Shown here: piece after piece, positions 1-27,207 of the stretch | Position numbering within the stretch: position 1 is the stretch's first letter | How the letters are laid out: every line of letters starts with the position of its first letter | Origin: a virus | Taxonomy: Duplodnaviria > Heunggongvirae > Uroviricota > Caudoviricetes | Length of the DNA: 27,207 bases | Direction: 5' to 3' (one strand) | IMG/VR virus record: IMGVR_UViG_2619619134_000016 | The notes under the pieces: model-generated | Databases searched by the model: none | The model's input: the letters and a program-made list of their open reading frames with translations, nothing else | Told to the model about the DNA's origin: nothing | Position numbers and translations under genes: made by a program

Positions 1-105
1 TTTTCTCTTGTTAATGGCATCTTCAGTAAATACTGGGTTACTGATAGTGACACCAATTTCAAAACAACCTTCAGACGTATTAACGTTTGGTAATAACGTT
101 TTCAT
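1..105 (-). CDS. dicB: Cell-division inhibitor DicB, N-terminal 35 codons only; the gene runs off the left edge of the window
   Basis: Minus-strand translation from the ATG at 105..103 gives MKTLLPNVNTSEGCFEIGVTISNPVFTEDAINKRK, matching the DicB N-terminus as I recall it; position downstream of DicF fits the dicB operon. Confidence 0.75.
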   Translation of the reverse strand, partial: MKTLLPNVNTSEGCFEIGVTISNPVFTEDAINKRK

Positions 106-279
106 TATCGCGTCCTCAACAATGAATTTTGTGATGCAGTGCCTGGTGCCTCCAGGTGACGTTAACCAGTTAACAATTAACGCCGGATACAGAGAATCCA
201 CCCATAACACTGTTTTTGGTTTTAACTGTTCCGCGTGCGCTCAGCCGCATTCACCACATCACAAAATTCACTTTAAAAA

Positions 280-332
280 GGGCGGCAGAGCAGTCACGGA
301 GTAAAACTGATACCGCCAAACGTCACCAGAAA
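280..332 (-). ncRNA. dicF: DicF small RNA (53 nt), antisense regulator of ftsZ and other mRNAs
   Basis: Reverse complement of 280..332 reads TTTCTGGTGACGTTTGGCGGTATCAGTTTTACTCCGTGACTGCTCTGCCGCCC and is followed by a T-run on that strand; this matches the DicF sequence as I recall it and its place between ydfC and dicB. Confidence 0.75.
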
Positions 333-672
333 ATTGATAACAGAGGGCGTTGCAGCGGGGTTGTCACTTAAGCGTATGGTCAACCTGACAACCCGGTGTC
401 CTCAACGGGGAAGGAATAACCCCGCCATACTTACCGCCGCGCCATTTCGCGGGTTGCCACAACCGGAAGCGCACGGTCGACGAAAATTTAACGACAGGCT
501 ATCTATGAACCAGCTACCTCGCCGTGCGCTTTCGCGTTATGGTCTGACTTTTCAGGGAAATATCCTTTCAGTAAACTGTCAGTGCCGGATGCTCACCCGT
601 GTCCGGCGCACGCACTCCACCTCACCCGTGGAGAACTCCTTAATTACTAACCTTAGCTTTGTTGATTAGCTA

Positions 673-891
673 CTAACGCGGGTATGTAATCATTCTGGCA
701 ATGCTTAATGCCGCTGCTTTTTCCAGATTGGTGATATCCTGCTCCAGAGCGGACAGATTTTCAGCCTGCTTAGCCCTGGTTTCATTGGCCCATTTCAAAT
801 CCTGCGCTGCATTAATTTTCTGGCGCATCCACTCATAAAGTTCATCATCGGTATAGTCTGGCGCGATGATGACGGGTTCTCGTTTCTGCAT
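673..891 (-). CDS. ydfC: Small dicB-operon protein, 72 aa
   Basis: 72-aa ORF in the track, in the expected position and orientation between ydfB and dicF; assignment by size and synteny, not sequence memory. Confidence 0.6.
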   Translation of the reverse strand: MQKREPVIIAPDYTDDELYEWMRQKINAAQDLKWANETRAKQAENLSALEQDITNLEKAAALSIARMITYPR

Positions 892-920
892 ACTGATTCC
901 TCGCGGTGCTGTTTCGCTTA

Positions 921-1049
921 TCAGCCGTTAGATTTTGCCGAACTGGAAAGCGCCTGTTTAAATTCGTTGAAGCTGAGAGCTTCTTCGCCGTCGGCAAGAC
1001 CTTCGAAGTATTCTTCGTAAGCCTTTTCCATGATTGTGTCGAAATCCAT
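921..1049 (-). CDS. ydfB: Small acidic dicB-operon protein, 42 aa
   Basis: Hand translation of the minus strand from ATG 1049..1047 to TGA 923..921 gives MDFDTIMEKAYEEYFEGLADGEEALSFNEFKQALSSSAKSNG (42 aa); size and position match ydfB. Confidence 0.6.
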   Translation of the reverse strand: MDFDTIMEKAYEEYFEGLADGEEALSFNEFKQALSSSAKSNG

Positions 1050-1050
1050 A

Positions 1051-1206
1051 TCACTCACCTGGGTTTCTTTCCAGCCAGCGACGGGCACCATTTTCGGTTT
1101 TAAACGTTTTGCTTTTGGTATACGTCATCGCGGTGAACGTACCGTCCTGGTTGGGGAACACGCCACATACCAGAGATTCGCTGTTGCCAAGATCGATAGT
1201 ATCCAT
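1051..1206 (-). CDS. ydfA: Small dicB-operon protein, 51 aa
   Basis: Internal ATG at 1206..1204 of the 69-aa track ORF gives a 51-aa product MDTIDLGNSESLVCGVFPNQDGTFTAMTYTKSKTFKTENGARRWLERNPGE; first gene downstream of dicA on the same strand. Confidence 0.65.
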   Translation of the reverse strand: MDTIDLGNSESLVCGVFPNQDGTFTAMTYTKSKTFKTENGARRWLERNPGE

Positions 1207-1320
1207 GCTGACCTCATTTCCCCTTAACGCCGGGGTAGCGGAACTGTTTGCTGAGAACACCGTGCGGTGTCTTGATGGAAAATAATTTAGAATAACCTAA
1301 CATGAGAGGCAAGTGTTTTT

Positions 1321-1338
1321 TGTTAGATTGATCTAACA
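1321..1338. promoter_or_regulatory. Near-perfect 18-bp palindrome TGTTAGATTGATCTAACA in the dicA to ydfA intergenic region; candidate DicA operator at the dicB-operon promoter
   Basis: Read directly; shares TGTTAGA/TCTAACA half-sites with a second palindrome at 1832..1849. Confidence 0.5.
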
Positions 1339-1374
1339 AAAAGGGTGGGCGCAACTAATCACTTGAAAAGAATG

Positions 1375-1782
1375 TTATTTTATTGATTTATTTTTACGCG
1401 CTTTAAGCATTTCTTCGAAGAGTTTGTTGAAGTTTTCTACTCTTGCGCGCATTTCAGACAGCAAGGCTTCCTGCTCGGAAGATGGAAGAGCATCGAATAA
1501 TTCGATCAATTCTTTGTGGTTGGGAGTTAGCTCTGTTTCCACATGAAGTTCTTGTGCAGGCACTGGTGCCTTGTCTTCGTCACCAAACATTAGCCATGTA
1601 GGTGAGCACTTCAGAGCATCCGCTAAAGCAAACAATCGTTTTCCGACTGGCTGGGTTTCGTCTCTTTCCCATTGTGAAATTGTGACGTGAGCAACTCCAG
1701 CGAGGCGCGCGGCTTCTCGTTGTGTTAAGCGTAATTCTTTTCGTCGCGCCAGAACTCGCTGGCCCAGGGTTCTTGTATCCAT
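1375..1782 (-). CDS. dicA: HTH (XRE-family) repressor, cI-like, 135 aa
   Basis: 135-aa ORF with an N-terminal helix-turn-helix signature (LRLTQREAARLAGVAHVTISQWER), divergent from a Cro-like gene and directly upstream of ydfA; size and context match DicA. Confidence 0.8.
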   Translation of the reverse strand: MDTRTLGQRVLARRKELRLTQREAARLAGVAHVTISQWERDETQPVGKRLFALADALKCSPTWLMFGDEDKAPVPAQELHVETELTPNHKELIELFDALPSSEQEALLSEMRARVENFNKLFEEMLKARKNKSIK

Positions 1783-1804
1783 AGTTAGGTAATTCTAATT
1801 TTTC

Positions 1805-1849
1805 TTGACTTAGGTATCCCGCGCACAATAATGTTAGAAAAGTCTAACA
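1805..1849 (+). promoter_or_regulatory. Putative dicC promoter (-35 TTGACT 1805..1810, 17-nt spacer, -10 ATAATG 1828..1833) overlapped by palindrome TGTTAGAAAAGTCTAACA (1832..1849)
   Basis: Hexamers and palindrome read directly from the sequence; typical cI/cro-type switch geometry. Confidence 0.5.
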
Positions 1850-1859
1850 AGAGGGGGCT

Positions 1860-2090
1860 TTGATGCTTAAAGTTGACGCAATTACTTTTTTTGGCAGCAA
1901 AACAAAGCTTGCCAATGCCGCAGGAGTGAGGCTGGCAAGTGTTGCTGCTTGGGGGATACTGGTTCCTGAAGGTCGCGCGATGCGTCTACAGGAGGCATCT
2001 GGCGGGGAGCTTCAGTATGATCCCAAAGTTTATGATGAATATCGTAAGACGAAGCGGGCGGGGCGGTTGAACAATGAAAATCACTCCTGA
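1860..2090 (+). CDS. dicC: Cro-like small regulator, 75-76 aa
   Basis: Track ORF of 76 aa begins at TTG 1860; an ATG at 1863 sits 7 nt after a GAGGGGG Shine-Dalgarno, so the true start may be 1863. Divergent from dicA; size matches DicC. Confidence 0.7.
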   Translation: MMLKVDAITFFGSKTKLANAAGVRLASVAAWGILVPEGRAMRLQEASGGELQYDPKVYDEYRKTKRAGRLNNENHS

Positions 2091-2595
2091 ACAGGCTCGT
2101 GAGGCTCTGGATGCCTGGATATGTCGACCAGGAATGACACAGGAGCAGGCGACGATATTAATCACTGAAGCATTCTGGGCTTTGAAAGAGCGCCCGAACA
2201 TCGATGTTCAGCGTGTCACAGATGAAGGTGGCGCGGTTGATCAGCGAGCGCTTGGTGTTAATCGAGTGAAGATATTCGAACGCTGGAAGGCTATCGACAC
2301 CAGGGATAAGCGTGAAAAGTTCACGGCGCTAGTGCCTGCGATTATGGAGGCTATCCGGATTAGTGATTTCAGGTTGTATCGTGAAATTACTGACGGAAAA
2401 AGCATCACGTGCATGATCGCCGGGTTAAACAAAGAATATGGCGATGTGGTGGAGTCCGGACTGCTTTTTGCTGATCCTGCCGTAGTGGATCGTGAAACTG
2501 ACGAACTTATAGAAAAAGCAATTGCTTTCAAGCTTGCGTATCGACAGCAATACCAACAAAAAGCTGGATGGAATTATGAGCCTTCTTTTTGCTGA
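2074..2595 (+). CDS. Hypothetical early-region protein, 173 aa, in the cII/YdaT-like position after the cro-like gene
   Basis: 173-aa ORF whose ATG at 2074 overlaps the dicC stop; no motif I can assign. Confidence 0.45.
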   Translation: MKITPEQAREALDAWICRPGMTQEQATILITEAFWALKERPNIDVQRVTDEGGAVDQRALGVNRVKIFERWKAIDTRDKREKFTALVPAIMEAIRISDFRLYREITDGKSITCMIAGLNKEYGDVVESGLLFADPAVVDRETDELIEKAIAFKLAYRQQYQQKAGWNYEPSFC

Positions 2596-3541
2596 ACGCC
2601 CACTGGTTATAAACACGCAGCTGGCAATGAAAATTGGCTTAAACGAAGCCATTGTTTTGCAACAACTGCACTACTGGTTGAGAGATACCAACTCCGGCAT
2701 GGAATGTGATGGTGTTCGCTGGATTTATAACACAACGGAACAATGGCTTGAACAGTTCCCATTCTGGTCAGAGTCAACGTTAAAGCGCGCGTTTGCAAGT
2801 CTGAAAACGCTGGGGCTTTTGCGTTGTGAAAAGCTCAATAAATCAAAGCGCGATATGACCAATTTCTACACGATCAACTATGGGAGCGAGCTTTTAGATG
2901 GTGGCAAATTGAGCGAATCCATCGGTTCAAAATGCGCCGCTCCATCAGGTCAAAATGACACGATGGAAGAGGTCAAAATGAAACGCTCCATTGGTTCAAA
3001 ACGACCCAATGTCATCGGGTCAAAATGGCCTGATGATCTTACAGAGAATACAACAGAGATTACTACAGAGAATAAAAACACTTTTCGTCCGGAAGCTTCG
3101 CAACCGGACCCGCAGACGACTGAACAGGATTCTTTAACCCGGAACTCCGACGCGGTTGTGTTTAGTGCGAAAAAACGCCAGTGGGGTAGCAGGGAGGATT
3201 TGGCGTGTGCGCAGTGGATCTGGGGGCGGATCGTGGGTCTCTACGAACAGGCAGCCAGTGATGATGGCGAGATCATGCGACCAAAAGAGCCTAACTGGAC
3301 TGCCTGGGCCAATGACGTGCGCACAATGCGGATGCTGGATGGCAGAAGCCACAGACAAATTTGCGAAATGTTTGGTCGGGTTCAGCGAGATCCATTCTGG
3401 GTAAAAAACATCATGAGCCCGTCAAAGCTCCGCGAAAAATGGGACGAACTGGTCATCCGCCTGGGACGTTCACCTGTACAGCGTTGTGTTAATCATATTT
3501 CTGAACCGGATACAGAAATTCCGCCTGGTTTCAGAGGATAA
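2576..3541 (+). CDS. Phage replication initiation protein (O-like / replisome organiser), about 321 aa from ATG 2576; track ORF begins at TTG 2522
   Basis: Position after the immunity region; the coding sequence contains five tandem iterons followed by an AT-rich tract, the arrangement of ori-lambda inside gene O. Start codon choice is uncertain. Confidence 0.55.
   Translation: MSLLFAERPLVINTQLAMKIGLNEAIVLQQLHYWLRDTNSGMECDGVRWIYNTTEQWLEQFPFWSESTLKRAFASLKTLGLLRCEKLNKSKRDMTNFYTINYGSELLDGGKLSESIGSKCAAPSGQNDTMEEVKMKRSIGSKRPNVIGSKWPDDLTENTTEITTENKNTFRPEASQPDPQTTEQDSLTRNSDAVVFSAKKRQWGSREDLACAQWIWGRIVGLYEQAASDDGEIMRPKEPNWTAWANDVRTMRMLDGRSHRQICEMFGRVQRDPFWVKNIMSPSKLREKWDELVIRLGRSPVQRCVNHISEPDTEIPPGFRG
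2924..3090. repeat. Candidate replication origin: five direct iterons GGT(T)CAAAA(T/C)G at 2924, 2948, 2971, 2993 and 3018, then an AT-rich tract (3031..3090) with ACAGAGAATA repeated at 3041 and 3065
   Basis: Repeats read directly from the sequence, spaced 22-25 bp apart. Confidence 0.55.
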
Positions 3542-3581
3542 GTGTTGATTTCAGGTCATGAGGTAATTTTAAGGGGGACTT

Positions 3582-4004
3582 GTGGCAAAAGTTTTTACAC
3601 AAGAAGAGCGGGAAAAAATTAAATGGCAGGTGGTGGAACTCGTGCGCCAGAGCGGCCGTGAGACGTTACGGCAACTGGAAGCTAAAACAGGTGCGACTAG
3701 ATATCTGATGAGCGTTCTTGCCAGAGAGCTGGTAGCCAGTGGCGATGTATACAACTCCGGCTACGGGTTATTCCCCTCTGAACAGGCGCGTAAGGACTGG
3801 CAAAACGCCCGCAAAAAACTCTCGAGGGCAAAGGTGAAGAAACCTGCTGTGGTTGATCCGGACCTTATCTGGTCATCACCTGACGGAGAAATACGTCGCT
3901 ACGACAGTCGCCTAAACATAATCTGTCGCGAGTGCCGGAAGAGCGAAGTTATGCAGCGCATACTGGCTTTCTATCAGGGTAATTTTCAGGACGTGGCGCA
4001 GTGA
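3582..4004 (+). CDS. Hypothetical phage protein, 140 aa, GTG start
   Basis: Track ORF; GTG at 3582 lies a few nt after an AGGGGGA Shine-Dalgarno. No recognisable motif. Confidence 0.4.
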   Translation: MAKVFTQEEREKIKWQVVELVRQSGRETLRQLEAKTGATRYLMSVLARELVASGDVYNSGYGLFPSEQARKDWQNARKKLSRAKVKKPAVVDPDLIWSSPDGEIRRYDSRLNIICRECRKSEVMQRILAFYQGNFQDVAQ

Positions 4005-4446
4005 GTGCACCGGCAACCATTCTTGATATGTGCTGTGGCAGCCGCATGTTCTGGTTCGATAAGTCTGACAAACGGGCGATATTCAGCGATATCAGAAAAG
4101 AAGGATACACATTACGCAATGGGAGACGCTTGATTATCAGCCCTGACATTATCGCAGATTTTCGTGCATTATCATTTGCAGACGCATCTTTTTCGATGGT
4201 TGTATTAGACCCTCCGCATCTTGAGCGTGTTGGTGATAACGCCTGGATGGGAAAGAAATATGGACGGCTGAATAAAGATGCCTGGCGTGATGATTTGCGA
4301 CAGAGATTTAAAGAAGCTTTTCGGGTGTTGAGGCCGCACGGCGTTCTGATTTTTTAATGGAATGAAACGCAAATACCGGTAAGCCAGATTCTGGCACTGA
4401 CAGATAGAAAGCCTGTTATCTGTCAACGAACAGGGAAAAAACGATA
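4001..4446 (+). pseudogene. DNA methyltransferase-like gene interrupted by an in-frame ochre codon (TAA 4355..4357)
   Basis: Product carries an FxGxG-like SAM motif (ILDMCCGS) and a DPPH motif resembling the DPPY/DPPF catalytic motif of N6-adenine/N4-cytosine methyltransferases. The frame continues after the TAA (WNETQIPVSQILALTDRKPVICQRTGKKR) to a stop near 4446, suggesting a point nonsense mutation. Confidence 0.45.
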
Positions 4447-4619
4447 AAACCCACTGGATTATTTTTATGAAAGAGGCATCCAGTGAGTAGATTCGTAAGG
4501 TTACAGATACGTATATCTGAATAATTAAATTCAGTTCTGTAAATAAAACTTAATCCTTAACCGGATGGATTTCTGCACCCTCAGAACATCAGGAGGCCGC
4601 CCGAAAGGGCGGTAGTGAA

Positions 4620-4733
4620 ATGCGAAAGTTCAAAATTATTATTGAAACGGAAATAGCTGGTGGAGATTTTGAGGATGTATTCGAAGTGGACGATGACGCA
4701 ACACCTGATGAAATTCATGACGGAGCATAAGAA
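4620..4733 (+). CDS. Possible small acidic protein, 37 aa (MRKFKIIIETEIAGGDFEDVFEVDDDATPDEIHDGA)
   Basis: ATG at 4620 preceded by AGGAGG (4591..4596) and a GAAA-tetraloop hairpin (4597..4612); below the ORF-track size cutoff; speculative. Confidence 0.25.
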
Positions 4734-5508
4734 ATTTTCTTTAACTACTGCAATTACTCATACCACGAAATAAAAGACGATGAGGAAGAACAAAGTGGCT
4801 GATTTTTGTTCAGCTAAATATAACATCAGTTTTGAAGAGCGGGATGAACTATTAATGGACTATGGTGAATTACGCGGTGGAAGTGCTGCTGATGTCGAAT
4901 CCTAGCGTGATGACTATGAAGCGGGAAAAACTCCGGTCGAAGCATATTGTGATGAGTGGGGCGATGAATGAGCGAGATTAATTATCAGGAAGGGCATGAA
5001 ACGGCGGGGCAAGCAAAACCAGTGGCATGGCGATATCGCTACGTGAAAAAAGCGTTACGGACTTTCAGGGGAAGTAGTGGTCTGGTGACTGGAAATATGT
5101 ACCGAAAAAAGAGGATTGTAACGACAGGCCGAACTATCAAATTCAGGCCTTATTCACTGCCTCACCAGTCCCGGTTACATCAGAAGAACTGGTTAAAGCT
5201 GTGCACTTTTATGAACAACTAAAACGCGAAAATCCACCAACATCCGGCAACTAGATTAATGGATTAACTATGTCGGTTAAACGACCAGCCAACTGAAAAA
5301 GCGGAAACCTGATTACAGGTTGCCAGATAAGGCAATGAGCTACCTGGCGCGGAACGGACTGATAAGTATGGGGAATGTTTTACGATGAACCTTTAGACTA
5401 AAGAGTTTGTAACGCTATGTAAGTGATTTTTTCTGGTTTAGATATTTATATGTCCGGCCAAATTGAGGTGTGTTTAAATGTAATTGCACATTGATTGTAG
5501 GAGGAATA

Positions 5509-5688
5509 ATGAAAAACGCATTGCAGTTTTTGTTTGTTGCGTTCTGGTTGTTCGCATCATGTATGCCCATCATCTTCACAGCAAGGTATATGGAAAAAGT
5601 TGATGTTTTGATATTAATATTTGGATATATAAATGCCCTTTTTTTAGGGGTGTTCATGGCGGTCATGTGCATTGAATACTGGCGGTAA
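5509..5688 (+). CDS. Small hydrophobic (membrane) protein, 59 aa
   Basis: ATG at 5509 preceded by a strong AGGAGG Shine-Dalgarno at correct spacing; product has two hydrophobic segments. The track ORF starts further upstream at 5470. Confidence 0.4.
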   Translation: MKNALQFLFVAFWLFASCMPIIFTARYMEKVDVLILIFGYINALFLGVFMAVMCIEYWR

Positions 5689-6022
5689 ATACAGCGAACT
5701 CCATTGGTTTAGTTGGATATTTACTGTGCTGGACAAAAACGGTTTGCGGGGAAATCTTAGTTAAGTAGAATGACTGCGGGTGCTTGAGGCTATCTGCCTC
5801 GGGCATGGACACCAACGGCAGATAGAGAAAAGCCCCAGTTAACATTACGCGTCCTGCAAGACGCTTAACATTAATCTGAGGCCAATTTCATGCTAGACAC
5901 ATGTAGGTTAGCCTCTTACGTGCCGAAAGGCACGGAGAAGCAGGCTATTGTTAACACCAAGCTGTAATGTCCCCTTTGAACCATTCTAAAATGTCCCCAG
6001 ACAATTCTCTGGGGGATTTTTC

Positions 6023-7363
6023 ATGATCAAAGAGACTGTTACGATGAGTCATAAGGAACTCCACCGACTTCAGATTATTCAGGAGTCAATTAATCGACAT
6101 ATTACTCAGGAACAAGCTGCGGCACGCATTGGCATTTCTATTCGGCAGGTTAAACGTCTGGTGCAACGGTATAGAAATGAAGGGCCTTCTGGTCTGGTTT
6201 CCCACCGACGTGGAAAGCGTCCTAATAATTCCTTTTCTACTGAATTCAGAGCAACAGTAATTTCACTCCTCAAAGGCCGTTACGCTGATTTTGGACCTAC
6301 GTTTGCGTGCGAAAAATTGCGCGAGATACACGGTTTATCTTTATCCGTTGAAACTCTCAGAAAGTGGATGATAGAAGAGGGGTTATGGCGTGAACGCCGT
6401 CGTAAAATTGCCCGTATATATCAACGCCGCATGCGACGACCATCTTACGGTGAACTGATCCAGATTGATGGCTCACCTCATGACTGGTTTGAAAATCGAG
6501 GCCCCAGATGTACACTGATCGTTTTCATTGATGATGCCACCAGTGCGTTGATGGCGTTGCGTTTTGTGCCTGCTGAAACAACCCGGGCTTACATGGAAAC
6601 CCTCCGGGGTTACCTTAATGATCATGGCGTACCGCTCGCTCTCTACTCTGATAGACACAGTATATTCAGGGTAAATAACCCAGAGCGGGAAGGTGAGCTG
6701 ACCCAGTTCACTCGTGCGATAAAGACACTGGGCATCGAGCCAATCCATGCCAACAGCCCGCAGGCAAAAGGGCGGGTAGAGCGCGCCAATCAGACACTAC
6801 AGGACAGGCTGGTCAAAGAAATGCGGCTTCAGAATATCAGTGATATTGAAACAGCAAATGCATGGTTGCCGACCTTTATTGAAGCCTATAACAACCGGTT
6901 CGCTACGTCGCCTCGTACTACTGATAATGCTCATCTTGATGTGCACCATTCTGAAGAGGAACTGGGTTATATCTTCAGCCTACAGGCGAAGCGCGTTCTG
7001 TCTAAAAATCTCACTTTCCAGTACAAAAGCAGTGCGTTTCAGGTACGCAGTGAGAGCCGGGGATATCGACTTAGGCATTCGGTTGTTACTGTATGCGAGA
7101 ACTTTGACGGTGAAATTAACGTTCTGTATGACGGGAAAGCGCTGGGCTGGGAAAAGTATGTTGATGGCCCGGAGCCTATACCACTGGATGATGAAAAGAG
7201 TGTCCATGAACGAGTGGATAATGCCCGTATTGATTTACGCTCAAAATACTATGTTAAACCTAAAGCTGACCATCCCTGGCTTACGCGCCGAACGCAAAGT
7301 CATCAGCAAGTTAAGCCCCCGAAGTTACCTAAAAAGAAGCCTGATCCCGATAAAAAAGATTGA
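6023..7363 (+). mobile_element. Insertion-sequence transposase, single ORF of 446 aa, DDE integrase-core type with N-terminal HTH; IS481-like or ISNCY/IS1202-like; element ends not resolved
   Basis: N-terminal HTH (AARIGISIRQVKRLVQRY) and motifs consistent with a DDE triad (IQIDGS, YSDRHSIF, KGRVERANQTLQD). I could not identify convincing terminal inverted repeats or target-site duplication. Confidence 0.7.
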
Positions 7364-7799
7364 AACCAAGATCGATTCGGTTGAGTGCATATCCATTCAT
7401 AGGGTAGATTCTTAAGTCGCGTTTCTGGTGTTCATTTTCGGGTGGTTTGTTACTTGTTTTACCGGGGATATGCCAGAAACGCGCTGAGTCAGTCTGGGCG
7501 GTGCGCGTAATGAGACGTTATGGTAAATAGCCTATGCTAATGTCCGCTAAGAGCAAGAAGCGGAAGTTGGCAGTTTTGTGGACTGTCCCCACAAAAGTGA
7601 CTACAGAAATAGTTGCAATTCATAATTGATCATGGGTTGTCAGTTAAACTCGTGGCGATTTAAATAGACTAATTGGGAGTGCGTCCATTACTTATATCTT
7701 GTAATGTTAACTATCAGAAATGATACAAAGATAATATGTCTTTAAAGAAAAGGCTGATGGCGAAAAGTGGCCCGATGAGGGCCACAATACGGCTGTCAC

Positions 7800-8132
7800 T
7801 TAGACGTAAATATCAATGGTGCCAGCGGTATTTGTATCGTCTTTTTTCTCTTCTTTTTTATCAGGCTGAACTGTCGCGTCTTCATTCTTTTTCTCTGCCT
7901 GCTGCCTTAACAACTGCTCCAGTTGAGCCCAGAGGCTTTCAATTTGCTTCTGTACCAATGCAGCCATTTCTTTTTTCTGCTGTGTCGTCATCCCCTCTTC
8001 CGATGAGATTTTCCCAAGCTTTTCAGTCAGCACCTGAATTTGTCTTGTGATTTTGGCTATTTCTGATGTTCCTTCCGGGGCGGAGTTGTTTGAAATAACG
8101 GTTGAGGTATTTCCCTGAATTGTGACAGACAT
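7800..8132 (-). CDS. flxA: FlxA, sigma-28-dependent prophage protein, 110 aa
   Basis: 110-aa ORF with coiled-coil character, neighbouring ydfV and relB as in Qin; directly preceded by a sigma-28 consensus promoter. Confidence 0.8.
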   Translation of the reverse strand: MSVTIQGNTSTVISNNSAPEGTSEIAKITRQIQVLTEKLGKISSEEGMTTQQKKEMAALVQKQIESLWAQLEQLLRQQAEKKNEDATVQPDKKEEKKDDTNTAGTIDIYV

Positions 8133-8155
8133 AGATTTCTCCTTTTAAAAAAGCA

Positions 8156-8183
8156 CTATCGGCATGCACAAAAAAATCTTTAA
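8156..8183 (-). promoter_or_regulatory. Sigma-28 (FliA) class promoter for flxA: TAAA, 15 nt, GCCGATAG on the minus strand
   Basis: Reverse complement of 8156..8182 reads TAAAGATTTTTTTGTGCATGCCGATAG, matching the TAAA-N15-GCCGATAA consensus in 7 of 8 positions of the -10 element, about 25 nt upstream of the flxA start. Confidence 0.7.
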
Positions 8184-8334
8184 TCGTATTTCTTGTGTCA
8201 TTAATTGTTTGATGTTCAGATTGTTTTCCTCGCGGGCTGGCGCGCCTCAGAAAGTAAAGCTTGTTGACAGGGGTAAACGTTCGGCAATAATTTTCTGCCG
8301 CATGCGGGTGTTGCATAAAACGTGTTACGTTCCT

Positions 8335-8640
8335 TTATCGACAGGTCAGGTCACCGCTCACCCGCCGACGAGAAAGCAACACTGACATGCTAAAGCAAAA
8401 AATAGATGAATAAGTTGAGTTGTGCATATGTAGCCTGACCGTCACAAAGTATATGGTGTCTGTACCAGTAAGATGATGGCCGGACTCTTTAAAAACGAGC
8501 TGACCTGCACAATACAGGATGGACTTAGCAATGGCTGCTCCTGGCACAAAGCGGACAGTGATCACCGTTCTTACGACTACTTTCTGACTTCCTTCGTGAC
8601 TTGCCCTAAGCATGTTGTAGTGCGATACTTGTAATGACAT
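8335..8640 (-). CDS. ydfV: Hypothetical prophage protein, 101 aa
   Basis: 101-aa ORF between flxA and relB, matching the size and position of ydfV in Qin. Its 5' end overlaps the relBE promoter region, so start and expression are uncertain. Confidence 0.5.
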   Translation of the reverse strand: MSLQVSHYNMLRASHEGSQKVVVRTVITVRFVPGAAIAKSILYCAGQLVFKESGHHLTGTDTIYFVTVRLHMHNSTYSSIFCFSMSVLLSRRRVSGDLTCR

Positions 8641-8653
8641 TTGTAATTACAAG
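8601..8653 (+). promoter_or_regulatory. relBE promoter and operator: -35 TTGCCC (8601..8606), -10 GATACT (8624..8629), operator repeats CTTGTAATGACATTTGTAATTACAAG (8628..8653)
   Basis: TTGTAAT/ATTACAA inverted-repeat operator read directly upstream of relB; consistent with RelB/RelE autoregulation at relO. Confidence 0.65.
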
Positions 8654-8664
8654 AGGTGTAAGAC

Positions 8665-8904
8665 ATGGGTAGCATTAACCTGCGTATTGACGATGAACTT
8701 AAAGCGCGTTCTTACGCCGCGCTTGAAAAAATGGGTGTAACTCCTTCTGAAGCGCTTCGTCTCATGCTCGAGTATATCGCTGACAATGAACGCTTGCCGT
8801 TCAAACAGACACTCCTGAGTGATGAAGATGCTGAACTTGTGGAGATAGTGAAAGAACGGCTTCGTAATCCTAAGCCAGTACGTGTGACGCTGGATGAACT
8901 CTGA
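8665..8904 (+). CDS. relB: RelB antitoxin, 79 aa
   Basis: Product MGSINLRIDDELKARSYAALEKMGVTPSEALRLMLEYIADNERLPFKQTLLSDEDAELVEIVKERLRNPKPVRVTLDEL matches RelB as I recall it; stop overlaps the relE start (TGATG). Confidence 0.9.
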   Translation: MGSINLRIDDELKARSYAALEKMGVTPSEALRLMLEYIADNERLPFKQTLLSDEDAELVEIVKERLRNPKPVRVTLDEL

Positions 8905-9191
8905 TGGCGTATTTTCTGGATTTTGACGAGCGGGCACTAAAGGAATGGCGAAAGCTGGGCTCGACGGTACGTGAACAGTTGAAAAAGAAGCTGGTTGAAG
9001 TACTTGAGTCACCCCGGATTGAAGCAAACAAGCTCCGTGGTATGCCTGATTGTTACAAGATTAAGCTCCGGTCTTCAGGCTATCGCCTTGTATACCAGGT
9101 TATAGACGAGAAAGTTGTCGTTTTCGTGATTTCTGTTGGGAAAAGAGAACGCTCGGAAGTATATAGCGAGGCGGTCAAACGCATTCTCTGA
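8904..9191 (+). CDS. relE: RelE toxin (ribosome-dependent mRNA endonuclease), 95 aa
   Basis: Product MAYFLDFDERALKEWRKLGSTVREQLKKKLVEVLESPRIEANKLRGMPDCYKIKLRSSGYRLVYQVIDEKVVVFVISVGKRERSEVYSEAVKRIL matches RelE. Confidence 0.9.
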   Translation: MAYFLDFDERALKEWRKLGSTVREQLKKKLVEVLESPRIEANKLRGMPDCYKIKLRSSGYRLVYQVIDEKVVVFVISVGKRERSEVYSEAVKRIL

Positions 9192-9262
9192 ACCAAAGCA
9201 TGACATCTCTGTTTCGCACCGAAGGTGACACTTCTGCTTTGCGTTGACAGGAGAAGCAGGCT

Positions 9263-9418
9263 ATGAAGCAGCAAAAGGCGATGTTAATCGCCCTGATCGT
9301 CATCTGTTTAACCGTCATAGTGACGGCACTGGTAACGAGGAAAGACCTCTGCGAGGTACGAATCCGAACCGGCCAGACGGAGGTCGCTGTCTTCACAGCT
9401 TACGAACCTGAGGAGTAA
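9263..9418 (+). CDS. hokD: Hok-family membrane toxin HokD (RelF), 51 aa
   Basis: Hand translation from ATG 9263 to TAA 9416..9418 gives MKQQKAMLIALIVICLTVIVTALVTRKDLCEVRIRTGQTEVAVFTAYEPEE; below the track cutoff. Confidence 0.85.
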   Translation: MKQQKAMLIALIVICLTVIVTALVTRKDLCEVRIRTGQTEVAVFTAYEPEE

Positions 9419-9486
9419 GAGACCCGGCGGGGGAGAAATCCCTCGCCACCTCTGATGTGGCAGGCATCCTCAACGCACCCGCACTT

Positions 9487-9510
9487 AACCCGCTTCGGCG
9501 GGTTTTTGTT
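9487..9510 (+). terminator. Rho-independent terminator after the relB-relE-hokD operon
   Basis: GC-rich hairpin ACCCGC-TTCG-GCGGGT followed by a T-run. Confidence 0.6.
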
Positions 9511-9634
9511 TTTATTTTCAACGCGTTTGAAGTTCTGGACGGTGCCGGAATAGAATCAAAAATACTTAAGTAGCGCGCAGGGATAAGAGGGATGGTCCCT
9601 TAAAGGGGAGAGCTAATTATCCGGAAGGATTCTG

Positions 9635-9886
9635 ATGATGAACATCGAAGAACTGCGTAAAATTTTTTGTGAAGATGGCCTCTATGCTGTGTGCGTTGAA
9701 AATGGAAATCTTGTTAGTCATTACCGCATTATGTGTTTGCGAAAGAATGGGGCTGCGTTAATTAATTTTGTGGATGCTCGGGTCACGGACGGATTTATCT
9801 TGCGCGAAGGTGAGTTTGTCACTTCATTACAGGCATTGAAAGAGATCGGAATAAAAGCTGGCTTTTCTGCTTTTTCAGGAGAATAA
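9635..9886 (+). CDS. rem: Rem, small prophage protein, 83 aa
   Basis: 83-aa ORF immediately downstream of hokD, matching rem by size and position. Confidence 0.6.
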   Translation: MMNIEELRKIFCEDGLYAVCVENGNLVSHYRIMCLRKNGAALINFVDARVTDGFILREGEFVTSLQALKEIGIKAGFSAFSGE

Positions 9887-9952
9887 ACTCATCTACAATC
9901 TTGCGCGGGGCTGAACTCCCGCTGAGTAACACCGTGCCACCGGAGAAAACCG

Positions 9953-10231
9953 ATGGCACGCAACGCAAAATATTACAATTCTGATAATTCGCCCGTTCTT
10001 GCCTGCACGCACGGGCGGTATTCTCACGCATTCAAGTCTGAATGGTTCCAGCACCCTCCATGCACTGCAGAACAGGCCGAATGGCTGATTCATTCTTACC
10101 GCAGGCGCGGGTTCGAGGTTAAGAAAGCTCTCAGTCTCGACTATCGGCACTGGATAATCTCTGTCAGGCTGCCTTATTCCGAACGCCCACCACGTGCGTC
10201 CCGCACTTTCCAGCAACGGATCTGGAGGTAA
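9953..10231 (+). CDS. Hypothetical protein, 92 aa
   Basis: ATG at 9953 preceded by a GGAGAA Shine-Dalgarno; ends 2 nt before the ydfU start, suggesting co-transcription. Confidence 0.4.
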   Translation: MARNAKYYNSDNSPVLACTHGRYSHAFKSEWFQHPPCTAEQAEWLIHSYRRRGFEVKKALSLDYRHWIISVRLPYSERPPRASRTFQQRIWR

Positions 10232-10232
10232 C

Positions 10233-11282
10233 GTGCGGGTATTACTTAGACCTGTTCTGGTGCCTGAGCTTGGGCTGGTGGTCCTTAAGCCGGGCCGTGA
10301 ATCCATACAGATATTTCATAATCCTCGAGTGCTGGTGGAACCGGAACCAAAAAGCATGCGTAATCTGCCATCCGGAGTCGTTCCTGCCGTTCGCCAGCCG
10401 CTGGCGGAAGACAAAACATTGCTGCCGTTTTTTAGTAACGAACGGGTGATTCGTGCTGCTGGCGGCGTTGGCGCATTGTCCGACTGGCTATTACGTCATG
10501 TTACATCCTGCCAGTGGCCTAATGGCGATTACCATCACACTGAAACAGTCATTCACCGTTATGGTACCGGCGCAATGGTGTTGTGCTGGCACTGCGACAA
10601 CCAACTGCGTGACCAGACATCGGAATCACTGGAGCTGCTTGCTCAACAAAATCTGACAGCATGGGTGATTGACGTCATCCGTCACGCAATAAGCGGTACG
10701 CAGGAGCGGGAATTATCTTTGGCTGAATTATCCTGGTGGGCGGTCTGCAATCAGGTGGTGGATGCACTACCTGAGGCTGTATCGCGTCGTTCGCTGGGAT
10801 TACCAGCGGAAAAAATCTGCTCGGTGTACCGCGAAAGCGACATCGTACCGGGAGAGCAGACCGCCACCAGCATATTGAAACAACGCACAAAAAATCTTGC
10901 ACCGTTGCCTTACGCCCACCAGCAACAAAAATCACCACAGGAAAAGACGGTGGTAAGCATCACCGTTGATCCAGAGTCTCCGGAATCTTTCATGAAGCTG
11001 CCTAAACGTCGCCGCTGGGTTAAGGAGAAATACACACGTTGGGTTAAGACACAGCCGTGTGCTTGCTGCGGTATGCCAGCCGACGATTCGCATCATCTGA
11101 TTGGTCACGGGCAGGGCGGAATGGGAACAAAAGCACATGATCTCTTTGTGTTGCCTTTGTGCAGAAAGCATCACAACGAGCTGCATACGGATACAGTGGC
11201 ATTTGAAGATAAGTATGGCTCCCAACTGGAGCTGATATTTCGTTTTATCGATCGCGCGCTGGCAATTGGCGTACTGGCGTAA
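10233..11282 (+). CDS. ydfU: YdfU-like protein with C-terminal Cys/His (HNH-like) motif, 349 aa from GTG 10233
   Basis: Track ORF is 362 aa from an upstream GTG; a start at GTG 10233 gives 349 aa, the size I recall for YdfU. C-terminus carries CACCGMPADDSHHLIGHG...CRKHHNELH, an HNH/zinc-finger-like pattern. Confidence 0.6.
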   Translation: MRVLLRPVLVPELGLVVLKPGRESIQIFHNPRVLVEPEPKSMRNLPSGVVPAVRQPLAEDKTLLPFFSNERVIRAAGGVGALSDWLLRHVTSCQWPNGDYHHTETVIHRYGTGAMVLCWHCDNQLRDQTSESLELLAQQNLTAWVIDVIRHAISGTQERELSLAELSWWAVCNQVVDALPEAVSRRSLGLPAEKICSVYRESDIVPGEQTATSILKQRTKNLAPLPYAHQQQKSPQEKTVVSITVDPESPESFMKLPKRRRWVKEKYTRWVKTQPCACCGMPADDSHHLIGHGQGGMGTKAHDLFVLPLCRKHHNELHTDTVAFEDKYGSQLELIFRFIDRALAIGVLA

Positions 11283-11295
11283 GTGGAGAACGAGC

Positions 11296-12048
11296 ATGAA
11301 CCTTGAAGCCTTACCAAAATATTACTCCCCAAAATCTCCAAAATTGAGCGATGACGCTCCAGCGACAGGCACCGGTTGTTTAACAATTACGGATGTAATG
11401 GCAGCGCAGGGGATGGTGCAGTCGAAAGCACCACTTGGGTTGGCCTTATTTCTGGCAAAAGTTGGTGTTCAGGACCCTCAGTTTGCGATTGAAGGCCTGC
11501 TAAATTACGCGATGGCACTGGATAACCCGACATTGAACAAATTGAGTGAAGAAATCCGGTTACAGATTATTCCTTACCTCGTGAGTTTTGCATTTGCTGA
11601 TTACTCCAGGTCTGCGGCAAGTAAGGCTCGCTGTGAGCATTGTTCAGGTACGGGATTTTATAATGTATTGCGCGAAGTGGTGAAACACTACAGACGCGGG
11701 GAATCTGTAATCAAGGAAGAATGGGTGAAGGAACTATGTCAGCATTGCCATGGTAAGGGCGAAGCCAGCACAGCGTGCAGAGGGTGTAAGGGTAAAGGGA
11801 TTGTTCTGGATGAAAAAAGAACCCGGTTTCATGGCGTACCGGTATATAAGATTTGTGGGCGTTGTAATGGAAACCGGTTTAGTCGTTTACCGACCACGCT
11901 GGCACGACGTCATGTCCAGAAGCTGGTACCAGACCTGACCGATTATCAGTGGTATAAGGGGTATGCGGACGTCATTGGTAAACTGGTAACAAAGTGCTGG
12001 CAGGAAGAAGCATACGCGGAAGCGCAATTGAGGAAGGTGACGAGATAA
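11296..12048 (+). CDS. quuQ: Late-gene antiterminator Q, 250 aa from ATG 11296
   Basis: Cys-rich region (CEHCSGTG...CQHCHGKG...CRGCKGKG) typical of Q-family zinc-binding antiterminators; position just upstream of the lysis/late region; 250 aa matches QuuQ. Confidence 0.7.
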   Translation: MNLEALPKYYSPKSPKLSDDAPATGTGCLTITDVMAAQGMVQSKAPLGLALFLAKVGVQDPQFAIEGLLNYAMALDNPTLNKLSEEIRLQIIPYLVSFAFADYSRSAASKARCEHCSGTGFYNVLREVVKHYRRGESVIKEEWVKELCQHCHGKGEASTACRGCKGKGIVLDEKRTRFHGVPVYKICGRCNGNRFSRLPTTLARRHVQKLVPDLTDYQWYKGYADVIGKLVTKCWQEEAYAEAQLRKVTR

Positions 12049-12154
12049 ATGATTTTTGCTGAAGATGGCGACATGATGTTTGCATTTTTCAAAAAATATG
12101 GATAAAATTTTTTCAACGATGGGCTTTGTATACCCGACGTTAAGAAAAAGTAGA

Positions 12155-12178
12155 AAACCCGCTGATGAGCGGGTTTTG
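12155..12178 (+). terminator. Rho-independent terminator downstream of Q; candidate tR' of the late operon
   Basis: Hairpin CCCGCT-GATG-AGCGGG followed by a T-run, about 110 nt after the Q stop. Confidence 0.55.
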
Positions 12179-12469
12179 TGCTTTAAATGGGGCAATGGTA
12201 ATGTTGAATCTCATCCCGGGACTCATGTCTGTTAACTTATTATTTAGCTGGTGACTTGGTTATTTGCCTGATGTTTAAAATGTTTTCTTCCAGTACAATG
12301 TCCCTAAACACAATGAGTCTGCTTATTATATTATTAGCAGAGCTATTACGGCCAAAGTACAGCATAAGATTTTAAAGCCAATCAACCAGTCATCAAGACA
12401 GACGGAGTTATTCATAAAAACTCTCCATGTGTGATCCGATGGGGCCTGAAATTAAAGCTTTAATATAGC

Positions 12470-12670
12470 TCATGAAAGGTAAACATTGGCAGCTGAAGGG
12501 CCACGCAGACCATTTATCCGGTAAAATTCCACGCGTAATCCGGTGGTAATTTCTTCTGCATCGCGGAGATTGAGCGCTGAAACATGAAGCTGGACATCGA
12601 TACGACCATCGGATGGGGTGATAAGACCCTTGCCGCTTTTGCCGTCAAAGTTTTTGACAATTCCTGTCAT
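12470..12670 (-). CDS. cspF: Cold-shock-domain protein, 66 aa
   Basis: Product [66 protein letters not shown] is a CspA-family fold; divergent partner of cspB as in Qin. An in-frame stop lies 5 codons upstream of the ATG, so the product is 66 aa. Confidence 0.7.
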
Positions 12671-12980
12671 TTTAGGGGACAGAAAAACTCCTTAATACTG
12701 ATAACCTGGTGCACCATACACACGTTCCTGGAGAAAACTACTTTTTTGATAGGATTGAAGGTGGCTGGATGTCTAAAATAAACATTGCTTCATATGTTCA
12801 ACTATGAGTTAATGACTGCGTCGGTTTGAAGAACAGACGATATACGAAGTAGTTTACTAAAGCAGTTCTCATTTCAGGTGTTATTCACTTATTCCTTCTT
12901 TGAGTCTCTCCAATTAAGTACGAAGTCGTTTCTGTTATGCAAACCATTTATGCCGAAAGGCTCAAGTTAAGGAATGTAGA

Positions 12981-13196
12981 ATGTCAAATAAAATGACTGG
13001 TTTAGTAAAATGGTTTAACGCTGATAAAGGTTTCGGCTTTATTTCTCCTGTTGATGGTAGTAAAGATGTGTTTGTGCATTTTTCTGCGATTCAGAATGAT
13101 AATTATCGAACCTTATTTGAAGGTCAAAAGGTTACCTTCTCTATAGAGAGTGGTGCTAAAGGTCCTGCAGCAGTAAATGTCATCATTACTGATTAA
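12981..13196 (+). CDS. cspB: Cold-shock protein CspB, 71 aa
   Basis: [71 protein letters not shown]; CspA family with RNP motifs; long 5' leader typical of cold-shock genes. Confidence 0.85.
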
Positions 13197-13477
13197 AATT
13201 CATCGCTCGTCTGTATACGATAACGAAGAAGGCTGATGCCTGAGTAGAGATACGGACAGAGTAGTGAATATTGGATCTCTTTAATAAAAAGTAAGGAGGT
13301 CCAATACATGAAACAATGGCCAGCATATTTGGCAAAATCTTAATCAGGAAAAGTATGCTAACCATTGTGGTGAAGTGCAGGTTTGCTGCATGAATAGTTT
13401 CACAGCAGAAGCTAACTGCTGGCATCGCAAAACAAAGTGCGTAAGTGGATGACTCCCACAAAAAGCACCACAATCTC

Positions 13478-13502
13478 AAACCCGCTCAGGCGGGTTTTTT
13501 AT
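13478..13502 (+). terminator. Hairpin plus T-run terminator
   Basis: AAACCCGC-TCAG-GCGGGTTT followed by TTTTTT. Confidence 0.5.
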
Positions 13503-13559
13503 TATCTGCTTTAAATATATTATTAAAATATAAAAAATACTTGTTACTAATAAAATCAA

Positions 13560-13730
13560 TCAGGCTACAGCTTTAAGATTTGTCTGGAATACTTTGTTGC
13601 AATGAGGGCAGATCAAAAGGGCACCTTTTTGTACTCTTGAAAAACTGTGTTCTGACTCTTGGGTGCAGTTTGGGCAGGAACATTTAACGAGATAATTACG
13701 GCGTGATTTTGAGTCTTTACGTTCTGACAT
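13560..13730 (-). CDS. Small zinc-ribbon protein, 56 aa (CxxC...CxxC); possibly the YnfU small protein
   Basis: Internal ATG at 13730..13728 with an AGGAAA Shine-Dalgarno gives MSERKDSKSRRNYLVKCSCPNCTQESEHSFSRVQKGALLICPHCNKVFQTNLKAVA; two Cys pairs form a zinc-ribbon signature. Confidence 0.45.
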   Translation of the reverse strand: MSERKDSKSRRNYLVKCSCPNCTQESEHSFSRVQKGALLICPHCNKVFQTNLKAVA

Positions 13731-13949
13731 AGGCTTTTCCTGTATAAATGGCCGTATACAGTACACTAAATATGAAAACATTTCTCGTATTATTATTTTA
13801 TATATGACTTTCTTTCAAAATAATTACCCACATTTTTAATGTGTATGTTTTTTTAGCGCCGTTGAGAACAACGTGTGCTGTCAAAACTACCCCGTAGACT
13901 CCGATCTTTTCAAACATATTGCACCATCCGTGTACATCGGGGTGAGGAT

Positions 13950-14165
13950 ATGAAATCAATGGATAAGTTAACAACAGGTGTTGCCTATGGCACATCGGCG
14001 GGTAATGCTGGTTTCTGGGCATTGCAGTTACTCGATAAAGTAACTCCGTCACAGTGGGCTGCAATCGGTGTGCTGGGTAGCCTGGTTTTTGGCCTGCTGA
14101 CGTATCTGACAAATCTTTATTTCAAGATTAAAGAAGACAGGCGTAAGGCTGCGAGAGGAGAGTAA
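13950..14165 (+). CDS. essQ: Holin (class II/pinholin-like), 71 aa
   Basis: ATG at 13950 after a GGTGAGGA Shine-Dalgarno; product has two hydrophobic segments and a charged C-terminus; first gene of the lysis cassette. Confidence 0.75.
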
Positions 14166-14169
14166 TCCA

Positions 14170-14477
14170 ATGACTCAAGACTATGAACTGGTTGTGAAAG
14201 GAGTCCGTAATTTTGAGAATAAAGTTACGGTAACTGTAGCCTTACAGGACAAGGAACGCTTTGACGGTGAAATTTTTGACCTGGATGTCGCCATGGACCG
14301 TGTTGAAGGAGCTGCGCTGGAGTTTTATGAGGCAGCAGCCAGAAGGAGCGTCCGGCAAGTCTTCCTGGAAGTAGCAGAAAAATTGTCAGAAAAAGTTGAG
14401 TCTTATCTGCAGCATCAGTACTCCTTTAAGATTGAAAATCCTGCCAATAAGCACGAGCGTCCTCATCATAAATATAT

Positions 14478-14481
<4 letters not shown>
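14170..14481 (+). CDS. ydfR: Hypothetical lysis-cassette protein, 103 aa
   Basis: 103-aa ORF between holin and lysozyme; matches ydfR by size and position. Confidence 0.6.
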
Positions 14482-15505
<1,024 letters not shown>

Positions 15506-15866
15506 GGTAATATTAAATCGGAACATTTACATCGCGGAATGTAAAATTTAAATAAAAAGGACTCTTCCATGAGCCAAAATTCCTGAAATCTTAAGGGTAA
15601 GATAAAAGGTCTTAATCAGAATGACACGTTTTATTAATAAATAAAGCTATTCTTTCATTGCTGTGTTTTTCTTTACAAAAGTAATCCTTGCTATGGGTGG
15701 TTAATCATGCGTTAATGGTGTTCTGGTTTGTTACAAATTTATCTGAAGCAGTCATTGTTATAATTTTATTATTTGTACCTCTTGAGATTTCCTTGTTGGT
15801 TTTTCTCTCTGATATTTTTTTCGGACCATTCTGCCCAAGGGCTAATTTCTTCAAAAGGTAATAATT

Positions 15867-16079
15867 ATGTCTAACAAAATGACTGGTTTAGTGAAATGGT
15901 TTAACCCTGAAAAAGGTTTTGGTTTCATCACGCCGAAAGATGGCAGCAAAGATGTGTTTGTCCATTTCTCAGCAATTCAGAGCAACGATTTCAAAACATT
16001 AACTGAGAATCAGGAAGTTGAATTTGGTATTGAGAACGGACCTAAAGGTCCTGCCGCTGTTCATGTAGTGGCGCTTTGA
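15867..16079 (+). CDS. cspI: Cold-shock protein CspI, 70 aa
   Basis: [70 protein letters not shown]; CspA family. Confidence 0.85.
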
Positions 16080-16284
16080 GGTAGACAATATTACAAACCA
16101 TATTCACTTTAGATGCCCGTGTTGTCATGGTTCCCAGTATAGAACATCATCTTTTGATGTTTCTGACATGAATCCTTTCGGGGCAAAATGTATCTTTTGT
16201 AAATCAATGATGATTACATTTGATAATATTTCACAATACTTAAATGCCAGCCGTCTGTCGTTGGATTTAAAAAAGTGAAAATGA

Positions 16285-16308
16285 AGGCTCCTTCGGGAGC
16301 TTTTTTGC
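16285..16308 (+). terminator. Rho-independent terminator downstream of cspI
   Basis: Hairpin GCTCC-TTCG-GGAGC followed by TTTTTT. Confidence 0.6.
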
Positions 16309-16350
16309 TTGGTGTCTATTCGATGGATACTCACATACTACGGTAACATC

Positions 16351-16581
16351 ATGAAAAAAATCATAGTTTTTTTTAACTCTGAACCAGCAGTGGTAGTGCC
16401 AGCGATGACTGGAGTTAACACCATCATGCGTGAATATCCAAATGGCGAAAAAACACACCTTACTGTAATGGCCGCAGGGTTTCCATCTCTGACCGGAGAT
16501 CATAAAGTCATTTATGTAGCCGCGGATCGACATGTTACTTCAGAAGAAATTCTGGAAGCAGCAATAAGGCTCTTGAGTTGA
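16351..16581 (+). CDS. Hypothetical protein, 76 aa from ATG 16351
   Basis: Track ORF only; weak ribosome-binding site; starts right after a terminator. Confidence 0.25.
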   Translation: MKKIIVFFNSEPAVVVPAMTGVNTIMREYPNGEKTHLTVMAAGFPSLTGDHKVIYVAADRHVTSEEILEAAIRLLS

Positions 16582-16752
16582 TTTGATGCTATTGCATTGA
16601 TAATTCAGGAAAATTCTCTTTGTCTGTTTGTGTAAAATTTAGACTATCGTATGTTGATTATTGCGATGTTTCATCTTATCTTTTAAACGTTTGCACCATA
16701 TAATCGACTTACTGTGTAACTGGAAAGTCATAACAGACTAAAAGAGGAAATG

Positions 16753-16926
16753 ATGAATATTGAAAACTTAAAAACAAAAGCAGAAGCAGATATTTCTGAA
16801 TATATAACAAAAAAAATTATTGAACTTAAGAAAAAGACCGGGAAAGAAGTTACCAGTATTCAGTTTACCGCACGGGAAAAAATGACGGGTCTTGAAAGCT
16901 ATGATGTCAAGATTAATTTAATCTGA
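16753..16926 (+). CDS. gnsB: GnsB, small protein, 57 aa
   Basis: Hand translation from ATG 16753 gives MNIENLKTKAEADISEYITKKIIELKKKTGKEVTSIQFTAREKMTGLESYDVKINLI; AAGAGGAAA Shine-Dalgarno upstream; matches GnsB as I recall it. Confidence 0.75.
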   Translation: MNIENLKTKAEADISEYITKKIIELKKKTGKEVTSIQFTAREKMTGLESYDVKINLI

Positions 16927-17077
16927 TGTATTCAATAATAAAATTTATCCATAAACCTCGTTTTTACGGGGTTTTGTTATATTTGAATGGTTCCGAATAT
17001 CTAAATCACAATTGTTGATGGTTTTTATTAAACCAATGCAGTCCGGCTCAGGAGTGAAAGAAGCCGGACGTTATGGT

Positions 17078-17488
17078 TTAGCGTGGTAAGATCTGTGTAG
17101 TTTTCTGGATGCTTTCAGTAAATGGTAATGAATTATCAAAGGTATAGTAATATCTTTTTTGTTCGTGGATATTTGTAACCCACCGAAAAACTCCTGCTTT
17201 AGCAAGGTTTCTTCTGTATTCCTGAAATGTGATCTCTCTGGATTTCAGCTTATTAGAGGTCGTTTCTATAAGATGCCTATCCTTTGAAAATTTGACAGAC
17301 ACAATGTTTTTTAGGCCCTTTAATAACACTGTATTATCATTTTTTAATACAATATGAACATTCTCTGTGGCTAAATAGTAAATGTAATGTGAGACATTGT
17401 GACGTTTTAGCTCAGAATAAAACCATTGATAGTTTAAATCGTTTCGAACTTTATCAAATATTTGTTTAAAAATGACTACCTGATCCAT
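17078..17488 (-). CDS. ydfO: YdfO-like protein, 136 aa from internal ATG 17488
   Basis: Track ORF is 141 aa; the second ATG has a GGAAGG Shine-Dalgarno and gives 136 aa, the size I recall for YdfO; position next to nohQ. Confidence 0.6.
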
Positions 17489-17545
17489 AGATAAACCTTC
17501 CATGTGATATGAGGGGGCGTAGTCTGCACGATTATCTAAATTGCT

Positions 17546-17779
17546 TCAATCTGGTCTGACCTGTTTTCTGAGCAATTCAGTAATGTCACTCTTTTCTTTG
17601 TTTGCTTCAGAAGAAACTCTTTTTTCTGAGCACAGTCTCCGGCGGCAGGCTTCAATGACCCAGGCTGAGAAATTCCCGGACCCTTTTTGCTCAAGAGCGA
17701 TGTTAATTTGTTCAATCATTTGGTTAGGAAAGCGGATGTTGCGGGTTGTTGTTCTGCGGGTTCTGTTCTTCGTTGACAT
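17546..17779 (-). CDS. ynfO: Small basic protein, 77 aa, possible ribbon-helix-helix regulator
   Basis: 77-aa ORF adjacent to ydfO; size and position match ynfO. Confidence 0.5.
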   Translation of the reverse strand: MSTKNRTRRTTTRNIRFPNQMIEQINIALEQKGSGNFSAWVIEACRRRLCSEKRVSSEANKEKSDITELLRKQVRPD

Positions 17780-17939
17780 GAGGTTGTCCCGTATTCAGTG
17801 TCGCTGATTTGTATTGTCTGAAGTTGTTTTTACGTTAAGTTGATGCAGATCAATTAATACGATATCTGCGTCATAATTGATTATTTGACGTGGTTTGATT
17901 GCGTAGATGCACGTTGTGACATGCAGATGATAATTATTA

Positions 17940-18160
17940 TCATTTTGCGGGTCCTTTCCGGCGATCCGACAGGTTACGGGGCGGCGACCTCGCGGGTTTT
18001 CGCTATTTATGAAAATTTTCCGGTTTAAGGCGTTTCCGTTCTTCTTCGTTGTAACTTAATGTTTTTATTTAAAATACCCCCTGAAAAGAAAGGAAACGAC
18101 AGGTGCTGAAAACGAGCTTTTGGGCCTCTGTCGTTTCCTTTCTCTGTTTTTGGCCGTGGA
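17940..18160 (+). other. Lambda-type cos packaging site: cosN 12-nt cohesive-end sequence GGGCGGCGACCT at 17979..17990, with flanking cosQ and cosB-like sequence upstream of Nu1
   Basis: 17941..18100 reads ...GCGATCCGACAGGTTACG GGGCGGCGACCT CGCGGGTTTTCGCTATTTATGAAAATTTTCCGGTTTAAGGCG..., which I recognise as the joined right and left ends of the phage lambda genome. Confidence 0.85.
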
Positions 18161-18167
18161 ATGAACA

Positions 18168-18713
18168 ATGGAAGTCAACAAAAAGCAGCTGGCTGACATT
18201 TTCGGTGCGAGTATCCGTACCATTCAGAACTGGCAGGAACAGGGAATGCCCGTTCTGCGAGGCGGTGGCAAGGGTAATGAGGTGCTTTATGACTCTGCCG
18301 CCGTTATAAGATGGTATGCCGAAAGGGATGCTGAAATTGAGAACGAAAAGCTGCGCCGGGAAGTTGAAGAACTGCGGCAGGCCAGCGAGGCAGATCTCCA
18401 GCCAGGGACTATTGAGTACGAACGCCATCGACTTACGCGTGCGCAGGCCGACGCACAGGAACTGAAGAATGCCAGAGACTCCGCTGAAGTGGTGGAAACC
18501 GCATTCTGTACTTTCGTGCTGTCGCGGATCGCAGGTGAAATTGCCAGTATTCTCGACGGGATCCCCCTGTCGGTGCAGCGGCGTTTTCCGGAACTGGAAA
18601 ACCGACATGTTGATTTCCTGAAACGGGATATCATCAAAGCCATGAACAAAGCAGCCGCGCTGGATGAACTGATACCGGGGTTGCTGAGTGAATATATCGA
18701 ACAGTCAGGTTAA
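18168..18713 (+). CDS. nohQ: Terminase small subunit Nu1, 181 aa
   Basis: MEVNKKQLADIFGASIRTIQNWQEQGMPVLRGGGKGNEVLYDSAAVIRWYAERDAEIEN... matches lambda Nu1 as I recall it; overlaps the start of gene A as in lambda. Confidence 0.85.
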   Translation: MEVNKKQLADIFGASIRTIQNWQEQGMPVLRGGGKGNEVLYDSAAVIRWYAERDAEIENEKLRREVEELRQASEADLQPGTIEYERHRLTRAQADAQELKNARDSAEVVETAFCTFVLSRIAGEIASILDGIPLSVQRRFPELENRHVDFLKRDIIKAMNKAAALDELIPGLLSEYIEQSG

Positions 18714-20394
18714 CAGGCTGCGGCATTTTGTCCGCGCCGGGCTTCGCTCACTGTTCCGGCCGGAGCCACAGACCGCCGTTGAATGGGCGGATGCCAATTA
18801 CTATCTCCCGAAAGAATCCGCATACCAGGAAGGGCGCTGGGAAACACTGCCCTTTCAGCGGGCCATCATGAATGCGATGGGCAGTGACTACGTCCGCGAG
18901 GTGAATGTGGTGAAGTCTGCCCGTGTTGGTTATTCCAAAATGCTGCTGGGTGTTTATGCCTACTTCATAGAGCATAAGCAGCGCAACACCCTTATCTGGT
19001 TGCCGACGGATGGTGATGCCGAGAACTTTATGAAAACCCACGTTGAGCCGACCATCCGCGATATTCCGTCGCTGCTGGCGCTGGCTCCGTGGTATGGCAA
19101 AAAGCACCGGGATAACACGCTCACCATGAAGCGTTTTTCCAATGGTCGTGGCTTCTGGTGCCTGGGCGGTAAAGCGGCAAAAAACTACCGTGAAAAGTCG
19201 GTGGATGTGGCGGGTTATGATGAACTTGCTGCCTTTGATGAGGATATTGAACAGGAAGGCTCTCCGACGTTCCTGGGCGATAAGCGTATTGAAGGCTCGG
19301 TCTGGCCAAAGTCCATCCGTGGCTCCACGCCCAAAGTGAGAGGCACCTGTCAGATTGAGCGTGCAGCCAGTGAATCCCCGCATTTTATGCGTTTTCATGT
19401 TGCCTGCCCGCACTGCGGGGAGGAGCAGTACCTTAAATTTGGCGATAAAGAGACGCCGTTTGGCCTCAAATGGACGCCGGATGACCCCTCCAGCGTGTTT
19501 TATCTCTGCGAACATAACGCCTGCGTCATCCGTCAGCAGGAGCTGGACTTCACTGATGCCCGTTATATCTGCGAAAAGACCGGGATCTGGACCCGTGATG
19601 GCATTCTCTGGTTTTCGTCATCCGGTGAAGAGATTGAACCGCCTGACAGCGTGACCTTTCACATCTGGACGGCGTACAGCCCGTTCACCACCTGGGTGCA
19701 GATTGTCAAAGACTGGATGAAGACGAAAGGGGATACGGGAAAACGTAAAACCTTCGTGAACACCACGCTCGGTGAGACGTGGGAGGCGAAAATTGGCGAA
19801 CGTCCGGATGCTGAAGTGATGGCAGAGCGGAAAGAGCATTATTCAGCGCCCGTTCCTGACCGTGTGGCTTACCTGACCGCCGGTATCGACTCCCAGCTGG
19901 ATCGCTACGAAATGCGCGTATGGGGATGGGGGCCGGGTGAGGAAAGCTGGCTGATTGACCGGCAGATTATTATGGGTCGCCACGACGATGAACAGACGCT
20001 GCTGCGTGTGGATGAGGCCATCAATAAAACCTATACCCGCCGGAATGGTGCAGAAATGTCGGTATCCCGTATCTGCTGGGATACTGGCGGGATTGACCCT
20101 ACCATTGTGTATGAACGCTCGAAAAAACATGGGCTGTTCCGGGTGATCCCCATTAAAGGGGCATCCGTCTACGGTAAGCCGGTGGCCAGCATGCCACGTA
20201 AGCGAAACAAAAACGGGGTTTACCTTACCGAAATCGGTACGGATACCGCGAAAGAGCAGATTTATAACCGCTTCACACTGACGCCGGAAGGGGATGAACC
20301 GCTTCCCGGTGCCGTTCACTTCCCGAATAACCCGGACACAGAACACGGCAGCCGCGAAGAAGTCAGCCGGCGATGCCGGCACATCAGCCCGTGA
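18688..20394 (+). pseudogene. Terminase large subunit A, 3'-truncated: about 550 codons of lambda-like gpA, then out-of-frame stf-derived codons to a stop
   Basis: Product matches lambda gpA from MNISNSQVNRLRHFVRAG... to ...[11 protein letters not shown], then diverges into 18 unrelated codons ([18 protein letters not shown]). Intact lambda gpA is about 641 aa. Confidence 0.8.
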
Positions 20395-23326
20395 GGCGGC
20401 AACCCATGCGACTGATGCTGCAGGCTCAGCACGCGCAGCCAGCACGTCAGCCGGACAGGCCGCGTCGTCGGCTCAGTCAGCGTCTTCCAGCGCAGGAACG
20501 GCATCAACAAAGGCCAGTGAAGCATCGAAAAGTGCTGCTGCTGCAGAGTCCTCAAAAAGCGCGGCAGCTACCAGTGCCAGTGCCGCGAAAACGTCAGAAA
20601 CGAATGCCGCAGCGTCACAACAATCAGCAGCCACTTCTGCATCCACCGCGACCACGAAAGCGTCAGAAGCTGCCACCTCAGCCCGGGATGCGGCGGCCTC
20701 AAAAGAGGCAGCGAAATCATCAGAAACGAACGCATCCTCGAGCGCCAGTAGCGCAACTTCCTCGGCAACGGCGGCAGGAAATTCCGCGAAGGCGGCAAAA
20801 ACGTCCGAGACGAACGCCAGGTCTTCTGAGACGGCAGTGGGACAGAGCGCCTCAGCTGCGGCAGGCTCAAAAACAGCGGCTGCATCATCTGCCAGCGCCG
20901 CGTCAACAAGTGCCGGGCAGGCCTCAGCCAGTGCCACCGCCGCCGGAAAATCGGCAGAAAGCGCCGCATCATCCGCTTCAACAGCCACAACGAAGGCTGG
21001 CGAAGCCACTGAACAGGCCAGCGCAGCAGCGAGTTCTGCTTCCGCAGCGAAGACATCCGAAACGAACGCGAAAGCGTCGGAAACCAGCGCAGAATCCTCA
21101 AAAACGGCTGCCGCATCGTCAGCCAGTTCGGCGGCGTCATCGGCATCATCGGCGTCTGCTTCAAAAGATGAGGCGACCAGACAGGCGTCAGCAGCGAAGG
21201 GCAGCGCCACGACAGCATCCACGAAGGCGACAGAGGCAGCTGGCAGTGCGACGGCGGCAGCACAGAGCAAAAGTACGGCGGAATCCGCGGCAACACGCGC
21301 CGAGACAGCGGCAAAACGGGCAGAGGATATTGCATCCGCCGTGGCGCTTGAGGATGCGAGCACGACGAAAAAGGGGATAGTACAGCTCAGCAGTGCGACT
21401 AACAGTACGTCTGAAACGCTGGCGGCAACGCCAAAGGCAGTAAAATCAGCCTATGACAATGCAGAGAAACGTCTGCAGAAAGACCAGAACGGCGCTGATA
21501 TACCCGATAAGGGACGCTTCCTGAACAACATTAACGCGGTCAGTAAAACAGACTTTGCTGATAAGCGTGGTATGCGTTATGTGCGGGTTAACGCTCCTGC
21601 AGGTGCAACATCTGGAAAATATTACCCTGTTGTTGTTATGCGTTCTGCTGGCTCAGTAAGCGAACTGGCATCAAGGGTCATTATCACCACGGCAACGCGA
21701 ACCGCAGGCGATCCGATGAATAACTGCGAGTTTAACGGATTTGTTATGCCTGGTGGCTGGACTGACAGGGGGCGTTATGCTTATGGAATGTTCTGGCAAT
21801 ATCAAAACAATGAACGAGCCATCCACTCAATAATGATGAGTAATAAGGGCGATGATTTGCGCTCTGTGTTCTATGTTGATGGCGCTGCTTTCCCTGTTTT
21901 TGCGTTTATCGAAGATGGCCTGTCAATATCCGCACCTGGTGCTGATCTCGTTGTTAATGATACGACCTATAAGTTTGGGGCAACAAATCCAGCGACTGAA
22001 TGTATCGCGGCGGACGTTATCCTTGATTTTAAGAGTGGGCGTGGTTTTTATGAGTCTCATTCGTTAATCGTTAACGATAATTTGTCGTGCAAAAAACTTT
22101 TTGCCACAGACGAAATTGTAGCGCGTGGTGGTAATCAGATTCGAATGATAGGTGGGGAGTATGGTGCATTATGGCGTAATGATGGCGCTAAAACTTACCT
22201 GCTGCTTACCAATCAAGGTGATGTTTATGGTGGCTGGAATACATTAAGACCGTTTGCTATTGATAACGCAACCGGCGAACTGGTTATTGGAACCAAACTG
22301 TCCGCAAGTCTGAACGGTAATGCATTAACAGCAACAAAGCTGCAAACGCCAAGACTGGTTTCTGGTGTTGAGTTTGATGGTTCCAGAGATATTACTTTAA
22401 CCGCCGCGCATGTGGCTGCTTTTGCCAGAAGGGCAACGGATACATATGCCGATGCGGATGGTGGCGTTCCCTGGAATGCCGAATCAGGTGCTTACAATGT
22501 CACCCGCTCTGGCGACAGCTATATTCTGGTTAACTTCTATACCGGAGTCGGAAGTTGCCGGACCCTGCAGATGAAGGCGCATTACAGAAATGGTGGTCTG
22601 TTCTACCGTTCTTCAAGAGACGGTTATGGTTTTGAGGAAGACTGGGCAGAAGTTTATACCTCGAAAAATCTTCCACCAGAAAGCTACCCAGTCGGCGCAC
22701 CAATCCCGTGGCCATCAGATACCGTTCCGTCTGGTTATGCCCTGATGCAGGGGCAGACTTTTGACAAATCTGCTTACCCGAAACTTGCAGCCGCTTATCC
22801 GTCAGGCGTGATCCCTGATATGCGTGGCTGGACGATTAAGGGCAAACCTGCCAGTGGTCGGGCCGTATTGTCTCAGGAACAGGACGGCATTAAATCGCAT
22901 ACCCACAGCGCCAGCGCATCCAGTACGGATTTGGGGACGAAAACCACATCGTCGTTTGATTACGGCACTAAATCCACGAATAACACCGGGGCGCATACCC
23001 ATAGTGTTAGCGGTACGGCTGCTTCAGCCGGTGCACATACCCATTCGATGACATTTGTTTCAGGTGGTTCCAGTGGTGCTCCGGGAAGTGGAGCATCTGA
23101 TTATTCTAAATACAGTGTTAACACTTCTTCTGCAGGCGCTCATACGCACTCTGTATCGGGTACTGCTGCAAGCGCAGGTGCACACGCACATACTGTGGGT
23201 ATTGGTGCTCATACGCACTCCGTTGCGATTGGTTCACATGGACACACCATCACCGTTAACGCTGCTGGTAACGCGGAAAACACCGTCAAAAACATCGCAT
23301 TTAACTATATTGTGAGGCTTGCATAA
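20294..23326 (+). CDS. stfQ: Side tail fibre Stf, 5'-truncated remnant; 1010-aa open frame whose first ~14 codons are out-of-frame terminase sequence
   Basis: From about codon 15 the product matches the lambda Stf pattern (Ala/Ser/Thr-rich repeats ...AAKTSETNA..., then ...[36 protein letters not shown]..., and a C-terminal His-rich GAHTHS/GAHAHT repeat tip ending [11 protein letters not shown]). Whether the fortuitous ATG at 20294 is used is unknown. Confidence 0.75.
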
Positions 23327-23901
23327 TGGTATTCAGAATGAGTGAACAACCACGGACCATAACAATTTATAATCTGCTGGCCGGAACTAATGAATTTATT
23401 GGTGAAGGTGATGCATATATTCCGCCTCATACAGGTCTGCCAGCAAACAGTACCGATATTGCACCGCCAGATATTCCGGCAGGCTTCGTGGCTGTTTTCA
23501 ACAGTGATGAGGCATCGTGGCATCTCGTTGAAGATCATCGGGGTAAAACGGTTTATGACGTGGCTTCCGGCGACGCGTTATTTATTTCTGAACTCGGTCC
23601 GTTACCGGAAAATGTTACCTGGTTATCGCCGGAAGGGGAGTTTCAGAAGTGGAACGGTACAGTCTGGGTGAAGGATACGGAAGCAGAAAAACTGTTCCGG
23701 ATCCGGGAGGCGGAAGAAACAAAAAACAGCCTGATGCAGGTAGCCAGTGAGCATATAGCGCCACTTCAGGATGCTGTAGATCTGGAAATCGCAACGGAGG
23801 AAGAAACCTCATTGCTGGAAGCCTGGAAAAAGTATCGGGTGTTGCTGAACCGTGTTGATACATCAACTGCACAGGATATTGAATGGCCAGCACTGCCGTA
23901 G
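23326..23901 (+). CDS. tfaQ: Tail fibre assembly protein Tfa, 191 aa
   Basis: Start overlaps the stf stop (TAATG); 191 aa; follows stf as in lambda and Qin. Confidence 0.8.
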
Positions 23902-23998
23902 GGTAAAACATATAAATTCTATAATTAGATGTATCTTTCCATTTACGGCAAGGAAGGGGGCTTGGAAGACGTAAAGCATCTCACACCGAGATTATTTT

Positions 23999-24589
23999 TT
24001 ATATGTCAGGTGTCTGAAGTTTTGCTTTGGCTCTTAAAATGGTTTGCCGCGAGGTTTTGAATTCCCGGGCAATGGCACTTATACTTACACCTGACTTAAT
24101 TCGTTCGAATACCACCTGTTTCTGTTCTTCATTTAACACAGGTGGTCGACCAAAACGTTTCCCTGCGCCGCGGGCTCTTACTATCCCGGAATGAGTGCGT
24201 TCAAGTAAAAGGTCTCGTTCAAATTCAGCGACTGCTGAAATTACGTGCATCATCATTTTTCCTGTTGGACTGGTCAGGTCAATGCCCCCCAATGCTAAGC
24301 AATGCACTCTGATACCTGTTTCGGTCAGTTGTTCCACTGTTTTCCTGATATCCATTGCATTACAACCAAGGCGATCCAGTTTTGTCACAATCAATTGATC
24401 ACCACATTTCAGGCGAGCAAGCAACCGGTTAAAACCAGGACGCTCACTGGTTGCTGCTGAGCCACTAATGTGTTCTTCGATTATTTGCTGAGGTTTGATT
24501 TTAAAACCTGCACTTTCGATTTCCCGGCGTTGATTTTCGGTGGTCTGATCCAGCGTTGATATCCGACAGTAAGCAAAAATTTGAGACAT
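23999..24589 (-). CDS. pinQ: Serine site-specific DNA invertase (Pin/Hin/Gin family), 196 aa
   Basis: N-terminal catalytic motif (YCRISTLDQ), resolvase/invertase core and C-terminal HTH; 196 aa; next to tfa. Confidence 0.85.
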
Positions 24590-24905
24590 AGTGAGACTCT
24601 ATACGAAATTGGTGTTCATATCATAATGCATCTCAGAAAATAATTATGATTATTTTTGTGCATATTTGTATGTACACGTTCGAAAATAAACGAATGCGTA
24701 TGCAACCCCGTAATTTTGGTGAGACCCAAAATCGATTTTGTGAAAAATGGCTTTAACTCGGTTTGTTTTTCGAGTTCCGGGCGGACTCAAGGAAGAAGAA
24801 TAGTGTTGCGTGTTATTTTAACCAGATTTCAAGTTGTTTGGTCGTGGAAAAGTGGAGCAAAATGTTGTTAAAGTGGAAAAATGATAAAAAAGTAAGTTTA
24901 TTATA

Positions 24906-25139
24906 TTACATTTTACCATTTAAATTTTGGTTGTCTTTAAGAACTGATATCGCTGTTTGTAATAATTCTTTGTTATCCAGCCATGATTTTTTCTTTATGT
25001 TTCCTTCAATGTAATCAAGCAATGTTCTGGTATTGATAGGTCTTCCCTGTTTTGCTACTTCCACTACAGCATCCCCTAGGATAATTCTTACTTCAGGAAG
25101 CTGCGCAGGGAACCACTTTAGGGTGTCTTTTGATTTCAT
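24906..25139 (-). CDS. ydfK: YdfK-like small protein, 77 aa from internal ATG 25139
   Basis: Track ORF is 88 aa; the second ATG gives 77 aa, the size I recall for YdfK; last prophage gene before the host junction. Confidence 0.55.
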   Translation of the reverse strand: MKSKDTLKWFPAQLPEVRIILGDAVVEVAKQGRPINTRTLLDYIEGNIKKKSWLDNKELLQTAISVLKDNQNLNGKM

Positions 25140-25923
25140 GAAGATATTCCTTAAAATATTATTGATTTTCATTGCGATATTGTATGTCTGATTCAGGATA
25201 TGTTGACTTATACATCGGTTTTGCCTGGGTTATTGGATATGCCAATCCCTAATTTTATTAGGGCATGACTAAAAATGCTGAATATGATAAGGAGAGATGT
25301 GATTATCAGTATGCTGTTCATATAACCTCGAATTAGTAATGTGTTATATATGATATAGTTGACAATTTTTATCTTGGGTGTTCTTAAAGTTCGTAGATAA
25401 ACATTGTCGTTTCAGGTATACAGGAATGCTAACAGGTGGCAGCAAAAATCAGGCGGTTTATGGCGCAAGCTGAAGCGGCAACTGCAAACTATCTTATGCA
25501 GAGACTCTACACGGATTGGGTTTAAAAGTATACATAGATAACAGTTTTTATCTGAAGAAGAAAAATATCAAGGTGATATAGCCTATATGCCTATGATGCG
25601 GAGGAATGAATGTGATGGGAGTGATGTATCTGAATAGTTGAAAAACCGCAGTCACGTCGTATGCAAGAACGTGCTGCGGTTGGCTGGTAAATTTTTCGAT
25701 AGTGCGAGTATTGAATGATTTCCAGCCGTTATTGATTTTACGCGTAAATCCATGAAAAAACTACTTATCTGTTGGGGAGTTTTTTGGGGCATATATGGGA
25801 CAGAAATAGGCCCCAGATAGACACTGAGATCGAACTTAGGATGCTTTTAAAAAAATGCAACTATCTGAAAAAACCTAGAAAACGCCAAGGAAACCACAGG
25901 ATGGGAAAAAACACCTGTGAATT

Positions 25924-27207
25924 ATGGATTTCCAGTTATATTCGCTCGGCGCAGCGTTAGTGTTTCATGAAATATTTTTTCCTGAATCATCAACGGCAAT
26001 GGCGTTAATTTTGGCAATGGGAACCTACGGTGCAGGTTATGTGGCGCGTATTGTCGGAGCATTTATTTTCGGCAAAATGGGCGACAGAATAGGGCGTAAA
26101 AAAGTGCTCTTTATTACCATCACCATGATGGGGATCTGTACCACCTTAATTGGTGTGTTACCGACCTATGCACAGATTGGTGTTTTTGCCCCCATCTTGC
26201 TGGTGACGCTGCGTATTATTCAGGGATTGGGTGCAGGTGCGGAAATTTCCGGTGCCGGTACGATGCTGGCGGAATATGCGCCAAAAGGTAAGCGCGGAAT
26301 TATCTCCTCATTTGTAGCTATGGGAACTAACTGCGGAACCTTGAGCGCAACGGCAATCTGGGCCTTTATGTTCTTCATTCTCAGTAAAGAGGAACTGCTG
26401 GCGTGGGGATGGCGTATACCGTTCCTGGCGAGCGTTGTCGTGATGGTCTTTGCTATCTGGTTACGTATGAATCTGAAAGAAAGCCCGGTCTTTGAGAAGG
26501 TTAATGACAGTAACCAACCGACAGCAAAACCTGCACCTGCTGGTAGCATGTTCCAGAGCAAATCCTTCTGGCTGGCAACAGGGCTGCGTTTTGGTCAGGC
26601 GGGTAACTCCGGTTTAATTCAGACTTTCCTTGCAGGCTATTTAGTGCAGACGTTATTGTTTAACAAAGCAATTCCAACAGATGCATTGATGATTAGTTCG
26701 ATTCTCGGCTTTATGACCATTCCGTTCCTTGGTTGGTTATCCGATAAAATTGGTCGCCGGATCCCGTATATTATTATGAATACCTCCGCGATTGTGCTGG
26801 CATGGCCAATGCTTTCTATCATCGTAGATAAAAGCTATGCCCCGAGCACCATTATGGTTGCACTGATTGTGATTCATAACTGTGCGGTGCTGGGATTATT
26901 TGCTCTGGAAAACATTACCATGGCAGAAATGTTCGGCTGTAAAAACCGCTTTACCCGGATGGCTATTTCTAAAGAAATTGGTGGTCTTATTGCTTCCGGT
27001 TTTGGTCCTATCCTGGCGGGTATTTTCTGCACCATGACGGAATCCTGGTATCCGATCGCCATTATGATCATGGCATATTCAGTGATTGGTTTAATCTCTG
27101 CGCTGAAAATGCCAGAGGTGAAAGACCGTGATTTAAGTGCGCTGGAAGACGCTGCGGAAGATCAACCGCGTGTTGTAAGAGCTGCGCAACCTTCCAGAAG
27201 TCTGTAA
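25924..27207 (+). pseudogene. ydfJ: MFS transporter, 5'-truncated host gene (ydfJ-like) at the prophage/chromosome junction
   Basis: 427-aa ORF runs to a natural stop at the window end; MFS motif A (GKMGDRIGRKK) sits at residue ~50 instead of ~80-90, and an in-frame TGA lies 2 codons upstream of the first ATG, so roughly 30-40 N-terminal residues are missing. Confidence 0.7.

Follow-up and report, generated by a model that had tools for sequence, protein, structure and literature searches.

Two copies of a palindrome, TGTTAGA-N4-TCTAACA, bracket a dicA-like repressor gene near one end of the window, by which we mean the whole stretch of DNA analysed here, 27,207 nucleotides from a virus of the Caudoviricetes (IMG/VR record IMGVR_UViG_2619619134_000016). 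The original prediction took them for a two-operator immunity switch in which one repressor would control both its divergent partner dicC and the downstream division-inhibitor operon ydfABC-dicF-dicB. Are the two palindromes operators, are they the only ones at the locus, and which protein would read them?

The idea of a shared repressor is already known, having been published as a model by Béjar et al. 1988, as far as that model is represented in the passages of PMC3441716 and PMC10448788 that credit the operators to it. What is added here is a map of four sites, the assignment of the dicB core-promoter site as the weaker neighbour of the perfect palindrome, and covariation across operator classes.

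Gene content and prophage context

By its sequence, the window is an Escherichia coli Qin-family prophage. Many E. coli chromosomes contain its first 2.6 kb with 100% identity, within a Qin-family prophage that lies beside rspAB and has an integrase and an excisionase; most of this region is present in 689 of 5,426 complete E. coli genomes. The predicted gene calls (dicA, dicC and ydfABC-dicF-dicB) hold, as judged from protein domains, identity to K-12, Rfam and RefSeq annotation. The genes considered here are:

1..1206, minus strand: dicB operon, with ydfA, ydfB, ydfC, DicF and the 5' part of dicB
1-105, minus strand: 5' part of dicB (RefSeq annotation of identical DNA)
280-331, minus strand: DicF RNA (Rfam, 76.7 bits)
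673-891, minus strand: ydfC (RefSeq annotation of identical DNA)
921-1049, minus strand: ydfB (RefSeq annotation of identical DNA)
1051-1206, minus strand: ydfA, DUF1391 (RefSeq annotation of identical DNA)
1375..1782, minus strand: dicA-like repressor, 135 aa, with a C2-type helix-turn-helix and a short helical C-terminal part
1863..2090, plus strand: dicC, 75 aa, P22_Cro at 4.9e-12, 86% identical to K-12 DicC
9263-9415, plus strand: hokD
9635..9883, plus strand: rem, antirepressor, 100% identical to K-12 Rem over 83 aa by tblastn

The locus holds a divergent pair composed of a short C2-like helix-turn-helix repressor and a P22 Cro-like protein. The repressor matches HTH_3 at 1.5e-14 and is 57% identical to K-12 DicA. 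Among PDB entries, its residues 1-71 match the N-terminal domain of P22 C2 with an E value of 1e-18, and the PDB matches stop at residue 71. Peptidase_S24, sought in this protein by family search, gave no match, and only helix-turn-helix families were found. The locus is the known P22-like DicA/DicC immunity region in an allelic form.

Two perfect palindromes flank dicA

Site 1, TGTTAGATTGATCTAACA at 1321-1338, and site 2, TGTTAGAAAAGTCTAACA at 1832-1849, both read from the window, match TGTTAGA-N4-TCTAACA with 0 mismatches and lie at exactly the predicted positions. Site 1 is placed between the stop of the dicA-like gene (1375) and the start of ydfA (1206), again as predicted, and site 2 between the ATGs of dicA (1782) and dicC (1863). 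The arms of site 1 are 8 bp long around a 2-bp centre, and T5/A5 flanks lengthen them to perfect 12-bp arms; those of site 2 are 7 bp long around a 4-bp centre. The motif TGTTAG-N6-CTAACA has 2 matches in the 27,207 bases, compared with 0.00 in 100 dinucleotide-preserving shuffles, and a chance origin of the two palindromes is excluded.

Palindromes of this kind might instead form hairpins in RNA or DNA, such as a terminator following dicA, or be chance repeats. With its T5/A5 flanks, site 1 gives an 11-bp hairpin of -10.5 kcal/mol (z = -2.4), situated 37 bp past the dicA stop. However, its stem is A/U-rich, no U-run follows it on either strand and a terminator scan gives no match at this place. 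The right arm reads CATACA in K-12, which breaks the hairpin and keeps one half-site, and other alleles have constant half-sites around a variable centre. Given the missing U-tail, the lack of a terminator-scan match and the broken K-12 arm, a terminator or hairpin role for site 1 was rejected; repeats arising by chance are ruled out by two exact copies against 0 expected. We give this reading as a whole almost no credence and treat the palindromes as candidate operators.

Two further, weaker sites

With the core relaxed to GTTAG-N6-CTAA, four distinct sites are found, all in the dicA region, where 0.09 matches would be expected in the window (six matches were scored for the four sites, the perfect palindromes being counted on both strands). 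The two additional sites are 1285-1302, ATTTAGAATAACCTAACA, with 10/12 half-site bases matched, and 1783-1800, AGTTAGGTAATTCTAATT, with 9/12. A half-site score of 9/12 is by itself insignificant, since the window contains ten such matches, and the weight of 1783-1800 comes from its conserved position rather than from its score. The putative operators are:

1285..1302, no strand: proximal dicB-promoter operator, TGTTAGGTTATTCTAAAT on the minus strand, 10/12, P22 OL1 counterpart
1321..1338, no strand: distal dicB-promoter operator, perfect TGTTAGA-N4-TCTAACA, P22 OL2 counterpart
1783..1800, no strand: Oa operator, weak, AATTAGAATTACCTAACT on the dicA strand, 9/12, P22 OR3 counterpart
1832..1849, no strand: Oc operator, exact motif match, P22 OR1 counterpart, aligning with K-12 Oc

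The prediction of a two-operator switch was wrong in this respect, as there are four sites, one strong and one weak per promoter. Oa adjoins the dicA ATG and shares bases with a -10-like TAGAAT. Between paired sites the distance is 35-36 bp on the dicB side and 49-50 bp on the dicC side, spacings that do not support placement of paired sites on the same helix face. A search for one more operator on either side (K-12 Om/OR2, and OL3) gave no conserved third site: the best score at the OR2 and OL3 positions was 7/12, which is background in that it is reached 313 times in the window.

Placement of the putative operators relative to the promoters

The sites were related to two promoters:

1805..1832, plus strand: dicC promoter, -35 TTGACT at 1805-1810, 16-bp spacer, -10 AATAAT at 1827-1832, scan score 10/12
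1284..1312, minus strand: putative dicB-operon promoter dicBp, -35 TTGCCT at 1312..1307, 17-bp spacer, -10 TAAATT at 1289..1284

The dicC promoter (dicCp) is the sole promoter-like match that a promoter scan returned in the region, and its -35 element is invariant across alleles and P22 (AAGTCAA on the dicA strand). Taking the A at -11 as in K-12, transcription would start near 1839. Site 2 spans about -7 to +11 of this promoter. The proposed overlap of the second palindrome with the dicC -10 element thus stands for the last -10 base only, on which the site begins; it is the start site that is overlapped more.

The dicB-operon promoter scores 8/12 against consensus, which is under the scan threshold, and its position was set by alignment with K-12 (TTGACC/TAATCT) and P22 PL; the 17-bp spacing is preserved across alleles. 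Its start would lie near 1277. A rough independent check on this placement comes from K-12, where the start estimated from the RNase III site 813/814, the 190-nt DicF species and the annotated dicF end falls 2-7 nt past the -10 TAATCT. The numbering 813/814 counts from the start of the transcript, and it is at this RNase III site that the 190-nt DicF species begins (PMC10448788).

The -35 and -10 elements of dicBp are flanked and overlapped by the two related operators 1321-1338 and 1285-1302, upstream of ydfABC-dicF-dicB. The proximal site would lie at about -25 to -8, covering the spacer and part of the -10, and the distal palindrome 8 bp upstream of the -35, at about -61 to -44. At dicBp, the core-promoter site is the weaker 1285-1302, and the perfect palindrome stands upstream of the -35. 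The right half of 1285-1302, CTAAAT, appears to double as the -10 TAAATT, so a perfect CTAACA would be impossible there.

Several other features of these promoters were observed. An A-tract, AAAAAACAC at 1313-1320 on the minus strand, separates the distal operator from the dicBp -35. It is like a proximal UP element and is retained in the other alleles as well as in the P22 PL region (L108, 2235-2243); a repressor bound at the distal site would lie next to this tract or cover it. The dicCp spacer contains a GC-rich block at 1815-1825 (plus strand TATCCCGCGCA; dicA strand TGCGCGGGATA) at the position of P22 OR2, which is present in 6/8 TGTTAG-type alleles and absent in K-12. There is no Shine-Dalgarno sequence before dicA, and the -10-like TAGAAT (1797..1792, minus strand) ends 9 nt before its ATG, so the dicA mRNA probably has little or no leader. 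The lambda cI mRNA from PRM is likewise leaderless, and P22 c2 shows the same -10-to-ATG geometry as dicA.

Comparison with the Qin prophage of K-12

The window shares with K-12 Qin the gene order (dicC diverging from dicA, followed by ydfABC-dicF-dicB), the TGTTAG/CTAACA half-sites, the positions of the sites relative to the dicA ATG and stop, the location of Oc over the dicCp start, a 135-aa repressor without a cleavage domain, and a 100% identical Rem. Site 2 aligns with K-12 Oc, TTGTTAGTCATAACTAACAA, with identical half-sites and only the centre different; the TTGTTAG/CTAACAA half-sites of Oc are thus present over the dicC promoter of the window. The proximal site 1285-1302 aligns with K-12 TGTTAGTCATGGCTAATC. 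The two loci differ in the operator centres, the dicCp spacer and the DicA allele (57% identical), as well as in the distal dicBp site, whose right half is degenerate in K-12 (CATACA), whereas the window has a perfect palindrome. After dicC, K-12 has ydfX and ydfW where the window has ydaT and replication genes.

Yun et al. 2012 (PMC3441716) describe the K-12 counterpart of site 2, TTGTTAGTCATAACTAACAA, as the 20-bp operator Oc. According to that work, (i) multicopy clones of Oc were recovered only with point mutations, (ii) DicA represses a reporter in vivo through the cloned 20-bp Oc, (iii) the A-to-C change CTAACA to CTCACA in Oc abolishes DicA repression and binding, (iv) a 90-bp fragment is shifted by a DicA-containing crude extract, (v) Oc overlaps the dicC promoter -10, the dicC start having been determined by 5'RACE with an A at -11, and (vi) dicA transcription requires DicA and its binding at Oc (PMC3441716). 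Om and Oa, operators predicted from sequence, are not bound by DicA in vivo in K-12 (PMC3441716). Because K-12 DicA is mostly insoluble, there is no footprint with the purified protein (PMC3441716).

At the other promoter, deletion of dicA in K-12 raises dicBp activity 22-fold, and deletion of dicC leaves it unchanged (Ragunathan & Vanderpool 2023, PMC10448788). The claim that DicA represses the dicB operon therefore agrees with the K-12 reporter assays (PMC10448788), in which the dicBp operators are predicted DicA-binding sites. The same study reports that Rem relieves DicA repression in K-12 and that DicA and DicC act as a bistable pair (PMC10448788). Elsewhere, overexpression of DicC lowers dicA expression in O157:H7 (PMC6915034), and genomic SELEX work lists DicA and DicC as prophage transcription factors without site data (PMC8249747).

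Comparison with P22 and other repressor systems

The window has 18-bp two-fold symmetric sites of the P22 type, in which the outer bases are conserved and the centre is free. Its sequence aligns almost base for base with the cro-c2 and c2-PL regions of P22 immC, such that Oc corresponds to OR1, 1783-1800 to OR3, 1321-1338 to OL2 and 1285-1302 to OL1. Also shared are both -35 elements, the operator adjoining the repressor ATG, a homologous N-terminal repressor domain (45% identity to c2 over residues 1-80) and the Cro family. The spacings are close, with OL1-OL2 at 35 bp and OR1-OR3 at 48 bp in P22 and about 36 and 49 bp in the window. The P22 repressor recognizes 18-bp sites through contacts at positions 2-7 and 12-17, with indirect readout of the four central bases (PMC4267663), a contact rule that fits the conservation pattern seen in the window.

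Three differences limit the comparison. First, the half-site is ATTTAAG in P22 and TGTTAGA here, although the geometry is the same. Second, the OR2 and OL3 counterparts are degenerate in the window (7/12), and P22-style cooperativity and OR2 activation are therefore not simply transferable. Third, C2 has a C-terminal domain for S24 peptidase activity and cooperativity, whereas DicA has a short, unrelated C-terminal part; without an S24 peptidase, induction would proceed through an antirepressor and not through RecA. Gifsy GfoR and GfhR are likewise short, non-cleavable repressors freed by a small antirepressor (discussed in PMC10448788). The Gifsy antirepressors are under LexA control, and the likeness of the Gifsy system to DicA/Rem is one of short length, lack of a cleavage site and mode of release.

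Conservation and covariation across alleles

To place the window allele among its relatives, 101 loci encoding DicA relatives were taken from viral and genome collections, representing 26 distinct proteins. All alleles with the helix (A/S)HV(T/S)(I/V)SQWE, which come from Escherichia, Citrobacter, Rahnella and phage contigs, have four sites at fixed offsets, namely 67-68 bp (Oc) and 18 bp (Oa) before the dicA ATG, and 31-41 bp (distal) and 67-76 bp (proximal) after the dicA stop. A MAFFT alignment of eight alleles whose proteins are 48-94% identical to that of the window leaves the half-sites and both -35 elements invariant. Among 16 variants of Oc and 22 of the distal dicBp site, nearly all match 12/12, positions 1-6 and 13-18 being invariant and the central six bases free to vary.

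Alleles with other recognition helices have palindromes of other sequence at the same offsets, and within each locus those at the dicC and dicB promoters match. SLWES-helix alleles, a class that includes phage mEp460_ev081, have (T)TGAG-N4-CTCAA palindromes; FKWEN-helix alleles have TAACT-type sites; and an Enterobacter allele (L087 type) has CCTTAGG-N4-CCTAAGA. The O157:H7 locus also has a CCTTAGG-type sequence, as seen in a published primer (PMC6915034). The helix of DicC changes in step with the operator class. Operators that covary with the recognition helix are expected if the locus's own regulators read both promoters, and the pattern supports a model in which one regulator pair, DicA and DicC, would act at both. 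Control of both promoters by one repressor, as the original prediction had it, is supported by the Oc counterpart, by dicBp repression in K-12 and by the covariation between alleles.

Since DicA and DicC both vary along with the operators, covariation does not tell which of the two reads them. One alternative is that the palindromes are mainly sites for the Cro-like DicC, with DicA repressing the dicB operon via other DNA or indirectly. Operator class covaries equally well with the helix-turn-helix of DicC and with that of DicA; the half-sites are the same in the window and K-12, between which DicC is 86% identical and DicA only 57%; and overexpressed DicC lowers dicA expression in O157:H7 (PMC6915034). 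In K-12, however, DicA is necessary and sufficient for repression via the cloned 20-bp Oc, and dicA deletion abolishes that repression (PMC3441716), while dicBp responds to deletion of dicA, with the 22-fold rise, and not to deletion of dicC (PMC10448788). In addition, the DicA recognition helix is nearly the same in both alleles (AHVTISQWE vs SHVSVSQWE). In lambdoid switches, repressor and Cro share operators, and DicC binding would thus be expected besides that of DicA, not instead of it. We consider the reading of the palindromes as mainly DicC sites improbable.

Host factors (YjdC, or H-NS together with Cnu) could also be what binds the palindromes and controls the dic locus, with the phage proteins secondary. 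YjdC, a TetR-family protein, gives a ChIP-qPCR signal at the dicC operator region in a study that has no DicA site data (PMC9283627). CnuK9E and H-NS antagonise DicA at Oc, and DicA-independent bands appear in the crude-extract EMSA (PMC3441716). Yet the operators change with the prophage's own DicA and DicC alleles, in other genera and free phages as well, which a fixed host factor does not explain, and the architecture is homologous to that of the P22 operators. Primary control by host factors therefore has a very slim probability, slimmer than that of DicC as the main reader, although YjdC and H-NS/Cnu may modulate the locus.

DicA-type immunity regions also occur in two isolated temperate phages, PhiR42_1 (L106) and mEp460_ev081 (L107). 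PhiR42_1 encodes a DicA protein identical to that of K-12, in a locus with the same GTTAG-type sites; mEp460_ev081 has an SLWES-helix allele and no GTTAG sites. The two phages indicate that the DicA family spans several immunity specificities in functional phages.

Proposed mechanism

A DicA dimer very probably binds both palindromes, 1321-1338 and 1832-1849, which would be operators of a P22-type immunity region in a Qin-family prophage. The dimer, with a C2-like helix-turn-helix and no self-cleavage domain, would read TGTTAG half-sites 6 bp apart. DicA at Oc would cover the dicCp start and so block dicC. On the other side, the distal perfect site 1321-1338 and the proximal imperfect site 1285-1302 would jointly silence ydfABC-dicF-dicB; DicA binding at both dicBp sites is inferred, as are the exact promoter positions.

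The Cro-like DicC presumably recognizes this family of sites too. On the analogy of Cro and OR3, its likely preferred target is Oa (1783-1800), where it would shut dicA off, and a bistable switch would result. Such a preference agrees with the lowering of dicA expression by overexpressed DicC and with the lack of DicA binding at Oa in K-12. As DicA is not RecA-cleavable, release would occur via the antirepressor Rem, heat or urea.

A joint reading would make the locus a P22-like switch minus OR2 and OL3, with one strong and one weak site per promoter and with cross-immunity between alleles that are 57% identical. We put this forward tentatively and regard it, taken as a whole, as rather unlikely. 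If it is true, (i) the 'activation' of dicA at Oc is not an OR2-style contact with RNA polymerase, (ii) activation would stem from lifting the occlusion that the strong back-to-back dicC promoter causes, or from DNA looping, and (iii) Qin-like prophages in one cell, or an incoming PhiR42_1, would cross-regulate each other's division inhibitors. The two strong palindromes are 511 bp apart, a candidate looping distance.

Significance

When DicA control is lost in K-12, the cells filament. Knowledge of the K-12 operators is transferable to a common, diverged DicA allele, and the combination of several operator specificities with a fixed architecture is a possible guide to immunity-group typing of Qin-like prophages and phages. 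The practical value is limited, and no open question is made newly testable.

Other features of the prophage

Rem is identical to that of K-12 even though the DicA of the window is only 57% identical. The antirepressor must target a conserved surface of DicA or be mismatched to the repressor of the window; the best-conserved part of DicA is the C-terminal region, residues about 88 to 130.

The gene after dicC belongs to the ydaT family (2074-2595, plus strand); it stands at the cII position, and 17 nt of it overlap the end of dicC. Next come an O-like replication gene (2576-3541), a DUF977 gene and a methyltransferase gene. The genes from ydaT to the methyltransferase are missing from K-12 Qin, so the prophage in the window keeps more of the early-right operon. 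Rfam matches at 5778-5949, 12820-13243, 15722-16106 and 23669-23867, all on the plus strand, comprise a sok antitoxin RNA (apart from the copy at hokD), two cspA-type 5'UTR thermoregulators and IS009 RNA, which are usual Qin cargo.

What the first reader, a model, noticed from the sequence alone, without database searches (positions are those of the whole stretch)
2924..3090. Five iterons and an AT-rich tract embedded in the replication gene: candidate ori
Five direct repeats of GGT(T)CAAAA(T/C)G at 22-25 bp spacing (2924, 2948, 2971, 2993, 3018) are followed by an AT-rich stretch with a repeated ACAGAGAATA. This mirrors ori-lambda, which lies inside gene O and is bound by O protein. In the protein the iterons encode a repetitive SIGSK-type linker. 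No DnaC/P-type helicase-loader ATPase (Walker A) was seen downstream, so the module may be incomplete.
Basis: partly seen in the sequence, partly recalled or inferred. Interest (0 to 1): 0.55.

Follow-up and report, generated by a model that had tools for sequence, protein, structure and literature searches.

The report
Lambda-type origin inside loader-less O gene
The repeats are real and mark a lambda-style replication origin sitting inside the phage's own initiator gene; the initiator has no helicase-loader gene next to it but ends in a copy of the last 13 residues of the host restart protein DnaT, a tail that in other phages sits next to a DnaC-type loader gene, which may explain how such "O-only" phages load the host helicase.

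Summary
Window 2920-3035 holds five 23-bp iterons, each roughly palindromic (consensus CATCGGGTCAAAATGACCCGATG). They are spaced 23-24 bp apart and lie 36-48% of the way into a 321-aa O-like initiator gene (2576-3541). Next come an AT-rich tract of three 12-mers (3040-3077) and a short inverted repeat (3087-3109). This is the anatomy of ori-lambda.

The repeat acts at the DNA level. Its core is read in all three frames. Third-codon diversity falls from 0.17 in the flanks to 0.055 in the iterons and 0.02 in the AT tract. A different N-terminal domain on the same C-terminal domain comes with different iterons.

There is no loader gene, but the module is not broken. The same O-only layout occurs in isolated phages (HannyBb, SfII) and in plaque-forming LLS.

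The initiator ends in ...SEPDTEIPPGFRG, the C-terminal tail of host DnaT.
- 74 of 79 phage DnaC homologues lie directly after a gene ending in this motif.
- 79 of 79 lambda-identical O proteins, and five more diverged ones, instead end ...NTDWxYG.. and are followed by P.
- One close relative has swapped both the tail and the loader.

I infer that the tail recruits DnaC-DnaB. This is untested.

The parts
2576..3541 (+). O-like replication initiator gene (321 aa), which contains the origin
   Evidence: It matches phrog_391 at E 5.6e-91 and has no Pfam hit. It is 99.8% identical to 'DNA replication protein O' of phage PhiR42_1.
2576..2899 (+). Coding region for the N-terminal domain (aa 1-108), predicted winged helix-turn-helix and presumed iteron reader
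   Evidence: The AF2 model has helices plus a beta hairpin at 82-100, pLDDT 60-82. The best fold matches are the staphylococcal RepA N-terminal domain bound to iteron DNA (5kbj, 4pql), at a weak E of 0.02. This domain is always inherited together with this iteron type.
2897..2919 (+). Possible degenerate sixth iteron ('iteron 0', core GCAAATTG)
   Evidence: the repeat finder places a 67% copy in register 23 nt upstream of iteron 1. My own count gives about 15 of 23 matches to the consensus. The evidence is weak.
2920..2942 (+). Iteron 1, CATCGGTTCAAAATGCGCCGCTC
2943..2965 (+). Iteron 2, CATCAGGTCAAAATGACACGATG (near-palindrome)
   Evidence: (I1)
2966..2988 (+). Iteron 3, GAAGAGGTCAAAATGAAACGCTC (least symmetric)
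2989..3011 (+). Iteron 4, CATTGGTTCAAAACGACCCAATG (near-palindrome)
3013..3035 (+). Iteron 5, CATCGGGTCAAAATGGCCTGATG (near-palindrome, next to the AT tract)
   Evidence: (I1)
3036..3080 (+). AT-rich, A-rich tract with three 12-mers (T/A)ACAGAGA(A/T)TA; presumed unwinding element
   Evidence: GC is 28-30% and AT skew is +0.57. The period-12 array is reported. It is the most conserved stretch of the gene, with third-position diversity 0.022. Forty of its bases (3035-3074) are 97.5% identical in Stx phage O genes whose other domains differ.
3087..3109 (+). Inverted repeat GTCCGG-N11-CCGGAC to the right of the AT tract; also the recombination joint between N-terminal-domain/iteron cassettes and the C-terminal domain
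   Evidence: Found. Lambda has TCAGAG-N14-CTCTGA at the equivalent place (read). The same sequence is shared by type-A and type-B genes.
3161..3469 (+). Coding region for the lambda-O-type C-terminal domain (aa 196-298)
   Evidence: It is 40% identical to the lambda O C-terminal domain, with 31 invariant columns among the three aligned sequences. The AF2 model is helical here, pLDDT 65-87.
3476..3541 (+). DnaT-type C-terminal tail (aa 301-321, VQRCVNHISEPDTEIPPGFRG) plus stop codon
   Evidence: 14 of 21 residues are identical to the last 21 residues of E. coli DnaT. The tail is predicted disordered. Its residues are conserved while codons vary.
3582..4004 (+). DUF977 / Ren-like gene. It starts 41 nt after the initiator's stop codon, in the slot where relatives carry a DnaC or P gene
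   Evidence: Pfam PF06163 at E 5e-29. States of the slot among loci with the same initiator type: empty in 37, DnaC in 10, lambda P in 1.

Best explanation
Window 2897-3109 is the replication origin of a lambdoid (Qin / mEp460-like) prophage. It is built like ori-lambda and lies inside the initiator's own gene.

Proposed mechanism:
1. Dimers of the winged-helix N-terminal domain bind the five 23-bp palindromic iterons (there may be a sixth). The iterons are about two helical turns apart, and binding wraps them into an O-some-like complex. This step is inferred.
2. The resulting strain opens the adjacent A-rich 3 x 12-mer tract. This step is inferred by analogy with lambda.
3. The host helicase must then be loaded. 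Lambda O does this through P. This phage has no P, DnaC or DnaB gene, which is shown.
4. Instead the initiator ends in the C-terminal tail of host DnaT (S-E-P-D-x-x-I-P-P-G-F-R-G-COOH), which is shown.
5. Across phages this tail goes with DnaC-type loaders, mirroring the host dnaT-dnaC operon. The alternative ...NTDWxYG.. tail goes with P. Both associations are shown.
6. I therefore infer that the tail is a short docking motif for DnaC in the DnaB-DnaC complex, and that in O-only phages such as this one it engages the host's own DnaC. I put this step at about 0.4-0.45.

The stretch of protein encoded by the origin is a disordered linker. Its sequence is dictated by the DNA sites rather than by any need of the protein.
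For: Origin anatomy:
- Five cores lie in 101 nt, against a maximum of two in 2000 simulations.
- The consensus iteron is a 23-bp palindrome.
- Position in the gene and order of elements match lambda.

Selection on the DNA:
- The cores are read in frames 0, 2, 1, 0, 0.
- Across 31 unique relatives, third-codon-position diversity is 0.172 in the N-terminal domain, 0.055 in the iterons, 0.022 in the AT tract and 0.178 in the linker plus C-terminal domain. Codon periodicity of diversity is lost in the iterons and the AT tract.

Specificity:
- The same C-terminal domain and tail joined to a different N-terminal domain carries different iterons, TTGACCCGTCAA at 15-bp spacing.

Initiator identity; model.

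No loader: none in the 27-kb window. The same layout occurs in the isolated phages HannyBb and SfII and in plaque-forming LLS (PMC12315714).

The tail:
- It matches DnaT.
- IPPGFRG is followed by a true stop in 120 of 120 viral loci. It occurs on at least three unrelated C-terminal domains.
- 74 of 79 phage DnaC homologues lie directly downstream of a gene ending [IV]P-x-GF-x-G. Those upstream genes belong to five unrelated C-terminal-domain families, four of which carry the tail.
- 79 of 79 lambda-identical O proteins, and five of five diverged ones, end ...NTDWxYG.. and are followed by P.
- P0036 has the same N-terminal and C-terminal domains and the same neighbours, but a lambda-type tail, and is followed by a P gene.
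- Tail residues stay constant while codons vary. The terminal motif survives in O-only lineages whose preceding linker has diverged beyond recognition.
Against: - No binding, unwinding or replication experiment exists for this origin. Everything about function is comparative.
- The N-terminal domain has no Pfam hit, including Phage_rep_O, and its fold matches are weak (E 0.02).
- The AT tract is not exceptional in composition for this window.
- For the tail, gene adjacency shows linkage, not physical contact.
- The last two codons (AGG GGG) double as the ribosome-binding site of the downstream dnaC in DnaC-bearing loci, so part of the conservation there is at the DNA level.
- The 2026 preprimosome paper proposes the DnaT N-terminal domain, not the tail, as the possible DnaB/DnaC recruiter, and states that the mechanism is unknown (PMC13377028).
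- Many of the loci counted are related to one another, so the counts overstate the number of independent events.
Confidence: 0.8

Rival explanations
1. The origin assignment is right, but the DnaT-type tail docks onto the host restart machinery (PriA and/or PriB) rather than DnaC. The initiator would act as an origin-tethered DnaT and assemble a PriA-type primosome at the opened AT tract.
For: In the preprimosome structures the DnaT C-terminal domain docks on PriA through a small hydrophobic interface (PMC13377028), and the tail is hydrophobic (IPPGF). The related O-only phage LLS grows better with RecBCD and appears to depend on recombination (PMC12315714). That would suit a restart-type route.
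Against: PriA is present in all bacteria, yet the tail tracks DnaC-type loaders specifically: 74 of 79 phage DnaC genes have it upstream, and it was absent from the two Vibrio phages sampled. A phage that only needed PriA would have no reason to keep the tail and dnaC as a unit. The paper does not say which DnaT residues contact PriA.
Confidence: 0.2
2. The tail has no protein function here. It is conserved because its coding DNA belongs to the dnaC cassette (ribosome-binding site and translational coupling). In O-only phages it would be a recent leftover after loss of dnaC, and helicase loading would occur by another route, such as the C-terminal domain contacting DnaB, or DnaA.
For: The last codons, AGG GGG TAA, form a Shine-Dalgarno sequence 7 nt before the dnaC start, and those codons are strongly biased. 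Loci with and without DnaC share an identical tail in the closest relatives.
Against: Pro, Gly, Ile and Asp positions use three or four synonymous codons while the residue stays fixed. O-only lineages in Citrobacter, Salmonella, Shigella, Klebsiella and phage LLS have unrecognisably different linkers yet keep ...IP(A/E)GFRG or ...GFRS. In the window the next gene has its own ribosome-binding site 41 nt away. Host DnaT keeps the same tail.
Confidence: 0.12
3. The repeats are not an origin. They would be a repetitive or slippage-prone coding linker, or binding sites used only for autoregulation or exclusion, with replication starting elsewhere or the prophage being defective.
For: No experimental origin mapping exists. 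The AT content is not exceptional for the window. RefSeq calls the gene 'hypothetical protein' in most genomes.
Against: The core is read in three different frames, so the peptide is not what repeats. Third-codon positions are constrained there. The iterons change with the N-terminal domain. Anatomy and position match experimentally proven lambdoid origins (PMC7466680). The same gene is present in isolated phages.
Confidence: 0.05

Closest known systems
ori-lambda within gene O, with the O-P helicase-loading system of phage lambda
   Same: The origin lies in the middle of the initiator gene. It has direct repeats of about 19-23 bp with internal dyad symmetry and an A-tract centre; lambda's core is TCAAAACG, almost the same as here. 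Spacing is 20-24 bp. An A-rich tract and then an inverted repeat follow. The C-terminal domains are homologous, at 40% identity.
   Different: There are five iterons, possibly six, instead of four. The palindrome arms differ (CATCGGG against ATCCCTC). The N-terminal domain has no Pfam hit, including Phage_rep_O. There is no P gene. The C-terminus is ...IPPGFRG instead of ...NTDWIYGVDL.
Origins of Stx phages P27 and 933W (six iterons; PMC7466680)
   Same: They are lambdoid origins inside O with more than four iterons. The Stx phages sampled here share a 40-bp stretch of the AT tract (window 3035-3074) at 97.5% identity.
   Different: The Stx phage examined here (Stx2_EH2201) has a different N-terminal and C-terminal domain and no DnaT tail. 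It encodes its own DnaC-like ATPase and DnaB-like helicase.
O-only replication modules of lambdoid phages (LLS, mEp460_4F5, SfII; noted in PMC12315714 as 34 of 314 phages, 'not yet understood')
   Same: The architecture is the same: an O homologue with no helicase or loader gene. mEp460_4F5 shares the N-terminal domain and iterons at 78% DNA identity. LLS, SfII and mEp460_4F5 all end ...IP(A/E)GFRG.
   Different: The tails differ in their linker. The window's tail is the variant closest to host DnaT. That paper does not mention the iterons or the tail.
Host dnaT-dnaC operon, and Rac prophage ydaU-ydaV of E. coli K-12
   Same: In both, a protein ending ...S-x-P-D-x-x-IPPGFRG is followed within 2-7 nt by DnaC or a 50%-identical DnaC homologue.
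   Different: Only the last 20 residues or so are shared with DnaT. The window's protein has no DnaT N-terminal domain or three-helix bundle, and no DnaC gene follows. YdaU has a DUF1376 N-terminus rather than an O-like one.
DopC-DopE (Brezellec et al. 2017, PMC5509034)
   Same: DopC combines an O-like N-terminal HTH with a DnaT C-terminal motif.
   Different: DopC is a domesticated chromosomal gene in which the authors found no iterons. It is paired with a P-like loader.
RepA_N plasmid initiators of staphylococci (PDB 5kbj, 4pql)
   Same: These are the best fold matches for the N-terminal domain: a winged-helix domain solved in complex with iteron DNA. From my own recollection, not tested here, those plasmids also carry their origin inside the rep gene.
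   Different: There is no sequence similarity and the fold match is weak (E 0.02, TM 0.50 on the target). The host range and C-terminal domain are different.

Membership tests
Lambda-type origin (iterons plus AT tract inside the initiator gene) | Lies within the initiator gene, between the regions coding for its two domains | tested here: met
   The iterons occupy 36-48% of gene length, against 39-48% in lambda O. The model shows folded domains on either side and a disordered stretch at residues 109-202.
Lambda-type origin (iterons plus AT tract inside the initiator gene) | Four or more direct repeats of about 18-23 bp with internal dyad symmetry, roughly two helical turns apart | tested here: met
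   There are five copies at spacings of 23, 23, 23 and 24. The consensus is a 23-bp palindrome. Copies 2, 4 and 5 are clearly symmetric; copies 1 and 3 are less so.
Lambda-type origin (iterons plus AT tract inside the initiator gene) | AT-rich tract directly downstream of the last iteron, followed by an inverted repeat | tested here: met
   GC is 28-30% over 3036-3080, starting 1 nt after iteron 5. The inverted repeat lies at 3087-3109.
Lambda-type origin (iterons plus AT tract inside the initiator gene) | Iterons are bound specifically by the initiator's N-terminal domain | not testable with these tools
   Support is indirect only: N-terminal domain type and iteron sequence change together, and the sites are under DNA-level constraint.
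Lambda-type origin (iterons plus AT tract inside the initiator gene) | Supports autonomous replication | not testable with these tools
   This needs a plasmid replication assay.
Lambda O protein family | N-terminal domain matches Pfam Phage_rep_O (PF04492) | tested here: not met
   No Pfam family at E <= 0.01. The protein does match PHROG 391 'O-like' over its full length.
Lambda O protein family | C-terminal domain homologous to that of lambda O | tested here: met
   40% identity over 92 aa, with 31 invariant columns among the three aligned sequences. tblastn finds lambda, phage 21 and 933W O at E 5e-17 to 6e-17.
Lambda O-P helicase-loading system | P homologue encoded directly downstream, and the ...NTDWxYG.. 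C-terminus seen here in every O protein that is followed by P | tested here: not met
   No P homologue anywhere in the window. The C-terminus is IPPGFRG. All 79 lambda-identical O genes and five diverged ones have both features.
DnaT (primosomal protein I), as this gene is annotated in the mEp460 records | DnaT N-terminal domain and three-helix-bundle C-terminal domain | tested here: not met
   The NCBIfam DnaT model matches only profile positions 160-179 of 179, scoring 16 bits against a cut-off of 201. PDB DnaT chains align only to residues 301-321. The 'Primosomal protein I' label is an over-annotation resting on the tail alone.
Initiators with a DnaT-type tail (grouping proposed here) | The protein ends in [IV]-P-x-G-F-[RK]-G, preceded by S-x-P-D | tested here: met
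   The window's protein ends SEPDTEIPPGFRG followed by the stop codon. The motif was always C-terminal in 120 of 120 viral loci.
Initiators with a DnaT-type tail (grouping proposed here) | A DnaC homologue is encoded directly downstream | tested here: not met
   It is absent in the window. It is present in 10 of 48 related loci that have the same N-terminal domain, the IPPGFRG tail and a DUF977 gene downstream.
Winged-helix, DnaD / RepA_N-like DNA-binding fold (N-terminal domain) | Structural match to a solved member of the fold | tested here: inconclusive
   The best Foldseek hits are 5kbj and 4pql at E 0.02 with target TM 0.50; the DnaD N-terminal domain 2v79 comes at E 0.64. The model's mean pLDDT is 55, and 60-82 within the domain.

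The most novel reading that the evidence does not exclude
The last 13 residues or so of DnaT (S-E-P-D-x-x-I-P-P-G-F-R-G) are a portable docking peptide for DnaC or the DnaB-DnaC complex. Phage initiators of at least four unrelated C-terminal-domain families carry it. Initiators that carry it can do without a loader gene of their own and use host DnaC, which would explain the 'O-only' lambdoid phages. The same contact would be the missing link by which the PriA-PriB-DnaT preprimosome recruits DnaB-DnaC during replication restart.
Probability: 0.4. Interest if true: 0.75.

Novelty: new variant of a known kind. Interest (0 to 1): 0.55.

Why it matters
The origin itself is a textbook kind of element in an initiator family where it has not been described. 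That is useful for annotation: RefSeq calls this gene 'hypothetical protein' in most of the 1849 E. coli genomes that carry it over at least 80% of its length, and the mEp460 records call it 'Primosomal protein I'.

The more interesting part is the loader question. A 2025 survey states that replication of lambdoid phages with only an O gene 'is not yet understood'. [quoted passage not shown] It can be tested with a peptide-binding assay and a seven-residue deletion.

Tried and rejected
1. My first idea was that the DnaT-type tail replaces a loader, so that tail presence would go with loader absence. This was refuted. About half of the tail-bearing loci have a DnaC homologue starting 7 nt after the stop codon. 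The idea was recast as 'tail goes with a DnaC-type loader, whether phage or host'.

2. I looked for the partner of the DnaT tail in the literature. The 2026 cryo-EM paper, two reviews and the 2014 crystal paper name no partner for residues 160-179; one review only calls them a 'highly flexible 20-residue tail'. The string PPGFRG occurs in no paper of the library.

4. E. coli DnaC as a single query found only host dnaC copies in viral contigs. An alignment was needed.

5. Single-linkage clustering of the proteins upstream of DnaC merged everything, because the proteins are mosaics. I redid it on the C-terminal domain alone.

6. No supplementary files were held for PMC12315714, so the 34 O-only phages could not be checked one by one. 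I sampled LLS, SfII, KpF5, mEp460_4F5 and ST147-VIM1phi7.2 instead.

8. The related-loci runs return the 80 best hits, which are mostly close relatives. The large counts (80, 79, 79) are therefore not independent events.
Full report
**1. What is in the sequence**

The region lies in an ORF at 2576-3541 on the + strand (321 aa). The octamer TCAAAAYG occurs five times in the whole 27-kb window. All five are on the + strand, at 2927, 2950, 2973, 2996 and 3020, with spacings of 23, 23, 23 and 24. In 2000 first-order Markov simulations of the window no 120-nt span held more than two copies. The repeat finder and Tandem Repeats Finder both report the array.

Extended to 23 nt, the copies give the consensus CATCGGGTCAAAATGACCCGATG. 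This is a palindrome around a central A-tract. Copies 2, 4 and 5 are clearly symmetric; copies 1 and 3 are less so. A degenerate sixth copy may lie at 2897-2919.

Directly after copy 5 comes the lowest-GC stretch of the gene (28-30% GC, A-rich on the top strand). It is built from three 12-mers, (T/A)ACAGAGA(A/T)TA. An inverted repeat, GTCCGG-N11-CCGGAC, follows at 3087-3109.

**2. What the gene is and where it sits**

The protein matches PHROG 391 'replication initiation O-like' over its full length at E 5.6e-91, but matches no Pfam family. Its C-terminal domain (aa 196-298) is 40% identical to that of lambda O.

The neighbours are a cI-like repressor, Cro, a cII-like/YdaT protein upstream, and a DUF977/Ren-like gene downstream. 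The window is 99.8% identical over this gene to phage PhiR42_1. That phage is Qin-like in its early region and has lambda-like head genes. The gene is present, over at least 80% of its length, in 1849 of 5426 complete E. coli genomes, mostly labelled 'hypothetical protein'.

The AlphaFold model is of modest quality (mean pLDDT 55). It shows:
- a helical N-terminal domain with a beta hairpin at residues 10-105, a winged-helix pattern;
- a disordered stretch at 109-202, which is the part encoded by the iterons, the AT tract and the sequence just downstream of them;
- a helical C-terminal domain;
- a disordered tail.

The best fold matches of the N-terminal domain are the staphylococcal RepA N-terminal domain bound to iteron DNA. 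They are weak (E 0.02).

**3. Evidence that the repeats act as DNA**

- The core is translated in all three frames (offsets 351, 374, 397, 420 and 444 from the ATG). It encodes GSK, GQN, VKM, GSK and GSK, so it is the DNA that repeats, not the peptide.
- In an alignment of 31 distinct relatives (69-100% identity), diversity at third codon positions is 0.172 in the N-terminal domain and 0.178 in the linker plus C-terminal domain. It falls to 0.055 in the iterons and 0.022 in the AT tract. In those two regions all three codon positions are about equally constrained.
- Among 80 viral loci with a nearly identical C-terminal domain, two unrelated N-terminal domains occur. The second comes with different iterons (TTGACCCGTCAA at 15-bp spacing) and a different AT tract. 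The joint lies at the inverted repeat.

This is the classical lambdoid pattern, in which the N-terminal half of O and the iterons form one specificity unit.

**4. Comparison with lambda**

Lambda's four iterons (ATCCCTCAAAACGAGGGA and variants) sit at 39-48% of gene O. They are spaced 20, 24 and 23 bp apart and are followed by an A-rich tract and the inverted repeat TCAGAG-N14-CTCTGA. Here the iterons sit at 36-48% of the gene. Even the central TCAAAAYG is shared. Stx phages are known to have six iterons (PMC7466680). The Stx phages sampled share a 40-bp stretch of this window's AT tract at 97.5% identity, although the other parts of the one O gene I examined differ.

I conclude, at about 0.85, that this is the phage's origin.

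**5. The missing loader**

No homologue of lambda P, DnaC or DnaB is present anywhere in the window. This is not decay. The same O-only layout occurs in the isolated phages HannyBb and SfII and in plaque-forming LLS. A 2025 survey counts 34 of 314 lambdoid phages of this type and says their replication 'is not yet understood' (PMC12315714).

**6. The DnaT-type tail**

The protein ends VQRCVNHISEPDTEIPPGFRG. E. coli DnaT ends [21 protein letters not shown], which is 14 of 21 identical. Nothing else in the protein resembles DnaT, so the 'Primosomal protein I' label in the mEp460 records is an over-annotation.

I first guessed that the tail stands in for a loader. That was refuted, because about half of tail-bearing loci have a DnaC homologue starting 7 nt after the stop codon. 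The pattern that does hold is this:
- A scan for IPPGFRG followed by TRR found 120 viral loci. All 120 had a true stop and none had TGG. They fall on three unrelated C-terminal domains: lambda-O type, Stx-O type and DUF1376/YdaU type.
- Starting instead from DnaC homologues (48-54% identical to E. coli DnaC), 74 of 79 have an upstream gene ending [IV]P-x-GF-x-G. Those upstream genes fall into five unrelated C-terminal-domain families, and four of the five carry the tail.
- K-12's own Rac prophage shows the pattern: YdaU ends ...SLPDSAIPPGFRG and YdaV, 50% identical to DnaC, starts 7 nt later. The host dnaT-dnaC operon shows it too.
- All 79 loci with a lambda-identical O C-terminal domain end ...DWIYGV(D/E)L or a close variant and are followed by P. 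So do five diverged phages: SEN34, Mulock, Eho59, HK225 and Edno5.
- P0036 is a natural swap. It has the window's N-terminal domain, a C-terminal domain about 75% identical, and the same neighbours, but it ends ...DWNSADGWEDVL and is followed by a Phage_lambda_P gene.
- The slot between this type of O gene and DUF977 is empty in 37 loci, holds DnaC in 10 and holds P in 1.
- In O-only lineages the linker before the motif has diverged completely, yet ...IP(P/A/E)GFRG persists. Codon usage at the fixed Pro, Gly, Ile and Asp positions is varied.
- Two Vibrio phages with the same C-terminal domain have other tails.

**7. Interpretation**

The type of tail predicts the type of loader. The simplest mechanism is that the DnaT-type tail is a docking peptide for DnaC, and hence for the DnaB-DnaC complex. 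O-only phages in enteric hosts would then borrow the host's DnaC. I put this at about 0.4-0.45.

The alternatives are:
- the tail docks on PriA or PriB (about 0.2);
- the tail is conserved mainly as part of the dnaC cassette and its ribosome-binding site (about 0.12). The last two codons do form the Shine-Dalgarno sequence of dnaC;
- the repeats are not an origin at all (about 0.05).

The accessible literature names no partner for DnaT residues 160-179. The 2026 preprimosome paper says the way DnaB/DnaC is recruited is unknown and points to the DnaT N-terminal domain as a candidate. Brezellec et al. (2017) had already noted an O-like N-terminus fused to a DnaT C-terminal motif in DopC. The combination is therefore not unheard of, but I found no report of the link between the terminal motif and the loader type.

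**8. Verdict**

The origin is an ordinary kind of element in an undescribed member of the family. The O-only module with a DnaT-type tail is a variant of the lambda scheme, and it yields a concrete, cheap test bearing on two stated open questions.

Limits:
- There is no experimental evidence for binding, unwinding or replication.
- The structure model is of low to moderate confidence.
- The locus counts include many related sequences and are not independent events.

Noticed in passing
window 3035-3074: This 40-bp stretch of the AT tract is 97.5% identical in many Stx1/Stx2-converting phage O genes. In the one I examined (Stx2_EH2201, L003 2508-2552, four 12-mers) the N-terminal domain, iterons and C-terminal domain are unrelated to the window's. 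The unwinding element therefore seems to move between origins as its own cassette.
   Followed up: partly
window 4001-4357: The ORF after DUF977 is only a fragment of a SAM-dependent DNA methyltransferase (118 aa, matching PHROG 954 positions 52-165 of 229). It is probably truncated.
   Followed up: no
window 6023-7363: A 446-aa ORF lies where PhiR42_1 annotates a 'mobile element protein' plus a 'transposase'. This looks like an insertion sequence inside the prophage early-right region.
   Followed up: no
window 2074-2595: The gene upstream of the initiator is called cII-like by PHROGs and 'toxin YdaT family' by Pfam and RefSeq. It overlaps the initiator's start by 20 nt. Some database entries (P0001, 448 aa) fuse it with the initiator, probably a gene-calling artefact.
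   Followed up: no
L373 1620-3230 (E. coli K-12 Rac prophage, ydaU-ydaV): YdaU (DUF1376) of K-12 ends ...VNTVSLPDSAIPPGFRG, the DnaT-type tail. The next gene, ydaV, is 50% identical to DnaC and starts 7 nt later. This gives a ready-made K-12 pair for testing a tail-DnaC contact.
   Followed up: yes
L214 and 18 similar loci: Some phage initiators upstream of DnaC homologues carry what looks like a whole DnaT C-terminal domain (...PEWHPGPDFVKQAALWGIQL...), not just the tail. This suggests that host dnaT-dnaC and these phage modules share ancestry.
   Followed up: partly
L263 and three or four other loci: The proteins upstream of DnaC homologues that lack the tail end instead in ...F-I-(S/P)-E-D-F (four loci) or ...KPPEFN (one locus). 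This may be a second kind of terminal motif.
   Followed up: no
L376 and L382 (Vibrio phages pA2SJ1 and K66): These O-like proteins have the lambda-O-type C-terminal domain but acidic/aromatic C-termini (...GDGDFFIDG, ...GDPQFRF). Each is followed by a related ORF of about 145 aa of unknown function, which could be an unrecognised loader or adaptor.
   Followed up: no
L004 2956-3936 (mEp460_4F5) and LR597641 (mEp460_ev081): The O-like initiator is annotated 'Primosomal protein I' in these records. The label evidently rests only on the 20-residue tail match to DnaT.
   Followed up: yes

Follow-up and report, generated by a model that had tools for sequence, protein, structure and literature searches.

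The segment from 5949 to 9249 of the window (the whole 27,207-nucleotide stretch of viral DNA that was analysed) is very probably one transposable unit of the IS1202 family, an ISEsa1-type passenger-carrying insertion sequence (IS) or small unit transposon. The unit is 3301 bp long; the transposase gene is its left arm, and it also holds flxA, ydfV and relBE. It is built of three parts: a left module with the transposase gene, exchangeable cargo (flxA and ydfV), and a fixed right module with relB, relE and the right inverted repeat. Its insertion struck a prophage hokD gene in the region where translation starts. The features discussed below are as follows.

5778..5948, plus strand: stranded 5' half of a type I toxin-antitoxin locus of the hokD type (hok mRNA leader and antisense sok region); target DNA
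5934..5948, no strand: left copy of the target duplication, GGAGAAGCAGGCTAT, spanning the hok Shine-Dalgarno sequence and the first two bases (AT) of the ATG
5949..5998, plus strand: left inverted repeat (IRL), TGTTAACACCAAGCTGTAATGTCCCCTTTG and then a second box, ..AAAATGTCCCC; both boxes are one direct repeat
5994..6015, plus strand: hairpin 3, the second TGTCCCC box paired with the purine-rich ribosome-binding site (GGGGGA), then a U-run and the ATG
6023..7363, plus strand: transposase gene, an intact ORF of 446 aa (439 aa from the ATG at 6044) with a helix-turn-helix (HTH) at its N-terminal end
7364..7568, plus strand: non-coding tail of the left module, conserved among variants
7569..8536, minus strand: variable cargo, with flxA at 7800-8132 and most of ydfV at 8335-8640, both on the minus strand; delimited by blastn module mapping
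8537..9249, plus strand: right module, with the relB upstream region, relB (8665-8904), relE (8904-9191) and the right inverted repeat (IRR)
9250..9264, no strand: right copy of the target duplication, GGAGAAGCAGGCTAT, which with G9265 rebuilds the hok Shine-Dalgarno sequence and ATG
9263..9418, plus strand: hokD (relF) coding sequence, WP_000813254.1 in an identical record, severed from its own leader and downstream of relBE

Ends and architecture of the unit

The original prediction described a DDE transposase insertion for which neither matching terminal repeats nor a target duplication could be found, and it supposed that the element might be larger than its transposase gene. The insertion is borne out and the element is indeed larger, with the extra length lying to the right and not in the upstream flank; repeats and duplication are both present, the ends at 5949 and 9249 and the duplication at 5934-5948 and 9250-9264. 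A repeat search of the window places the perfect 15-bp direct repeat GGAGAAGCAGGCTAT exactly at both junctions, at a spacing of 3316. The tips are imperfect inverted repeats, TGTTAAC.../...GTTGACA, in which TGTTAACACCAAGCTGTAATGTCCCC and TGTCAACGCAAAGCAGAAGTGTCACC match at 22 of 30 positions, the TGT and the (A/G)TGTC block included, and the IRR terminates in ...CTTCTGCTTTGCGTTGACA at 9249. This pairing of the IRL with the reverse complement of 9220-9249 was the top tip-anchored match in the whole 27-kb window, the runner-up reaching 19. Boxes of the TAATGTCCCC type lie at 5965-5974, 5989-5998, 7537-7547, 8547-8557 and 9222-9232. Presumably both tips are bound at their boxes by the transposase, which would join them to target DNA after a cut staggered by 15 bp and so duplicate GGAGAAGCAGGCTAT.

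The left module comprises the IRL with its two TAATGTCCCC boxes, a hairpin that masks the ribosome-binding site, the gene for the DDE transposase and a tail of 205 bp. The extent of the gene agrees with the ORF list, as originally read. Its product scores 466 bits against the NCBIfam model NF033594 ISNCY_2 (cut-off 250; E = 7e-140), has Pfam matches to HTH_28, HTH_29, HTH_32 and HTH_23 at residues 10-116 and to rve_3 at 238-291, and is named by PGAP an "IS1202-like element ISEsa1 family transposase". The putative catalytic residues, taken from a reading of motifs, are D149, D170-D171, D210, E253 and Q260. An ISEsa1-family transposase gene of the same 446-aa length, WP_004196353.1, occurs on plasmids with DNA about 99% identical. 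The intact reading frame and the near-identical copies at different sites suggest, at the level of sequence, that the present copy may still be active. The tail contains an 11-bp perfect stem (7420-7430 with 7471-7481) and, at 7537-7547, the IRL-box-like CTAATGTCCGC; conservation among variants ends at 7554-7579 of the window.

Hairpin 3 lies inside the element, where it starts in the second box of the left end, and like hairpins 1 and 2 described below it exceeds what chance would give. Its left arm, TCCCCAGA at 5994-6001, is as first described, and its partner is TCTGGGGG at 6008-6015 rather than TCTGGGGA, so that the Watson-Crick stem has 7 bp (CCCCAGA / TCTGGGG) plus a G-U pair. A sequence scan classes it as terminator-like, and it is contained in the minimum free energy fold of 5949-6060. 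Equivalents with different stem sequences are found in 10 diverged relatives, with z from -1.5 to -4.3; this conservation is that of single-sequence folds, and the consensus that RNAalifold derived from 12 relatives aligned with MAFFT had just 3 pairs, because indels put the arms out of register. In these predicted folds the structure looks like a Shine-Dalgarno-masking or terminator hairpin, and it would most likely keep transcripts entering from the hok promoter from expressing the transposase. A promoter scan gave hits no more numerous than in shuffled sequence.

The right module recurs in all 14 of the complete element types compared, at 93-100% identity in 12 of them, 91% in L024 and 83% in L021. 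Its adjacent genes encode RelB (WP_000534858.1) and RelE (WP_000323025.1), as annotated in an identical record, and by sequence they constitute a predicted relBE type II toxin-antitoxin system. The cargo was compared through the annotations of L001 and L008; other copies have cargo unrelated to flxA and ydfV, one example being a 10.5-kb nickel/chromate resistance block. The TGTCCCC motifs reported at 5968, 5992 and 7584 are all present, the first two inside the left end and its second box. The third was considered as an end marker and rejected, since it lies within the flxA-type cargo and is missing from variants with other cargo.

The interrupted hokD locus

Rfam RF01794 (sok) matches 5778-5949 over the full model (1-157) with 104.1 bits (gathering threshold 59; E = 1e-23), and the last AUG of the model reads AU|U at the insertion point. 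Two hairpins in this region, which had been taken as a structured flank possibly belonging to the element, are helices of the hok/sok leader and hence target DNA. Hairpin 1 pairs CTATCTGCC at 5790-5798, as originally placed, with GGCAGATAG at 5817-5825, one base from the position first given for that arm, and the repeat search extends it to 5779-5798 / 5817-5836; hairpin 2, CGTGCC-GAAA-GGCACG at 5919-5934, was read correctly. The left inverted repeat begins just 74 bp 5' of the ATG and leaves both of them outside the element; as regards the flank, this is the kind of finding that the original prediction had said would refute it.

Positions 5400-5948 of the window are 96-97% identical to the sequence which, in other prophages, leads up to an intact hokD gene and ends at its ATG. 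The comparison with an uninterrupted prophage that the original prediction had proposed yields an empty site, the hok locus L003 of another prophage, in which the leader runs unbroken into hok and GGAGAAGCAGGCTAT occurs once only. When 5400-5948 is joined to 9265 onward the result is colinear with L003 across the junction, and hokD is colinear over it with the intact hok of that locus. The hok locus of the window is thus disrupted, since its leader stops at 5948, the hokD coding sequence begins at 9263, and 3301 bp lie between. Insertion had two consequences. The hok promoter, leader and sok region were stranded at 5778-5948, which is the "structured flank" of the original description, and the hok coding sequence, its Shine-Dalgarno sequence and ATG rebuilt by the duplication, came to lie behind the outward-reading relBE. 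The resulting layout is that of the classical relB-relE-hokD (relBEF) operon.

Mobility, target preference and alternative explanations

The IRL is found in identical or near-identical form at more than 180 other loci. Units with the same two ends, 2.3-12.8 kb in length, occur at many other sites, and more than 12 independent sites have these ends around different cargo, each with its own 13-17 bp duplication; these units have the modules on the left (5949 to about 7560) and on the right (8537-9249) in common and differ in their cargo. On IncI-gamma/K1 plasmids pndA contains the same 3301-bp unit at 99.5-99.9% identity, as does hok on an IncF plasmid, and every such copy has a matching 15-bp duplication of its own. 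Complete units flanked by matched duplications were found in at least 8 hok-family genes and at no fewer than 5 non-hok sites; insertions in non-hok DNA have duplications of 14-16 bp (L012, L020, L021, L026, L040). Forms of 2261 bp and 2575 bp are internal deletions of the transposase gene, and a search for a complete element without cargo or without relBE found none.

Insertion is biased toward the start regions of hok-family genes. Roughly half of the units lie at the start codon of a hok-family toxin gene (HokD, plasmid Hok, PndA and others): among 51 distinct left flanks, about 28 are the initiation region of such a gene. At five further loci no more than 1 nt separates the end of the Rfam sok model from the IRL. 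Outside hok, GGCA ending 17-18 nt 5' of the IRL is present in 6 of 21 flanks; the hok sites supplied both the motif and the position for this test in non-hok flanks, and P is about 6e-7. Since the duplications vary in length from 13 to 17, a fixed-position frequency matrix of the target flanks came out almost flat. The hok initiation region is the target that these elements prefer, marked by a GGCA(A) motif directly 5' of the duplicated bases.

It is conceivable that the unit transposes without any such targeting and that the concentration at hok start codons reflects survival, toxin-silencing insertions being harmless and hitch-hiking widely. The copies there are over-sampled, since hok loci reside on highly mobile replicons and one Qin-type site accounts for 78 of 187 IRL hits, and GGCA is missing at the expected position in 15 of the 21 non-hok flanks. 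Survival does not, however, readily account for an insertion point within a few bases of the ATG and in one orientation in at least 8 different hok-family genes, for a hok-derived motif at the same distance in non-hok sites, or for second copies inserted 15-17 bp past an existing right end (L029, L164, L228). We consider this explanation unlikely and prefer targeting, although the hok bias could arise partly from selection or from recombination between hok homologues.

A transposase that is a passive passenger is a far less probable alternative, in which a relBE segment entered hokD by plasmid recombination and now spreads among hok loci by homologous recombination. PMC6379469, citing Ramisetty and Santhosh 2016, gives plasmids as the origin of relBE and the ancestral hokD ORF as the place of its integration; hok homologues are similar enough to recombine, and the flanks of L149, L158 and L207 look recombinant. 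Against this, the duplication is just 15 bp, specific to each site and matched on both sides (for example GGAGAAGTCAGCTAT, TGGAGGGGCTATGAT and GATATGCTGACAAA), duplications accompany the insertions in non-hok DNA as well, and the junctions coincide with TGT-starting inverted repeats, as in the description of the IS1202 family.

We regard as more improbable still the view that the element is the catalogued 1.6-kb ISEsa1 (about 5949-7560) without duplication, with flxA, ydfV and relBE as plain neighbours and a coincidental 15-bp repeat. ISEsa1 is listed by ISfinder, according to PMC10132070, as 1609 bp with 15/22 inverted repeats and no detectable duplication, and conservation among copies does end at about 7554-7579. 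A right end close to the transposase gene is nevertheless ruled out for this copy. Local alignment of the IRL with 7364-7700 gave just one weak 15-nt match, and an exhaustive 22-mer scan of left starts at 5930-5964 against right ends at 7480-7639 reached at most 13/22, the chance level, as against 22/30 at 9249 beside a perfect 15-bp repeat. Moreover, the same ends bracket different cargo at independent sites with their own duplications, and relBE is present in every complete copy compared.

The idea that the element itself uses the upstream flank (5790-5934) as its leader or as a regulatory RNA, prompted by the flank's strong structure and its position directly 5' of the transposase gene, has next to no probability and is refuted by the full-length Rfam sok/hok leader match, by copies of the flank that are joined straight to hok without any IS in other prophages, and by the unrelated sequence that takes its place at non-hok insertion sites.

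Relation to known elements and to the K-12 relBEF operon

The closest catalogued element is ISEsa1 (Enterobacter sakazakii; ISNCY / IS1202). It shares the PGAP transposase name, its 439-aa transposase fits translation from the ATG at 6044, and its 1609 bp correspond, by catalogue figures, to the conserved left module of 1605-1631 bp. In contrast to the ISfinder and Harmer-Hall descriptions, the unit analysed here is at least 3.3 kb long, ends past relE and generates duplications of 13-17 bp instead of none. ISEsa1 would appear to lack a target duplication in ISfinder because the true unit extends beyond the 1609 bp, its right end lying past relE, although a genuinely short autonomous form may exist. 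Together with ISCARN112, ISEsa1 has been assigned to a separate "no duplication" branch (PMC10132070). On the present analysis the limits catalogued for this IS, which is widespread in enterobacteria, would need correction, and its odd standing in the IS1202 family as an element without target duplication would be accounted for. It also bears on annotation, since PGAP now divides the intact transposase into a pseudogene and "ydfW".

The assignment to the IS1202 family is supported by the HTH Pfam domains, rve_3 and the ISNCY_2 match. Members of the family have two extra Asp residues between D1 and D2 and a Gln 7 residues after the catalytic Glu (bioRxiv 10.1101/2022.12.17.520857); a motif reading, as distinct from an alignment to the authors' set, finds this pattern as IQID149, FID170D171, YSD210 and VE253RANQTLQ260. 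The imperfect inverted repeats of about 24-30 bp, with a 5'-TGT start and a second block around position 20, are likewise those of the family. The duplications, 15 bp here and 13-17 bp in other copies, agree with the 15-17 bp of the ISTde1 subgroup, with which the element also shares the N-terminal HTH and the D..DD..D..E..Q(+7) core. The closest simple relatives (Hahella, 62% amino-acid identity) are 1449-bp IS elements with duplications of 15-17 bp at 12 sites. Typical members of the ISTde1 subgroup are described as simple IS of 1.3-1.7 kb, mostly off plasmids and with no reported target preference, whereas the lineage described here has relBE and cargo, is often found on plasmids and prophages and favours the start regions of hok genes.

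Two other groups of elements offer parallels. The ISAba32 / ISAjo2 subgroup, which targets the XerC-XerD sites dif and pdif, is also oriented, with the recognised sequence, the duplicated bases and the IRL in that order, and its targets too are frequent on plasmids; its duplication is 5-6 bp at a Xer site, in contrast to 15-16 bp at GGCA(A), usually within the ribosome-binding hairpin of hok. That another IS1202 subgroup inserts in one orientation, directed by a motif at a distance of one duplication length, suggests a targeting geometry that is family-wide. The "transporter IS" ISKpn21 and ISRel10 resemble the unit in having passengers between the transposase gene and the right end within one pair of inverted repeats. 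They differ from it in that one passenger here, relBE, never varies and lies directly next to the right end, and a further slot takes exchangeable cargo of up to 10.5 kb. Passengers inside one pair of ends, with duplications at independent sites, are what is expected of a passenger-carrying IS or unit transposon. relBE, flxA and ydfV travel as one 3.3-kb unit between chromosomes and IncI / IncF plasmids, and the same chassis takes the 10-kb nickel/chromate resistance cargo into hok/sok of conjugative plasmids, which makes it a carrier of adaptive genes whose landing site can be predicted. We found no description of a composite relBE/ISEsa1 element in the searchable literature.

The relBEF / hokD region of the Qin prophage of E. 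coli K-12 has the same genes and the same right junction, and it retains the IRR and the right copy of the duplication upstream of hokD. It differs in that its hok leader and IRL are lost, along with four fifths of the transposase gene, homology beginning at 7179 of the window, such that a transposon is not recognisable in K-12 and "ydfW" is the C-terminus of the transposase. relBE and hokD are co-transcribed in K-12 (PMC3598666), and relBE has been described as having integrated, from a plasmid origin, into an ancestral hokD ORF (PMC6379469, in the part that cites Ramisetty and Santhosh 2016). The unit described here provides a concrete mechanism for the arrival of relBE, the paradigm chromosomal toxin-antitoxin system, in the Qin prophage and for its fusion to hokD. 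On balance, and with some reserve, we lean toward a reading in which ISEsa1 is not a 1.6-kb repeat-less IS but the left arm of relBE-capped cargo transposons that home in a single orientation on the ribosome-binding or start regions of hok-family genes on plasmids and prophages, guided by GGCA(A) one duplication length from the left end, and in which relBEF of K-12 is the half-deleted scar of a type II toxin-antitoxin transposon that captured a type I toxin gene.

Ends, target duplication and empty site

A perfect 15-nt direct repeat, GGAGAAGCAGGCTAT (5934-5948 and 9250-9264), was found in a repeat search of the window. Its two copies enclose 3301 bp that start with TGTTAACACCAAGCTGTAATGTCCCC and end with ...GGTGACACTTCTGCTTTGCGTTGACA, and the tips of this stretch are inverted repeats matching at 22 of 30 positions. 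When the first 30 nt were matched in inverted orientation to all positions of the 27-kb window, 9249 was the single top position, with the runner-up at 19/30. The G that follows the right repeat copy restores the Shine-Dalgarno sequence (SD) and ATG of hokD, and because 5400-5948 fused to 9265 onward is colinear across the junction with L003, the uninterrupted hok locus of another prophage, L003 represents the empty site. Transposition is classically proved by three things, terminal repeats, a target duplication and an empty site, and here they delimit 5949-9249 as the transposed unit rather than the 1.6 kb surrounding the ORF. The original prediction had reported neither matching terminal inverted repeats nor a target duplication, and in this it was mistaken; its suspicion that the element exceeds the transposase gene was correct.

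Features of the element and its surroundings
5778-5949, hok mRNA leader and antisense sok
5949 to ~7554-7579, conserved left module
5994-6015, hairpin 3
6023-7363, transposase ORF, 446 aa
7364-7568, conserved noncoding tail of 205 bp
8335-8640, minus strand, ydfV
~8537-9249, conserved right module
9263-9418, hokD

The transposase ORF, placed as first predicted and confirmed in the ORF list, has an N-terminal HTH and an rve-type core in a domain search, scores 466 bits with NCBIfam ISNCY_2, and is named "IS1202-like element ISEsa1 family transposase" by PGAP. The IS1202-family signature, taken from bioRxiv 10.1101/2022.12.17.520857, is readable in the protein as D149, D170-D171, D210, E253 and Q260. 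A 27-bp in-frame indel (6079-6105; nine residues, QESINRHIT) with TCAGGA repeats on either side lies in the HTH region, and among copies from viral, metagenome and genome scans the 3274-bp form without it is roughly as frequent as the 3301-bp form.

The structured upstream flank, previously considered as a possible part of the element, is matched by the whole of Rfam model RF01794 (hok mRNA leader with antisense sok) at 104.1 bits (E = 1e-23; gathering score 59). Hairpins 1 and 2 of the flank (first arm at 5790-5798, and 5919-5934) are helices of that model, and the hok AUG that closes it reads AU|U in the window. Window 5400-5948 matches DNA directly 5' of hokD and hok-family genes in thousands of other E. 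coli records (~86-97% identity), and in L003 the same leader continues unbroken into ATGAAGCAGCAAAAG..., the hok coding sequence. Because of the RF01794 match and the joining of leader to hok in other E. coli records and L003, the flank is target DNA outside the element, the 5' half of a type I toxin-antitoxin locus left stranded by the insertion. The structural details first described need slight revision: hairpin 2 and all three TGTCCCC motifs are present in the window as described, the stem of hairpin 1 exists with its second arm at 5817-5825 rather than 5816-5824, and hairpin 3 exists with TCTGGGGG as its second arm, leaving a 7-bp Watson-Crick stem. Sub-threshold Rfam matches at 9427-9508 (isrK, 25 bits; rsmX) cover the hokD 3' untranslated hairpin/terminator and most likely reflect merely the terminator stem-loop.

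The gene order is dicB ... dicC-ydaT-like ... (5949 region) flxA-ydfV-relB-relE-hokD-rem-ydfU-Q. Window 5400-8000 is 100% identical to a Qin-like prophage of E. coli MB10, and at least 80% of it is present in 761 of 5426 complete E. coli genomes.

Modules, cargo and copies elsewhere

The loci compared came from GTDB genomes (78 loci), viral contigs (60 loci) and metagenomes (102 loci), plus annotated plasmid regions. Paired ends bracket elements of 2261, 2575, ~3300, 4487, 4600, 4901, 5822, 6093, 7320, 9083 and 12843 bp, the two shortest being internal transposase deletions. Most of these elements have a 13-17 bp duplication of their own at the flanks; for the 2575-bp form it is a 15-bp repeat with two mismatches. 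In blastn of other elements against the window element, the left module and the right module (relB upstream region, relB, relE and the right terminal inverted repeat, IRR) are conserved, and the DNA between them, which in the window carries flxA and ydfV as cargo, is unrelated among elements. No complete element lacking the type II toxin-antitoxin module relBE occurred among those compared. IncI-gamma/K1 plasmids from E. coli and Salmonella carry the 3301-bp form at 99.9% identity beside trbA, in the start region of pndA, and an Enterobacter IncF plasmid carries it at 99.5%.

The 12,843-bp version resides in the conjugative Phytobacter IncF plasmid pMRY16-398_1 (L008, 1516-14358), where it occupies a hok/sok locus of the leading region adjoining psiB-psiA, with a 15-bp duplication and 10.5 kb of cargo comprising ncrABCY (nickel) and chrBA (chromate) resistance and other genes. 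Alignments with about a dozen Phytobacter and Enterobacter plasmids break at the left-module boundary, window 7568. Judged by eye only, a 7.3-kb copy with a 16-bp duplication (L012, 9927-17246) splits an apparent LacI-family regulator ORF, and taking out the element plus one copy of the repeat restores ..NQAVQYLFEQGHRRI...

The noncoding tail 3' of the transposase stop codon contains a perfect 11-bp stem, CGCGTTTCTGG (7420-7430) with CCAGAAACGCG (7471-7481), around a 40-nt loop; to judge from length, the 1449-bp Hahella relatives are too short for this tail. Motifs resembling the left-end box flank the cargo (7537-7561 and 8537-8557; inverted-repeat pair I4): the end of the left module bears CTAATGTCCGC in direct orientation, and an inverted GCGGACA is found where the right module starts. 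In most variants each cargo boundary is itself a GTCCGCT..AGCGGAC hairpin. These motifs might mark a nested nonautonomous element or a place where cargo is exchanged, or be additional sites for the transposase. The ydfV ORF spans the boundary of cargo and right module at ~8537; its 5' third is kept in all elements and the remainder varies from one cargo to another. The ORF could be chimeric or spurious; another possibility is that a divergent promoter and gene start come from the right module.

Target choice and the hairpin before the transposase start

Across its 187 occurrences the left end is preceded by 51 different flanks, of which about 28 are hok-family initiation regions that read ...AGCC...GGCAAGGAGAAG..ATG|IRL (IRL, left terminal inverted repeat), always in one orientation. 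Complete elements with matching duplications on both sides are present in at least eight hok-family genes; the genes hit encode HokD, R1/F-type Hok, PndA and products starting MLTKYALV, MKMPNQP and MKQQSWRF. At five loci (L006, L008, L013, L016 and L027) the Rfam sok match stops no more than one base from the left end. At hok sites GGCA ends 17 nt 5' of the left end, and it stands at that distance in 6 of 21 non-hok flanks (~0.3 expected; P ~6e-7), two of the six being homologous loci. Second copies lie 15-17 bp past an existing right end (tip TTGACA) in L029 (Hahella), in L164 and in L228. From the hok bias, the GGCA spacing and the second copies beyond right ends, we therefore propose an oriented, motif-directed insertion in which the duplicated bases lie between the motif and the IRL. 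That the motif may be recognized through likeness to the element's own right tip is a guess, and the hok bias probably also owes something to selection in favor of harmless insertions on mobile replicons.

Tandem arrays, in which the second member lies 10-17 bp past the right end of the first, were seen at L024 (6654-11600), L228, L164 and L029 (9929-12843); L024 holds two different family members at a single hok site. At L023 the left end adjoins an inverted hok start, an arrangement that suggests an inversion between copies.

Hairpin 3 lies inside the element, where the second TGTCCCC box pairs with the purine-rich ribosome-binding site (GGGGGA), and it is followed by a U-run reaching the ATG. 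It was flagged by a terminator scan and is part of the MFE fold of the element's 5' end. In ten relatives with differing stems (for example CCCCAGA/UCUGGGG, CCCCUUUUG/CAGGAGGGG, CCCCG/CGGGG and CACCCAUC/GGUGGG) each MFE fold still pairs the box with a purine-rich tract 5' of the start codon, with z-scores of -1.5 to -4.3. The hairpin would stop or silence transcripts entering from the hok promoter, a role that would be functionally sensible because the transposase gene is always co-oriented with that promoter at hok sites.

Consequences for hokD and relation to known elements

The insertion cuts hokD off from its promoter, the mok/sok region and the 5' regulatory folds, and leaves it downstream of relBE with its SD intact. 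relBE and hokD (relF) are co-transcribed (PMC3598666). A passage of an earlier account describes relBE, of plasmid origin, as "integrated" into the ancestral hokD reading frame, and that passage names no vehicle (PMC6379469, citing Ramisetty and Santhosh 2016). E. coli K-12 has kept IRR and the right duplication copy but is homologous to the window only from 7179 onward; a deletion between ydfX and the interior of the transposase gene eliminated most of that gene together with the left end and the hok leader. The K-12 "YdfW" (49 aa, GTG start; window 7214-7363) has the reading frame and the exact sequence of the transposase C terminus, which is why PGAP renders the intact ORF as a "partial" pseudogene (6044-7093) plus ydfW.

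The transposase family, ISEsa1, hok/sok, relBE and their adjacency were known. A literature search that reached a minority of subscription papers found no description of the element's true extent and 15-bp duplication, of the relBE-fixed two-module-plus-cargo architecture, or of homing to hok start regions. The mechanistic steps beyond the anatomy of the element are those that we infer.

The ISfinder entry ISEsa1 is listed at 1609 bp, with inverted repeats matching at 15/22 positions, a transposase of 439 aa and no duplication that could be detected, and is grouped with ISCARN112 in a "no duplication" branch (PMC10132070). Compared by its published description, its 1609 bp equal the length of the conserved left module, and its 439 aa equal the window ORF read from the second ATG at 6044. 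A scan of the boundary region in the window copy found no inverted repeat better than 13/22 near the 1609-bp boundary. The simplest reading is that the catalogued limits mark the point where copies with different cargo cease to align; an entry so delimited would stop at the cargo boundary, and for that reason no duplication would ever have been seen. The nearest simple relatives, from Hahella (62% amino acid identity), are 1449-bp IS that have good inverted repeats and, at 12 sites, duplications of 15-17 bp, and because of these the duplication length is a property of this transposase clade, in agreement with the 15-17 bp rule of the ISTde1 subgroup. The dif-targeting ISAba32/ISAjo2 subgroup has the same reported insertion geometry, with 5 bp there versus 15-16 bp here.

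Follow-up and report, generated by a model that had tools for sequence, protein, structure and literature searches.

Can a lambda-type cos site that lies in a prophage remnant devoid of head genes still give that remnant a way of moving between hosts? The question is raised by a stretch of 27,207 nucleotides deposited as IMG/VR virus record IMGVR_UViG_2619619134_000016, the whole of which we call the window. An earlier note on this DNA had recognized a lambda-like cosN upstream of the terminase genes and had suggested that a superinfecting or co-resident lambdoid helper phage could package the remnant in the manner of a cosmid. Based on comparisons of the window with lambda, with deposited phage genomes and with complete Escherichia coli (E. 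coli) genomes, we put the probability at roughly 85% that the site is a genuine lambda-family cos of the Qin type, which survives as a passive relic and would act as a substrate for helper terminase, as the starting point of abortive, one-ended packaging and, likely, as an entry point for recombination.

Anatomy of the cos region

When the 27-kb window was searched, the 12-mer GGGCGGCGACCT was found as a single exact copy on the + strand (17979-17990), for which the chance expectation in 27 kb, counting both strands, is ~0.003 copies. Two further matches elsewhere in the window, each with two mismatches, are at the level expected by chance (1.18 in shuffled sequence). The ~560 bp flanking cosN align without a gap, and with 19 substitutions, to the joined lambda ends, which we took from the DE3 copy of lambda. 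A chance occurrence of the 12-mer was therefore discarded, given that the exact copy is embedded in 560 bp of gap-free lambda homology. In this alignment, window positions equal 17978 plus the lambda coordinate up to lambda bp 138, and 17977 plus the lambda coordinate thereafter. We note in passing that the lambda reference sequence, NC_001416, contains one G more (bp 139, between R2 and R1) than do lambda DE3, the window, K-12 Qin, ET490, PhiR42_1 and Kati, and that coordinates after bp 138 are consequently off by one.

The functional lambda cos fragment comprises 238 bp (lambda 48446-182), which hold cosQ, cosN and cosB (PMC4856287). Its equivalent in the window (Table 1) roughly coincides with the region from 17940 to 18160 that the earlier note had singled out. 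The heptamer GGGTCCT, reportedly identified as cosQ in the 2001 study by Wieczorek and Feiss, is the sole RGGNCCY between 17900 and 18200; the same authors are said to have found that substitutions are tolerated in the 17 bp separating cosQ from cosN, and one substitution in the window (lambda 48486) lies between these two elements. As for the other subsites, cosQ is a strongly conserved 7-bp element (PMC4669245), cosN is defined as 16 bp, i.e., 12 bp plus 2 bp on each side (PMC9026076), and I2 (lambda bp 18-50) sets the distance between cosN and cosB (PMC4856287). The elements of cosB are arranged in the order R3-I1-R2-R1, with R2 inverted and a common 16-mer in R2 and R1; R3 occupies bp 50-65, of which bp 55-63 are the critical part (PMC9026076).

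The flanks of cosN (ACG/GGG...CCT/CG) are the same in the window as in lambda, including the conserved CG dinucleotides at the nick sites. R3 in the window is without the G54A change found in R3 of K-12 Qin, ET490 and phage PhiR42_1, and the lambda segment 74-101, which holds the I1 core, is present exactly at 18052-18079. Every defined subsite (cosQ, cosN, I2, R3, lambda 74-101, R2, and R1) has both the sequence and the spacing of lambda, which led us to reject the idea that the subsites have decayed. The description of a 12-nt cosN with lambda-like flanks was thus borne out, and the alignment to the lambda end-join that the earlier note had proposed as a check gave neither a gap nor a mismatch in the subsites of cosN and cosB. 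By every sequence criterion available to us, the cos is intact, and a helper terminase of lambda specificity should recognize and cut it.

Outside the subsites, the 238-bp equivalent (17922-18159) has 11 substitutions relative to lambda, 10 of which are also found in the deposited phage genomes PhiR42_1 or Kati. The eleventh is a C>T change at lambda bp 72 (window 18050), between R3 and the I1 core, which is absent from the five phage and Qin copies compared, and present in many genomes. Together with the substitution at 18051 (lambda 73), it lies 6-7 bp outside the I1 core. That the change at bp 72 might be private to the window was ruled out, since at least 30 complete E. coli genomes carry all 238 bp at 100% identity. 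Strain 2018-166 carries the identical 238 bp upstream of a near-complete lambda-type gene set (nohA, A, W, portal, protease, D, E, FI, FII, and tail genes, with only the tail genes within the fetched stretch being counted), several members of which are annotated as frameshifted. A similar cos segment occurs in 4,591 of the 5,426 complete E. coli genomes (~85%), at a median of two per genome, and helper phages with the same cos are common. The RefSeq records that we examined leave this site unannotated.

Table 1. Positions of cos subsites, terminase genes, the deletion junction and Chi sites in the window
Feature	Position	Strand	Remarks
Complete cos region (cosQ, cosN, cosB)	17922-18159	+	Equivalent of the 238-bp lambda fragment bp 48446-182; gap-free alignment
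cosQ, packaging-termination signal	17949-17955	+	GGGTCCT; exact; lambda position 48473-48479
cosN	17977-17992	+	GGGCGGCGACCT (17979-17990) plus 2 bp on each side; lambda-identical, single exact match
Predicted nicks in cosN	17978/17979; 17990/17991	top; bottom	
I2 spacer (lambda bp 18-50)	17996-18028	+	33/33 bases as in lambda
cosB R3 (lambda bp 50-65), critical TerS/Nu1 binding site	18028-18043	+	16/16 bases as in lambda
I1 core, IHF site between R3 and R2	18057-18069	-	AATAAAAACATTA; one mismatch relative to WATCAANNNNTTR
cosB R2, inverted	18087-18102	-	AGAAAGGAAACGACAG; exact
cosB R1	18128-18143	+	CTGTCGTTTCCTTTCT; exact
nohA (Nu1, small terminase subunit), intact	18168-18713	+	181 aa; 99% identical to lambda Nu1; Pfam Phage_Nu1, E = 5.6e-101
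A', truncated large terminase subunit	18688-20394	+	Residues 1-550 lambda-like, then 18 out-of-frame residues from stf
Deletion junction	20336-20337		Lambda bp 2359 joined to lambda bp 20011; blastn of the window against NC_001416
Chi sites	4656, 10274, 10331, 14896	+	All to the left of cos, the nearest at 14896
Chi sites	10864, 10916	-	

Terminase genes and the deletion junction

The Nu1 gene directly downstream of cos had been described as intact and proved to be so, since its product departs from lambda Nu1 by just two changes, K48R and L132I, both of them conservative. Residues 1-47, which comprise the recognition helix (17-24) and the wing (31-39), are those of lambda. As the DNA-binding (winged-HTH) domain of Nu1, by which the R sites are read, is identical to that of lambda, the site belongs to the lambda specificity group.

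The large terminase subunit, in contrast to the intact Nu1, is truncated, as had also been claimed. Whereas lambda gpA has 641 residues, gpA' departs from it after residue 550, and there are four conservative changes in the residues up to that point. The Pfam ATPase domain is complete, and the GpA_nuclease match covers profile positions 2-241 of 294. Judged from its sequence, gpA' lacks the coiled-coil and the portal-binding tail described for gpA (PMC9026076). Lacking this tail and the terminal part of the nuclease domain, the resident terminase would be unable to package DNA. At the codon level, A' and lambda A differ by 34 synonymous and 4 nonsynonymous changes, which argues that the divergence of A' arose under purifying selection in functional phages, and would make the decay of A' either recent or refreshed by recombination.

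The truncation of A results from a deletion, visible as a jump in lambda homology from bp 2359 to bp 20011, that has taken away the 3' end of A, every head gene, the genes of the tail shaft, J, lom and the 5' end of stf. W, B, C, Nu3, D, E, FI and FII are absent from the window, and no capsid gene was found among the remaining window ORFs by Pfam/PHROG comparison, such that, within the window, the statement that no head genes remain holds. Survival of cos as a passive relic would follow from the position of this deletion of morphogenetic genes, which began 2.36 kb downstream, inside A. The 2359/20011 junction was not recovered as an uninterrupted match from any of 5,426 complete E. coli genomes, and it is absent from GTDB representative genomes.

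One candidate head gene, YdfO (17078-17503, - strand), was considered on account of the "head protein" label of PHROG 413, and was rejected as a capsid gene because it encodes a DUF1398 homologue of lambda orf p78, lies on the opposite strand, and is not among the lambda head genes. The same "head protein" label is attached to YdfO in some phage records, and looks like an annotation artefact.

Identity of the locus and its variants

On the evidence of sequence identity and gene order, the locus is the Qin cryptic prophage of E. coli, inserted in ydfJ. The segment 7179-18696 is 99.5% identical to K-12 Qin over 11.5 kb, positions 23138-27207 match tfaQ-pinQ-ydfK-ydfJ, and the window is collinear with Qin of ET490, which is the closest complete genome. 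Like K-12 Qin, the window has the ydfJ insertion and the gene order relBE, hokD, cspB/F, lysis genes, cspI, ydfO, ynfO, cos, nohA, stf, tfa and pin, and K-12 Qin has cosN and cosB as in the window. The end of the prophage is near 25,930, i.e., about 8 kb to the right of cos.

The copies of Qin nevertheless differ in their deletion end points, which in lambda coordinates run from bp 719 to stf in K-12, from 2160 to 19458 in ET490, and from 2359 to 20011 in the window. ET490 and the window each keep DNA that the other lacks, and therefore at least two independent deletions must have occurred. Compared with the b1548 region of K-12, in which nohA is truncated at lambda bp 719, the window has full-length Nu1 together with 550 codons of A; in addition, its R3 is of the lambda type as opposed to the G54A type of K-12, and the 200 bp to the left of cosN differ. 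The cos and nohD of DLP12 in K-12 are analogous to the cos and nohA of Qin. No integrase gene is present in the window, the int end of the prophage being situated outside it, and intQ is a pseudogene in K-12.

Packaging polarity and the expected fate of a cut at cos

Packaging begins when TerS, bound at cosB, positions TerL and cosN is nicked; the terminase then keeps the cosB end, and translocation halts only at a downstream cosQ-cosN (PMC9026076, PMC4669245). The cosQ-side end that results from cutting is open to nucleases (PMC4856287). Terminases of the cos type need a second cos for the terminal cut (PMC6687093, PMC4669245), uncut protruding DNA blocks the joining of tails (PMC6687093), and cos phages perform no lateral transduction (PMC12829572). 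A repressed chromosomal segment is packaged in situ by a helper only when it lies between two cos sites, as it does, for example, in tandem dilysogens (PMC4669245).

Given that cosB and Nu1 lie to the right of cosN, packaging from the window cos would run rightward. The DNA on this path consists of nohA, A', stf, tfa, pin, ydfK and ydfJ, followed by the host chromosome; in ET490, it continues through ydfI, dcp, marRAB, the lsr operon and hipB, all within one 48.5-kb headful. We found no second cosN in the 27-kb window, nor in the 55 kb to the left and the 55 kb to the right of the Qin cos in ET490. In the packaging of cosmids, replication yields concatemers in which the cos sites lie one unit apart. 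With a single cos in the window, no other within 55 kb in ET490, and no integrase in the window, the proposal of helper use is best divided into two: recognition and cutting by a terminase of lambda specificity are supported by the sequence of the site, and packaging of the remnant as in a cosmid is not.

The same polarity bears on the markers by which packaging was to be followed. Both cspB (12981-13196) and relBE (8665-9191) are located on the cosQ side, which, by the lambda polarity, is the side left unpackaged. Packaging of either marker would require a rare event that was initiated at another place and terminated at this cos. Because of their location, a negative result with cspB or relBE would not refute the function of cos.

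From the anatomy, orientation and single copy of the site, and from its identity with the cos of full prophages and phages, we infer cutting, abortive packaging and recombination along the following lines. A terminase of lambda specificity, provided in trans by a phage that superinfects or is co-resident, would bind R3, R2 and R1, with IHF at I1, and would nick the two strands of cosN at the predicted positions (Table 1). Having kept the cosB end, it would translocate DNA rightward, first nohA, A', stf, tfa, pin and ydfJ, and then host genes. Without a second cos for termination, the expected products are a cut chromosome and an unterminated, tail-less, one-ended particle, the latter being of the classical "docL" type of lambda and not an infectious particle of the cosmid-like kind. 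Particles of the docL type, which were the subject of work by Sternberg and Weisberg in 1975 and by Sternberg in 1986, reportedly start at the prophage cos and end in bacterial DNA.

Probable recombination at cos

The other end of the break, on the cosQ side, would be free and accessible to RecBCD, and Chi sites in the correct orientation are located 3-13 kb leftward. The window contains six Chi sites (GCTGGTGG), against 0.78 expected from shuffles, and those on the + strand (Table 1) are so oriented that RecBCD coming in from the cosQ end would be expected to recognize them. We consider that the main consequence of cutting would probably be cos-stimulated recombination, with exchange of markers between the late genes of Qin and those of incoming lambdoid phages. 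The cos of DLP12 is a hotspot of recombination with lambda (PMC3945230).

The Qin copies themselves have a mosaic boundary exactly at cosN. To the left of it, K-12 Qin is identical to lambda for 336 bp, whereas the window and ET490 have 13 differences from lambda between 17787 and 17962 (in the compared stretch 17643-18160). To the right of cosN, all Qin copies have common non-lambda variants at 18051, 18080, 18112, 18122 and 18153. This boundary suggests a past exchange with a crossover at cos, and it could also reflect exchanges among free phages that preceded the decay of the prophage.

Comparison with known systems

With the cos of lambda itself, the window cos shares the defined subsites and their spacing, and next to it is a Nu1 that is 99% identical to that of lambda and has the same winged-HTH domain. 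It differs from lambda in being a single chromosomal copy, accompanied by a truncated gpA and no head genes, and in its 11 substitutions outside the subsites. A second comparison is with the cos-type PICIs, such as EcCICFT073, and with cosmids, which resemble the window in that DNA of non-phage or defective nature carries a lambda-like cosN and depends on the terminase and capsids of a helper (PMC6092414). PICIs, however, have their own int for excision and pri for replication into concatemers, a cosB unlike that of the helper, and no phage lysis or tail genes. The window does not have this architecture: its cosB is that of lambda, it has lysis genes, stf and tfa, it contains no int, and we saw no complete replication module.

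A parallel for the use of a repressed chromosomal cos in situ, with polar packaging from cosB, is provided by dilysogens and by lambda doc particles (PMC4669245). In dilysogens, a second cos is available downstream, one genome length away. The Qin locus offers no such substrate, as there is no second co-oriented cos in the window or within 55 kb in ET490, and only an outcome of the doc type is expected.

Alternative explanations

We regard it as very improbable that, by means of the cos, the entire remnant is packaged by a lambdoid helper in the form of a cosmid-like unit, and that Qin thereby has a route of horizontal transfer. Besides the intact cos and the abundance of helper phages with the same site, such a route would draw on the precedent of natural cos islands moved by lambda and phi80, and of small cos replicons packaged as multimers via cos skipping (PMC6092414), as well as on the CII-like and O-like ORFs that the window keeps and K-12 is missing. 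It requires, however, either excision and concatemer-forming replication or a second cos at headful distance, and in the islands transfer was abolished in an int mutant and greatly reduced in a pri mutant (PMC6092414). In our case the cos is single, no integrase is found in the window, intQ is a pseudogene in K-12, and the O-like ORF is not followed by a helicase-loader gene; moreover, in K-12 infected with lambda, De Paepe et al. did not detect that Qin was excised (PMC3945230). A second possibility, that one-sided packaging of the docL type moves ydfJ, marRAB, the lsr operon and genes up to hipB between strains at an appreciable frequency, in what would be the counterpart of lateral transduction in a cos phage, is unlikely. 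The cos does point into the host flank, with the prophage end only ~8 kb off, and the classical docL particles, as reported by Sternberg and Weisberg (1975) and Sternberg (1986), speak for it. Without a terminal cos, however, the DNA would stay uncut, and protruding DNA prevents the attachment of tails (PMC6687093); cos phages are said to perform no lateral transduction (PMC12829572), and the site is a passive one, without amplification by in situ replication.

The site might also be an inert fossil that flanking substitutions or the chromosomal context have disabled even for a helper terminase, which we think distinctly unlikely. The 11 substitutions in 238 bp, among them those at lambda 72/73 beside I1 and at 48486 between cosQ and cosN, would be in keeping with such a loss, and, with its own terminase broken, no selection on the site is expected. 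Pointing the same way, Murialdo is said to have found in 1988 that killing of recA/recB cells by terminase required the addition of a chromosomal cos, although K-12 already has the cos sites of DLP12 and Qin; if so, cryptic cos sites may be poor substrates in vivo. Yet every experimentally defined subsite is that of lambda, the same variants are found in deposited phage genomes and beside a near-complete set of morphogenetic genes, and IHF is dispensable for plaque formation by lambda, with a yield of ~30% (PMC4856287). Scarcely credible, in our opinion, is the idea that cos and nohA have been kept by selection for a benefit to the host, e.g., as a decoy by which incoming terminase is titrated, or as a suicide cut site by which lambdoid infection is aborted. 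Nu1 is fully intact, and cos is kept across Qin variants with differing deletion end points (K-12, ET490, and the window), but these variants were chosen by their similarity to the query, so that the retention reflects a sampling bias. Furthermore, recent descent from functional phages such as PhiR42_1, or exchange with them, accounts for the small number of nonsynonymous changes in A', and nohA itself is truncated in K-12. No defence phenotype is known for cos together with nohA. It is likewise highly unlikely that Qin remnants keep cos and Nu1 through active use, be it that cutting by the terminase of incoming lambda-specificity phages seeds one-sided transfer of ydfJ-marRAB-lsr-hipBA between strains, or that the site is a selected recombination entry or decoy with an influence on how lambdoid infections end.

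We therefore favour a passive relic that a helper terminase would cut with an abortive outcome. The feature is a canonical lambda cos in a well-known cryptic prophage, and as such represents known and commonplace biology. The cos alone gives the remnant no route of transfer, and has little import beyond annotation. Its annotation would, however, make it easier to interpret how infecting lambdoid phages recombine with cryptic prophages, and how chromosomes break in the course of such infections.

Additional features of the prophage

The deposited genome of phage PhiR42_1 (48.7 kb) is 99.2% identical to window positions 14501-20336 over 5.8 kb, a stretch that comprises rzpQ, a cspI-like gene, ynfN, gnsB, a ydfO-like gene, cos, Nu1 and A. 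This match to the late region of PhiR42_1 means that accessory genes assigned to "K-12 cryptic prophages" circulate in complete phage genomes. The PhiR phages are presumably viable, as their GenBank records are of complete genomes with a stated propagation host.

Positions 2074-4357 hold a CII-like ORF (2074-2595), a Ren-like/DUF977 ORF and a fragment of a DNA methyltransferase, all of them absent from K-12 Qin. Also absent from K-12 Qin is a full-length ORF for an O-like replication initiator (2522-3541; PHROG 391, E = 6e-91), after which we saw no helicase-loader gene in the window. Lastly, the segment 6023-7363, in the early region of the prophage, contains an intact transposase ORF of 446 aa (HTH and rve_3), whose counterpart in ET490 is truncated and is annotated as a transposase of the ISNCY family.

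Follow-up and report, generated by a model that had tools for sequence, protein, structure and literature searches.

A homology-free junction between terminase gene A and the side tail fibre gene in a Qin prophage of Escherichia coli

In the Qin prophage of an E. coli isolate, the 5' part of the terminase large-subunit gene A is joined directly to the middle of the side tail fibre gene stf, with none of the head and tail genes that separate the two in an undeleted relative. The best overall explanation, to which we assign a probability of roughly 90%, is that one illegitimate-recombination deletion in a full-length Qin like that of strain MB10 produced this A'-stf' junction.

Throughout, "the window" is the whole stretch of DNA analysed (27,207 nt). 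Judged by its sequence, it is the right two-thirds of the lambdoid cryptic prophage Qin, located at ydfJ in the E. coli isolate from subject/sample 3-073-06_S4. The window is collinear with K-12 Qin, at 99.5% identity over 11.5 kb (window 7179–18696) and at 98.6% over 23135–27207, where the right end runs into ydfJ. The gene set typical of Qin is present and in order: dicB, the dicA/dicC region, relBE, hokD, ydfU, ydfT, cspB/F, the lysis genes, cspI, gnsB, ydfO, ynfO, nohA, tfaQ and pinQ (gene names are taken from the aligned, annotated MB10 and ET490 records). Qin integrates into the 5' end of ydfJ (PMC6379469), and the truncated ydfJ' of the window lies beside ynfT, ydfK and pinQ, as it does in K-12 and MB10. 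The first base of the window falls within dicB; in MB10, the left end of the prophage is rspB-int-xis-exo. The features that bear on the junction are as follows.

17979–18167, plus strand: cos site, with the cosN cohesive-end sequence GGGCGGCGACCT at 17979–17990 followed by cosB as far as the Nu1 start (read directly from the sequence; window 17979 aligns with lambda nt 1, 97.9% identity).
18168–18713, plus strand: nohA, terminase small subunit (Nu1 homologue), intact, 181 aa (open reading frame list; annotated nohA at the aligned position in MB10 and ET490; PF07471 Phage_Nu1 on the identical gene in locus L004).
18688–20336, plus strand: A', the 5' 1,649 nt of gene A with a GTG start; the last 91 codons are lost, the ATPase domain is kept, and so is the greater part of the nuclease domain (MB10 locus L003, 2989–4637).
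20336/20337, no strand: deletion junction, blunt and without filler; the last base of A is 20336 and the first base of stf is 20337.
20337–20394, plus strand: out-of-frame tail of the A' reading frame, in which 18 stf codons are misread before a TGA (translation; exact product deposited).
20294–23326, plus strand: mechanical open reading frame of 1010 aa, made up of 14 +1-frame codons from A, a single hybrid codon and 995 codons from stf (open reading frame list and translation; expression putative).
20337–23326, plus strand: stf', from nt 362 (second base of codon 121) to the stop, corresponding to residues 122–1116 of the MB10 fibre (alignment to MB10; Pfam domains).
23326–23901, plus strand: tfaQ, tail fibre assembly protein, intact (PF02413 Caudo_TAP, E = 3.5e-44; tfaQ in the annotation of the aligned genomes).
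23999–24589, minus strand: pinQ, serine DNA invertase, intact (PF00239 Resolvase and PF02796 HTH_7; annotated pinQ).
25924–27207, plus strand: ydfJ', host gene truncated by the Qin insertion and marker of the right end of the prophage (aligned to MB10 ydfJ, which is annotated without its N-terminus, and to the right boundary of K-12 Qin).

Strain MB10 (NZ_CP073988.1), a close relative of the source lineage and not the true ancestor, has this prophage at the same site, with its A-to-stf module still complete. Window 15700–20336 corresponds to positions 1–4637 of the MB10 locus (L003) with 11 mismatches in 4,637 nt and no gaps, and window 20337–27207 corresponds to positions 22340–29210 with one mismatch in 6,871 nt. 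Furthermore, the first 18.1 kb of the window is 100.0% identical to MB10 as BLAST reports it, and the two prophages share the same early-region IS fragment and pseudogenes. They differ in that MB10 keeps the 17,702 bp containing all head and tail genes, and in that the annotation of its own A has a frameshift around codon 575, in a homopolymer run. Within the left arm, 8 of the 11 mismatches fall close together in A (19350–20003), indicating that this segment has a history of gene conversion, or of reads mixed with those from paralogous prophage A genes.

Because both arms align over kilobases (99.8–99.99%) to one contiguous MB10 prophage, in which they are separated by 17,702 bp carrying the head and tail genes, the join is not a chance one. 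It connects A nt 1649 (codon 550) to stf nt 362 (codon 121), in frames that differ by one, and falls at 4637 | 22340 in the MB10 locus and at nt 2359 | nt 20011 in lambda. In matches to phages and to E. coli alike, the A side ends at 20336 and the stf side begins at 20337; all phage matches end or begin at query positions 2237/2238. The initial annotation had proposed, from the sequence alone, that a deletion removed the head and tail genes between A and stf, and this is what the alignments to undeleted MB10 and to lambda show. Relative to MB10, exactly 17,702 bp are gone: the 3' end of A (from nt 1650), every head gene (W, B, C/nu3, D, E, FI and FII), every tail gene (Z, U, V, G, T, H, M, L, K, I and J), lom and stf nt 1–361. 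No remnant of these genes is found at the junction, and comparison with MB10 gives 0 nt of microhomology between the breakpoints and no filler. The rest of the prophage has no head or tail genes either, as the window holds early, lysis and cargo genes only and the MB10 prophage to the left of it has nothing but int, xis and an exonuclease pseudogene.

Both genes at the junction are remnants. Residues 1–550 of the A-like frame (18688–20394) match lambda gpA at 99.3% as far as NNPD, the point at which its resemblance to lambda had been thought to end; 18 unrelated residues follow, encoded by out-of-frame stf rather than by any further gpA sequence, and the stop is at 20392–20394. The predicted product is 568 aa (550 native and 18 junk residues). 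It retains the ATPase domain (PF05876, residues 47–285, E = 9.4e-51), and its nuclease match (PF20454) covers residues 322–553, or profile positions 2–241 of 294. The lambda match stops at residue 550 of 641, so neither a complete nuclease domain nor the C-terminal region is present. Lambda gpA binds the prohead through its last ~32 residues.

On the other side, stf had been placed in the +1 frame from about 20336, and its matches indeed begin at 20337. The remnant retains Gp34_trimer, Collar and Phage_fiber domains, that is, the distal shaft and receptor-binding part of the fibre, and its cognate assembly gene tfaQ lies directly downstream. However, codons 1–120 are deleted, and with them the start codon of stf and the N-terminal tail-docking domain: PF08400 phage_tail_N (tail attachment), found at residues 1–134 of MB10 Stf, is missing from the window product. 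The ATG at 20294, noted earlier as a fortuitous start for a truncated fibre, is the earliest start codon in the stf frame (+1 relative to A) and does open the 1010-aa reading frame, but nothing supports its expression or use. A Shine-Dalgarno-like run, GGAAGGGG, abuts this ATG with a spacer of zero, and no gene on record has the 1010-aa product. This reading frame is most likely silent or useless debris. Counts in a promoter and terminator scan of 17800–24700 were at the shuffled expectation (8 vs 6.5 and 11 vs 8.0), which makes the scan uninformative.

With this gene content, the element would be unable to form particles by itself. The deletion alone is enough to render the prophage defective, as had been proposed, but it was probably not the first lesion. 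The early region contains a truncated ISEsa1 transposase and several pseudogenes, and since these are common to the window and MB10, they are older than the A-stf deletion.

In the proposed history, a recent ancestor would have had a full-length Qin of ~48 kb resembling that of MB10. One event without need of homology, presumably end-joining or topoisomerase-type illegitimate recombination, would then have deleted the 17,702 bp from A nt 1650 to stf nt 361 and left A' and stf' joined out of frame. We infer a single step, although a small earlier deletion enlarged across its junction by a second one would leave identical sequence. Such a course, in which an older A-to-stf or W-to-stf deletion was later enlarged by one spanning its junction, is improbable. 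Nested decay does occur at the Qin locus: in MB19, 16 nt of gene B survive between W' and stf' and betray two deletions, and a second deletion lies within stf. The MB19-type breakpoints (L003 5013 | 22177) enclose less than the window deletion, so that an allele of this type is formally a possible precursor, and the K-12 deletion in turn encloses that of the window on both sides. Against this, the window junction has neither remnant nor filler. Furthermore, the window arms differ from undeleted MB10 by only 0.01–0.24%, compared to 1.2–3.3% between MB19 and MB10, and the window allele therefore derives from an MB10-like full-length prophage rather than from that of MB19. In MB19, a 10-nt "filler", CCGGACACAG, equals the 10-mer at the window junction; we rejected this link as coincidence, since the filler belongs to the 16-nt remnant of portal gene B. 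We also rejected the idea that the junction reflects MB10 regaining the module by phage recombination, given that two genes cut in mid-codon arise by deletion alone and that the right arm is mismatch-free for 4.9 kb starting at the junction.

That the join is a chimera of assembly, with A and stf from the same or another lambdoid prophage and the head and tail genes really in place, is very improbable. Lambdoid A and stf occur in several copies in E. coli genomes, where this region matches at a median of 4 places per genome, and the SNPs in A suggest some mixing of paralogues within short-read assemblies. Misassembly arises at shared repeats, however, and here the two sides share 0 nt and both flanks belong to one locus. 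In addition, the identical junction and the identical A' product occur in a second assembly, that of a sibling isolate (JNRZ01000026.1, GCA_000704965.1), which was sequenced and assembled separately and differs elsewhere, including in its own sequencing artefacts. Exact-protein look-up alone recovered the junction, through the A' products of two sibling isolates (KDU34700.1 from colony 3-073-06_S4_C3 and KDZ81928.1 from colony C1). Both assemblies derive from a single stool sample and so do not represent independent lineages. The exact junction was present in 0 of 5,426 complete E. coli genomes, in none of the GTDB species representatives (40-mer and 23-mer) and in none of the JGI metagenome contigs (30-mer).

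Least probable of all is a programmed or enzyme-directed deletion, whether by PinQ acting on directly repeated crossover sites or as an adjacent deletion by an IS element. An intact pinQ lies 3.6 kb downstream of the junction and IS fragments occur in the prophage. Serine recombinases, however, exchange strands at a shared central dinucleotide within sites of roughly 26 bp, whereas these breakpoints have not one nucleotide in common; no gix-like site is present in the window at ≤3 mismatches, and matches to the core motif are at chance level. No IS or IS end is found at the junction.

Deletion of their morphogenesis genes is how lambdoid prophages such as Qin, Rac and DLP12 normally become cryptic, and several known prophages resemble the single-deletion product proposed here. 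Qin of K-12 MG1655 (nohA-stfQ-tfaQ-pinQ) is the same element at the same ydfJ site and also lacks the entire head and tail module. It shares the gene order on both sides (dicB...relBE...ydfT...lysis genes...cspI...nohA and tfaQ-pinQ-ydfK-ynfT-ydfJ') at 98.6–99.5% identity, but its deletion is larger, with the left breakpoint at A nt 9 (window 18696) and the right one deeper in stf, such that StfQ is 320 aa. Compared to K-12, the window retains 1,649 nt of A and 2,990 nt of stf, and it has an early-region segment (2354–7178, with the ISEsa1 fragment) that K-12 Qin does not. DLP12 of K-12 (nohD-aaaD-tfaD) likewise combines an intact Nu1 homologue with a short 5' remnant of A (pseudogene aaaD) fused straight to tail-fibre-assembly sequence; it is, however, another prophage at another site (argU), with ~300 nt of A left and stf absent.

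Further parallels are the Qin alleles of ET490, GmM062, 11PC, 2020CK-00188, P15-25 and MB19, in which A (or W) is joined to lom or stf and the morphogenesis module is gone. Their breakpoints are all distinct (A nt 1176–2025; stf nt −295 to 1533), and each has 2–10 nt of microhomology or a remnant at the join, whereas the window has neither. The 2020CK-00188 allele is an in-frame A-Stf fusion. Altogether, at least eight distinct A-to-stf deletion alleles occur at the Qin locus across E. coli, in a set collected with a query made of the surviving ends and thus subject to ascertainment bias.

The Qin head and tail module has been deleted independently in many E. coli lineages with the ends spared, and these surviving ends (cos-nohA-A' and stf'-tfaQ-pinQ) might be under selection, with a non-killing prophage serving as a tail-fibre or host-range recombination donor or as a cos-bearing passenger of superinfecting lambdoid phages. 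Another idea is that the 1010-aa reading frame might be made as a free fibre fragment. We consider these ideas improbable, and selection on the ends gains no support from the allele series because the query consisted of those very ends. The junction is a new allele of a textbook process, ordinary prophage decay, and matters little alone. Our literature search found general treatments of Qin variability and no description of this junction; Qin size is known to vary among strains (PMC6379469). Of modest value, the near-isogenic window and MB10 show one 17.7-kb deletion "after" and "before", with a clean blunt, homology-free junction in a natural isolate, and the eight or more A-to-stf alleles could form a natural series on prophage erosion by illegitimate recombination.

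GenBank labels the 568-aa A' product "phage terminase large subunit family protein", as if normal, and its gene call on the stf side begins at window 21341 and yields 661 aa, in place of the 1010-aa reading frame. Both A' and stf' should be annotated as pseudogenes.

The A-like reading frame at 18688-20394 encodes 568 residues. Residues 1-550 match residues 1-550 of lambda gpA at 99.3%, and the last 18 match nothing in gpA. Every phage and E. coli match to the terminase large-subunit gene A ends at window position 20336, and every match to the side tail fibre gene stf begins at 20337. In lambda coordinates, nt 2359 is joined to nt 20011; within the genes, A nt 1649 meets nt 362 of the stf reading frame (orf-401). 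The initial annotation, made from the sequence alone, had placed this breakpoint at codon ~550 and at about 20336; alignment to phages, E. coli and lambda shows both to be exact.

Comparison with E. coli MB10 (NZ_CP073988.1), which has this prophage at the same site and retains a full lambda-like morphogenesis module, supports the single deletion from A to stf proposed initially. Window 15700-20336 aligns without gaps to positions 1-4637 of the MB10 Qin-locus stretch (L003; 11 mismatches), and window 20337-27207 aligns to L003 22340-29210 (1 mismatch). Absent from the window are the 17,702 bp of L003 4638-22339. These comprise the 3' 276 nt of A, the 5' 361 nt of stf and, between them, homologues of W, B, C (with nu3), D, E, FI, FII, Z, U, V, G, T, H, M, L, K, I, J and lom, the genes whose loss had been predicted. 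Relative to MB10, the breakpoints have no identical bases on either side and no insert, giving a blunt junction with zero microhomology. Head or tail genes were found neither elsewhere in the window nor to its left in MB10, where int, xis, a frameshifted exonuclease gene and ydfD lie.

The window is a part of Qin, a lambdoid cryptic prophage of Escherichia coli. Identity to K-12 MG1655 Qin is 99.5% over 7179-18696 and 98.6% over 23135-27207, and the first 18.1 kb match MB10 at 100.0% as BLAST reports it. The right end carries tfaQ, pinQ, ydfK, ynfT and then a truncated host gene, ydfJ, the already published Qin integration site (PMC6379469).

Gene order of the window, read from annotations of aligned genomes
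Early part, in order: dicB, ydfABC, dicA/dicC region, damaged replication region, relBE, hokD, rem, ydfU, ydfT (Q)
Middle, in order: cspF/B, lysis cassette, cspI, gnsB, ydfO, ynfO, cos
17979-18167: cos site, lambda-type and intact (cosN GGGCGGCGACCT plus cosB), upstream of intact nohA
18168-18713: nohA, Nu1 homologue (terminase small subunit), from the aligned annotation
From 18688: A', the 5' remnant of A, after nohA and before stf', the 3' remnant of stf
23326-23901: tfaQ, after stf'
23999-24589, minus strand: pinQ, before truncated ydfJ

The same junction occurs in JNRZ01000026.1 (L004), a contig from a sibling isolate, and the join is therefore present in two separate assemblies. The exact 568-aa A' product has been deposited for each of the E. 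coli isolates 3-073-06_S4_C3 and 3-073-06_S4_C1 (KDU34700.1, KDZ81928.1). Repeat-driven misassembly is not plausible because no sequence is common to both sides of the join. Over 18,520 positions, contig and window disagree at 19: ten in its own poly-T sequencing smear, seven synonymous in A and two others. The ten (L004 816-852, window 9503-9539), nine of them changes to T, lie just past a hairpin and a run of T's that follow hokD, where window, MB10 and K-12 agree with one another, and are a sequencing artefact of that public assembly. Differences among window, contig and MB10 are concentrated in a 650-nt stretch of A (19350-20003), where those between window and contig are all synonymous. 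This clustering points to other lambdoid prophages in the genome, whose paralogous A genes may have taken part in gene conversion or contributed short reads to the assemblies. None of 5,426 complete E. coli genomes, no GTDB species representative and no JGI metagenome contig had the junction allele; it is rare.

Because the junction is blunt and homology-free, the deletion would have arisen by illegitimate recombination, through end-joining or a topoisomerase-type exchange. Homologous recombination is ruled out by the lack of common sequence at the breakpoints, and IS action by the absence of any IS or IS end at the junction. The neighbouring PinQ invertase is likewise ruled out, as there are no crossover sites and no common core dinucleotide. 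A single-step deletion is the parsimonious view, since the join retains no piece of the deleted genes, in contrast to MB19, where 16 nt left over from the portal gene B reveal two deletions. The window arms diverge from full-length MB10 by 0.01-0.24%, whereas MB19 diverges from MB10 by 1.2-3.3%, and the window allele is therefore of recent origin from an MB10-like prophage. The 10-mer CCGGACACAG, found between W' and stf' in MB19 (L010 6526-6541), also spans the window junction (20332-20341). It belongs to the 16-nt B remnant (MB10 L003 5605-5620), and its presence in both alleles is a coincidence.

The Qin locus has lost its morphogenesis module repeatedly, each time at different breakpoints. 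At least seven other, differing junctions of A (or W) to lom or stf occur in Qin of other strains (L001, L005, L006-L010), with 2-10 nt microhomology or small remnants.

Deletion junctions at other Qin loci (nt within each gene)
ET490: A 1450 to lom, 3 nt microhomology
GmM062: A 1176 to stf 199, imperfect 10 nt
11PC: A 1468 to stf 770
2020CK-00188: A 1183 to stf 1063, in frame, annotated as intact protein
P15-25: A 1484 to stf 1533
MB19: W' to B remnant to stf 199, further deletion in stf
K-12: A 9 to late stf

These junctions amount to a natural series of prophage-erosion alleles, found with a query of A' plus stf' that is biased to alleles keeping those ends and uninformative on selection. 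In ET490, lom' and the stf 5' end survive but A nt 1451-1649 are gone, and in the window it is the other way round; the two are therefore independent events. Across 189 strains, published Qin sizes span 11-97 kb (PMC6379469), and the DLP12 prophage of K-12 has an analogous arrangement, nohD-aaaD(A')-tfaD. The initial observation is confirmed and its interpretation supported: the window carries a new and rare deletion allele, which a well-known process has produced in a well-known cryptic prophage. It should also be noted that the 1172-aa terminase-tail-fibre fusion of 2020CK-00188 (L008 2089-5607) is labelled in RefSeq as an intact "terminase gpA endonuclease subunit" (WP_270097250.1).

The initial annotation attributed the defectiveness of the element to this deletion. 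The deletion alone is sufficient, but older lesions were already in place. In the early/replication region (~4046-7363), a truncated ISEsa1 transposase gene, a pseudogene for a methyltransferase and further frameshifted ORFs are all common to undeleted MB10 and therefore older than the deletion. Both the A and exonuclease genes are annotated as frameshifted in MB10; the 1-nt frameshift in A (L003 2989-4913), which falls in a run of A's close to codon 575, could be genuine and the gene a pseudogene, or it could be a sequencing error in the homopolymer. With cos and nohA intact, the defective prophage might in principle remain recognisable as a packaging substrate to a helper lambdoid phage.

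A' lacks the last 91 residues, within which the prohead-binding C-terminus of the lambda terminase large subunit lies. The ATPase domain (PF05876) is kept, and the nuclease-domain match (PF20454) stops at profile position 241 of 294. Asp550 is restored by chance from the two nucleotides left of codon 550 and the first stf base, after which the frame reads out-of-frame stf DNA for 18 codons and then TGA.

The stf' remnant lacks codons 1-120 and the first base of codon 121. In MB10 Stf (1116 aa), residues 1-134 match the PF08400 "prophage tail fibre N-terminal" domain, and a domain search found no PF08400 match in the stf' ORF of the window; the distal domains Gp34_trimer, Collar and Phage_fiber, and tfaQ, are intact. 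The first start codon of the stf frame is indeed the ATG at 20294 noted initially, within the A' reading frame. It opens a 1010-aa ORF in which 14 codons of A DNA, read in the +1 frame, are followed by a hybrid codon and then by 995 codons of stf. The purine run GGAAGGGG abuts this ATG with no spacer (anti-Shine-Dalgarno pairing -6.7 kcal/mol). The GenBank gene caller passed over this ORF and called a 661-aa product from window 21341. A putative truncated fibre could not act as a tail fibre because it would have no docking domain and no tail. On the minus strand, long antisense ORFs (255-296 aa) occupy the Ala/Ser-rich repeat region of stf' (20473-21363). One is called as a 265-aa gene in the GenBank assembly GCA_000704965.1; as the sequence is of low complexity, this call is most likely spurious.
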